Origin: Macrostomum lignano
Lineage: Eukaryota
DNA: 64,000 nt
NCBI GenBank assembly: GCA_002269645.1
Contig: NIVC01001532.1
Location: 142,384 to 206,383, forward strand
Reading direction: 5' to 3'
The notes under the pieces are model-generated. The model saw only the letters and a program-made list of their open reading frames with translations. It ran no database searches and was not told the DNA's origin. Shown piece after piece: positions 1 to 64,000 of this stretch (positions are counted from its first letter, which is position 1; each line of letters opens with the position of its first letter). The translations under genes and the position numbers were made by a program.

Positions 1-14
1 ATTCTTTTCTATAG

Positions 15-229
15 GGGAGCTGTGCAAGATCCGGCAGCCGCAGCAGCAGCTGAGCAATAATGGAGCTGTTGGTGCCGGGGCGGCCGCGGCGGCTGCTGCG
101 GCTGCTGCTGCTGCTGGGGCGGCTTCGTTTTGCACGGTGGTGTCGGCGCACGCGGCGCCTGTGCTGGCTCTGGCCGCCTATCCTAGCAGGGGAGTGCTCA
201 GCGGGGGTGCCGATGGAGCCGTGTTTCAG
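15..229 (+). CDS. Internal exon of a WD40-repeat protein gene (5' part lies outside the window)
   Basis: ttctatAG acceptor at 13-14 and CAG|GTGAGT donor at 229/230. The frame reads ...VVSAHAAPVLALAAYPSRGVLSGGADGAVFQ, a WD40-type repeat (xH..V..L...LSG..DG.V), after a poly-Ala tract. Confidence 0.75.
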
Positions 230-469
230 GTGAGTACCGACTGGGACCAAATAGAGGTACTTAAAATCGCTTATATTATCGATTCTCTGGATTCTAATTT
301 TCTCATTATCGATTATTATTGTGCTGAATTATAGGTTATCGATACTTTGATTAATCTGTTGCGTTAATTATCGATTGTAACATTTATTAATTATCGAATC
401 TAAATACTCCAATCAGTTAATTATGGATTTTGAGTTGCCGAAATTCGTAAATTATCTATTCTAAATAAC

Positions 470-785
470 GAATTTTGTATCACTGAACTCGTTAATTATC
501 GGTTCTGAATGACTGAAATCGTAAATTCTCGATTTTGAATCACCGGATTCGTTAATTCTCGATTTTAAATGACTAAATACGTTAATTATCGATTCTGAAT
601 GACCAAAATAGTTAATTATTGATTCTGAATGACCAAAATAGTTAATTATCGATTCTGAATGACCAAAATAGTTAATTATCGATTCTGAATGACCAAAATA
701 GTTAATTATTGATTCTGAATGACCAAATTCGTTAATTATCGATTCTGAATGACTGGATGCGTTAATTATCGATTCATAATCGTCA
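470..785. repeat. 30-bp intronic minisatellite (GTTAATTATCGATTCTGAATGACCAAAATA)
   Basis: Unit starts at 551, 581, 611, 641 and so on, with degenerate copies on both flanks. Confidence 0.9.
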
Positions 786-912
786 TATTCCTTAATTGTC
801 CGTTACGAATTAATTTACCTGTCAAATATCGGTTGAAAAGAAGTTAATCTCACGCACATCTATACTTTCCCTTCTCCATCAGCCTTCTCCCCACCCCCTC
901 CTACCCGCGCAG

Positions 913-1380
913 GTGAGCCCCGCTGATGACAGATCGTCTAGCGGCTTCCGGCAGAAGCGGCTGGTGTGGCAGCGCCAACCGGTGCTGTCGGTGTCGGTGT
1001 CAAGTCGGCACGCCGTCTGCGGCTTGGCCAACGGCCAGTTGCTCCTTCTGCGTCTGTGCACTGGCGCCTGGCGACTGCTCAGCTGCTGCCAACAACAGCA
1101 GCAGCAACCGCAGCAACCCTTGCAACCCTTGCTATGCACCTGGTCGCCGCCTTGTCTGTTGCCTAGCAACGACGCCATTGTGACGTCTTCGTCGTCGGGA
1201 TTGAACGGTTTGGACGTCTGGTGCCTGGCCAGGCGGCGTCGGCTGTCCCGGGTGCGCCTGGCAACTGACTGGATTCGAAGCGACCCGGTGCAGCCTGTCT
1301 GCCTGCTGTCCCAGGAGTCCATGCTGCTGTGCAAGTGCGGGCCCTGCCTGCTGCTGGTGCCCGAGTGCCAGCTTACCTGA
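913..1380 (+). CDS. Terminal coding exon of the same WD40-repeat gene
   Basis: Pyrimidine tract plus gcAG acceptor at 911-912, phase 0 matching the previous exon. 155 codons, GC-rich, beta-strand-like segments with a polyQ insert, ending in TGA. Confidence 0.65.
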   Translation: MSPADDRSSSGFRQKRLVWQRQPVLSVSVSSRHAVCGLANGQLLLLRLCTGAWRLLSCCQQQQQQPQQPLQPLLCTWSPPCLLPSNDAIVTSSSSGLNGLDVWCLARRRRLSRVRLATDWIRSDPVQPVCLLSQESMLLCKCGPCLLLVPECQLT

Positions 1381-1439
1381 GCTAGCGGCCTGCTGTCTCC
1401 ACGGTTGACCTCTGTGTAGTTCACCTCTGAATGACCTCT

Positions 1440-1965
1440 TATGACCCCGCTCTTGACCTCTACTGACCCTGCTCTTGACCTCTACTGACCCCGCTCTTGA
1501 CCTCTACTGACCCTGCTCTTGACCTCTACTGACCCTGCTCTTGACCTCTACTGACCCTGCTCTTGACCTCTTGTGACCCCGCTCTTGACCTCTACTGACC
1601 CCGCTCTTGACCTCTACTGACCCTGCTCTTGACCTCTACTGACCCCGCTCTTGACCTCTACTGACCCCGCTCTTGACCTCTACTGACCCTGCTCTTGACC
1701 TCTACTGACCCTGCTCTTGACCTCTACTGACCCTGCTCTTGACCTCTACTGACCCTGCTCTTGACCTCTACTGACCCCGCTCTTGACCTCTACTGACCCT
1801 GCTCTTGACCACTACTGACCCCGCTCTTGACCTCTACTGACCCCGCTCTTGACCTCTACTGACCCTGCTCTTGACCTCTACTGACCCTGCTCTTGACCTC
1901 TACTGACCCTGCTCTTGACCTCTACTGACCCTGCTCTTGACCTCTACTGACCCTGCTCTTAGCCT
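1440..1965. repeat. 22-bp minisatellite (CTGACCCTGCTCTTGACCTCTA) just downstream of the WD40 stop
   Basis: Direct tandem units visible. Confidence 0.92.
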
Positions 1966-2819
1966 CTTATGACCCCGTTTTGAACCCACTCTCGACTCTT
2001 AGAATTCACTCCTTGACCCCCCCCTATCCCGTTCTTGACCTTTCGTGACCCTTGTCATAAAGAGAGTCAATGAAGTCGAGAACCGCTTGACAACAACACA
2101 CCTGGATTATGCGGCTCTCCGTTGCATTTTTGTTTCTAAGAAAATCCTGTATTTTTCAAATCCTTCCAATTGTCCATAAAGATTTCCAGTTTTGCTTCAC
2201 TGCTTTAATCGCATAGGAGTTGTCAATTACCTGGTAATAAACTTATTTATTTTTTTTCCTTAGTTGTTGACTTTGTTTTTTTTTTTACTTACAATACTTT
2301 TGCGCTAATCTGTACGCGTCTATAAGTAGTATGTGCAGAGTATCCTTGGATTTATTTGCTGTGCATGGCATTCAAGAAGATTATCTATGTATCTAACTAT
2401 TAGCCCACTGGGAATTAGCCTGGATGTTGCATTGCTTTGTTCAATACTTTTTATCAATTGCTTGTTTACGTGATTTTTTATTTACTGTTTTGTCCATATG
2501 CAAGATAAATAATAATCTATACTAGTTAAATAAATAGTAGAACACAAGCCGTCAGATCCGTAAGTGCTCAGTCGTTGCGTGTTAAACTCAGAACTGCGTT
2601 GAACAGCTGACATCGGATGCATGACCTTGTCGTCACTTACATAGTCTTTAAACTGTAAGCTACTTTGTTAAATAGAAAACAAATTGACTAATATGTTTTT
2701 CAATTGATGTCTTTACTGAGAATACGTTAGATAGGTAGTTGCAACCAATTAACTGATAATAATAATTAATTACACCTGCCCTAATGGACAGGTGTGCAAT
2801 TATTGCGCGGCGCATCTGA

Positions 2820-3036
2820 AGGCTGCGTACGGCTGTTCAGTCCAAGGACTGGGGGGTCGCCACACACAGCCTCAAATACCCCAGCTAATGCTGGTACCCA
2901 TTTTACAGCTGGGTGAACTGAAGCAATGCAGAGTTAAGTGTCTTGCTCAAGGCCACAAATTGTTCTGAATGGGTTGAGAATCGAACCCCCGACCTTTCAG
3001 TCGTGAGTCCGACCTCTAACCACTAGGCTACAAACC
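2820..3036 (-). mobile_element. tRNA-derived CORE-type SINE
   Basis: Minus strand: A box TAGCCTAGTGG and B box GGTTCGATTCTC, then TGGCCTTGAGCAAGACACTTAACTCTGCATTGCTTCAGTTCACCCAGCTGTAAAATGGG, which resembles the MIR/CORE domain (TGACCTTGGGCAAGTCACTTAAC...CTGTAAAATGGG). The 3' part recurs at 62144-62228. The 3' boundary is approximate. Confidence 0.8.
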
Positions 3037-3299
3037 TTATAAGTTCCTAGAAAGACAGACAAACAGTCAGACAGACAGACAATCAATCAGATTCATGACA
3101 CAGACACATAGGCGGACAGAGACAAACCAAGTAGCTTGTGCTTAGTTTTAACCAAGTAGAACTTGCATCATTTTGTTCATCTCTAAGCTCAGAGTTGCTG
3201 AAAGACTGCTCAAGACTGCTAATGGTGTTATTTTATACTCCTGCATTGCAAGGGCCGATGTTGGGCAACTTGTAAAATTTACATAAATATATTGCTTAA

Positions 3300-4560
3300 A
3301 ATGAGATTGAAAATGTGAGATTGAGATTGAGAGGGTCAGATTGAGTTTGAGATTGAGAGGGTGAGATTGAGAGTGCGAAATTGAAAGTATGAGATTGAGA
3401 GGGTCAGATTGAGTTTGAGATTGAGAGGGTGAGATTGAAAGTGCGAAATTGAAGTATGAGATTGAGAGGGTGAGATTGATATTGAAAATGTGAGATTGAG
3501 ATTGAGAGGGTGAGATTGAGATTGAGAGGGTGAGATTGAGATTGAAAATGTGAGATTGAGATTGAGAGGGTCAGATTGAGTTTGAGATTGAGAGGGTGAG
3601 ATTGAGATTGAAAATGTGAGATTGAGAGGGTCAGATTGAGTTTGAGATTGAGAGGGTGAGATTGAGATTGAAAATGTGAGATTGAGATTGAGAGGGTCAG
3701 ATTGAGTTTGAGATTGAGAGGGTGAAATTGAGATTGAAAATGTGAGATTGAGATTGAGAGGGTCAGATTGAGTTTGAGATTGAGAGGGTGAGATTGAGAT
3801 TGAAAATGTGAGATTGAGATTGAGAGGGTCAGATTGAGTTTGAGATTGAGAGGGTGAGATTGAGATTGAAAATGTGAGATTGAGATTGAGAGGGTCAGAT
3901 TGAGTTTGAGATTGAGAGGGTGAAATTGAGATTGAAAATGTGAGATTGAGATTGAGAGGGTCAGATTGAGTTTGAGATTGAGAGGGTGAGATTGAGATTG
4001 AAAATGTGAGATTGAGATTGAGAGGGTCAGATTGAGTTTGAGATTGAGAGGGTGAGATTGAGATTGAAAATGTGAGATTGAGATTGAGAGGGTCAGATTG
4101 AGTTTGAGATTGAGAGGGTGAAATTGAGATTGAAAATGTGAGATTGAGATTGAGAGGGTCAGATTGAGTTTGAGATTGAGAGGGTGAAATTGAGATTGAA
4201 AATGTGAGATTGAGATTGAGAGGGTCAGATTGAAAGTGTAAGTTTGAGATTGAAAATGTGAGATTGAGATTGAGAGGGTCAGATTGAAAGTGTAAGTTTG
4301 AGATTGAAAATGTGAGATTGAGATTGAGAGGGTCAGATTGAAAGTGTAAGTTTGAGATTGAAAATGTGAGATTGAGATTGAGAGGGTCAGATTGAAAGTG
4401 TAAGTTTGAGATTGAAAATGTGAGATTGAGATTGAGAGGGTCAGATTGAAAGTGTAAGTTTGAGATTGAAAATGTGAGATTGAGATTGAGAGGGTCAGAT
4501 TGAAAGTGTAAGTTTGAGATTAAAATTAAAAATGTGAGCTTGAAAGTGAGATTGAGAAGG
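3300..4560. repeat. GAGATT-based satellite with 66-bp and 54-bp higher-order units
   Basis: TGAAAATGTG recurs at 3801 and 3867 (66 bp). GTGTAAGTTT recurs at 4236 and 4290 (54 bp). Confidence 0.9.
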
Positions 4561-5214
4561 GATTGAGATTATGAAGAGTTCGCTTTAGCACACTAGAGAA
4601 AGAGAGAGGGGAAAGGAGAGAGAGAGAGAGAGTTAAGTCTAGTGTCTAAACGCTCGAACTCCCACTTCCAGACACTTAAGCCTGGGAACAAAATCAGTGA
4701 TCACTTACTGTTGCGGGCTCCTCTTCTTTGTCGCGCGTGTCTGCTGAGCTCACCTTCTTAAGTCCGCTTCCTCCGGAGTAGTCTTCTTGAAGTCCTTGAA
4801 GTCCAAAATCGGCCGAATGTGAGAGTGTAACAATCCGTCGAAGTATTCCTCGAGTGCAAAAGTCAAATTGGACAATAACAGCCGGCAATAAAATCGCTCA
4901 ATTAATCGAAATAACGAAGACTTGAACAACGCTTATCTATTGATAATATTATCTCTCAGAGATATAGCCTCGGTTAGCTGCTCTGGCAAAACACAAGATC
5001 TTTTGAGGCTGCTCCGAGTCTGAGATTTCAGCTCGGATTTTGGTTTGTATTTATAGACAATTTTTTGGTACATGACTCATATTTCATCATCAGTGGTAAG
5101 ATGACTCATCTTTCATCATAAGTCGCAACATGATTCATCTTCCCTCATCGTTTTGCTACGCATGTTTACATTAGTCTACTCACAGTAGCATCTTATGATA
5201 CTCTACAATTAAGA

Positions 5215-7010
5215 GTGTGAGATTGAGAGGCAGAGATTGAAATTGTGAGATTGAGAGGGTCAGATTGAGAGTGCGAGATTGAGCGGGTGAGATTGAGATT
5301 GATAGTTTGAGATTGAGATTGAAAATGTGAGATTGAGATTGAGAGGGTGAGATTGAGATTGAAAATGTGAGATTGAGATAGAGAGGGTGAGATTGAGATT
5401 GAAAATGATAGATTGAGAGGGTGAGATTAAGAGTGTGAGATTGAGAGGAGGAGATTGAAATTGTGAGATTGAGAGGGTCAGATTGAAAGTGTGAGATTGT
5501 GCGGGTGAGATTGAGAGTGAGATTGAGATTGAAAATGTGAGATTGAGATTGAAAATGTGAGATTGAGATTTAGAGTGTGAGATTGAGATTGAGAGTGTGA
5601 GATTGAGATTGAGAGTTTGAGATTTAGATTGAGAGTGTGAGATTTAGATTGAGAGTTTGAGATTGAGAGTGTGAGAATGAGATTGAAAATGTGAGATTGA
5701 GATTGAGAGGGTGAGATTGAAAGTGTGAGATTGAGAGGGTGAGATTGAAAGTGTGAGATTGAGAGGGTCAGATTGAGAGTGCGAGATTGAGAGGGTGAGA
5801 TTGAGATTGAAAATGTGAGATTGAGATTGAGAGGGTGAGATTGAAAGTGTGAGATTGAGAGGGTGATATTGAGAGTGTGAGAAAAAAGCGGTTGAGATTG
5901 AGAGTGTGAGATTGAGAGTTTGAGATTGAGAATGTGAGATTGAGATTGAAAATGTGAGATTGTGATTGAGAGGGTGAGATTGAGATTGAAAATGTGAGAT
6001 TGAGATTGAGAGGGTGAGATTGAAAGTGTGAGATTGAGAGGGTGAGATTGAGAGTGTGAGATAAAGCGGGTGAGATTGAGATTGAAAGTTTGAGATTGAG
6101 AGGGTGAGATTGAGATTGAAAATTTGAGATTGAGAGTGTGAGATTGAGATTGAGAGTGTGAGATTGAGAGTGTGAGATTGAGAGTGTGAGATTGAGATTG
6201 AGAGGGTGAGATTGAGATTGAAAATGTGAGATTGAGATTTAGAGTGTGAGATTGAGATTGAGAGTGTGAGATTGAGATTGAGAGTTTGAGATTTTGATTG
6301 AGAGTGTGAGATTTAGATTGAGAGTTTGAGATTGAGAGGGTGAGAATGAGATTGAAAATGTGAGATTGAGATTGAGAGGGTGAGATTGAGATTGAAAATG
6401 TGAGATTGAGATTGAGAGGGTGAGATTGAAAGTGTGAGATTGAGATTGAGAGGGTGAGATTGAAAGTGTGAGATTGAGAGGGTGAGATTGAGAGTGTGAG
6501 ATAAAGCGGGTGAGATTGAGAGTGTGAGATCGAGATTGAAAGTTTGAGATTGAGATTGAGAGGGTGAGATTGAGATTGAGAGTGTGAGATTGAGATTGAG
6601 AGTTTGAGATTTAGATTGAGAGTGTGAGATTTAGATTGAGAGTTTGAGATTGAGAGGGTGAGAATGAGATTGAAAATGTGAGATTGAGATTGAGAGGGTG
6701 AGATTGAGATTGAGAATGTGAGATTGAGATTGAGAGGGTGAGATTGAAAGTGTGAGATTGAGAGGGTGAGATTGAGAGTGTGAGATAAAGCGGGTGAGAT
6801 TGAGAGTGTGAGATTGAGATTGAAAGTTTGAGATTGAGAGGGTGAGATTGAGATTGAAAATGTGAGATTGAGATTGAGAGTGTGAGATTGAGAGTGTGAG
6901 ATTGAGATTGAGATTGAGAGTTTGAGATTCAGAGGGTGAGATTGAGATTGAAAATGTGAGATTGAGATTGAGAGTATGAGATTGAGATTGAGAGGGTGAG
7001 ATTGAAATGA
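5215..7010. repeat. GAGATT-based satellite, second block, less ordered
   Basis: Same GAGATT/GAGAGGGT/GAAAATGT monomers. Confidence 0.9.
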
Positions 7011-7559
7011 GTATGCAACCGAGGAGCGAATTGTTCCGGACCCGTCTAAAAAGCACTATCCTGAGCGCTGCCCAGTAAGGATCAAGGATCTGCAGTTCTA
7101 ATTGCAGGTATAGGAGCTACTCCTATAAGATGCCATCCTCTTGACGCTCGAAAGCAGTTAATTATCAGTCAATTCAATCAAATATATCTAAAATTATTAT
7201 TAGGATATTAGCCTTCAGGCAAAATTGGGCGTTGCCAAACGTTTTGTCTTCTTTGTCTAACGACCGCGTGCAGACGGTGAGCATTTGCGGAATGAATAGC
7301 TAAAATTTCTATACTTCACAACATTGTTGCCGTTTTTGTCCGTTGACTTGCCTAGCAGCCAATCAATGCTCCTTGGAGCTGTACTTTTGCCTTCCATTCT
7401 GCTCAGATTTTGACGGGCGTTGCAGTGGAAGGATTCTAATAAACTGTTTCGTTTGCTATTGTCTCAGGTGTTAACATCACCTTGGATACCTGCATACTGG
7501 CTGCAGTCTCAGAGTTAAAGCGAAAATGCTGCGTCTCTATGGCAAGGTTAGATCGAGTG

Positions 7560-8400
7560 AGATTGAGATAGGCGAGACTGGAACTCAGAGGAGTGAGACT
7601 GGAACACAGAGGAGTGAGACTGGAACACAGAGGAGTGAGACTGGAACACAGAGGAGTGAGACTGGAACTCAGAGGAGTGAGACTGGAACACAGAGGAGTG
7701 AGACTGGAACACAGAGGAGTGAGACTGGAACACAGAGGAGTGAGACTGGAACTCAGAGGAGTGAGACTGGAACACAGAGGAGTGAGATTGAGATAGAGAT
7801 GGTGATGGTGATATTGAAATAGACAGGGGGAAATAGATAGAGGATGAGATTGAGACAGTGGGGGGTGAGATTGAGATAGAGATGGTGATGGTGATATTGA
7901 AATAGACAGGGGGAAATAGATAGAGGATGAGATTGAGACAGTGGGGGGTGAGATTGAGATAGAGGCGGTGAGATTGAGATAGAAATGGTGAGATTGAGAT
8001 AGAGGCGGTGAGATTGAGATAGAAATGGTGAGATTGAGATAGAGGCGGTGAGATTGAGATAGAAATGGTGAGATTGAGATAGAGGCGGTGAGATTAAGAT
8101 AGAAATGGTGAGATTGAGATAGAAATAGTGAGATTGAGATAGAGGCGATGAGATTAAGATAGAGAGGTTGAGATTGAGATAGAAATGGTGAGATTGAGAT
8201 AGAGGCGGTAAGATTGAGATAGAGAGGGTGAGATTAAGATAGAAATTGTGAGATTGAGATAGAGGCGGTGAGATTAAGATAAAGAGGTTGAGATTGAGAT
8301 AGAAATGGTGAGATTAAGATAGAGAGTGTGAGATTAAGATAGAAATGGTGAGATTGAGATAGAAATGGTGAGATTGACATATGAAAAGGTGGGATTAAGA
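7560..8400. repeat. 21-bp minisatellite (GAGACTGGAACACAGAGGAGT) followed by GAGATTGAGATAGA-type repeats
   Basis: Tandem units at 7570-7790, then related ~21-bp units to ~8400. Confidence 0.88.
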
Positions 8401-8931
8401 TAGGATAAGAATAGGATTTATTTTTATCGTTAAAATTCAACATCCGCTTGTTCTCCCATTTTTAAAAGTTAGAGAATAAATTCTAGCCAGCTCTGAGGCA
8501 TAGGAAGCATCTGTACTTGAATAATTGAAACAGAATAATTGAAGGGTAGTGAAAGCAAAAAAGGCACATTGCCTGTAAATATAAGAGGCAGGCAAACACA
8601 GATAAGCTGGTTTCTCATAACGGCATGCGATGCCCCGAAGTCAGGGAAACCCCAAATACATGGCAATCAATCCAAGGCAGTCACAGTCAGTCTACACAGA
8701 TTTCGTCCAAATACAACATCTGTCAGAGAACTGGTTGCCATGCTGCTCAGACCGCCAAGCGAGTGAGCAGTGTAATAAAAATATAGCCTATGCAGACTCC
8801 AAACTGCATCACGCGACCCAGTTATGGTCGGGACTATCGTAGAATAAGTTTTTCTCTCGCTTCGGTGTGGAAGCTGGTTAATGATGCATGATTTACAGGT
8901 AAGAGATGCACTGCACTGCTAGCTGTCAGCT

Positions 8932-9432
8932 GAGGTGGGGAATCTAGTATAGGAGAGATGGGAATCTAGTATAGGGGAGGTGGGGAATCTAGTATAGGGG
9001 AGGTGGGAATCTAGTATAGGGGAGATGGGGAATCTAGTATAGGGGAGATGGGGAATCTAGTATAGGGGAGATGGGGAATCTAGTATAGGGGAGGTGGGGA
9101 ATCTAGTATAGGGGAGATGGGGAATATACTATAGGGGAGGTGGGGAATCTAGTATAGGGGAGATGGGGAATCTAGTATAGGGGAGATGGGGAATCTAGTA
9201 TAGGGGAGGTGGGGAATCTAGTATAGGGGAGATGGGGAATCTAGTATAGGGGAGATGGGGAATCTAGTATAGGGGAGATGGGGAATATACTATAGGGGAG
9301 GTGGGGAATCTAGTATAGGGGAGATGGGGAATCTAGTATAGGGGAGGTGGGGAATCTAGTATAGGGGAGATGGGGAATCTAGTATAGGGGAGATGGGGAA
9401 TCTAGTATAGGGGAGATGGGGAATCTAGTATA
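8932..9432 (+). repeat. 23-bp G-rich minisatellite (GGGGAGATGGGGAATCTAGTATA)
   Basis: CTAGTATA recurs at 9011 and 9034. The reverse-complement array lies at 13250-13870. Confidence 0.92.
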
Positions 9433-9867
9433 GGGGAATTTCACCGAAAACGCACAGAGATGGTAGGAAAAATCGCAGCAAAAGAAAATGCGCAAAAGAC
9501 AGCGATGGAGAACAAGAACATGGCTGAATGGCCACTGCAGGGACTGAGTCCGCTCGGCCGAGTTGCTGGGGAAGTAATTGCCCCGAGAGGCGGGGTTCTC
9601 TGCCCGGATCCCAGTTTGTACCGACGGGGCGGGACGAGAAAAAGTTGGACATGAGGAGCTCCGGCGACGGCCAGTTAAGCCGGCCAAGCAGACCAAACTT
9701 ATTAACGACTTGGCCAGCTGGGGCTGACGGCTGGAAATTGAGGCTGGGCCGGGGGATTAGCGGCCGCCCTCATCCCGGAGGAGCGTGGCCGCCCCGCTCC
9801 GGTCTGACTTTGATGGGCTGAGGAAACTTGCCTGATCGGTTTGGTGCTGTCCTGGATCTCCTGTCTG

Positions 9868-9965
9868 CTATCTATCTATCTATCTATCTATCTGTCTATC
9901 TATCTATTTATCTATCTATCTATTTATCTATCTGTCTATCTATCTATCTATCTATCTATTTATCC

Positions 9966-10001
<36 letters not shown>

Positions 10002-10002
10002 G

Positions 10003-10041
<39 letters not shown>

Positions 10042-10042
10042 G

Positions 10043-10131
<89 letters not shown>

Positions 10132-10137
10132 TTATCC

Positions 10138-10171
<34 letters not shown>

Positions 10172-10177
10172 TTATCC

Positions 10178-10213
<36 letters not shown>

Positions 10214-10214
10214 G

Positions 10215-10292
<78 letters not shown>

Positions 10293-10300
10293 ATCTACCA
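9868..10300. repeat. (TATC)n microsatellite
   Basis: Directly visible. Confidence 0.95.
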
Positions 10301-10714
10301 TCTACAGGTCTTACTGAAAACGCAGTCTCATGTGGCATTCGCAAAGCTGGGGGATGCGTAATGAAATGAAATTTATTATTTACAACAGCTGATTAAATAA
10401 TCCTAGAACAGTTTTCCCTCGAGAGTCGGCTGCGATGACATCAAGCTTAGCATTCGGTTGAGATTAAATTTAAAGATTTATGCAACACTGCACGGAATAA
10501 TACAGCAATTTTGCTTGACATGCTTGCCGCTATCAAACGGAATTTGCTGAGCAATTCTATAAAGCGGAGCGAATGGTCTCGCGGCAGTCGCAGTGCAACG
10601 CAGATATGAATAAATTTCCAAGAAAAAGACTTTGCGTTCTATTAATAGTGATGTTTTTATCTTCTTCAAATACTTCACACTTTGCTATCTTCTATCGGTG
10701 GTTCAGGACTGCAT

Positions 10715-11830
10715 GTCTTTCAGTGGGTGAAGTGTGTCTTTCAGTGGGTGAAGTGTGTCTTTCAGTGGGTGAAGTGTGTCTTTCAGTGGGTGAAGTGTGT
10801 CTTTCAGTGGGTGAAGTGTGTCTTTCAGTGGGTGAAGTGTGTCTTTCAGTGGGTGAAGTGTGTCTTTCAGTGGGTGAAGTGTGTCTTTCAGTGGGTGGAG
10901 TGTGTCTTTCAGTGGGTGGAGTGTGTCTTTCAGTGGGTGGAGTGTGTCTTTCAGTGGGTGAAGTGTGTCTTTCAGTGGGGGAAGTGTGTCTTTCAGTGGG
11001 TGAAGTGTGTCTTTAGATGGGTGGAGTGTGTCTTTCAGTGGGTGAAGTGTGTCTTTAGATGGGTGAAGTGTGTCTTTCAGTGGGTGAAGTGTGTCTTTAG
11101 ATGGGTGAAGTGTGTCTTTCAGTGGGTGAAGTGTGTCTTTCAGTGGGTGAAGTGTGTCTTTCAGTGGGTGAAGTGTGTCTTTCAGTGGGTGAAGTGTGTC
11201 TTTCAGTGGGTGGAGTGTGTCTTTCAGTGGGTGGAGTGTGTCTTTCAGTGGGTGAAGTGTGTCTTTCAGTGGGTGAAGTGTGTCTTTCAGTGGGTGAAGT
11301 GTGTCTTTCAGTGGGTGAAGTGTGTCTTTCAGTGGGTGAAGTGTGTCTTTCAGTGGGTGAAGTGTGTCTTTCAGTGGGTGAAGTGTGTCTTTCAGTGGGT
11401 GAAGTGTGTCTTTCAGTGGGTGAAGTGTGTCTTTCAGTGGGTGGAGTGTGTGTTTCAGTGGGTGGAGTGTGTCTTTCAGTGGGTGAAGTGTGTCTTTCAG
11501 TGGGTGGAGTGTGTCTTTCAGTGGGTGGAGTGTGTCTTTCAGTGGGTGAAGTGTGTCTTTCAGTGGGTGGAGTGTGTCTTTCAGTGGGTGGAGTGTGTCT
11601 TTCAGTGGGTGGAGTGTGTCTTTCAGTGGGTGGAGTGTGTCTTTCAGTGGGTGAAGTGTGTCTTTCAGTGGGTGGAGTGTGTCTTTCAGTGGGTGGAGTG
11701 TGTCTTTCAGTGGGTGGAGTGTGTCTTTCAGTGGGTGAAGTGTGTCTTTCAGTGGGTGGAGTGTGTCTTTCAGTGGGTGAAGTGTGTCTTTCAGTGGGTG
11801 AAGTGTGTCTTTCAGTGGGTGAAGTGTGTC
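10715..11830. repeat. 21-bp minisatellite (TGTGTCTTTCAGTGGGTGAAG)
   Basis: About 50 near-identical units, which explain the 300-400 aa repeat ORFs. Confidence 0.95.
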
Positions 11831-11864
11831 CTTCCGTCGGTCAAGTCTGTCTGCGGATTCCAGA

Positions 11865-12141
11865 TCAGGCCTCTTCAATCTCATTTGTGACCGCGCCCAA
11901 TTTTACAACTCTCCTAGATGAAGCATCTCCGGCTTCACTCTGCTGCTTTTGCTCCAGACGCTGCTGCTGCTGCTGTTGCTGTTGCTGCTTTCGTCTGGCT
12001 GCCAAAGCAGCAGCCTTTGTCTGATTCACGGACGAGCTGAAGGCCAGCCGAGCCGCCAGCACCAGACTGTGGCAGTCGGAGACGCTGGCGCACAGGAAGA
12101 CGTGGCATGTCGGGTTCATGGCGACTGTTCTCGCTGGTTGC

Positions 12142-12174
<33 letters not shown>

Positions 12175-12656
12175 ACCGCCGAAGATTTCACGGCGATCTC
12201 CACGGAAACCAGACAGAACAGTCTTGGCATTCTGGTCTCCATAGCTACGTAGGATATAGTTTCGATTGGATGGAAGGTGGAGGAACCGGATTGTTGATCT
12301 TCAACGCTCAGACCGTGCGGTAGGACCGTCAGCTGCACTCTGGGCAGCTGAGTCGCCGGCTTGCCCGACGCCTGGCTGCTGCGCCTCAGCCGAGCCACCG
12401 CCTTGGCCAGCTGGTCAACCGGGCCTCGGACACTGTCCGAGCCCCCGATGCCGGCCGCCGGAGCGAAGCCAAGTCGTTTAACAACGCTGACCGTCGGCAG
12501 GGTGACCTCTGCCGAATCCTTCAGCTGCTCGGAGGCAGCAGAGGCAGCTCCTTGAACTGATTCTGCTGGCGATGACTCCGCAAGCAGAAACTCATTGAAG
12601 TATTCATCTTCATCAATATCGTCTGCAGCTTCTGGTTCAAGGTGTCCTTCAGACAT
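11865..12656 (-). CDS. Phosphotyrosine-binding (PTB/PID) domain adaptor protein, 263 aa, single coding exon
   Basis: ATG at 12656, TGA at 11865. PTB signature VKRLG...VQLTVLPHGLSVED...HPIETISY...RLFCLV...CHVFLC...LAF resembles LDLRAP1/GULP/Numb-type PTB domains. Acidic N-terminus and polyQ inserts. A TATAAAA lies ~55 bp upstream (not tested). Confidence 0.85.
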
Positions 12657-13249
12657 GTTTCCGCGGACTTCTGGAATTGAGTCCGCCAGGTCCTATTGTC
12701 CAACTGGTTTTATATTCCACTCTCAGCTCTCCCTTTCTCTCTCTCTCTCTCACTTCGCCCCGGCTCCTCAATACTTGAGCAGTTCCTGAGTAGGGGGCAG
12801 GCGGTGTGTCCAAAATAGAAAAAATGACCAAAACAGCCATTCCTGCATGCGTAGTTCCCTCAACTTGGTAAAGTCCTTTCTTTCAGAGCGTGCTAAACAT
12901 GAAGTTGCACAGCACAGGGTCTGAGAACAGCCCACGCATGAGGTGACTAAGAAGGAGATTAACACTGTGAAAATTCCCGCGAAAATGACCAAAAAACTAT
13001 ATTTTCATGCTCACGACCGACCATATTCTACAGAGGTTGATCGTGTGGCAAACAGGCAAGCTGTGAGAAATTATTATAATTTATTGCGATTAAGGTGAGC
13101 TTTTTTGCAAGTCATAAAACTGCAGCGAGAATGACTTTGGCTTAGGTGGCATTACCTTGAGTTACAGAATTAATTTACATATTTTGCATACTGAATCAGT
13201 GCATGCGGATTGCTGATTGCTCAAGCTTAACTTCCATTTCTCACCGACC

Positions 13250-13870
13250 TATATAGATTCCCCATCTCCCCTATACTAGATCCCCCATCTCCCCTATACT
13301 AGATTCCCAATCTCCCTTATACTAGATTCCCCATCTCCCGTATACTAGATCCCCCATCTCCCCTATACTAGATTCCCCATCTCCCCTATACTAGATTCCC
13401 CATCTCCCTTATACTAGATTCCCCATCTCCCTATACTAGATTCCCCATCTCCCCTATACTAGATTCCCCCATCTCCCCTATACTAGATTCCCCAGCTCCC
13501 CTTATACTACAGTAACCATCTCCCCTATACTACATTCCCCATCTCCTCTATACTAGATTCTACTTCTCCCCTATACTAGATTCCCCATCTCCCCTATACT
13601 AGATTCCCCATCTCCCCTATACTAGATTCCCCATCTCCTCTATACTAGATTCCCTACCTCCCCTATACTAGATTCCCCATCTCCCCAATACTAGATTCCC
13701 CACCTCCCCTATACTAGATTCCCCATCGCCCCCTATACTAGATTCCCCAGCTCTCCTATACTAAATTCCCCATCACCCCTTATACTAGATTCCCTACCTC
13801 CCCTATACTAGATTCCCCATCTCCCCAATACTATAGATTCCCCACCTCCCCTATACTAGATTCCCCATCT
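13250..13870 (-). repeat. 23-bp minisatellite, inverted copy of 8932-9432 (CTCCCCTATACTAGATTCCCCAT)
   Basis: Unit is the reverse complement of the 8932-9432 unit. Confidence 0.92.
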
Positions 13871-14042
13871 CAATACCAATGTCACGGAGATTCAAACAGG
13901 CTTCCAGATTGAAACTTTCCCATGGATACAGAATAAAAAAATATTTTTAAAAATCCGATGCGAGTTTTAATCCCTTGCCTAGCCACTGAGTGCGTTTGCC
14001 ACTTTTTTGTCACTAGCCAAGGTGGCACTACTTTGCTCAGGA

Positions 14043-14180
14043 AATCTGCTTCGAGAAGAGAAAAAAATCGTATAAAAAGTACAAATTAAAGGAATCGACT
14101 CGGAGAGTGGTGGGCCCGCTCACTTCCGAAATTCGGCACGCCAATCTTATTTCATAAGCAGATGCCAGTCTGCAAAGGCA
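14043..14180 (+). repeat. Dispersed repeat, copy 1 (homologous to 29281-29442)
   Basis: Shared blocks AAATCTGCTTC.AGAAGA, CAAATTA...AATCGACT and CGCCAATCTT.TTT...AAGCAGATGC.AGTCT..AAGGCA. Confidence 0.6.
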
Positions 14181-14334
14181 AATATAAATTTAACTCGCAT
14201 ACTGTGTGGCTGACAGCCGCCTTGTTATATTCGAATGTCTTTTTTGTAGTCCTGCCGTACAGAGGGTGATGCGTAACCTCAGACTGCATGCCTGCATCCA
14301 CAGGGTATCCTGGATTTGCACTTTTGTCTACCTC

Positions 14335-15585
14335 CCTGGTTCTCCCTCTACCTCAATACCTCCCCTCTTTCCACCGCCCCCTCCCCTCACTCTCCCTCTA
14401 ACTCCCCCACTCACTCTCACTCTTACTCTCACTCTCACTCTCCCTCTCACTCTCTCACTCTCCTCCCTCTCCCTCTTCCTCTTCCTCTCCATCTCCCTCT
14501 CTCTCTCCCTCTCTCTCCCTCTCCCTCTCTCTCCCTCTCCCTCTCTCTCTCTCCTCTCTCTCCCTCTCCCCTCTCTCTCTCCCTCTCTTTCTCTCTCCTC
14601 TCTCTCCCTCTCTCTCCTCTCTCTCCCTCTCCCTCTCTCTCCCTCTCCCTCTCTCTCTCCTCTCTCTCCCTCTCCCCTCTCTCCCTCTCCCTCTCCCTCT
14701 CTCTCCCTCTCCCCCTCTCTCCCTCTCCTCTCTCTCCCTCTCCCCCTCTCTCCTCTCCCTCTCTTTCTCTCTCCTCTCTCTCCCTCTCCCCCTCTCTCCC
14801 TCTCCCTCTCTTTCTCTCTCCTCTCTCTCCCTCTCCCCCTCTCTCCTCTCCTCTCTCTCCCTCTCCCCCTCTCTCTCTCCTCTCTCCCTCTCCTTCTCTT
14901 TCTCTCTCCTCTCTCTCCCTCTCCCCCTCTCTCCCTCTCCTCTCTCTCCTCTCTCTCCTCTCCCCCTCTCTCCTCTCCCTCTCTTTCTCTCTCCTCTCTC
15001 TCCCTCTCCCCTCTCTCCCTCTCCTCTCTCTCCCTCTCCCCCTCTCTCCCTCTCCTCTCTCTCCCTCTCCTTCTCTTTCTCTCTCCTCTCTCTCCCTCTC
15101 CCCCTCTCTCCCTCTCCCTCTCCCTCTCTCTCCCTATCCCCCTCTCTCTCTCTCCCTCTCCCCCTCTCTCCCTCTCCCTCTCTTTCTCTCTCCTCTCTCT
15201 CCCTCTCCCCCTCTCTCCCTCTCCTCTCTCTCCCTCTCCCCCTCTCTCCCTCTCCTCTCTCTCCCTCTCCTTCTCTTTCTCTCTCCTCTCTCTCCCTCTC
15301 CCCCTCTCTCCCTCTCCTCTCTCTCCTCTCTCTCCCTCTCCCCCTCTCTCCCTCTCCCTCTCTTTCTCTCTCCTCTCTCTCCCTCTCCCCCTCTCTCCCT
15401 CTCCTCTCTCTCCCTCTCCCCCTCTCTCCCTCTCCTCTCTCTCCCTCTCCCCCTCTCTCCCTCTCCTCTCTCTCCCTCTCCCTCTCTTTCTCTCTCCTCT
15501 CTCTCCCTCTCCCCCTCTCTCCCTCTCCTCTCTCTCCCTCTCCCCCTCTCTCCCTCTCCTCTCTCTCCCTCTACCCCTCTCTCCA
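14335..15585. repeat. CT-rich polypyrimidine/polypurine low-complexity array
   Basis: Directly visible. A smaller block lies at 16160-16440. Confidence 0.95.
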
Positions 15586-16049
15586 AGCCTTTTATTGCTC
15601 CTTTCTTAGAAATTTTTTTATTCTCATCGCTAGCCCAAGCACAGCTTTTGTATATTCTCAGCATTTATTCTGCATCAACATTTCTATTGTTTCTTGACAC
15701 CCTGTACTTTTTTATTACTCTTTACTTTTACTCTTTGAGGGCCTTTTTCACCTTTTTTATTTATTGAGGTCCATTTTGTAAAGTGCTTAGTATCACTATT
15801 TCCCCTTTTTGGACACCGGTGCAGTTGCACCACTCCATTATTTATTTCGTGTGTAGGATCGCTGCAGCCCACGTGCGGTTCACTTTATTTGTGCACTGTT
15901 TTTTATTTTGCATTTTCAACTCTAATAGTGTTTTATCGACTCACACCAAGTGTACATACCGTACGCTCTCTATCTACCTGTCTACTCTCTCTCCCCTCTA
16001 ACCCGCCTATTTAATAACTTTTACAACACCACTTGTCGCTACTTTTCAC

Positions 16050-16090
16050 TTGCCCTGACGAAGAATTTACCTAATTCGAAATATCGGCAA
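16050..16090 (+). ncRNA. Minimal type I hammerhead ribozyme motif (orphan)
   Basis: TTGCC-CTGACGA-A-GAATT-TACCT-AATTC-GAAA-TA-TC-GGCAA. Perfect 5-bp stem I (TTGCC/GGCAA), CUGANGA and GAAA core, 5-bp stem II, palindromic ATAT in place of stem III. Predicted AUC cleavage after 16085. Confidence 0.75.
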
Positions 16091-16989
16091 CTTAAATCAA
16101 CTTGACTTGTTTGTCCTTTTTACATGTACCGCGTCCGTGCCTGAGATTGGAGGCGCCCTCCTCTCTCTCTCTTTCCCTCTCTCCCCCTCTCTCCCTCTCC
16201 TCTCTCCCTCTCCTCTCTCTCCCTCTCCTCTCTCTCCCTCTCCCCTCTCTCCCTCTCCCTCTCCCCCTCTCCTCTCCTCTCTCTCCCTCTACCCCTCTCT
16301 CCCTCTCCCCCTCTCTCCCTCTCCCCCTCTCTCCCTCTCCTCTCTCTCCCTCTACCCCTCTCTCCCTCTCCCCCTCTCTCCCTCTCCCTATCCTGTCTCT
16401 CTCTTGCTTTTTTTCTCCCTCTCCCTCTCTCCCTCAACCCCTTCCTGCTGCACAGCTGGACCATTCAATTCCATTCTCCCGCATTATGCAACATCGGCGC
16501 TCTGGTTGCCAAAGTGAGGGACGATGATGGCCGCTTACACCAAGGAAGGGGCCATCTGGGAGCAGCTCTGCCACACGCAAACGGAACCAGCCACTTGAAT
16601 AATGTTTTTTCGACTCTCGATATATATTCTCAAGAATTGTTTTCATGTGCATGCTTTCAAAACCATATTTTGTCATCTCTATCAGTGCTTGATTACTACT
16701 GCACTTTTATCTGATATTTTAAACTTTATGTATGTTTTGAGCTTACACTCGCACTTTTTCTATCCGCTTGAATGCAGCTCTCACTCTCAACTCCTCTCCA
16801 TCTCAATGTTTTTGCATAGATCATGCAAATACGTTGTCAGCTTCTCAAAATTTTATTTTTACTTGTTTTTGCCCGGGGGGGGGTAGAAATTGTATTTATC
16901 AAAATACCGGCAAACCCTATTTCTGCCACCTTTCTCTGTCCTTTTGCTTTTACCTTGTCAGCGCGTTCGGGATTGGATATCTTAACCTC

Positions 16990-18005
16990 TCACCCTCTCC
17001 TCCTCTCTCCCTCTCCCTCTCCTTCTCTCCCTCTCCCTCTCCTTCTCTCCCTCTCCCTCTCCTTCTCTCCCTCTCCCTCTCCTTCTCTCCCTCTCCCTCT
17101 CCTTCTCTCCCTCTCTCCCTCTCCCTCTCTCCCTCTCCTCTCCTTCTCTCCCTCTCCTCTCCTTCTCTCCCTCTCCCTCTCCTTCTCTCCCTCTCCCTCT
17201 CCTTCTCTCCCTCTCTCCTCTCCTTCTCTCCCTCTCCCTCTCCTTCTCTCCCTCTCCCTCTCCTTCTCTCCCTCTCCCTCTCCTTCTCTCCCTCTCCCTC
17301 TCCTTCTCTCCCTCTCCCTCTCCCTCTCCTTTTCTCCCTCTCCCTCTCCCTCTCCTTCTCTCCCTCTCCCTTCCCTCTCCTTTTCTCCCTCTCCCTCTCC
17401 CTCTCCTTCTCTCTTTCTCCCTCTCCCTCTCCTTCTCTCCCTCTGACCCTCTCCCTCTCCTTCTCCCTCTCCTTCTCCCCTCCCTCTCCTTCTCTCCCTC
17501 TCCCTCTCCTTCTCTCCCTCTCCCTCTCCTTCTCTCCCCTCTCCCTCTCCTTCTCTCCCTCTCCCTCTCCTTCTCTCCCTCTCCCTCTCCTTCTCTCCCT
17601 CTCCCTCTCCTTCTCTCCCTCTCCCTCTCCTTCTCTCCCTCTCCCTCTCCTTCTCTCCCTCTCCCTCTCCTTCTCTCCCTCTCCCTCTCCTTCTCTCCCT
17701 CTCCCTCTCCTTCTCTCCCTCTCCCTCTCCTTCTCTCCCTCTCCCTCTCCTTCTCTCCCTCTCCCTCTCCTTCTCTCCCTCTCCCTCTCCCTCTCCTTTT
17801 CTCCCTCTCCCTCTCCCTCTCCTTCTCTCCCTCTCCCTCTCCTTCTCTCCCTCTCCCTCTCCCTCTCCTTCTTCTCCCTCTCCCTCTCCCTCTCCCTTCT
17901 CTCCCTCTCCTCTCCTCTCCCTCTCCCTCTCCCTCTCCCTTTCCCTCTCCTTTTCTCCCTCTCCCTCTCCCTCTCCTTCTCTCCCTCTTCATCTCTCCCT
18001 CTCTC
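16990..18005. repeat. CT-rich array (CTCTCCCTCTCCTTCT-type units)
   Basis: Directly visible. Confidence 0.95.
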
Positions 18006-18329
18006 CCATATTATTCGATAAAATCCCATCATGTGATCTGCTGTTCACTATCTATCTTACCTAAAAGAGACCCTGCTCAGAGAAGAAAATCAGCAGAGAA
18101 ACCAAAATGTCACGGATAGAAAAGCAGGATTAAGTATCAATACTTTCATTCTAGTGAAGACATCGGTCCACCGAATGTCTTTTTCTACAGATTCCATTAG
18201 TCTGTGACAGATGAAATCCTGGCTGTGCTCACCCAGCTGCCAATTAAATGTTAAAAGCTGTTCTTTTTTTGGAACAACGATATTCAGCTTTACTAACAGG
18301 CAAATATTGAGTGCATAGTCTAGTTAGCT

Positions 18330-21300
18330 CAAGCCTCACTGACACACCAGCCTCATTGACACACCAGCCTCACTGACACACCCAGCCTCACTGACACACC
18401 AGCCTCACTGACACACCAGCCTCACTGACACACCAGCCTCACTGACACACCAGCCTCACTGACACACCCAGCGTCACTGACACACCAGCCTCACTGACAC
18501 ACCCAGCCTCACTGACACACCCAGCCTCACTGACACACCCAGCCTCACTGACACACCCAGCCGCACTGACACCAGCCTCACTGACACACCCAGCCTCACT
18601 GACACACCCAGCCACACTGACACACCAGCCTCACTGACACACCAGCCTCACTGACACACCCAGCCTCACTGACACACCAGCCTCACTGACACACCAGCCT
18701 CACTGACACCAGCCTCACTGACACACCAGCCTCACTGACACCAGCCTCACTGACACACCCAGCCTCACTGACACACCAGCCTCACTGACACACCCAGCCT
18801 CACTGACAGCAGCCTCACTGACACACCCAGCCTCACTGGCACACCAGCCACACTGACACACCAGCCTCACTGACACACCAGCCTCACTGACACACCCAGC
18901 CTCACTGACACACCAGCCTCACTGACACACCCAGCGTCACTGACACACCAGCCTCACTGACACACCCAGCCTCACTGACACACCCAGCCTCACTGACACA
19001 CCCAGCCTCACTGACACACCCAGCCGCACTGACACCAGCCTCACTGACACACCCAGCCTCACTGACACACCCAGCCACACTGACACACCAGCCTCACTGA
19101 CACACCAGCCTCACTGACACCAGCCTCACTGACACACCAGCCTCACTGACACCAGCCTCACTGACACACCCAGCCTCACTGACACACCAGCCTCACTGAC
19201 ACACCCAGCCTCACTGACAGCAGCCTCACTGACACACCCAGCCTCACTGGCACACCAGCCTCACTGACACACCCAGCCTCACTGACACACCAGCCTCACT
19301 GACACACCAGCCTCACTGACACACCAGCCTCACTGACACACCCAGCCTCACTGACACCAGCCTCACTGACACACCAGCCTCACTGACACACCCAGCCTCA
19401 CTGACACCAGCCTCACTGACACACCAGCCTCACTGACACCAGCCTCACTGACACACCCAGCCTCACTGACACACCCAGCCTCACTGACACCAGCCTCACT
19501 GACACACCAGCCTCACTAACACACCAGCCTCACTGACACACCCAGCCTCACTGACACACCAGCCTCACTGACACACCCAGCCTCACTGACACACCAGCCT
19601 CACTGACACACCCAGCCTCACTGACACACCCAGCCTCACTGACACACCCAGCCTCACTGACACACCAGCCTCACTGACACACCAGCCTCACTGACACCAG
19701 CCTCACTGACACACCCAGCCTCACTGACACACCAGCCTCACTGACACACCAGCCTCACTGACACACCAGCCTCACTGACACACCAGCCTCACTGACACAC
19801 CAGCCTCACTGACACACCCAGCGTCACTGACACACCAGCCTCACTGACACACCCAGCCTCACTGACACACCAGCCTCACTGACACACCCAGCCTCACTGA
19901 CACACCCAGCCTCACTGACACACCAGCCTCACTGACACACCAGCCTCACTGACACCAGCCTCACTGACACACCCAGCCTCACTGACACACCAGCCTCACT
20001 GACACACCAGCCTCACTGACACACCAGCCTCACTGACACACCAGCCTCACTGACACCAGCCTCACTGACACACCCAGCCTCACTGACACACCAGCCTCAC
20101 TGACACACCCAGCCTCACTGACACACCAGCCTCACTGACACACCCAGCCTCACTGACACACCCAGCCTCACTGACACACCCAGCCTCACTGACACACCCA
20201 GCCTCACTGACACACCAGCCTCACTGACACACCCAGCCTCACTGACACACCAGCCTCACTGACACACCCAGCCTCACTGACACACCAGCCTCACTGACAC
20301 ACCCAGCCTCACTGACACACCCAGCCTCACTGACACACCCAGCCTCACTGACACACCAGCCTCACTGACACACCAGCCTCACTGACACCAGCCTCACTGA
20401 CACACCCAGCCTCACTGACACACCAGCCTCACTGACACACCCAGCCTCACTGACACCAGCCTCACTGACACACCAGCCTCACTGACACACCCAGCCTCAC
20501 TGACACCAGCCTCACTGACACACCAGCCTCACTGACACCAGCCTCACTGACACACCCAGCCTCACTGACACACCCAGCCTCACTGACACCAGCCTCACTG
20601 ACACACCCAGCCTCACTAACACACCAGCCTCACTGACACACCCAGCCTCACTGACACACCAGCCTCACTGACACACCCAGCCTCACTGACACACCAGCCT
20701 CACTGACACACCCAGCCTCACTGACACACCCAGCCTCACTGACACACCCAGCCTCACTGACACACCAGCCTCACTGACACACCAGCCTCACTGACACCAG
20801 CCTCACTGACACACCCAGCCTCACTGACACACCAGCCTCACTGACACACCAGCCTCACTGACACACCAGCCTCACTGACACACCAGCCTCACTGACACCA
20901 GCCTCACTGACACACCCAGCCTCACTGACACACCAGCCTCACTGACACACCCAGCCTCACTGACACACCAGCCTCACTGACACACCCAGCCTCACTGACA
21001 CACCCAGCCTCACTGACACACCCAGCCTCACTGACACACCCAGCCTCACTGACACACCAGCCTCACTGACACACCCAGCCTCACTGACACACCAGCCTCA
21101 CTGACACACCCAGCCTCACTGACACACCAGCCTCACTGACACACCCAGCCTCACTGACACACCCAGCCTCACTGACACACCCAGCCTCACTGACACACCA
21201 GCCTCACTGACACACCAGCCTCACTGACACCAGCCTCACTGACACACCCAGCCTCACTGACACACCAGCTTCACTGACACACCAGCCTCACTGACACACC

Positions 21301-22660
21301 AGCCTCACTGACACACCAGCCTCACTGACACCAGCCTCACTGACACACCAGCCTCACTGACACACCCAGCCTCACTGACACACCCAGCCTCACTGACACA
21401 CCAGCCTCACTGACACACCCAGCCTCACTGACACACCAGCCTCACTGACACACCCAGCCTCACTGACACCAGCCTCACTGACACACCAGCCTCACTGACA
21501 CACCCAGCCTCACTGACACACCCAGCCTCACTGACACACCAGCCTCACTGACACACCAGCCTCACTGACACACCAGCCTCACTGACACACCAGCCTCACT
21601 GACACACCCAGCCTCACTGACTCACCCAGCCTCACTGACACACCAGCCTCACTGACACACCAGCCTCACTGACACCAGCCTCACTGACACACCAGCCTCA
21701 CTGACACACCAGCCTCACTGACACACCCAGCCTCACTGACACACCAGCCTCACTGACACACCAGCCTCACTGACACACCAGCCTCACTGACACACCAGCC
21801 TCACTGACACACCCAGCCTCACTGACACACCAGCCTCACTGACACACCAGCCTCACTGACACACCAGCCTCACTGACACACCAGCCTCACTGACACACCA
21901 GCCTCACTGACACACCAGCCTCACTGACACACCAGCCTCACTGACACACCCAGCCTCACTGACACCAGCCTCACTGACACACCAGCCTCACTGACACCAG
22001 CCTCACTGACACACCCAGCCTCACTGACACCAGCCTCACTGACACACCCAGCCTCACTGACACACCAGCCTCACTGACACACCAGCCTCACTGACACACC
22101 TGCCTCACTGACACACCAGCCTCACTGACACACCAGCCTCACTGACACACCAGCCTCACTGACACACCAGCCTCACTGACACACCAGCCTCACTGACACA
22201 CCAGCCTCACTGACACACCCAGCCTCACTGACACACCAGCCTCACTGACACACCAGCCTCACTGACACACCAGCCTCACTGACACACCAGCCTCACTGAC
22301 ACACCAGCCTCACTGACACACCAGCCTCACTGACACACCCAGCCTCACTGACACACCAGCCTCACTGACACACCAGCCTCACTGACACACCAGCCTCACT
22401 GACACACCAGCCTCACTGACACACCAGCCTCACTGACACACCCAGCCTCACTGACACACCAGCCTCACTGACACACCAGCCTCACTGACACACCAGCCTC
22501 ACTGACACACCAGCCTCACTGACACACCAGCCTCACTGACACACCAGCCTCACTGACACACCCAGCCTCACTGACACACCCAGCCTCACTGACACACCAG
22601 CCTCACTGACACACCAGCCTCACTGACACACCAGCCTCACTGACACACTAGCCCCCCACT
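18330..22660. repeat. 4.3-kb minisatellite of 15/17/18-bp units (CAGCCTCACTGACAC[AC][C])
   Basis: Continuous array with length variants and recurring rare variants. Confidence 0.97.
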
Positions 22661-23049
22661 GACACGTAGATGGTAGAGGAGACAGTTAAGGTGAATATTC
22701 GCGGACCCTAAGACAGCTTCTTCCGCCTGCATGTTTTCCATGGATTTAAAATTGATTTTTGATTAAATCTTTGCGTCACTGAAAGTTGGCAAGGGAAAGA
22801 TAGCCCCCATAAAGATGCTGCTACCTGAGCCCTCTCCTCTACCGCCTTCTGCCCGCATTCTTCATCATCCTTTTACCCTCCATTTCTCCTCAATCAATTC
22901 TCCTCCTTCTTTCAGAGCCCCTGCACGCAAGGCAGGAAAAGGCCAATTTTCTTTATTATTCCTTTCCTGCGAAAGCGCTGACTGTTTATTGAGTCTGGCT
23001 GTCTGCATGCGACTCTCGGCTGCAGAATTCTCTCCAGTATGTTTCCGGG

Positions 23050-26000
23050 GGCGATTCTTTACTGGCGATTCTTTACTGGGGTGATTCTTTACTGGGGCGA
23101 TTCTTTACTGGCGATTCTTTACTGGGGCGATTCTTTACTGGGGCGATTATTTACTGGGGCGATTCTTTACTGGGGTGATTCTTTACTGGGGCGATTCTTT
23201 ACTAAGGCGATTCTTTACTGGGGCGATTCTTTACTGGGGTGATTCTTTACTGGGGCGATTATTTACTGGGGCGATTCTTTACTGGCGATTCTTTACTGGG
23301 GTGATTCTTTACTAGGGCGATTTTTTACTGGGGCGATTTTTTACTGGGGCGATTCTTTACTGGGGCGATTCTTTACGGGGCGATTCTTTACTGGGGCGAT
23401 TCTTTACTGGGGCGATTCTTTACTGGGGCGATTCTTTACTGGGGCGATTCTTTAGTGGGGCGATTCTTTACTGGGGCGAATTTTTACTGGGGCGATTCTT
23501 TACTGGGGCGATTCTTTACTGGGGCGATTCTTTACTGGGCCGATTCTTTACTGGGGCGATTCTTTACTAAGGCGATTCTTTACTGGGGCGATTCTTTACT
23601 GGGGCGATTCTTTACTGGGGCGATTCTTTACTGGGGCGATTCTTTACTGGGGCGATTCTTTACTGGGGCGATTCTTTACTAAGGCGATTCTTTACTGGGG
23701 CGATTCTTTACTGGGGCGATTCATTACTGGGGCGATTATTTACTGGGGCGATTCTTTACTGGGGCGATTCTTTACTGGGGCGAGTCTTTACTGGGGCGAT
23801 TCTTTACTGGGGCGATTCTTTACTAAGGCGATTCTTTACTGGGGCGATTATTTACTGGGGCGATTCTTTACTGGGGCGATTCTTTACTGGGCGATTCTTT
23901 ACTGGGCGATTCTTTACTGGGGCGATTATTTACTGGGGCGATTATTTACTGGGGCGATTCTTTACTGGGGCGATTCTTTACTAAGGCGAGTCTTTAGTGG
24001 GGCGATTCTTTACTGGGGCGATTCTTTACTGGGGCGATTATTTACTGGGGCGATTCTTTACTAGGGCGATTCTTTACTGGGGCGATTATTTACTGGGGCG
24101 ATTCTTTACTGGGGCGATTATTTACTGGGCGATTCTTTACTGAGGCGATTATTTACTGGGGCGATTCTTTACTAAGGCGATTCTTTACTGGGGCGATTAT
24201 TTACTGGGGCGATTATTTACTGGGGCGATTTTTTACTGGGGCGATTCTTTACTGGGGCGATTCTTTACTGGGGCGAGTCTTTACTGGGGCGAGTCTTTAG
24301 TGGGGCGATTCTTTACTGGGGCGAGTCTTTACTGGGGCGATTCTTTACTGGGGCGATTCTTTACTGGGGCGATTCTTTACTGGGGCGATTCTTTACTGGG
24401 GCGATTCTTTACTGGGGCGAGTCTTTAGTGGGCGATTCTTTACTGGGGCGATTGTTTACTGGGGCGATTCTTTACTGGGGCGATTATTTACTGGGGCGAT
24501 TCTTTACTGGGGCGATTCATTACTAAGGCGATTCTTTACTGGGGCGATTCTTTACTGGGGCGATTCTTTACTGGGGCGATTATTTACTGGGGCGATTCTT
24601 TACTGGGGCGATTCTTTACTGGGGCGATTCTTTACTGGGGCGATTATTTACTGGGGCGATTCTTTACTGGGGCGATTCTTTACTGGGGCGATTATTTACT
24701 GGGGCGATTCTTTACTGGGGCGATTCTTTACTGGGGCGATTATTTACTGGGGCGATTCTTTACTAAGGCGATTCTTTACTGGGGCGATTATTTACTGGGG
24801 CGATTCTTTACTGGGGCGATTTTTTACTGGGGCGATTCTTTACTGGGGCGATTCTTTACTGGGGCGAGTCTTTACTGGGGCGAGTCTTTAGTGGGGCGAT
24901 TCTTTACTGGGGCGAGTCTTTACTGGGGCGATTCTTTACTGGGGCGATTCTTTACTGGGGCGATTCTTTACTGGGGCGATTCTTTACTGGGGCGATTCTT
25001 TACTGGGGCGAGTCTTTAGTGGGCGATTCTTTACTGGGGCGATTGTTTACTGGGGCGATTCTTTACTGGGGCGATTATTTACTGGGGCGATTCTTTACTG
25101 GGGCGATTCTTTACTAAGGCGATTCTTTACTGGGGCGATTCTTTACTGGGGCGATTCTTTACTGGGGCGATTATTTACTGGGGCGATTCTTTACTGGGGC
25201 GATTCTTTACTGGGGTGATTCTTTTCTGGGGCCATTCTTTACTGGGGCGATTCTTTACTAAGGCGAGTCTTTAGTGGGGCGATTCTTTACTGGGGCGATT
25301 ATTTACTGGGGCGATTCTTTACTGGGGCGATTCTTTACTGGGGCGATTCTTTACTGGGGCGATTCTTTACTGGGGCGATTCTTTACTGGGGCGAGTCTTT
25401 ACTGGGCGATTCTTTACTGGGGCGATTATTTACTGGGGCAATTCTTTACTGGGGCGATTATTTACTGGGGCGATTATTTACTGGGGCGATTCTTTACTGG
25501 GGCGATTCTTTACTGGGGCGATTATTTACTGGGGCGATTCTTTACTGGGGCGATTCTTTACTGGGGCGATTCTTTACTGGGGCGATTCTTTACTGGGGCG
25601 ATTCTTTACTGGGGCGAGTCTTTAGTGGGCGATTCTTTACTGGGGCGATTGTTTACTGGGGCGATTCTTTACTGGGGCGAGTCTTTACTGGGGCGATTCT
25701 TTAGTGGGGCGATTCTTTACTGGGGCGAGTCTTTACTGGGGCGATTCTTTACTGGGGCGATTCTTTACTGGGGCGATTCTTTACTGGGGCGATTCTTTAC
25801 TGGGGCGATTCTTTACTGGGCGATTCTTTACTGGGGCGATTGTTTACTGGGGCGATTCTTTACTGGGGCGATTATTTACTGGGGCGATTCTTTACTGGGG
25901 CGATTCTTTACTGGGGCGATTCTTTACTAAGGCGATTCTTTACTGGGGCGATTCTTTACTGGGGCGATTATTTACTGGGGCGATTATTTACTGGGGCGAT

Positions 26001-29000
26001 TCTTTACTGGGGCGATTCTTTACTGGGGTGATTCTTTTCTGGGGCCATTCTTTACTGGGGCGATTCTTTACTGGGGCGATTATTTACTGGGCGATTCTTT
26101 ACTGGGGCGATTATTTACTGGGGCGATTCTTTACTGGGGCCATTCTTTACTGGGGCGATTCTTTACTGGGGCGATTCTTTACTGGGGCGAGTCTTTACTG
26201 GGGCGATTCTTTACTAGGGCGATTCTTTACTGGGGCGATTATTTACTGGGGCGATTATTTACTGGGGCGATTCTTTACTGGGGCCATTCTTTACTGGGGC
26301 GATTATTTACTGGGGCGATTCTTTACTGGGGCGAGTCTTTACTGGGGCGATTCTTTACTGGGGCCATTCTTTACTGGGGCGATTCTTTACTGGGGCGATT
26401 CTTTTCTGGGGCCATTCTTTACTGGGGCGATTCTTTACTGGGGCGATTATTTACTGGGGCGATTCTTTACTGGGGCGATTATTTACTGGGGCGATTCTTT
26501 TCTGGGGCGATTCTTTACTGGGGCGATTCTTTACTGGGGCGATTCTTTACTGGGGCGATTCTTTACTGGGGCGATTCTTTACTGGGGCGATTCTTTACTA
26601 AGGCGATTCTTTACTGGGGCGATTCTTTACTGGGGCGATTATTTACTGGGGCGATTATTTACTGGGGCGATTATTTACTGGGGCGATTCTTTACTGGGGC
26701 GATTCTTTACTGGGGCGATTATTTACTGGGGCGATTCTTTACTGGGGCGATTCTTTACTGGGGCGAGTCTTTAGTGGGGCGATTCTTTACTGGGGCGATT
26801 CTTTACTAAGGCGATTCTTTACTGGGGCGATTATTTACTGGGGCGATTATTTACTGGGGCGATTTTTTACTGGGGCGATTCTTTACTGGGGCGATTCTTT
26901 ACTGGGGCGAGTCTTTACTGGGGCGATTCTTTAGTGGGGCGATTCTTTACTGGGGCGAGTCTTTACTGGGGCGATTCTTTACTGGGGCGATTCTTTACTG
27001 GGGCGATTCTTTACTGGGGCGATTCTTTACTGGGGCGAGTCTTTAGTGGGCGATTCTTTACTGGGGCGATTGTTTACTGGGGCGATTCTTTACTGGGGCG
27101 ATTATTTACTGGGGCGATTCTTTACTGGGGCGATTCTTTACTGGGGCGATTCTTTACTGGGGCGATTCTTTACTGGGGCGATTCTTTACTAAGGCGATTC
27201 TTTACTGGGGCGATTCTTTACTGGGGCGATTCTTTACTGGGGCGATTCTTTACTAAGGCGATTCTTTACTGGGGCGATTCTTTACTGGGCCGATTCTTTA
27301 CTGGGGCGATTCTTTACTGGGGCGATTATTTACTGGGGCGATTCTTTACTGGGGCGAGTCTTTACTGGGGCGATTCTTTACTGGGGCCATTCTTTACTGG
27401 GGCGATTCTTTACTGGGGCGATTCTTTTCTGGGGCCATTCTTTACTGGGGCGATTCTTTACTGGGGCGATTATTTACTGGGGCGATTCTTTACTGGGGCG
27501 ATTATTTACTGGGGCGATTCTTTTCTGGGGCGATTCTTTACTGGGGCGATTCTTTACTGGGGCGATTCTTTACTAAGGCGATTCTTTACTGGGGCGATTC
27601 TTTACTGGGGCGATTCTTTACTGGGGCGATTCTTTACTAAGGCGATTCTTTACTGGGGCGATTCTTTACTGGGGCGAGTCTTTAGTGGGGCGATTCTTTA
27701 CTGGGGCGAATTTTTACTGGGGCGATTCTTTACTGGGGCGATTATTTACTGGGGCGATTATTTACTGGGGCGATTCTTTACTGGGGCGATTCTTTACTGG
27801 GGCGATTATTTACTGGGGCGATTCTTTACTGGGGCGATTCTTTACTGGGGCGATTCTTTACTGGGGCGATTCTTTACTAAGGCGATTCTTTACTGGGGCG
27901 ATTCTTTACTGGGGCGATTATTTACTGGGGCGATTCTTTACTGGGGCGATTCTTTACTGGGGCGATTCTTTACTGGGGCGATTCTTTACTGGGGCGATTC
28001 TTTACTGGGGCGATTCTTTACTGGGGCGATTCTTTACTGGGGCGATTATTTACTGGGGCGATTCTTTACTGGGGCGATTCTTTACTGGGGCGATTCTTTA
28101 CTGGGCGATTCTTTACTGGGGCGATTATTTACTGGGGCGATTCTTTACTGGGGCGATTCTTTACTGGGGCGATTCTTTACTGGGGCGATTCTTTACTGGG
28201 GCGATTCTTTACTAAGGCGATTCTTTACTGGGGCGATTCTTTACTGGGGCGATTATTTACTGGGGCGATTCTTTACTGGGGCGATTCTTTACTGGGGCGA
28301 TTCTTTACTGGGGCGATTCTTTACTGGGCGATTCTTTACTGGGGCGATTATTTACTGGGGCGATTATTTACTGGGGCGATTCTTTACTGGAGCGATTATT
28401 TACTAAGGCGAGTCTTTAGTGGGGCGATTTTTTACTGGGGCGATTATTTACTAAGGCGAGTCTTTAGTGGGGCGATTTTTTACTGGGGCGAATTTTTACT
28501 GGGGTGATTCTTTACTGGGGCGATTATTTACTGGGGCGATTCTTTACTGGGGCGATTATTTACTGGGGCGATTCTTTACTGGGGCCATTCTTTACTGGGG
28601 CGATTCTTTACTAAGGCGATTCTTTACTGGGGCGATTCTTTACTGGGGCGATTCTTTACTGGGGCGATTCTTTACTGGGGCGATTATTTACTGGGGCGAT
28701 TCTTTACTGGGGCGATTCTTTACTGGGGCGATTCTTTACTGGGCGATTCTTTACTGGGGCGATTATTTACTGGGGCGATTCTTTACTGGGGCGATTCTTT
28801 ACTGGGGCGAGTCTTTACTGGGGCGATTCTTTACTGGGGCGATTCTTTACTAAGGCGATTATTTACTGGGGCGATTCTTTACTGGGGCGAGTCTTTAGTG
28901 GGGCGATTCGTTACTGGGGCGATTCTTTACTAAGGCGATTCTTTACTTTGCGATTCTTTACTGGGGCCATTCTTTACTGGGGCGATTCTTTACTGGGGCG

Positions 29001-29088
29001 AGTCTTTAGTGGGGCGATTCTTTACTGGGGCGATTTTTTACTGGGGCGATTCTTTACTGGGGCGATTATTTACTGGGGCGATTCTTTG
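23050..29088. repeat. 6-kb 16-bp minisatellite (GGGGCGATTCTTTACT)
   Basis: Continuous array, which explains all RFFTGAILYWGDSLLG ORFs. Confidence 0.97.
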
Positions 29089-29280
29089 CCTTTCTCATAC
29101 TTGATCTTCCAGTATGACTTTATAAGACTTCCTAAGACTTTCTTCAATAAATTTCTACGATAGGATGTCAAGTTAAGACTCAGGTGAGCAGTGAGCAGAA
29201 TCTGTCTGCTTTGAGTCGAAAATTACATCGTCCTCTCTTTTGCTGTAAATTACCCTGCCTGTGTAATATAACCCAAAGAA

Positions 29281-29442
29281 AATCTGCTTCTAGAAGAAGA
29301 AAGTCTTAGAAGAGTTCAAATTAGGGCAATCGACTGAAGACAAGCGTAGCAACTAAGACGGAGTTGGCCTTCTCTCTTCGGAAAAAAATTTAGTATACCC
29401 GCCAATCTTCTTTTGAAAGCAGATGCAAGTCTTCGAAGGCAG
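29281..29442 (+). repeat. Dispersed repeat, copy 2 (homologous to 14043-14180)
   Basis: Same shared blocks as copy 1. Confidence 0.6.
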
Positions 29443-29485
29443 GTGGCCAGCACCATAACTTATCATGCCATACTTTTATGCGGCA

Positions 29486-30600
29486 TTTAACTAGTCAGCA
29501 CACTGCACTGTCAAACAATATTATCCCTCTCACTCTCCCTCTCCCTCTCACTCTCCCTCTCACTCTCCCTCTCCCTCTCACTCTCCCTCTCCCGCTCACT
29601 CTCCCTCTCCCTCTCACTTTCCCCCTCCCTCTCACTCTCCCTCTCCCTCTCACTCTCCCTCTCCCTCTCACTCTCCCTCTCACTCTCCCTCTCCCTCTCC
29701 CTCTCACTCTCCCTCTCACTCTCCCTCTCCCTCTCACTCTCCCTCTCCCTCTCACTCTCCCTCTCACTCTCCCTCTCCCTCTCACTCTCCCTCTCACTCT
29801 CCCTCTCCCTCTCACTCTCCCTCTACCTCTCACTCTCCCTCTCCATCTCACTCTCCCTCTCACTCTCCCTCTTCCTCTCACTCTCCCTCTGCCTCTCACT
29901 CTCCCTCTGCCTCTCACTCTCCCTCTCCCTCTCACTCCCCCTCTGCATCTCACTCTCTCTCTCCCTCTCCTTCTCACTCTCCCTCTCCCTCTCACTCTCC
30001 CTCTCTCTCTCCCTCCTCCCTCCTCTCTCCCTCACCCTCTCCCTTTTTAACTAGTCAGCACACTGCACTGTCAAACAATATTATCCCTCTCACTCTCCCT
30101 CTCCCTCTCACTCTCCCTCTCCCTCTCCGTCTCACTCTCCCTCTCCCTCTCACTCTCCCTCTCCCTCTCCGTCTCACTCTCCCTCTCCGTCTCACTCTCC
30201 CTCTCCCTCTCACTCTCCCTCTCCCTCTCACTCTCCCTCTCCCTCTGCCTCTCACTCTCCCTCTGCCTCTCACTCTCCCTCTGCCTCTCCCTCTCCCTCT
30301 CCTTCTCACTCTCCCTCTGCCTCTCACTCTCCCTCTCCTTCTCACTCTCCCTCTCCCTCTCACTCTCCCTCTCTCTCTCCCTCTCCCTCTACCTCTCCCT
30401 CTCCCTCTCCCTTTCCCTCCTCTCTCCCTCACCCTCTCCCTCTCCCTCTCCCTCACCTTCTAACTCACCCTCTCCCTCTCCCTCTACCTCACCCTCTCCC
30501 TCTCCTTTTACCTCTCCCTCTACCTCATCCTCTAACTCACCCTCCTTTCACTCTCCCTCTCTTTTCTTCTCCCTCTCCGTCTTCATCTCGCTCTCCCTCT
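29486..30600. repeat. 560-bp tandem duplication made of a unique ~45-bp head plus a CT-rich body
   Basis: CTAGTCAGCACACTGCACTGTCAAACAATATTATCC occurs at 29491 and 30051, each followed by CTCTCACTCTCC repeats. Confidence 0.85.
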
Positions 30601-31759
30601 TCCATCCTTCTTTCCTTCGTTCCCAATAAAAACATAGATAGAAAATTTGTAAGAAATTTTTTAATGCAACAAAAAGCAACAACACGGTGAAAATATTTAA
30701 TCAGATTTTAATTAAACAAAAAATCGATTTGAAGAGAACAGACATGCGTGAGATCGTGTGTCTGAATTTCGCGAACTGGAGTAAATTATATGCAGCATTT
30801 TTTAAATTTTTTCTCTTTAATTACGATATAAACAACAGGAAAAATGCTGACAAAAGTACAGTTTGAGTCATTTGTTTTAAGTGTAAAGTTCTCGCAAGAA
30901 TTTAAAATTGAATAAAGTTAAAAAATTGCACGCCGCACATCTTGGATAAAGCTTTTAAAAAATTTTACAGATTTGCAAATTAAAGCAAGATTTAAAACTT
31001 TACTTTATGGTGTGGTTGTTAAATTAGTGAATAATTTACAGAGGATTTTAAATCTTTAGTTCAATGATAAGGTTTTTTAATTAAAAAATACTTAAAGAAC
31101 TAGAAGTCAACAAAACGCAGACAGGGATGCATTATGACAAAGTTTTCCTTGCCTAACGACAATTAATAAAAAAAGTTGAAATTCTTTGATTTTGTTAAAC
31201 CTTGTGGCGCGAATTTAAATTTTTGTAATTAACTCCTTGACAAAACTCCTTGACAAAACTTTCTAAAGAAATTCAATTCCGCACAAGTCGTACATGTACT
31301 CCACGGACACATGAAATAAAACAAATTGGGACTGCGACTGAAAAAATACAGAATTTTTATAATTTCTTTTTGTTTTCCGGACAAAACAATGCATGTACAA
31401 GATAAAAAGGGGTAAAATTTGGTGATATATACATTTTTTAAAATGTCTTTTTCTACGAAACAAGACGAACTGCACGAGTCTTTTGTATAATTGTATTACA
31501 TGTAAATCAATATAATACAGGTTACATTATAATAAAATAATTAAAATAAACAAATAAAATCCAGGCTTTAATTAAAAAGTAACAAAATCATGAAACACTT
31601 TTCCAAACCTTGATGACACACCTAAAAAGTATAAATAGTACATTCCGAAAATCCTAAGAGAACACACGAAGCTATTAATTATCAATTATCAATTAACAAT
31701 TATAAGTAACTTGTACACCACTACTTCAGTAATGTACAACAAAGCTTATGTAGAATTAC

Positions 31760-32040
31760 ATACCAACCATCTGCAGATTACACACCAACCATCTGCAGAT
31801 TACACACCAACCATCTGCAGATTACACACCAACCATCTGTAGAATTACACACCAACCATCTGCAGATTACACACCAACCATCTGCAGATTACACACCAAC
31901 CATCTGCAGATTACACACCAACCATCTGCAGATTACACACCAACCATCTGCAGATTACACACCAACCATCTGCAGATTACACACCAACCATCTGCAGATT
32001 ACACACCAACCATCTGTAGATTACACACCAACCATCTGCA
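31760..32040. repeat. 22-bp minisatellite (TTACACACCAACCATCTGCAGA)
   Basis: Units at 31802, 31824 and onward. Confidence 0.92.
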
Positions 32041-32078
32041 GAGTTGGTTGGCCTCTCAAGCAGGCTTGAACGCACAGT

Positions 32079-33551
32079 TTAACACACCGACTTCTCCGTG
32101 GCCATCTTGACCGTCTTCCTGCTGACCCCGGCCTCCTGGCCAGAAGAGCCTCGGTCCTGGCTGCCTGGTAGGCCAGCATCAACCAGAGCGGCTTTGTTGG
32201 TGGCCGCCGCCTTCACAGCCGCCATTTTGAAGGCCCGCTGATCGCGCAGGTGAATCTCCATCCGGGCGTTGACTGCGTTGGCAGCGGCGGCTGCCACTGC
32301 CGCCTGCTCGCGCTTGTTGGCCCGGTAGCGGCAGTGCACCCTGGCGCCTCTGGCAGCTCCGGGACCTCCGCCAACAAAGACGTTGCCTCCGCCGCCTCCG
32401 CCGCCGCCGCCGCATCGGCAGCGACAACACCGACAGAGAATCTGGCGCAGGGCCCGTCGGAACCGGGCATTCAGGCCGGCATAGATGATCGGATTGTACC
32501 AGATGTTGCTCATCGCGATCCAGTAGCAGATGCCGTGCAACAGGATTTCGTTCCTCGGCTCCTGGACGCTGCGCCAGTTGCTGCTGATGACGAAGAGGTG
32601 CAGCGGGGACCAGCTGATGAAGAACAGCACCACGACTAGCAGAAGCATCAGGATGGTGCGCCTCCTGGTGGCTAGACTCACGTTTGAGGCTCCTCCGTGT
32701 GCGACAGTGTCGCTGCCGCCGGCTTCCTCCAGCGCGTGGTTGGAAATCCACAGCGTCTTGATGACCCTGGCGTAAGCTGCGCAGATCAGCAGCAGCGGCA
32801 GCAGGTACTGCAAAGCGAATGCCGTGCAGGTGAACATCAGACGGCGGCTGGCCGAAGACTCACCAGCAATGAAGGCGCACACGGAGTCCATTCTGAAGTC
32901 GTACACCCGCCGGCTGGAGCTGGCGTTCAGCTTGTCGAAACTCTCAACTGTCGGGGACCCGAAGATAAACGTCGGCATGACACTGACGGTGGCGAGAAGG
33001 CAGGCGACAGCCCAGGAGATGCCAGCCATGGTGTACACAGCCAACTTGGTGAGACGCGGCTTCAGCGGCGACACGATCACCCGGTGACGCTCGAAGGCGA
33101 TGCAGACGAGTACGAAGGAGGCGGCGCTGGTGCACAGGCTGTTGGTGAAGTAGGCAAGGGCGCAGCCAGCCTTGCCGAGACGCCAGCCGTCGAACTGCGC
33201 CAGCGACTTCAGCAGGTTGATGGGCACGGAGAGGCACGCGAGGAGCATCTGGGCGACCGACAGGTTCAACAGGAAGATGTTCGTAGCGCTGCGCAACTGC
33301 GGTTTCCGCTGGATGACCAGACAGACCAAGCCGTTGCCGATGATGGAGACCAGCGCCATGGCAACAATCAGAGCGGCTATCAGCTCGCGAACCGGCCCGA
33401 TTAGAATGGCTAATCGGCTTCTAAACTCCGAACTGGCCTGGTTCAATCGGTTCAAGTAGTCGGTGATGTTGATCGAACCGGATATGTTCGCGCTGCTCAG
33501 GTGGCGGAGGAACAGCTCGGGGTCCAGCCCGCCAGAGGCTTGTGGAGCCAT
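32079..33551 (-). CDS. Class A neuropeptide GPCR (GPR83/RYamide/luqin-receptor-like), 490 aa, intronless
   Basis: ATG in AAAAAATGG context at 33551 (the track start at 33680 is TTG). Seven TM segments: GNGLVC, NLSVAQ, C..L in TM3, FERH..IVSPLKPR, QYLLP, FFISWSPL, YWIAMSNIWYNPIIY. N-glycosylation sequons NIS and NIT. Cys-rich helix 8 tail. Confidence 0.93.
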   Translation of the reverse strand: MAPQASGGLDPELFLRHLSSANISGSINITDYLNRLNQASSEFRSRLAILIGPVRELIAALIVAMALVSIIGNGLVCLVIQRKPQLRSATNIFLLNLSVAQMLLACLSVPINLLKSLAQFDGWRLGKAGCALAYFTNSLCTSAASFVLVCIAFERHRVIVSPLKPRLTKLAVYTMAGISWAVACLLATVSVMPTFIFGSPTVESFDKLNASSSRRVYDFRMDSVCAFIAGESSASRRLMFTCTAFALQYLLPLLLICAAYARVIKTLWISNHALEEAGGSDTVAHGGASNVSLATRRRTILMLLLVVVLFFISWSPLHLFVISSNWRSVQEPRNEILLHGICYWIAMSNIWYNPIIYAGLNARFRRALRQILCRCCRCRCGGGGGGGGGNVFVGGGPGAARGARVHCRYRANKREQAAVAAAAANAVNARMEIHLRDQRAFKMAAVKAAATNKAALVDAGLPGSQDRGSSGQEAGVSRKTVKMATEKSVC

Positions 33552-33949
33552 TTTTTCCTGTTTATTTTGAAGGGCTATGAGACAAGGCTTGGCAAAGATT
33601 GTGTGCTTATGGCTGTAGGGGTTTGATGAAGATGGGTTGGGGACTCGTATATATTTGCGGATGTCATCAGGTTTAGCCAATGGGAGTCTTCCAAGCGGCC
33701 GGGATTGACACGAAGCGGGATTCGAGTTTTCTACTGGCTATAATGAAACGCCAACGCTTGATCCTAATATGGGAAGCGTAGTAGCCCCGTGTTTTGGCAT
33801 GAATCGGATGCTTTTAGACTACTTATAGTAATTGGAGAGAGTATGAAACTTTAATGGCTGATTAATAGTGTTCGATTGGGAAATTATTAACAAGGGTAAT
33901 CCGCTAGGATTATTGGCTTGGGTTATCAATTAAAGATAATCAGCTAGGA

Positions 33950-34390
33950 TTATCGACGGGGATTATCGAGAAGATTATCGACTTGGATTATTGACTAGGA
34001 TTATCGACTAGGATTATCGACTAGGATTATCGATTGAAATTATTGACTAGGATTATCGACTAGGATTATCGACTAGGATTATCGACTAGGATTATCGATT
34101 GAGATTATTGACTAGGATTGTCGACTAGGATTATCGACTAGGATTATCGATTGAGATTATTGACTAGGATTATCGACTAAGGATTATCGACTAGGATTAT
34201 CGACTAGGATTATCGACTAGGATTATCGACTAGGAGTATCGATTGAGATTTTTGACTAGGATTATCAATTGAGATTATCGATTAGGATTATCGACTGAGA
34301 TTATCGACTAGGATTATCAATTGAGATTATCGACTAGTATTATCGACTAGGATTACGAATAAAATTATCGATTAAGATTATCGACTAAAT
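33950..34390. repeat. 13-bp minisatellite (GGATTATCGACTA)
   Basis: Directly visible. Confidence 0.9.
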
Positions 34391-34775
34391 GTATCAGCTA
34401 CAATTATCAAGAGTTCAGTGGATACTATCACCACAGATCTAAAAGCCAAATACATTAATCAGGACAAATCCATATTCATAATCTTTTCAGACAGCAAACT
34501 TGGCAACACTCGTCAGCTATCAATGCAGATTGTTCGTGCGCATTGCTGTAAGCAATATTGCTCTGAGAGAGCCCAGTCATTCGGAACTGGGCAGATTTAT
34601 TGCTTCCTGTCTCTGCCGTATGCGGCTGCTCTTTCTGTACAGCCTGCACTGCACCAAAACTTCCCATGCATTGACGTGCAGAGTTCGGAGCACACGAACG
34701 AACTGCAGTTGCCCTTCTTTGTAGCATAATTTATTGCGACTGCGTGTGCTACTGAAGTAAGAAGGCTTTACAGAT

Positions 34776-35880
<1,105 letters not shown>

Positions 35881-36785
35881 GTTTGCCTCTGTGCAGCCAG
35901 CCTATCAGGCCCACCCGCAGGTCCCCAGCAGCTGGGCCAGCCCTGCTAAAATAGTGCGGAGTCAGAGAGCCTTGCTGCCCCACTGGCTGAGCCCAGCTAA
36001 TGCAGCCAACCCAGCCGATCCGAAAAGCAATTCGATGCATTAAAATGCGCCAAAAATTATAATTCACTTTGTTTTAATGAGCCAATGCAAAAAAAGCAAT
36101 TCATTCATTTTTCTATTTTTCACTACGACTAAGTGCTTTCTTCTTTGTTAGAGATCTCTGCAACAGAAAGTACATTTATGAAACATGAATTGCTAATTGA
36201 CCATTCCGAACTAAAACATCAAGCTATAATACTGATTTCATCAATAAAAACGATCAGAAGAGCAGCATGCATGTTAGTGTGTAATGAGTTGCGGATTGCT
36301 CCGATCCAGTGCATCATGGCTCATCCTGCTTGCGATCTAAATAAGTAGGGAAACTTATTTTAAGAACCTTGAAGCTCTTAATAAATTTGATGCAGCAGGC
36401 TGTTAACGAGATTGAGCGGCTGTGGGAATCATTGCGGCTCTGTGACTTTGCTTAATGTTTAGCCATAGCTTTACATTTAAATCTTTTCATTCCTTAAATC
36501 TATCAGGGCGCCGTTTCTATCTGCTCTATTCTCTATCTCGCTTGCATATCTCCCTCTCTCTCTCTCTCTCTCTCCCTCTCCCTCTCCCTCTCCCTCTCCC
36601 TCTCTCTCTCCCCCTCTCTCCCTCCCTCTCTCTCTCTCCCTCTCCCTCTCTCTCTCCCTCTCCCTCTCTCTCCCCCTCTCTCCCTCCCTCTCTCTCTCTC
36701 TCTCCCTCTCTCTCTCTCCCCCTCTCTCCCTCTCTCTCTCTCTCCCTCTCTCTCTCTCCCCCTCTCTCACTCTCTCTCCCCTCTT

Positions 36786-36817
<32 letters not shown>

Positions 36818-36996
36818 CCTCTCTCTCTCTCTCTCTCCCTCTCTCACTTCAATCTCTTTTTTCTCTTTCACCCCTTACCCCTCTTTCTCTTCTCCCTGTC
36901 CCCTTCTATCTCCCACTTCCCTGTCTCCCTCCGTCTCCCTATCTCCTCTACTTCTCTCTCTCTCTCTGCCTCTCTCATCCGCTGTGGGCCTCTCCC

Positions 36997-39486
36997 TCAG
37001 CTGAGCGAACTGCTGGGCACACAGTAGGCCCAGTACACAATGTTAAACAAGCCAAACAAGCCCGGATAGAGGAACAAGCAGATGAAGTCCAGCCTCGATG
37101 GTGTCAATCTCCAATTAGACTTCTTCCGTTTGAACAATTTAGCCAATGTCTCCCGAAGAATGGAGTCTTGCTGCAGCAATACCTGTTGTTGCAGTTGCTG
37201 CTGCTGCTGTTGTTGTTGTTGTTGTTGGCGTTGCCGTACCACAGCCCTACTCTCTCTTCAGTCTGACCCGTTCTCGGAACTCGTTCCAAAGGGCCCGGCA
37301 TTCTTCGGGCATGGCGCATAAGTCGCCCATCTCCGTGATGCCGGTCTTCCTCCTGATGTTGTCCATCACTGGGCACTTCAACAGTACGTGCTCCGTGCCT
37401 TCCTCCTCGAGGTTGCACAGCCGGCACGTTCCACTCTCCCTGGTTCCAATCCGAGCACCATACTCCGCCAGCTCCGCGTGGTGTCCGGTCCTGAACCTGG
37501 CAAAATCGCGCCTGGCCGCTCTGCACCACTTTCCTTCCTTCCGCCAGTCCGGCTGCTTCTTCGCGTAGATTTCCTTCGCCCTCTCATGCTTCCACTCCAT
37601 CCTGCCTTCCAGGGCTCTACGAATGTGGTTAGTGGCCGCTTTCCTTGTCCAGAAGACACCTTCCTCGCCTCGTCCCTCTGCCGCCAGCTCATTTCCTTCC
37701 ACTCCGACATGTCCTGCCACCCACTTCATCGTCAGGGTTCTTTCAGGCCACTTCGCGATCTTTAGCCAGCAATGCCTCACGTCCTGCCATTCACCCTTCC
37801 ATCTGTCCTGGAAAGCCCGGAGCGCTGCTTGACTGTCACTCACGATGGTGGCCGTTTTCCAGTCTGCCGCGTCCAACCAATCGATTGCCATGCGGAGTGC
37901 CCTGATCTCGGCTTGCGTGGACGAGCATCCCTGTCCCGCTGGTCCACGAGCTTCGCCTTGCTTCGTGCTGCCCCGGTAAATGATGAGACCAGCTCCACCT
38001 TTACCGTCCTTGCCCACCGACCCATCAGTGTACAGGATGTAGTCGGTGTCTCTGTTCGCGATCCAGCTCTCTGCGGTTTCCTTGTTCTCTTTCTCGGTTG
38101 CCTGCCGGTTCGTGAGCTCCTCCAAGGCGACCTTAGTTCTGATTTGAACCCACGGTGGGATTTGCCTGCTCCGCTCTTTCGGCTCCGGCTCCGGTAACGC
38201 CAGCCTGGTCCAGTCCTCGCGACACTTCTGCCTCCAGTTGGGCTTCTTCAGCCTCTTCTGCACGCGCCTATTGGCCATCTCATTCCTAGGCGAGTCCGCT
38301 GGTAGCCGTCGGTAGCTATCATAGGTCTTCAGCGTCTGGAACTGCAGCCTGCTTTCCAGCGATGGTAGCCCGGCTTCTTGCAGCACCGCTTCCACCGGCG
38401 TGCTAGCCAGTACTCCGGCAATGGCTCTGGCGGCTGCCCGCTGGCACCTCTCCAGCTTCTCCAGGTGTACCTTGGCCAGCCATGGGTACCATGCCGGGGC
38501 CGCGTACTCCAGGATCGGTCTCACTAGCGCCAGGTAGGCCATCCTCGCAATCTCCAAGTTTAGACCTCCCTCCAAGCAACACAGCTTCTTCAGCAGGTGC
38601 GTCCTCGCCCTGGCCTTCGTCGATAGCATCCTCACGTGTTCAGAGAACGTGAGCTTTTGGTCCACCGTGACCCCGAGGTATCGGGGGGCCGAGGTCGTTC
38701 TGATGATGTCATCTCCAATTCTCAAGTCGAGTCGCATTCCTCGCTCCGCTTGGTTGTTGCTATAGACGCATGACTCGCACTTCTTAGTGTTCAAGGGGAG
38801 GTACCAGGCCCTGGTCCACTCGTGCACCTTCCGTAGTGCCTCCTGGTGCTGCTGCTGTTGCTGCTGTTGCTGCTGCTGCTGATGCAACTGCGGCAACTGC
38901 TGTTGCTGACTTCCCAGAAGCAGCGGAACATCCCTTGAAGCCGCTCTGGACCTCTTGGCCGCCAGAGCCTGCAGTTGTTTCCTTCGTCTCTCTTTCCTAA
39001 TGCGCAACAGATTAATGACCATGTACTCCAGCAGGGACAGGTAGACGAACACGATGCAACCGATGTGCCAGATCCCCAGCGTGGTCACATAGGACACTCT
39101 GGCAGCTTGGACTCCAGAGCCAGGCTCTGGGTGATCTGAGCCAAGAAGCAGACAGTCGACAAGGACACCCTTGCTGGTGGTGATTTATGATCAATAGCGA
39201 ACGAGGACCAAGCCGCAAGGACAATGAAGGTCGACGGTAGATAGTTGTACAGTATGTAGTAGGAGTGCTTCCTCTTTAGCTGGAAGCTGGCGGACAGATA
39301 ACTGAAGTTCCGCTGCGTCGCTTCTGAGTAGGCGTTGCCGCTGTCGAATGTCACCACGGGCGCGAAGAACTGGCTCAGCGAGGACGAGTCCTTGATTGAC
39401 ATGCTCTGATCGGCGAAGTGATCTGACCAGCTCAGAACCTGGTCTCCTGTGTGCATTTCAAATACACTGATGTCCATGTCGCATGC
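36997..39486 (-). pseudogene. Duplicated terminal exon (2B) of the Cys-loop channel, with a 1-bp deletion near 39101 and a LINE insertion in the polyQ tract
   Basis: Intact ttttcAG acceptor at 39487-39488. M1-M2 read to LESKLP, then ctctggcagc versus ctctgggcagc in copy A shifts the frame. M3 and the loop run into the LINE. M4 and the stop lie at 36997-37212. Confidence 0.85.
37213..38846 (-). mobile_element. 5'-truncated non-LTR retrotransposon (I-group-like ORF2: RT C-terminus, RNase H, CCHC knuckle)
   Basis: QEALRKVHEW..N..KC and RYLGVTVDQKLTF (late RT motifs), LVRPILEYAAPAW, RNase H YTDGS / AEIRA / SDSQAAL / WVAGHVGVEGNE, and CRLC..EE.TEHVLLKC. About 533 codons without a stop, TAG at 37247, short 3'UTR, (CAA)5 tail at 37213-37227. 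Candidate TSD CAACAGCAGCAGCA at 38847-38860 and 37199-37212. Confidence 0.93.
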
Positions 39487-39529
39487 CTGAAAATGATGGG
39501 GTCGAATGTCTGCTGTCTTAGTGTCTTAG

Positions 39530-40230
<701 letters not shown>

Positions 40231-41023
40231 GTTTGCCTCTGTGCAGCCAGCCTATCAGGCCCACCCGCAGGTCCCCAGCAGCTGGGCCAGCCCTGCTAAA
40301 ATAGTGCGGAGTCAGAGAGCCTTGCTGCCCCACTGGCTGAGCCCAGCTAATGCAGCCAACCCAGCCGATCCGAAAAGCAATTCGATGCATTAAAATGCGC
40401 CAAAAATTATAATTCACTTTGTTTTAATGAGCCAATGCAAAAAAAGCAATTCATTCATTTTTCTATTTTTCACTACGACTAAGTGCTTTCTTCTTTGTTA
40501 GAGATCTCTGCAACAGAAAGTACATTTATGAAACATGAATTGCTAATTGACCATTCCGAACTAAAACATCAAGCTATAATACTGATTTCATCAATAAAAA
40601 CGATCAGAAGAGCAGCATGCATGTTAGTGTGTAATGAGTTGCGGATTGCTCCGATCCAGTGCATCATGGCTCATCCTGCTTGCGATCTAAATAAGTAGGG
40701 AAACTTATTTTAAGAACCTTGAAGCTCTTAATAAATTTGATGCAGCAGGCTGTTAACGAGATTGAGCGGCTGTGGGAATCATTGCGGCTCTGTGACTTTA
40801 CTTAATGTTTAGCCATTGCCTTACATTTAAATCTTTTCATTCCTTAAATCTATCAGGGCGCCGTTTCTATCTGCTCTATTCTCTATCTCGCTTGCATATC
40901 TCCCTCTCTCTCTCTCTCTCTCCCTCTCCCTCTCTCTCTCCCCCTCTCTCCCTCCCTCTCTCTCTCTCTCCCTCTCTCTCTCTCCCCCTCTCTCACTCTC
41001 TCTCCCCTCTCTCTCTCCCTCTC

Positions 41024-41054
<31 letters not shown>

Positions 41055-41214
41055 CCCTCTCTCACTTCAATCTCTTTTTTCTCTTTCACCCCTTACCCCT
41101 CTTTCTCTTCTCCCTGTCCCCTTCTATCTCCCACTTCCCTGTCTCCCTCCGTCTCCCTATCTCCTCTACTTCTCTCTCTCTCTCTGCCTCTCTCATCCGC
41201 TGTGGGCCTCTCCC

Positions 41215-42069
41215 TCAGCTGAGCGAACTGCTGGGCACACAGTAGGCCCAGTACACAATGTTAAACAAGCCAAACAAGCCCGGATAGAGGAACAAGCAGA
41301 TGAAGTCCAGTCTCGATGGTGTCAATCTCCAATTAGACTTCTTCCGTTTGAACAATTTAGCCAATGTCTCCCGAAGAATGGAGTCTTGCTGCAGCAATAC
41401 CTGTTGTTGCAGTTGCAGTTGCTGCTGCTGCTGTTGCTGCTGCTGTTGCAGTTGCTGCTGCTGATGCAACTGCGGCAACTGCTGTTGCTGACTTCCCAGA
41501 AGCAGCGGAACATCCCTTGAAGCCGCTCTGGACCTCTTGGCCGCCAGAGCCTGCAGTTGTTTCCTTCGTCTCTCTTTCCTAATGCGCAACAGATTAATGA
41601 CCATGTACTCCAGCAGGGACAGGTAGACGAACACGATGCAACCGATGTGCCAGATCCCCAGCGTGGTCACATAGGACACTCTGGGCAGCTTGGACTCCAG
41701 AGCCAGGCTCTGGGTGATCTGAGCCAAGAAGCAGACAGTCGACAAGGACACCCTTGCTGGTGGTGATTTATGATCAATAGCGAACGAGGACCAAGCCGCA
41801 AGGACAATGAAGGTCGACGGTAGATAGTTGTACAGTATGTAGTAGGAGTGCTTCCTCTTTAGCTGGAAGCTGGCGGACAGATAACTGAAGTTCCGCTGCG
41901 TCGCTTCTGAGTAGGCGTTGCCGCTGTCGAATGTCACCACGGGCGCGAAGAACTGGCTCAGCGAGGACGAGTCCTTGATTGACATGCTCTGATCGGCGAA
42001 GTGATCTGACCAGCTCAGAACCTGGTCTCCTGTGTGCATTTCAAATACACTGATGTCCATGTCGCATGC
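41215..42069 (-). CDS. Cys-loop anion channel 1, terminal coding exon (end of ECD, M1-M4)
   Basis: ttttcAG acceptor at 42070-42071. Reads ACDMDISVF...LKRKHSYYILYNYLPS (M1), PPARVSL (M2), LPRVSY, M3, polyQ loop, LDFICLFLYPGLFGLFNIVYW (M4), then the stop. Confidence 0.9.
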   Translation of the reverse strand, partial: ACDMDISVFEMHTGDQVLSWSDHFADQSMSIKDSSSLSQFFAPVVTFDSGNAYSEATQRNFSYLSASFQLKRKHSYYILYNYLPSTFIVLAAWSSFAIDHKSPPARVSLSTVCFLAQITQSLALESKLPRVSYVTTLGIWHIGCIVFVYLSLLEYMVINLLRIRKERRRKQLQALAAKRSRAASRDVPLLLGSQQQQLPQLHQQQQLQQQQQQQQQQLQLQQQVLLQQDSILRETLAKLFKRKKSNWRLTPSRLDFICLFLYPGLFGLFNIVYWAYCVPSSSLS

Positions 42070-42112
42070 CTGAAAATGATGGGGTCGAATGTCTGCTGTC
42101 TTAGTGTCTTAG

Positions 42113-42793
<681 letters not shown>

Positions 42794-42821
42794 TCAATCC
42801 CGACACCCAAAAGTCGCACAC

Positions 42822-43430
42822 CTGAGTGTCGAAGGGAAAACGGCGGACATCCATGTGACAGTGGAAGCGCAGGTTGAGCTTCTGGTTGTACTGCAGGGTG
42901 CCGTTGGGCCACAGCCACAACAGGAAGTTCCTGGACGGCAGGTCGTGTCTGAGAACGTCTTTGGCATTCTTAAAGAACACGCCGGGCTTCCAGACGGACT
43001 CGGCGATCTGGCTGAGCACGAGGACAGCGGAGTGACCGGTGTAGCGCAGCCTGGGATCCGTCCATCGCATCAGCAGCACCAGCTCTATGGCGAACTCCAT
43101 GTTGATCATGTTCACCGGACCGAAGCTGTCAATCTTCAGGCTCACCTGCACCCGAGTCGGGCCGCCATCAGGCTGCGGAACCGGACGAAACAGGTTGTCA
43201 TAGCGACGAGGATTGACCAGTTGGCTGACGAAATCCGTCAGGCTCATGTTGCCGAGTTTGTGCAACGGCTGCTGCCGATGCGACTCCGGAGCCGCCGACG
43301 GTTGCCAGGTAGTTGCTATGGGAGTCGACCATGTTGATTCCGAGCCACCCTGAGCAGCATGAACTGCTGTCAGAAACTTTGAAGTGTTGATTAAGAGGAG
43401 CAGCAGTGAGTATTGAAGTTTTGAAGACAT
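42822..43430 (-). CDS. Cys-loop anion channel 1, first coding exon (signal peptide and ECD); full protein ~487 aa
   Basis: ATG at 43430, hydrophobic signal, [38 protein letters not shown], then CAG|GT phase 0. Splicing to ACD gives a canonical C-x13-C loop. A possible 84-nt 5'UTR intron lies at 43441-43524 (GTAAGT...AAG). Confidence 0.88.
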
Positions 43431-43817
43431 TTTTAGCTTTCTTTGGGGCAAAACAGGGACAGAATGAGCCAGATCCACTTTTATACGTGTCTTGAAAACT
43501 TGTGAGGTTAATTAACTGACTTACCTGTGAGGCTTAATAACACAATTATGCTAATTAGTACAGGCATGTCAGGACAGGAAGTACCCGAAATAGGATTTCA
43601 GAAATTGCCACTAAAAATAAACTTAACTGAGGTGTAATAGAAATACAATTTGTTTGCTGCAAGGTGCCTTACTGTTGAACTGTTTATTTGAATGGTTAAT
43701 TAACACCTGGACTGTTTATTCGACAGTGAATAACTTCCTGTTATGCTGGTCGGGTAGAAGTGACCGAATTAATTTTCATTTCGAAGATTGAGCTGCTCAG
43801 ACCCTAGTGTGAGGAGG

Positions 43818-44400
43818 GACTCAGACCCAAGGGACTCAGACCCAAGGGACTCAGACCCAAGGGACTCAGACCCAAGGGACTCAGACCCAAGGGACTCAGA
43901 CCCCAGGGACTCAGACCCCAGGGACTCAGACCCCAGGGACTCAGACCCCAGGGACTCAGACCCCAGGGACTCAGACCCCAGGGACTCAGACCCAGGGACT
44001 CAGACCCCAGGGACTCAGACCCCAGGGACTCAGACCCCAGGGACTCAGACCCCAGGGACTCAGACCCCAGGGACTCAGACCCCAGGGACTCAGACCCCAG
44101 GGACTCAGACCCCAGGGACTCAGACCCCAGGGACTCAGACCCCAGGGACTCAGACCCCAGGGACTCAGACCCCAGGGACTCAGACCCCAGGGACTCAGAC
44201 CCCAGGGACTCAGACCCCAGGGACTCAGACCCCAGGGACTCAGACCCCAGGGACTCAGACCCCAGGGACTCAGACCCCAGGGACTCAGACCCCAGGGACT
44301 CAGACCCCAGGGACTCAGACCCCAGGGACTCAGACCCCAGGGACTCAGACCCCAGGGACTCAGACCCCAGGGACTCAGACCCCAGGGACTCAGACCCCAC
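43818..44400. repeat. 15-bp minisatellite (GGGACTCAGACCCCA)
   Basis: Directly visible. Confidence 0.95.
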
Positions 44401-44828
44401 TTAGACCCTTAGTATGAAGAGGGACTCAGACCCCAGTGTGGAGAGGGACTCAAATTGGGGGTGCGAGCAGACTGACCAAAAAGCGAGAAAAAAAATGTCC
44501 CAAACTTAGCTGGCGGCATTAGCTAATGGGACACTGCAAAGCCAAAGAAAGTCTGGGTCCAACAGTCAAAGAGCATATGCTAGTATAACAAAAGCAGCTT
44601 TTAGGAAAGCAGATCCGACATCAAAAGGCCGTCTCGATTTCCTGTGATGGTGTGACTAGCTGGCAAAATTAAGGAATAGATGGAGTGCAATTCTAGAACA
44701 CAAGAAAGACAGCACGGATTTCAGTAGGAATTTTCAGCCTTTGCACTATTTTAGACAGTCCTGACTGAGCAAACAGAATCCGGCCTCTATTTATGTACTT
44801 CTAGTTTTGCTTCTGTAACTGGATCTGT

Positions 44829-45315
<487 letters not shown>

Positions 45316-45610
45316 TATAACTCAATACATGTACATCTAGATGCTACAACCAAGACCATGAGATGTGGTTAGGCAGCTCACAGTTCCCACCTTATCAGAC
45401 CTCAGCAGCAGCTCAAGCTGCATCCGCGTCCCCAGCTCTGTTGACAATGTCTTATCTATGCCACCGCAGCGGAGGTCTCCCAACCTTCACCCCGATAAAG
45501 CCAGAAATCAAATATAGGAGCCTTGATTAGCCAAGCAGCGATAAAATACACCGCCCGCCTGCTTTCAGAAGTCCGCAGGTTGAGCACAGCCTGAGATTAG
45601 CCCCATCAGC

Positions 45611-46825
45611 ATGCCCCGTCTCAGCAGTTCAAGAGCTTTCTTCGACGACCTCTCGTGGCACTTCACGGCCGAGTCGCTGTTTCTGCCGGACGATGACCTG
45701 TCGGACGAGCTGGCATGCCTGAGCAGCAATAACAGCTTCGACAACATCGATAGGCCCATGGTCTATCAGGCTATTGTCCTTGTGTTCACCCCGCTCGTAG
45801 CCTGTCTCAGCATCTTGGCTGAGCTAGTGCTGCTGCTAATACTGTTGAGACTGCTCAAAACTACTGGCTTATTGTTTTACATGCTGCTGGGGATGAAGGC
45901 TGGCACAGATCTGCTCATGCTCAGCCTGTGGCTGGTGTCCGACCTTCTGGACTCGTGCCCGTACGTCTGCCCGTTCTCCACGGGTCTGCAGCTGTTCCGC
46001 TACAAGTCGGTGTTCTACGCCAGGATCTACTATCCGCTGGCCAACGCCTGCAGCGCGGCGAGCACCTACCTGCTGCTGGCTGTCACCCTGCTCTGGTGCG
46101 TGGTGGTGCACAGGAGCAGCCAGCACTGCCGGTGCCGCATCAAGTGCAGCTGGAGCTTCATCATAGGAGCTCTGGCCGCTTGGCTACTGGCTCTGGGCAT
46201 TAATCTGCCGCGTAGCTTCTGTCTAGTCTATCGTTGCTATGGCAACCAGCTGACTCCGGTGAGCGCGGCGGACTGGTGCCACAATGTTTACCGGTGGCTG
46301 GCGCTGAGCCTGATGCAGATCGGCCCCCTGCTGGGCCTGCTCTGTCTGAGCTGCTACCTGCTGCACCGAATGCTCCGGTTGGCCAGACGCTCCAACAGAG
46401 CGCTCTATCGTTACCATAGCAACGCATGTCATAGAAACAAAAACAAACAACGCCGTCGTCATAGCAACCGCCGCACTCGTTGCATCCTGATGATGAACGC
46501 GTGCTTCCTAGTCGGCCAAGTCCCGGCATTCCTGGTGCACCCGGACTCCAGCCAGGCAGATTTGCTGGAGCGGGAGCTGTCAGCATCCGCCCGGGTGGTC
46601 ATCGCCAGCCTCATCAACTGCCTGGAGGCGCTGAGCTACACTGCAAACCTGCTAGTGCTGGCCAAGTGCGATTCCAGGTTCAAGGAGCTCACGAACTCAG
46701 CAGCCGCCGGCTTCAAGAAGTTTTGCCGGCCTCAGCCGGAGCGGTGCAGCGGCCTCGAAGCCACCAGCTGGAGCCGGGAGGCTGCGACAGTGCAATGTCA
46801 GGATGCTGTCAAGACTGTCACATGA
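45611..46825 (+). CDS. Divergent rhodopsin-like 7TM receptor (FMRFamide-receptor/Srw/flatworm Rho-L-like), 404 aa, intronless
   Basis: ATG at 45611. Seven hydrophobic segments with family-type YPLANACSAASTYLLLAVT (TM3), INLPR (TM4), GPLLGL (TM5), FLVGQVP (TM6) and LEALSYTANL (TM7). Confidence 0.85.
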   Translation: MPRLSSSRAFFDDLSWHFTAESLFLPDDDLSDELACLSSNNSFDNIDRPMVYQAIVLVFTPLVACLSILAELVLLLILLRLLKTTGLLFYMLLGMKAGTDLLMLSLWLVSDLLDSCPYVCPFSTGLQLFRYKSVFYARIYYPLANACSAASTYLLLAVTLLWCVVVHRSSQHCRCRIKCSWSFIIGALAAWLLALGINLPRSFCLVYRCYGNQLTPVSAADWCHNVYRWLALSLMQIGPLLGLLCLSCYLLHRMLRLARRSNRALYRYHSNACHRNKNKQRRRHSNRRTRCILMMNACFLVGQVPAFLVHPDSSQADLLERELSASARVVIASLINCLEALSYTANLLVLAKCDSRFKELTNSAAAGFKKFCRPQPERCSGLEATSWSREAATVQCQDAVKTVT

Positions 46826-46959
46826 TTTTTCATTTAACACGGGACTTTGACGCTTTTGGACTTTGTAACTAACCTGATAATCGCATGTGATGCCATTAAT
46901 AAGACCTGTAAGTCATACATGTATAGTCATTACATAAATATTACATCTTAATAATCACC

Positions 46960-47280
46960 TGTGACGGACTCCATCTTCAGAATCACCTGTCACTGACTCC
47001 ATCTTCAGAATCACCTGTCACTGACTCGATCTTCAGAATCACCTGTCACTGACTCCATCTTCAAAATCTCCTGTCACTGACTCCATCTTCAGAATCACCT
47101 GTCACTGACTCCATCTTCAAAATCTCCTGTCACTGACTCCATCTTCAAAATCTCCTGTCACTGACTCCATCTTCAGAATCACCAGTCACTGACTCCATCT
47201 TCAGAATCACCAGTCACTGACTCCATCTTCAGAATCACCTGTCACTGACTCCATCTTCAGAATCACCAGTCACTGACTCC
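46960..47280. repeat. 28-bp minisatellite (CACCTGTCACTGACTCCATCTTCAGAAT)
   Basis: TCACC recurs at 46983 and 47011. Confidence 0.9.
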
Positions 47281-47432
47281 CTTTCAGCCGTCACGGATGA
47301 AAAATATATTTTAATTAGCAAAAAAATTATTCACCATTTTAACTGAAAAAAGGCACAGCATAAGACATCGCTTGACAGGGCAAATCGCTTTTTTGTTTTT
47401 TTCTGTAGTTTCAGTTGAATGCAATCTTGGCT

Positions 47433-48770
47433 GTGTCACTCTCTTCTGTGTCACTCTCTGTGTCACTCTCTTCTGTGTCTCTCTTCTGTGTCTCTCTCTT
47501 CTGTGTCACTCTCTTCTGTGTCTCTCTTCTGTGTCTCTCTCTTCTGTGTCACTCTCTTCTGTGTCACTCTCTGCCACTCTCTTTTGTGTCACTCTCTGTC
47601 ACTCTCTTTTGTGTCACTCTCTTCTGTGTCTCTCTCTTCTGTGTCACTCTCTTCTGTGTCACTCTCTTCTGTGTCACTCTCTTTTGTGTCACTCTCTTCT
47701 GTGTCACTCTCTGTCACTCTCTTATGTGTCACTCTTTTCTGTGTCACTCTCTTCTGTGTCACTCTCTTCTGTGTCACTCTCTTCTGTGTCACTCTCTGTC
47801 ACTCTCTTTTGTGTCACTCTCTTCTGTTTCACTCTCTCCTGTCTCACTTTCTTTTGTGTCACTCTCTTCTGTGTCACTCTCTTTTGTGTCACTCTCTTCT
47901 GTATCACTCTCTTCTGTGTCACTCTCTTCTGTGTCACTCTCTGTCACTCTCTTTTGTGTCACTCTCTTCTGTGTCACTCTCTGTCACTCTCTTCTGTGTC
48001 ACTCTCTGTCACTCTCTTCTGTGTCACTCTCTTCTGTGTCACTCTCTGTCACTCTCTTTTGTGTCACTCTCTTCTGTGTCACTCTCTGTCACTCTCTTTT
48101 GTGTCACTCTCTTTTGTGTCACTCTCTTCTGTGTCACTCTCTGTCACTCTCTTTTGTGTCACTCTCTTTTGTGTCACTCTCTTCTGTTTCACTCTCTCCC
48201 GTGTCACTCTCTTTTGTGTCACTCTCTTCTGTGTCACTCTCTTCTGTGTCACTCTCTGTGTCACTCTCTTTTGTGTCACTCTCTCCCGTGTCACTCTCTT
48301 TTGTGTCACTCTCTTCTGTGTCACTCTCTTCTGTGTCACTCTCTGTGTCACTCTCTTCTGTGTCACTCTCTTTTGTGTCACTCTCTTCTGTGTCACTCTC
48401 TTCTGTGTCACTCTCTGTGTCACTCTCTTTTGTTTCACTCTCTCCCGTGTCACTCTCTTCTGTGTCACTCTCTTCTGTGTCACTCTCTTCTGTGTCACTC
48501 TCTTCTGTGTCACTCTCTTCTGTGTCACTCTCTTCTGTGTCACTCTCTTGTGTGTCACTCTCTGTGTCACTCTCTTCTGTGTCACTCTCTTCTGTGTCAC
48601 TCTCTTCTGTGTCACTCTCTTCTGTGTCACTCTCTTCTGTGTCACTCTCTGTGTCACTCTCTTTTGTGTCACTCTCTCCCGTGTCACTCTCTTTTGTGTC
48701 ACTCTCTCCTGTATCACTCTCTTCTGTGTCACTCTCTTCAGTGCCATTTCTGTGTCACTCTCTATTTTGT
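47433..48770. repeat. 15-bp minisatellite (TGTCACTCTCTTCTG)
   Basis: Directly visible. Confidence 0.95.
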
Positions 48771-49289
48771 CACTCTAATCCAGTTTGCCCGTATTCTACG
48801 TGTCATATCCATTCCGAGTGAAAAGTTGTCTATTGACTACTTGCAAGAGTAGAAATTTGCGAATTATGCAAATTCGCACTAAAAACTAAGATTCTATTCT
48901 AAGTAGCTCGTACGAGAATTTCTCCTGGCTAACAGATAATTCCATATACTAAAGGGATTAAACTTTCGGGGAAACGTGATTTTTGTGTGGTCTAAAAATG
49001 GTCAGTCAGCCTTTAAAGAGTTTTCGGACCACCCTGCAGAAGTCACGCGATCAATTGCAAGTCACATCCTGTATACTAAAAATGAGTTGTCTATATATAT
49101 AATATAATAATCAATTTTTTATGCTATTCGCTAACAGACAGATTGATAACAATCAGCTGAAGGTTGCGAGTTCGAACATCTTTTGCAACAAACTGGACAA
49201 AATATGGTTGAGCCATTTAGCTTGTAATATTGTTTCCCTCAAACATATACAAAGGTTGAATAGATTTAGTTGGATTGAGCAATTTAGGT

Positions 49290-49655
49290 TAAGAAGTAGA
49301 TAGAGATACAACAGTAGAGATGAGAAGTAGATAAATATGCAGCAGTGGAAATGAGAAGTAGATAGAGATACAACAGTAGAGATGAGAAGTAGATAGAGAT
49401 ACAACAGTAGAGATGAGAAGTAGATAGAGATACAGCAGTAGAGATGAGAAGTAGATAGATATGCAGCAGTAGAGATGGGAAGTAGATAGAGATACAGCAG
49501 TAGAGGTGAGAAGTATATAGAGATACAGCAGTAGAGATGAGAAGTAGATAGAGATACAGCAGTGGAAATGAGAAGTAGATAGAGATACAGCAGTAGAGAT
49601 GAGAAGTAGATAGAGATACAACAGTAGATAAGAAGTAGATAGAGATGCAGCAGTG
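49290..49655. repeat. 31-bp minisatellite (AGAAGTAGATAGAGATACAGCAGTAGAGATG)
   Basis: TGAGAAGTAG recurs at 49321 and 49352. Confidence 0.9.
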
Positions 49656-50359
49656 AAATCTCAGTATTAAATAGTTCAACATTTAACACTGATATAAGCA
49701 GCTTATAACATCATTTTGCAGATACGCAAAATTGTCTTTCCAACTTTAAAGTACATCCAGCTTTCTTCGAAAGGATGCCAAGCAGCAGCAATGTCAGGGA
49801 GCAAAGTTTCACGCCTCCTGCTGAGGATAATGGCCCAATGATGCTGCTTGGGATTTCCTACATGTATGTGCGTGAGCAGCCAATTTCCCAGGGTATACGG
49901 GGGGTGGGGCTGGGCGCTCATCCCCTTCCGCAGCAGCGCGAGGCCACTTACACTCGGAATATCTCCCAGGACGCCTGAGGGGGGTGGCGCTTCACTGAAG
50001 TCAGGGAGACACGCATCCAACCCAGCATGTTCCGTCCGGCCCTAAGGGCAGCGGCGGTTGTGGCAAAAAAGACACCCAACCATCATATCATGCAGCTTTT
50101 TCCCCTTCAGACGAGTCTTTTCCCCAACTTAACACTGTTGCTAGGCAAAAAGTGGCTAGTGAAACAGCTGCCAGCGCTCTCGGCAGATAGACGAAGTCCT
50201 TCATAGCTGCAGCTGGAAATTTTTGCTGCCATGCAGTTGGAATGTTAGAAGCAGAGAGCTGAACATTTTGAGGAAAATTTACTTAACAAAAAGTGCATAT
50301 GATGGTTAGAGATTGTTCTAAGAGCTACTTTTCTGTAGCTGAAGTAGCTTATAACGGTA

Positions 50360-51122
50360 CCTGTTAGACAGGGTAGTGTTAGACCCCTGTTAGATAGGGT
50401 AGTGTTAGACACCTGTTAGACAGGGTAGTGTTAGACACCTGTTAGACAGGGTAGTGTTAGACACCTGTTAGACAGGGTAGTGTTAGACACCTGTTAGACA
50501 GGGTAGTGTTAGACACCTGTTAGACAGGGTAGTGTTAGACACCTGTTAGACAGGGTAGTGTTAGACACCTGTTAGACAGGGTAGTGTTAGACACCTGTTG
50601 CTGTTAGACAGTGTCACACACCTGTTAGACAGGACAGTGTCACACACCTGTTAGACAGGACAGTGTCACACACCTGTTAGACAGGACAGTGTCACACACC
50701 TGTTAGACAGGACAGTGTCACACACCTGTTAGACAGGACAGTGTCACACACCTGTTAGACAGGACAGTGTCTCACACCTGTTAGACAGGACAGTGTCACA
50801 CACCTGTTAGACAGGACAGTGTCACACACCTGTTAGACAGGACAGTGTCTCACACCTGTTAGACAGGACAGTGTCACACACCTGTTAGACAGGACAGTGT
50901 CTCACACCTGTTAGACAGGACAGTGTCACACACCTGTTAGACAGGACAGTGTCACACACCTGTTAGACAGGACAGTGTCACACACCTGTTAGACAGGACA
51001 GTGTCACACACCTGTTAGACAGGACAGTGTCACACACCTGTTAGACAGGACAGTGTCACACACCTGTTAGACAGGACAGTGTCACACACCTGTTAGACAG
51101 GACAGTGTCACACACCTGTTAG
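50360..51122. repeat. 26-bp minisatellite in two variant sub-arrays with an internal palindrome CCTGT-TAG-ACAGG
   Basis: ACACCTGTTAGACAGGGTAGTGTTAG units to ~50595, then CACACACCTGTTAGACAGGACAGTGT units. Confidence 0.92.
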
Positions 51123-51534
51123 GTACGAGTACATAACACAACTCCATGTCGCCACTCAGACCCAATACTGTTGCAACCCAGTCAAGAAATCTTCCTTGTG
51201 ACATTGCGGCAATCGGCAATAAAAATGGCAGTAGTGAAAAATCTTTATTTTACCTGGCAACCTGCAGAGCTCAGTGGCCCCGCCCCCAGTCGCCAGCCAA
51301 CTCAAATACGACGGCGAATATCTGCGAAATGAAAAGCAAATTTCTGCCAGCATAAAAAAGCCCCGAGAGAAAAGTCAAGAAAGCAAACCGCTCTAAAAAA
51401 GAAAATGACTGTGTTTGTCCCATGGAGGGGGGAGGAGCTGGTTGAGTCAAGGAGGCCTCAGAAAATATTTTGGATTGACAACTCTTTCCCACAGTCTCGT
51501 CAGACTGTTGTGAGGCACATGTGGCATGCGCACC

Positions 51535-51570
<36 letters not shown>

Positions 51571-51607
51571 CAGACAGACAGACACACAGACAGACAGACA
51601 GACAGAC

Positions 51608-51638
<31 letters not shown>

Positions 51639-51653
51639 CAGACAGACAGACAC

Positions 51654-51684
<31 letters not shown>

Positions 51685-51811
51685 CAGACAGACAGACACA
51701 CAGACAGACAGACAGACAGACAGACACACAGACACAGACACACAGACACACAGACACACAGACACACAGACACACAGACAGACAGACAGACAGACACTAA
51801 GACAGACACTA

Positions 51812-51851
<40 letters not shown>

Positions 51852-51852
51852 C

Positions 51853-51928
<76 letters not shown>

Positions 51929-51979
51929 CTAAGACAGACAGACAGACACAGACACACAGACACACAGACACACAGACAC

Positions 51980-52014
<35 letters not shown>

Positions 52015-52017
52015 CTA

Positions 52018-52090
<73 letters not shown>

Positions 52091-52261
52091 CTAAGACAGA
52101 CAGACAGACAGACAGACACTAAGACAGACAGACAGACACTAAGACAGGCAGACAGACAGACAGACACTAAGACAGACAGACAGACAGACAGACAGACACT
52201 AAGACAGGCAGACAGACAGACAGACAGACAGGCAGACAGACAGACAGACACTAAGACAGGC

Positions 52262-52341
<80 letters not shown>

Positions 52342-52400
52342 GGACAAACGGACAGACAGACAGACAGACAGATGGACAAACGGACAGACAGACAGACACT
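51535..52400. repeat. (GACA)n array
   Basis: Directly visible. Confidence 0.95.
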
Positions 52401-52629
52401 AAGAAGGGTTCGTAAATGAAAGTTGGCAATCCAGATAATAAACGGAGGGCTCCTTGGCCTTGCCTTACGTTCCAGTGACCCCATGCTGTGACTCCCTCAG
52501 CCTAGAGATAAAATTTCTTCACCTCCAGTCAGAATCGACCCGCATTCGATAGCAAATGGAAAACTTCTGACTTGTGTAGACAGAGAGGTCAGGGACACCT
52601 TAAGATAGACATCTGGGCTTGAACAACGC

Positions 52630-53340
52630 CCTACTCAAAACCAAACAGAACCCTAGTCAAAACCAAACAGAACCCTAGTCAAAACCAAACAGAACCCTAC
52701 TCAAAACCAAACGGCTCCCTACTCAAAACCAAACGGCACCCTACTCAAAATCAAACAACGCCCTACTCAAAACCAAACGGCACTCTACTCAAAATCAAAG
52801 AACGCCCTACTCATAACCAAACGGCACCCTACTCAAAATCAAACAACGCCCTACTCAAAACCAAACGGCACCCTACTCAAAATCAAACAACGCCCTACTC
52901 AAAATCAAACGGCGCCCTACTCAAAACCAAACGGCACCCTACTCAAAATCAAACCGCACCCTACTCAAAATCAAACCGCACCCTACTCAAAACCAAACGG
53001 CACCCTACTCAAAATCAAACGGCACCCTACTCAAAATCAAACGGCACCCTACTCAAAACCAAACGGCACCCTACTCAAAATCAAACGGCACCCTACTCAA
53101 AATCAAACGGCACCCTACTCAAAACCAAACGGCATTCTACTCAAAACCAAACGGCACCCTACTCAAAATCAAACCGCACCCTACTCAAAATCAAACCGCA
53201 CCCTACTCAAAACCAAACGGCACCCTACTCACAACCAAACGGCTCCCTACTCAAAACCAAACGGCACCCTACTCACAACCAAACGGCTCCCTACTCAAAA
53301 TCAAACCGCACCCTACTAAAACCCAAACGGTACCCTACTT
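52630..53340. repeat. 22-bp minisatellite (CCCTACTCAAAACCAAACGGCA)
   Basis: CCCTAC recurs at 52695 and 52717. Confidence 0.92.
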
Positions 53341-53648
53341 AAACGAGCTGTATTGCTCCAATCAGCAGAGCTTAGTTGTCATTCCGAGTCCTCTGTCTGC
53401 AGCACTCCCCGGTCTGAAAGACGGACAGGCAGACATTATATCTGTGCTCATTGGCGCGCTCCCCACAAGATTTCAGGTTTGTTTGCCCAATGAACAGATG
53501 CATCGGCTGGGTGTCGCAGTTAGTCAGAAGTCTTTTTAGGGCATGCAGTAAGAAGGTTCAGTGCCGGAACGGAAACTCGCAGGATTTTAAACGCCTAGAA
53601 TTATATACCAGACTGCTTGTATTGCGCTCCTAGGAGTTTTTACCCAGC

Positions 53649-53761
53649 ATGGAGTTGCGTCACAGTTGGCGGCTGTGTGTGATCGTGGCTGTGTGTGCAT
53701 CAGCGACCTTCGCTGCATCTGCCGCTGCACCCAGCGAAGATCTGAAAAATATAACTAACAG
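53649..53761 (+). CDS. Cys-loop chloride channel 2 (GlyR/GluCl-like), exon 1, signal peptide
   Basis: ATG at 53649, MELRHSWRLCVIVAVCASATFAASAAAPSEDLKNITN, AG|GTGAGT donor in phase 2. Confidence 0.75.
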
Positions 53762-53839
53762 GTGAGTGACACTGCAGTGTGGTGCCATTGTGTGATTAGG
53801 TGATAAAAAATAGTTGGTCGTGTAGTGTGGTTTTCGAAG

Positions 53840-54615
53840 ACAGACAGACACTGAGACAGACACTGAGACAGACACTGAGACAGATCCTGATACAGACACT
53901 GAGAGAGACACTGAGACAGACACTGAGAGAGACACTGAGACAGACACTGAGACAGACACTGAGACAGATCCTGATACAGACACTGAGAGAGACACTGAGA
54001 CAGACACTGAGACAGACACTGAGACAGGCACTGAGACAGACACTGAGACACACACTAAGACAGACACTGAGACGGATCCTGATACAGACACTGAGACAGA
54101 CACTAAAACGGACACTGAGACGGACACTGAGACGGACACTGAGACAGACACTAAAACGGACACTGAGACAGACACTGAGACAGACACTGAGACAGACACT
54201 AAAACGGACACTGAGACAGACACTGAGACAGACACTAAAACGGACACTGAGACAGACACTGAGACAGACACTAAAACGGACACTGAGACAGACACTGAGA
54301 CAGACACTAAAACGGACACTGAGACAGACACTGAGACAGACACTAAAACGGACACTGAGACAGACACTGAGACAGACACTAAAACGGACACTGAGACAGA
54401 CACTGAGACAGACACTAAAACGGACACTAAGACAGACACTGAGACAGACACTGAGACAGACACTAAAACGGACACTAAGACAGACACTGAGACAGACACT
54501 GAGACAGACACTAAAACGGACACTAAGACAGACACTGAGACAGACACTAAAACAGACACTGAGACAGACACTAAAACGGACACTGAGACAGACACTAAAA
54601 CGGACACTAAGACAG
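53840..54615. repeat. ~12-bp intronic satellite (GACAGACACTGA / AAACGGACACT); continues at 55430-56600
   Basis: The same array lies on both sides of the Penelope fragment. Confidence 0.92.
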
Positions 54616-55420
54616 ACACTGTTTGAGCAAAGTCAGGAAAACGAAAGCAAAAGCGAACATTCGCATTTTATCTTTAATAGTACGAAATTACAATTAATTA
54701 ATCAATCTTCGCGCGACATGTTTCGCCGAACAATCGGCATCTTCAGACAAGGCAAGATTCAGAGAGATGGTAAATTTTTTAGTCTAGTAGGCCAAAATGA
54801 TTATATGGATAGCAAAGTTAGGTGGCCCTAAATAAGAGAGGCAAGCGCATGGGGTCAGAACACCCTTAGATGGACACTCGCCCCTCTACCACCAAGTTGG
54901 ATGTTCATGGTGGGCTTTAGCTGTTTAATGTACAACGCCTCAAGAGTAGACAACTTCATACTCTGGGCGGTTACGATGGATAATTTCAAATTTCTCAGCA
55001 TTTCTAACTTTAGCACATTGATTGCACATCAGGAGGTGGTCGTAAACAGCGCTAGCTCTTGTACAATGCTCCTTAACCCTTGTGTGTAGGTGCCTTTCGG
55101 TTTTACCTATGTAAAACCGGCGTTGGTCAGCAACGCACGAGAATTTGTAGATAACTCCCGCACACAAGGTTTTCGGTACACTGCGCACTTGAGTCTTTGT
55201 ACGTATTGCGACACCTTCGTAGTATAGAACACAGGGAAGACCTTAGTGTTCAGGTGGTTATGACAGATGGCCGTTATTTTACGGCAGAACCTAAGGCTAG
55301 GCAGCCCGATGTATGGCACTTGAATGATATTGGAACGGGATCTCTGTCGTTCTTAACATCACCATGGATGTTGACACCATGGCTTTTGCTTTCGTTTTCC
55401 TGACTTTCGCCAAACGGTGT
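54616..55420 (-). mobile_element. 5'-truncated Penelope-like element (RT linker + GIY-YIG endonuclease, two frameshifts) with inverted termini
   Basis: VPYIG...KVFPVFYTTKVSQY, then VPKTLCAGVIYKFSC...FYIGKTERHLHTRVKEH...SAVYDHL, then LEALYIKQLKPTMNIQ...LRVF with the stop at 54855. Frameshifts near 55180 and 54955. A hammerhead lies ~100 bp after the stop. Confidence 0.9.
54704..54759 (-). ncRNA. Minimal hammerhead ribozyme of the Penelope-like element
   Basis: Minus strand: AATCTTGCCTTGT-CTGAAGA-T-GCCGA-TTGT-TCGGC-GAAAC-AT-GTC-GCGCGAAGATT. Core intact, 5-bp stem II, palindromic ACATGT stem III, GUC cleavage between 54715 and 54714. Stem I is imperfect (wobbles and a bulge, then 6 bp). Confidence 0.85.
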
Positions 55421-56672
55421 ACCTTACCTGGACAGACACTGAGACGGATCTTGAGACACACTGAGACAGACACTAAAACAGACACTAAGACGGACTAAGA
55501 CGGACACTAAGACAGTCCCAGCAACTAAAACGGACACCGACAGACACTGAGACAGACACTAAAACGGACACTAAGACGGACACTAAAACGGACACCGACA
55601 GACACTGAGACAGACACTAAAACGGACACTAAGACGGACACTAAAATAGACACCGACAGACACTGAGACAGACACTAAAACGGACACTAAAACGGACACT
55701 AAAACGGACACCGACAGACACTGAGACAGACACTAAGACGGACACTAAAACGGACACTAAAACGGACACCGACAGACACTGAGACAGACACTAAAACGGA
55801 CACTAAGACGGACACTAAAACGGACACCGACAGACACTGAGACAGACACTAAGACGGACACTAAAACGGACACCGACAGACACTGAGACAGACACTAAGA
55901 CGGACACTAAAACGGACACCGACAGACACTGAGACAGACACTAAAACAGACACTAAAACGGACACCGACAGACACTGAGACAGACACTAAAACGGACACT
56001 AAAACGGACACCGACAGACACTGAGACAGACACTAAAACGGACACCGACAGACACTGAGACAGACACTAAAACGGACACCGACAGACACTGAGACAGACA
56101 GTAAAACGGACACTAAAACGGACACTAAGACGGACACTAAAACGGACACTAAGACGGACACCGACAGACACTGAGACAGACACTAAAACGGACACTAAAA
56201 CGGACACCGACAGACACTGAGACAGACACTAAAACGGACACTAAGACGGACACCGACAGACACTGAGACAGACACTAAAACGGACACCGACAGACACTGA
56301 GACAGACACTAAAACGGACACCGACAGACACTGAGACAGACACTAAAACAGAAACTAAAACGGACACTAAAACGGACACCGACAGACACTAAAACGGACA
56401 CTAAAACGGACACCGACAGACACTGAGACAGACACTAAAACGGACACCGACAGACACTGAGACAGACACTAAAACGGACACTAAAACGGACACCGACAGA
56501 CACTGAGACAGACACTAAAACGGACACTAAAACGGACACCGACAGACACTAAGACGGACACTAAAACGGACACCGACAGACACTGAGACAGACACTAACA
56601 AAAGCTAACAGGCAGTTAGTCAACACAATCCCAATGTCTAACTCAATTCCTCCCTGCTCTGCACAATTTCAG

Positions 56673-56693
56673 CGAGATAATTGACTATTTAAC
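56673..56693 (+). CDS. Putative 21-nt microexon of channel 2 (S-EIIDYL-T)
   Basis: aatttcAG acceptor and AC|GTAAGT donor, phase 2 to phase 2, frame-preserving. Confidence 0.45.
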
Positions 56694-56793
56694 GTAAGTG
56701 AAATCTCTAACAATTTTTTTAACAAATGAATACTCTGAAAAACAGAACCAGTTTTTGACCCATCAAACCCGCGCCCCCGCTCGTCAATGTCAG

Positions 56794-56852
56794 GAAATCT
56801 GTGGTTGACAACTTGCTGACTGGTTACACCCGGCAGAACAGTCCGAATGGAG
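56794..56852 (+). CDS. Channel 2 exon (KSVVDNLLTGYTRQNSPNG)
   Basis: gtcAG acceptor, G|GTGAGC donor, phase 2 to 1. Matches the N-terminal LD.LL.GY...P motif. Confidence 0.75.
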
Positions 56853-57066
56853 GTGAGCAATATTGCAGCAGTCCAGCAACACGCCACTATACTTCAAATA
56901 TTGATCTTGTCACCAGGCCTGACGAGTCAGAACTCATCAGCCTCTTCCAGTTAGCTTAGTATGCATTTCTGTTTCTTATCGGTTCGAACTCCAAGTAGCC
57001 CTGTCTGTCCGGCTGGCACCAGATTCTATCTCAAACATTTCCCATCGCCCCGCTTCACTGTTACAG

Positions 57067-57134
57067 ACGCTCCTACTGAAGTGTATATCGGGATTTACAT
57101 AATAGGATTCTATTCCATCAGCGAGGCGACAATG
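57067..57134 (+). CDS. Channel 2 exon, 68 nt (DAPTEVYIGIYIIGFYSISEATM)
   Basis: ttacAG acceptor and GTGAGT donor. Aligns with GlyR GPPVNV..IFINSFGSIAETTM. Confidence 0.88.
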
Positions 57135-57453
57135 GTGAGTTATTGATGTCCTGCCCTCTCTTTGCCTGCCTCTGCCTCTGCTTCTAGGGGAGGGGCTGTG
57201 TGCGTGCATTCGGCACAGGTCGTGCCAGCAAAAATCAATTCTGGTTTGAGTTCTTGCCTGGAATTAGATTGGATTGAGCAGCCGGGGGTCCTAGAACTGG
57301 GACCAGCTGGTCAGTGCGGCTAGTTGTCCTTTTTCGAATTAAAATAATGTGGCACATGTCAAAGTCGGGGTCGAAACTTTCAGCGTGTTCTCTGCCTAAT
57401 TAACTGAATTGCTGGACCACATGCTGGGTGAGCATATATAGTGCTCAATATAA

Positions 57454-57610
<157 letters not shown>

Positions 57611-57660
57611 TAGCAGTTATTCGAACGCCAAGCACTTCAATTACTACTATTCCTTCGCAG

Positions 57661-57803
57661 GACTACGCGCTCACAGTGTACCTCCGTCTCCAATGGACAG
57701 ATCCGCGGCTAAAATTCAACGCCTCCCAAGCTGGCGGTAGAAGTAAAATAAAACTTGGCGAGAAAATCTGGGAGAGAATCTGGGTCCCAGATGTGTTTCT
57801 CAG
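57661..57803 (+). CDS. Channel 2 exon (DYALTVYLRLQWTDPRL...IWVPDVFL)
   Basis: ttcgcAG acceptor and AG|GT donor. Loop D YLR and loop A WVPD. Confidence 0.92.
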
Positions 57804-57834
57804 GTGATTGGATTAAGGGTAGCTGCTTGGAATG

Positions 57835-58665
57835 TATACTGGGGAGAGAGTTTGGCTGGCTGCTTGGATGTCACTGGGGGGAGAGTTTGGCTGGGGTGCT
57901 TGGATGTTCACTGGGGGGAGAGTTTGGCTGGGGTGCTTGGATGTTCACTGGGGGAGAGTTTGGCTGGGGTGCTTGGATGTTCACTGGGGGGGAGAGTTTG
58001 GCTGGGGTGCTTGGATGTTCACTGGGGGGAGAGTTTGGCTGGGGTGCTTGGATGTTCACTGGGGGGAGAGTTTGGCTGGGGTGCTTGGATGTTCACTGGG
58101 GGAGAGTTTGGCTGGGGTGCTTGGATGTTCACTGGGGGGAGAGTTTGGCTGGGGTGCTTGGATGTACACTTGGGGGAAATAGTTTGGCTGGGTTGCTTGG
58201 ATGTTCACTGGGGGAGAGTTTGGCTGGGGTGCTTGGATGTTCACTGGGGGAGAGTTTGGCTGGGGTGCTTGGATGTTCACTGGGGGGAGAGTTTGGCTGG
58301 GGTGCTTGGATGTTCACTGGGGGAAATAGTTTGGCTGGGTTGCTTGGATGTTCACTGGGGGAGAGTTTGGCTGGGGTGCTTGGATGTTCACTGGGGGGGG
58401 AGTTTGGCTGGGGTGCTTGGATGTTCACTGGGGGGGGAGAGTTTGGCTGGGGTGCTTGGATGTTCTGGGGGGAGAGTTTGGCTGGGGTGCTTGGATGTTC
58501 TGGGGGGAGAGTTTGGCTGGGGTGCTTGGATGTACACTTGGGGGAAAGAGTTTGGCTGGGTTGCTTGGATGTCACTGGGGGAGAGTTTGGCTGGGGTGCT
58601 TGGATGTTCACTGGGGGGAGGGTTTGGCTGGGGTGCTTGGATGTACACTGGGGGGAGAGTTTGGC
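57835..58665. repeat. ~37-bp G-rich intronic minisatellite (GGGGAGAGTTTGGCTGGGGTGCTTGGATGTTCACT)
   Basis: GGATGTTCAC recurs at 57902 and 57939. G-run length varies. Confidence 0.92.
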
Positions 58666-58760
58666 CGAGTGTCTACAAAATTAAATTGACAAAGCTGGCT
58701 GTGTAGCACAAGACTAACCAAAGCTATTTTCTTCAAACAATAACAAAAAATGCCATCTAG

Positions 58761-58850
58761 AAACGAGAAGAAGGCGGACTTCCATTCGGCCACAATACCG
58801 AATAGGCTGATGAATTTGGAGAGCGACGGTCAGATTTGGTATGTAATCAA
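58761..58850 (+). CDS. Channel 2 exon (RNEKKADFHSATIPNRLMNLESDGQIWYVIK)
   Basis: tctAG acceptor, AA|GTGAGT donor, NEK..FH...PN motif. Confidence 0.92.
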
Positions 58851-58961
58851 GTGAGTTCAATTCGCTATCCGCTTCTTGTGCCTACTAAAAGTAGCAAGAA
58901 TACATATTGTAATGATTTTAAACGACGTATGATTAAACTAAAATCTATTTGTTTTAACCAG

Positions 58962-59044
58962 GCTGTCAATGACTCTAGCCTGCGACATGGATCTGAAGAA
59001 ATATCCATTGGACACGCAGCATTGCCCGATGATGTTTGAAAGTT
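58962..59044 (+). CDS. Channel 2 Cys-loop exon, 83 nt (LSMTLACDMDLKKYPLDTQHCPMMFES)
   Basis: C-x13-C loop, ccAG acceptor and GTAAGG donor. Confidence 0.95.
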
Positions 59045-59099
59045 GTAAGGAAATTTTCTCTAAAAGTTTATTACCAAATCTACAAGTAGGTATCTCAGT

Positions 59100-59378
59100 A
59101 ACCCAATTCAGGTACCTCAATACCCAATCCGGGTACCTCAATACCCAATCCAGGTATCCCAATACCCAATCCAGGTACCTCAATACCGTATCCAGGTATC
59201 CCAATACCCAATCCAGGTACCTCAATACCCAATCCAGGTATCCCAATACCCAATCCAGGTATCTCAATACCCAATCCAGGTATCCCAATACCCAATCCAG
59301 GTATCTCAATAACCAATCCAGGTATCCAAATACCCAATCCCGGTATCTCAATACCCAACCCAGGTACCTCAATACCCG
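59100..59378. repeat. 21-bp intronic minisatellite (AATACCCAATCCAGGTATCTC)
   Basis: Directly visible, abutting the acceptor. Confidence 0.9.
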
Positions 59379-59386
59379 ATTTCCAG

Positions 59387-59592
59387 TCGGTCACACCATG
59401 GAGACGGTGATCTTCAAGTGGCTGCAGCCGCCCAAGGAGCCGGTGGAGTGGCCCCAGGATCTCATGATGCCGCAGTTCAAAATCCAGGGCATCCACAGAA
59501 AGAGCTGCGGCCAGAACTACACCACCGGGGCCTACCCCTGCCTGCAGATCACCTTCGAGTTGAAAAGGGAGTTTGGATACTTTTTCATTCAG
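59387..59592 (+). CDS. Channel 2 exon (FGHTMETVIFKW...CGQNYTTGAYPC...LKREFGYFFIQ)
   Basis: Loop C C-x10-C pair as in GlyR/GluCl. ttccAG acceptor and CAG|GT donor. Confidence 0.95.
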
Positions 59593-59699
59593 GTGCGTTG
59601 TTTATCTATGATGTGGCAGAGTAGATAAGTGATTAGGTAAGTAATAGAGTAGGTGGCATAGAGTAGTAGCTTCCTTACATGTACTTGGTTACAAGCTAT

Positions 59700-60185
59700 T
59701 CAGTAGAGTGTAGATTGGAATGGAAGGTCAGGTAGAGTAGATTAGGTAGTTGGATAGACCTAGTTTGTAGATTTAGTAGTGTAGGCACACAATTTGAAAA
59801 ATTAGATTGCAGAATGGGTAGAGTAGAGTGTAGCTTGAGTAAAGTAGAGTTCAGATTGTGTAAAGTAGAGTGTAGCTTGGGTAGAGTAGATTGTATATTG
59901 GGTAGAGTAGAGTGTAGCTTGGGTAAAGTAGAGTTCAGATTGTGTAAAGTAGAGTGTAGCTTGGGTAGAGTAGATTGTAGATTGGGTAAAGTAGGGTGTA
60001 GAGTTGGTAGTGTAGATTGAGTAGAGTCAGGTGTAGATTGGGTAGAGTCAGGTGTAGATTGGGTAGAGTCAGGTGTAGATTGGGTAGAGTCAGGTGTAGA
60101 TTGGGTAGAGTCAGGTGTAGATTGGGTAGAGTCAGGTTTAGATTGGGTAGAGTCAGGTGTAGATTGGATAAAAGAGAGAGTAGAG
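59700..60185. repeat. GTAGA-rich intronic repeats ending in a 21-bp unit (GTAGATTGGGTAGAGTCAGGT)
   Basis: Directly visible. Confidence 0.85.
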
Positions 60186-60258
60186 TAGGTTGCAAATTGG
60201 GTTGCAGAAGTCACGAACTTCATTCTACTTACTCGGCGATATCATAAACAATTTCCAG

Positions 60259-60358
60259 ATCTACATCCCAACAGTGCTGATTGTAATACTGAGCTGGTTT
60301 GCATTTTGGCTGAATATTGAGGCGGTGCCAGCTCGAGTAAGTCTTGGCCTGCTGACAG
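60259..60358 (+). CDS. Channel 2 M1 and start of M2 ([33 protein letters not shown])
   Basis: PAR anion-selectivity motif, canonical splice sites. Confidence 0.95.
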
Positions 60359-60559
60359 GTGCGACTTGGAATTAAATGGGCTTTTGTAATTAGAATATTA
60401 ATACCTTTTATGAGCGCAGTTAATCAAAGAGAAAGGTAAAGCCGACGCCTTGCCCGACTGTTGCTTCTATTCGACTGCTTAGCTTTCATCCTCAGCTTTG
60501 AACATCTTTGATATTTCCCCACTTTGGGATTCACTTCTTCAAAATTTCCTTTTTTTAAG

Positions 60560-61610
60560 AGTCACCTTTGATTGGGATTTCCCACTTCGGCATAGATTCT
60601 GGATTGGGATTCTCCACTTTAGTATTCACACTTGATTGAGATTTCCTTTTGATTGGGGCTTCACTCGTTTGGGATTTTCCACTTTGGGTGGGATTCACCC
60701 TAGACTGGGATTTCCCACTTTGGGATTCACCCTCAATTGAGATTTCCTTCTTTGGGATTCACCTCGATTGGGATTTCCCACTTTGGGATTCAATTTGGGA
60801 TTCACCTTCGATTGGGATTTCCCACTTTGGGATTTCCTACTTTGGGATTCACCCTCGACTGGGATTTACCAATTTTGGATTCACCCTCGACTGAGATTTC
60901 CCACTTTGCGATTCACCCTCAACTGGGATTTCACACTTTGGGATTCACCCTCGATTGGGATTTCACACTTTGGGATTCAATTTGGGATTCACCCTCGACT
61001 GGGATTTTCTATTTTGGGATTTACCCTCAACTAGGATTTCACACTTTGGGATTCACCCTCGACTGGGATTTCCCACTATGGGATTCACCCTCGACTGGGA
61101 TTTCCCACTTTGGGATTCACCCTCGATTGGGATTTCCCATTTTGGAATTCACCCTCAACTAGGATTTCTCACTTTGGGATTCACCCTAGATTGGGATTTC
61201 CCACTTTGGGATTTCTACTTTGGATTCACCCTCGACTGGGATTTACCAATTTTGGATTCACCCTCGACTGAGATTTCCCACTTTGCGATTCACCCTCAAC
61301 TGGTATTTCACACTTTGGGATTCACCCTCGATTGGGATTTCCCACTTTGGGATTCAATTTGGGATTCACCCTCGACTGAGATTTCCCACTTTGCGATTCA
61401 CCCTCAACTGGGATTTCCACTTTGGGATTCAATTTGGGATTCACCCTCGACTGGGATTTCCAAATTTGGGATTTACCTCAACTAGGATTTCACACTTTGG
61501 GATTCACCCTCGACTGGGATTTCCCACTATGGGATTCACCCTCGACTGGGATTTCCCACTTTGGGATTCACCCTCGACTGGGATTTCCCACTATGGGAGT
61601 CACCCTTGAG
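60560..61610. repeat. 32-bp intronic minisatellite (GGGATTCACCCTCGACTGGGATTTCCCACTTT)
   Basis: GGATTCACCC recurs at 61081 and 61113. Confidence 0.92.
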
Positions 61611-61670
61611 AGGCGTTCCAACTAAGTTATTTGCTTGCACGAATCAACGTCCTATTCACACACCATCCAG

Positions 61671-62048
61671 TGCTGACAATCACAACTCAAGCATCCGGCT
61701 CAAAGTCGTCCCTACCCCGAGTGTCCTACATCAAAGCCGTTGACGTCTGGATGTCCGTCTGCCTCGGCTTCGTCTTTGCTTCGCTGCTGGAATTCGCCAT
61801 TGTCAACGTGTACAGCAGGAGAGACAGCCAACAGCAGCAATCGCCAAGCAAGGCTGCTCCGCCTGCGGAATCGCCGCAGCAGCATCAGCATCAGCGGAGA
61901 CGACTTCGAGGAGGACGTCAGCGAAGGCAGATGCTGCTTCAACTGCAGCGCCGTTGGACCAGACACCGACAACTCTGGCGCTAACGGGGGAGACGGCCGG
62001 AACAGCAGCTGGTGGTTGATGAGGCACGGCAGGGCTTCTATGGGAGCG
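61671..62048 (+). CDS. Channel 2 M2-M3 and intracellular loop exon (apparent frameshift near 61820; 3' donor uncertain, 62048 or 62061)
   Basis: [51 protein letters not shown]. Restoring one AG in the AG run gives [21 protein letters not shown]... with a phase-0 GT at 62049. Confidence 0.75.
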
Positions 62049-62143
62049 GTAGAAGACGAGAGTGAGTGCATAATAACAGATAGTAATTGATTATAACTGA
62101 CCTAATGAGCAGATGGGCTACCGACAGCTCAGCCGCAGCTACT

Positions 62144-62228
62144 GCTGTTCAGTCCAAACACTGGGGAGGGGGGGGGGGTCGCCACACACACCCTCAATTA
62201 CCCCAGCTAATGGTGGCACCCATTTTAC
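62144..62228 (-). mobile_element. Headless fragment of the same SINE family as 2820-3036
   Basis: GCTGTTCAGTCCA...GGGGGTCGCCACACACA.CCTCAA.TACCCCAGCTAATG.TGG.ACCCATTTTACA matches 2832-2908. Confidence 0.8.
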
Positions 62229-62289
62229 ACACCCGACTTCATCTTGACTTCATCACCTGATAATTGCGCTCTCAAACCTGCACCTGCAG

Positions 62290-62543
62290 GACACGATCAT
62301 AATGATTGACAGAGATCAGTCTGCAGCTCCCAGATCCCAGCTCCTACCCGTGATTTCCAATGAGGCCGACTGCTCAGCCGCAGGGGGCGCAGAAGTGCAT
62401 CAGCGGCGGTGCCAGAAGCTGCAGCCGGCAATCACGGGGCCCGACATGGCTCGGCGAATTGACAAGTTCTCTAGGAGAATGTTCCACTGAGCTTCCTGTT
62501 GTTCAATGTTGTGTATTGGGTGTACTATCTGATCATTGCCTGA
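62290..62543 (+). CDS. Channel 2 terminal exon with M4 (apparent 1-bp deletion near 62484)
   Basis: ctgcAG acceptor, then ...ARRIDKFSRRMF. Adding one C gives P-LSFLLFNVVYWVYYLIIA*, a canonical M4. Confidence 0.85.
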
Positions 62544-62589
62544 GCTCTGGCTCGCGTGCTACATTTGACTTTTCTGTGAACTTAGTACT

Positions 62590-62600
62590 CAGACAAACAA

Positions 62601-62651
<51 letters not shown>

Positions 62652-62659
62652 GGCAAACT

Positions 62660-62705
<46 letters not shown>

Positions 62706-62706
62706 T

Positions 62707-62737
<31 letters not shown>

Positions 62738-62752
62738 TAGACAGACAGACAG

Positions 62753-62787
<35 letters not shown>

Positions 62788-62824
62788 GACAGACAGACAC
62801 ACACACACAGACGGACAGACAGAT

Positions 62825-62855
<31 letters not shown>

Positions 62856-62870
62856 TAGACAGACAGACAG

Positions 62871-62905
<35 letters not shown>

Positions 62906-62980
62906 GACAGACAGACACACACACACAGACGGACAGACACACAGACAGACAGACACACAGACAGACAGACACACAGACAC

Positions 62981-63015
<35 letters not shown>

Positions 63016-63090
63016 GGACAGACACACAGACAGACAGACGGACAGACAGACAGACAGACACACAGACAGACACACAGACATGCAGACAGA
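62590..63090. repeat. (GACA)n array downstream of channel 2
   Basis: Directly visible. Confidence 0.95.
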
Positions 63091-63759
63091 CACGTATAGG
63101 TAGAAAATGGTTCTTACACTTATATCAGTACCGAGAAACATACTTCATGTACATGTATATATATCGCATGCATCATGCTACAACAGTAGACAATGCATAT
63201 TATCAGTAGCAGTAGCCACTTTCGTCTAAGTAGACTTTAACCGAATTTTTTTTTCGAATATAAATTGAAACTGATAAATAGCACTACTTATTGTCAGTAG
63301 CACTAGCGCACATATTCTCGTCAATTTAAAATCGTGCCTGTCAAGTTGCTGTGTGCAATTATTAACGCACTTCCGCCAGGAAATTCCAGTTCCAAACCGG
63401 ATCAGCTCTGCCTTGGATCCGGGTGGAACGGGTCAGGGAATATGTAAGGACTTAGAGAAAGAGAGGAAAGGACTGTTGAGAATAGAATTGAGTACGCTTT
63501 GCTTCCTGATATACATTTTCGCTTGCACATATACGAGCACAAGTCTATGTTGTACGAGCACAAGCTTACTCAAGTCAAGTATGCATGTCAGTTCCAACTG
63601 GCAGTGCAGAGTGCAGATTTGCTAGCTTACATTGAAAGGTCAAATTTCTGTATATACTAAATCCATCAAAACAGCTTAATTCGGAAACAACTTTACAAGT
63701 CTCGTGTAACTTTAATAATCTCATGATTTGACTGCACAGATTCGTTCAGAACCTACCCC

Positions 63760-64000
63760 TAGAATCGGCCCTAGACTACACTAATAGAATCAGCACTAGG
63801 CAACACTAAGAGAATCGGCCCTAGACGGCGAAAACAAAAAAATAACCACTAAAAAAATTTTAGGGGGAATCGGCCCTAGACTACACTAAGAGAATTGCCC
63901 TAGACTTCACGCATAGAATCGGCCTAGACTACACTAGAGAATCGGCCCTAGACTACACTAATAGGAAATCGCACTTAAGACTAACTACGGAATCGGCCCT
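63760..64000. repeat. Degenerate repeat with core GAATCGGCCCTAGACTACACTA, running off the window edge
   Basis: Core seen at least five times. Confidence 0.75.

What the first reader, a model, noticed from the sequence alone, without database searches (positions are those of the whole stretch)
36997..39486. LINE RT/RNase H fused in frame to a ligand-gated channel exon via its polyQ tract: a potential chimeric alternative terminal exon
Seen: the duplicated exon 2B keeps its splice acceptor. Its M3 and intracellular loop read without a break into ~533 stop-free codons of LINE ORF2 (...LPQLHQ11-HQEALRKVHEW... RNase H... CCHC knuckle). Inference: if the single missing G near 39101 is a read error, exon 1 spliced to exon 2B encodes a ~949-aa subunit with M1-M3 and a cytoplasmic RT-thumb/RNase H/Zn-knuckle tail in place of M4. 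If the deletion is real, the product stops just after M2 (~336 aa). In-frame joining has a 1-in-3 chance by luck, so this may be a neutral recent accident. The RNase H keeps three acidic residues but reads GNELAA where GNELAD is expected.
Basis: partly seen in the sequence, partly recalled or inferred. Interest (0 to 1): 0.8.

Follow-up and report, generated by a model that had tools for sequence, protein, structure and literature searches.

The report
LINE-disrupted duplicate exon of a channel gene
A flatworm chloride-channel gene carries a second, tandem copy of its last exon that was hit by a truncated jumping gene (LINE) and also has a one-base frameshift. The long channel-LINE reading frame is most likely an accident in a dead spare exon, not a new protein.

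Summary
The minus strand carries a two-exon GlyR/GABA-A/GluCl-like Cys-loop channel gene, and its closest database match is from Macrostomum lignano. Exon 1 is 43430-42822 and the complete exon 2A is 42069-41215, giving 487 aa. A second copy, exon 2B, starts at 39486. It is identical to 2A over 66 nt of intron and about 600 nt of exon, except for one missing base (CCC to CC at 39102) in the M2-M3 linker. A 1.63-kb 5'-truncated LINE (about 38846-37213) sits in sense orientation in its CAG/CAA tract. The LINE holds an RT thumb, RNase H and a CCHC knuckle. It joins the M3/loop frame, giving a 616-codon open frame. As assembled, that frame cannot be reached from the 2B acceptor: translation stops at 39085, giving 336 aa. 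The duplicated unit is bounded by three (GACA)n arrays, and the middle array is a hybrid of the outer two. This is the signature of unequal crossing-over, or of a mis-join. The two units differ by 4 substitutions in 1,549 unique nt. I found no evidence of expression or selection and no independent copy of the locus. Best reading: a young duplicate terminal pseudo-exon with an accidental in-frame LINE junction (a 1-in-3 chance). This is ordinary, and interest is low.

The parts
42822..43430 (-). Exon 1 of the Cys-loop channel gene: signal peptide and most of the ligand-binding domain. It has 203 codons, is phase 0, and the donor is CAG|GTGTGC.
   Evidence: Pfam Neur_chan_LBD 1.4e-26
42113..42793 (-). 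(GACA)n array 1, which fills intron 1 (intron 42821-42070).
   Evidence: TRF; unit map
41215..42069 (-). Exon 2A: the intact terminal exon, holding the end of the Cys-loop, M1-M3, a loop with Q/L-rich tract, M4 and the stop. With exon 1 it encodes 487 aa.
   Evidence: Pfam Neur_chan_memb 1.1e-25; PDB GlyR/GABA-A/GluCl matches at 1e-52
40229..41214 (-). 3' flank of unit A: a GA-rich tract (41190-40900) and 672 nt of unique sequence. There is no canonical AATAAA; ATTAAA lies at 40428.
39530..40229 (-). (GACA)n array 2, a hybrid. Its 5' part resembles array 3 and its 3' part resembles array 1. It is the junction between the two duplicated units.
   Evidence: (interruption maps)
38847..39486 (-). 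Exon 2B, 5' part: acceptor, M1-M3, loop and 11-Gln tract. It is identical to 2A except for the one-base deletion at 39102 (M2-M3 linker). The frame from the acceptor stops at 39085-39087.
37213..38846 (-). 5'-truncated non-LTR (LINE) fragment of about 1,634 nt, in sense orientation. It holds the RT thumb (starting about 25 aa after the xADD box), an RNase H lacking the last catalytic Asp, a CX2CX8HX4C knuckle, the stop at 37247-37249, a 19-nt 3' UTR and a (CAA)5 tail. The ends are uncertain by a few nt because the flanks are CAG/CAA repeats.
36997..37212 (-). Exon 2B, 3' remainder: the rest of the Q tract, M4 and the stop. It is cut off from the rest of 2B by the LINE. It differs from 2A by one synonymous change (37093 G versus 41311 A). 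A candidate 14-nt target-site duplication, CAACAGCAGCAGCA, lies at 37212-37199 and 38860-38847.
35879..36996 (-). 3' flank of unit B: a GA-rich tract (longer than in A) and 672 nt of unique sequence with 3 substitutions relative to A.
34776..35879 (-). (GACA)n array 3, the downstream end of the duplicated block. It is followed by unique sequence with no further exon-2 copy.

Best explanation
This is a recently duplicated terminal exon whose distal copy is a pseudo-exon. The proposed steps follow; steps 1 to 3 are inferred from anatomy that the sequence shows directly.

1. **Original locus.** The anion-type Cys-loop channel gene had a (GACA)n array in its only intron and another downstream of the gene.
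2. **Duplication.** Unequal crossing-over between these two arrays duplicated the 2.6-kb block (exon 2 plus 3' flank) in tandem. This left a hybrid middle array.
3. **LINE insertion.** An I-group-type LINE then inserted by target-primed reverse transcription into the CAG/CAA tract of the distal copy, in sense orientation. Its (CAA)n 3' tail possibly paired with the CAA/CAG target. It was 5'-truncated inside the RT, so only the thumb, RNase H and CCHC knuckle remain. By a 1-in-3 chance the truncation point fell in frame with the channel loop.
4. **Frameshift.** A one-base loss in the M2-M3 linker, whether a real mutation or a consensus error, further breaks 2B.
5. **Expected expression (inference).** The gene is expressed from exon 1 plus the proximal, intact exon 2A, whose acceptor is identical and is transcribed first. 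Exon 2B is used rarely or never. Any product would be non-functional: either 336 aa ending after M2, or, if the deletion is an error, a 949-aa subunit without M4.
For: -
- Units A and B are near-identical. There is 1 indel in 666 nt. There is 1 synonymous substitution in 211 nt and 3 substitutions in 672 nt.
- The middle (GACA)n array starts like array 3 ('(28) cacacaca (10) gacggacagaaa') and ends like array 1 ('gatagacacaca ... ctaagacactaag').
- No third exon-2 copy exists in the window.
- The LINE domains follow the order of distant relatives. The fragment begins just after the xADD box.
- An RNase H placed after the RT is typical of I-group clades (PMC4640811).
- A candidate TSD and a (CAA)5 tail are present.
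- The deletion falls in the conserved LP(K/R)VSYV linker.
- Divergence between units is 0.26%, well below the 1.39% reported between the L1 and L2 subgenomes (PMC10733133). This favours paralogous copies on one chromosome over collapsed homeologues.
Against: - No read-level or independent-assembly evidence could be obtained. Exact look-ups and homology searches found no other copy of the locus or of this LINE family.
- The hybrid array would look the same if an assembler had mis-joined two haplotypes.
- The TSD and the tail lie in low-complexity sequence and cannot be proven from one copy.
- Non-use of 2B is inferred from its position, not shown.
- If the window comes from a Canu plus Pilon assembly (PMC5730564), a copy-specific homopolymer deletion inside an otherwise identical duplicate is a plausible surviving error.
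Confidence: 0.7

Rival explanations
1. Assembly artefact. 2A and 2B are two alleles (or homeologous copies) of a single exon 2, one carrying a polymorphic LINE insertion. The assembler strung them in tandem through the long (GACA)n arrays. On the LINE-bearing chromosome the disrupted exon would then be the only exon 2. That allele would have to produce the truncated or chimeric product, making it a null or dominant-negative allele.
For: - The genome is a neopolyploid with three subgenomes. It is described as hard to assemble, and 180-312 Mb of Mlig_3_7 is reported as duplicated (PMC10733133; PMC5730564).
- The units are bounded by 0.7-1.1-kb microsatellite arrays, which invite mis-joins.
- The units differ by real substitutions, as alleles would.
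Against: - Divergence of 0.26% is about five-fold below the reported L1/L2 subgenome divergence, and the small chromosomes are reported to be homozygous.
- The 2.6-kb unit plus its arrays is short enough to be spanned by single long reads. A false tandem would therefore need chimeric reads (inference).
- The three arrays differ in internal block lengths, so no simple overlap-collapse is evident.
Confidence: 0.2
2. Functional chimeric alternative terminal exon. The deletion is a consensus error. A fraction of transcripts splice exon 1 to 2B and yield a 949-aa subunit with M1-M3 and a cytoplasmic RT-thumb/RNase H/CCHC tail. This subunit would have a regulatory or dominant-negative role.
For: - The acceptor is intact and identical to that of 2A.
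- The junction is in frame and the LINE ORF is open to its own stop.
- The deletion lies in a homopolymer inside an exact duplicate, where short-read polishing can fail (plus inference).
Against: - As assembled, the frame is broken.
- 2B lies behind a complete 2A with the same acceptor.
- Established knowledge of Cys-loop receptors, not tested here, indicates that M4 is needed for assembly and surface expression.
- The RT lacks its catalytic palm and the RNase H lacks its last catalytic Asp, so the tail has no expected enzymatic activity.
- An open frame in a young insertion needs no selection.
- No homologous chimera exists in 5.8 billion proteins.
Confidence: 0.04

Closest known systems
Gene-TE chimeric ORFs and exonised or exon-inserted LINE fragments (5'-truncated non-LTR insertions in coding exons)
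   Same: It is a sense-oriented, 5'-truncated LINE inside a coding exon. The host frame reads into the TE ORF and ends at the TE's stop. The flanks have a low-complexity target and a possible TSD.
   Different: The insertion is in a redundant, duplicated terminal exon rather than the working one. No transcript evidence exists. The host frame upstream is also broken by a 1-nt deletion.
Tandem exon or segmental duplication by unequal crossing-over between flanking repeats (non-allelic homologous recombination)
   Same: There are two 2.6-kb units, each bounded by the same repeat. The middle repeat is a hybrid of the outer two.
   Different: The recombination substrates are tetranucleotide microsatellite arrays, not dispersed TEs or segmental duplications. 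An assembly mis-join would look the same.
[quoted passage not shown]
   Same: The domain order is RT, RNase H, then CX2CX8HX4C. D-E-D-H of the RNase H are conserved (the clade list is from PMC4640811).
   Different: Only the last third of ORF2 is present. The best relatives are at most 30% identical and unnamed, so no clade can be assigned. The last catalytic Asp is missing.
Microsatellite-targeting LINEs (for example Togen on (TG)n, PMC4640811; R1-clade Waldo, Mino and Kibi from my own knowledge)
   Same: The element lies inside a trinucleotide repeat, and its 3' end is a (CAA)n run that matches the target repeat.
   Different: There is a single copy only, so target specificity cannot be tested. 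A random hit with tail/target microhomology explains it equally well.
Anion-selective Cys-loop receptors (GlyR alpha, GABA-A beta/alpha, GluCl)
   Same: The exon 1 + 2A product has the ligand-binding domain, a C-x13-C loop, PAR before M2, M1-M4, and matches at 1e-52 to GlyR structures.
   Different: Identity is only about 26-28% to named receptors, and the ligand is unknown. The 2B-derived products lack M3-M4 (as assembled) or M4 (if repaired).

Membership tests
Cys-loop ligand-gated ion channel (exon 1 + 2A product) | Neur_chan_LBD plus Neur_chan_memb domains and a C-x13-C loop | tested here: met
   Pfam 1.4e-26 and 1.1e-25. [15 protein letters not shown] spans the splice junction.
Cys-loop ligand-gated ion channel (exon 1 + 2A product) | Four transmembrane helices M1-M4; anion-type PAR motif before M2 | tested here: met
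   The alignment to GlyR alpha-2 covers M1-M3 and M4. PPARVSL is present.
Cys-loop ligand-gated ion channel (exon 1 + 2B product) | Complete M1-M4 in one frame from the acceptor | tested here: not met
   A stop at 39085 follows M2 as assembled. With a base restored, M4 is replaced by the LINE ORF.
Non-LTR retrotransposon, I group | RT domain followed by RNase H and a C-terminal CCHC motif | tested here: met
   Pfam RVT_1 (C-terminal 44 positions only), RNase_H 4.7e-13 and zf-RVT. The order is the same as in 11 relatives.
Non-LTR retrotransposon, I group | APE endonuclease and a complete RT palm (autonomous element) | tested here: not met
   The fragment starts about 25 residues after the xADD box and nothing upstream belongs to the element. 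This is expected for a 5'-truncated copy.
Non-LTR retrotransposon, I group | RNase H catalytic set D-E-D-H-D | tested here: not met
   D273, E312, D336 and H378 are conserved. The 'AD' of GNExAD is absent, a 4-residue gap in alignment A1.
Non-LTR retrotransposon, I group | Target-site duplication and a defined 3' tail, confirmed on several copies | tested here: inconclusive
   A 14-nt CAACAGCAGCAGCA repeat and a (CAA)5 run are present, but they lie in low-complexity DNA. No second copy was found in the window or the databases.
Alternative terminal exon / TE exonisation | Usable splice acceptor | tested here: met
   The 66 nt upstream of 39486 are identical to those upstream of 42069.
Alternative terminal exon / TE exonisation | Open frame from the acceptor into the TE | tested here: not met
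   The 1-nt deletion at 39102 shifts the frame, and a stop follows at 39085.
Alternative terminal exon / TE exonisation | Transcripts that use the exon | not testable with these tools
   No RNA-seq or cDNA data are reachable. The protein collection holds no such chimera.
Tandem duplication by unequal crossing-over | Units bounded by the same repeat, with a hybrid repeat at the junction | tested here: met
   Interruption maps of the three (GACA)n arrays; unit alignments.
Tandem duplication by unequal crossing-over | Both units present on one DNA molecule | not testable with these tools
   This needs raw long reads or PCR.

The most novel reading that the evidence does not exclude
The one-base deletion is a consensus error. 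A measurable share of transcripts then splice exon 1 to exon 2B. This would give a Cys-loop subunit with M1-M3 and a cytoplasmic LINE-derived RT-thumb/RNase H-like/zinc-knuckle tail, acting for example as a dominant-negative or RNA-binding channel subunit. It would be a very young host-LINE domain fusion caught at birth. A second untested point is that the LINE family may target CAA/CAG repeats through its (CAA)n tail, which would bias it towards polyQ-coding exons.
Probability: 0.04. Interest if true: 0.5.

Novelty: new member of a known kind. Interest (0 to 1): 0.17.

Why it matters
If the best explanation holds, this is a clean textbook snapshot and nothing more. It shows microsatellite arrays acting as substrates for exon duplication. 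It also shows a spare exon absorbing a LINE insertion that would have destroyed the gene had it hit the working copy. Its practical value is for annotation. Gene models here should join exon 1 to 2A and mark 2B plus the LINE as a pseudo-exon, and the 616-codon ORF should not be called a gene. It would matter more only if transcripts and protein from the fusion were shown, because LINE ORF2 fragments fused to host membrane proteins are rarely documented at birth.

Tried and rejected
- **Exact look-ups.** I looked up the 281-aa exon-2A ORF, the 616-aa chimeric ORF and the old UniRef model P0001 in the assembly collection. None was on record, so no independent assembly of the locus could be compared.
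- **Junction query.** A 265-aa junction-spanning query against 5.8 billion proteins returned only distant LINE relatives (37-46% identity over the LINE part). No chimera appeared.
- **LINE query.** The 531-aa LINE part gave relatives of at most 30% identity, mostly unnamed. Clade assignment below 'I-group-like' was abandoned.
- **Second LINE copy.** I searched the window for another copy to fix the element's ends and tail. None was found.
- **P0001.** The M. lignano UniRef model (UniRef100_A0A1I8FDT7) reads KLPRVSY without the frameshift. It is itself riddled with frameshift-like errors and stops at ...LLEY, so it cannot say which exon-2 copy it represents.
- **Cryptic intron.** I considered whether the LINE could be spliced out as an intron. 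The CAG|GTATTG...CTGCAG after the Q tract is only 12 nt and is present in 2A too, so I rejected this.
- **Rfam.** A scan of the whole window found nothing.
- **Poly(A) signal.** No AATAAA follows the 2A stop, only variants and an ATTAAA 789 nt downstream. The 3'-end site of 2A is not located.

Full report
**1. What is in the sequence**

The gene lies on the minus strand.
- Exon 1 is an ATG-initiated exon (43430-42822, 203 codons). It encodes a signal peptide and most of a neurotransmitter-gated channel ligand-binding domain (Pfam Neur_chan_LBD, 1.4e-26). It ends ...[13 protein letters not shown]|gtgtgc.
- The only intron (42821-42070) is filled by a 0.7-kb (GACA)n array.
- Exon 2A (42069-41215) begins ACDMD..., which completes a C-x13-C Cys-loop. 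It continues through M1-M3, a Q/L-rich cytoplasmic loop and M4 to a stop.
- The spliced product is 487 aa.
- It matches glycine-receptor, GABA-A and GluCl structures at about 1e-52 and has the anion-type PAR motif before M2.
- The only close database protein is a frameshift-ridden UniRef model from Macrostomum lignano (P0001, UniRef100_A0A1I8FDT7). The window therefore comes from that flatworm or a very close relative.
- The tandem-array-rich landscape of the window fits what is published for that genome (PMC5730564).

**2. The duplicated exon**

A second copy, exon 2B, starts at 39486.
- Across 666 nt (66 nt of intron plus the first 600 nt of the exon) 2A and 2B are identical, except that CCC in 2A (41685) is CC in 2B (39102).
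- The acceptor context is therefore exactly the same.
- The deletion lies in the conserved M2-M3 linker LP(R/K)VSYV. It makes the frame that enters at the acceptor stop at 39085. The product would be 336 aa.
- Downstream of the LINE, the rest of exon 2B (37212-36997) differs from 2A by one synonymous substitution.
- The 672-nt unique 3' flank differs by three substitutions.
- Overall the two units differ by 4 substitutions in 1,549 unique nt (0.26%) and one indel.

**3. The LINE**

Between 38846 and 37213 sits 1.63 kb that is absent from 2A.
- Its reading frame contains the last about 44 positions of Pfam RVT_1, a full RNase_H (4.7e-13) and zf-RVT.
- It ends with its own stop (37249-37247), a 19-nt 3' UTR and (CAA)5.
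- Its nearest relatives in 5.8 billion proteins are at most 30% identical. They have the same order: RT, RNase H, CCHC.
- Alignment with 11 of them shows that the fragment begins about 25 residues after the xADD catalytic box, so it is thumb only.
- The same alignment shows that D, E, D and H of the RNase H and the CX2CX8HX4C knuckle are conserved. The 'AD' of the GNExAD motif is missing; MAFFT places a four-residue gap there.
- An RNase H downstream of the RT is a trait of I-group clades (PMC4640811). No finer assignment is possible.
- A 14-nt CAACAGCAGCAGCA repeat flanks the insert (38860-38847 and 37212-37199). This is compatible with a target-site duplication but weak, because the target is a CAG/CAA repeat.
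- No other copy of the element exists in the window.

**4. The fusion frame**

The M3/loop frame of 2B runs without a stop into the LINE frame. This gives the 616-codon ORF 39097-37247.
- This is real, but three points take away its force.
  - The junction being in frame has a 1-in-3 prior.
  - The 533 open LINE codons are expected for a young insertion. The host flanks are only 0.26% diverged.
  - The fusion frame is not the frame that enters at the 2B acceptor, unless the one-base deletion is an error.
- Whether the deletion is an error cannot be decided here.
  - If the window comes from Mlig_3_7, that assembly is Canu consensus of PacBio CLR reads polished only with short reads (PMC5730564).
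  - In an exact duplicate, short reads carrying CCC would map to the error-free copy, so a copy-specific deletion could survive (inference).
  - Against this, real indels are expected at a fraction of the four real substitutions seen.
  - No other frameshift is seen in about 4 kb of coding sequence in the window.
  - I rate it about even.

**5. How the arrangement arose**

- Three (GACA)n arrays bound the units: array 1 (intron), array 2 (between the units) and array 3 (downstream).
- Their interruption maps show that array 2 begins like array 3: '(28) cacacaca (10) gacggacagaaa' against '(26) cacacaca (18) gacggacagaaa'.
- Array 2 ends like array 1: 'gaaa (n) gatagacacaca (n) ... ctaagacactaag'.
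- This is the expected product of unequal crossing-over between the intron array and the downstream array, which duplicates exon 2 and its flank.
- The same picture would arise if an assembler had chained two alleles through the arrays.
- The low divergence, compared with the 1.39% reported between the two large-chromosome subgenomes (PMC10733133), favours a real duplication. So does the short unit length, which single long reads should span.
- I put the real duplication at roughly 3:1 over a mis-assembly.
- The LINE insertion followed the duplication, or it sat on one of the recombining alleles.
- Its sense orientation and its position in the CAG/CAA tract could reflect pairing of a (CAA)n RNA tail with the nicked target during target-primed reverse transcription. 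This is an inference from one copy.

**6. Function**

- The working gene is exon 1 plus exon 2A.
- Exon 2B lies 2.6 kb further on, behind an identical acceptor and behind 2A's own 3' flank. That flank has no canonical AATAAA; variants and an ATTAAA at 40428 are present.
- Use of 2B would need skipping of 2A and read-through of its 3'-end site.
- Either possible 2B product lacks M4. In Cys-loop receptors M4 is needed for assembly, which is established knowledge and was not tested here.
- The LINE tail has no RT palm and an incomplete RNase H catalytic set.
- The most likely state is a silent or rarely used pseudo-exon.

**7. What could not be done**

- No reads, transcripts or second assembly were reachable.
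The sequence is identical for 66 nt of intron and 384 nt of exon.
- Long-read cDNA, or RT-PCR from exon 1 into the RNase H region, is needed instead.

**8. Verdict**

- The interpretation as a chimeric alternative terminal exon is not supported by the sequence as it stands and is unlikely on position and protein architecture.
- This is an ordinary, if neatly preserved, case of exon duplication between microsatellite arrays followed by LINE disruption of the spare copy.
- Interest is 0.17. The novel reading, an expressed fusion, has a probability of about 0.04.

Noticed in passing
window 57655-61858, + strand: A second, divergent Cys-loop channel gene, about 33-37% identical to the first. It shows exon-like matches at about 57.66, 58.97 (Cys-loop region, Pfam Neur_chan_LBD 4e-07), 60.2 and 61.7 kb. 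The exons are separated by introns packed with tandem arrays.
   Followed up: partly
window 32079-33680, - strand: A single-exon 533-aa ORF encodes a rhodopsin-family GPCR (Pfam 7tm_1, 2.6e-45). It lies 1.1 kb beyond (GACA)n array 3.
   Followed up: partly
window 1-64000: A large share of the window is covered by about 35 distinct tandem arrays with periods of 4-246 nt. Examples are a 16-nt unit x379 at 23048-29087 and a 17-nt unit x252 at 18332-22653. Further (GACA)/(CAGA)n arrays lie at 51535-52398 and 62590-63092, so substrates for unequal crossing-over are abundant.
   Followed up: no
window 8932-9437 and 13248-13871: Two arrays of the same 23-nt unit lie in inverted orientation (about 92% identity). 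They flank a 21-nt array (10714-11852) and a PTB/PID-like ORF (11865-12656, - strand; Pfam PID_2 4e-05, below the cut-off).
   Followed up: no
window 45611-46825, + strand: A 404-aa ATG-initiated ORF with hydrophobic segments has no Pfam match. The old UniRef model P0001 fused an antisense piece of this region (45869-46126) to the channel gene, which shows how error-prone earlier models of this locus were.
   Followed up: partly
window 37680-37700, - strand (RNase H of the LINE): Relative to 11 distant relatives, the copy lacks four residues including the last catalytic Asp (GNE[xADx]LAxEG becomes GNELAAEG), yet the frame has no stop or frameshift. Whether this is specific to the copy or a trait of the family is unknown.
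   Followed up: partly
window 36550-36972 versus 40900-41190: The GA-rich tract just after the stop codon is 423 nt in unit B and 291 nt in unit A. This is the largest length difference between the units apart from the LINE.
   Followed up: no
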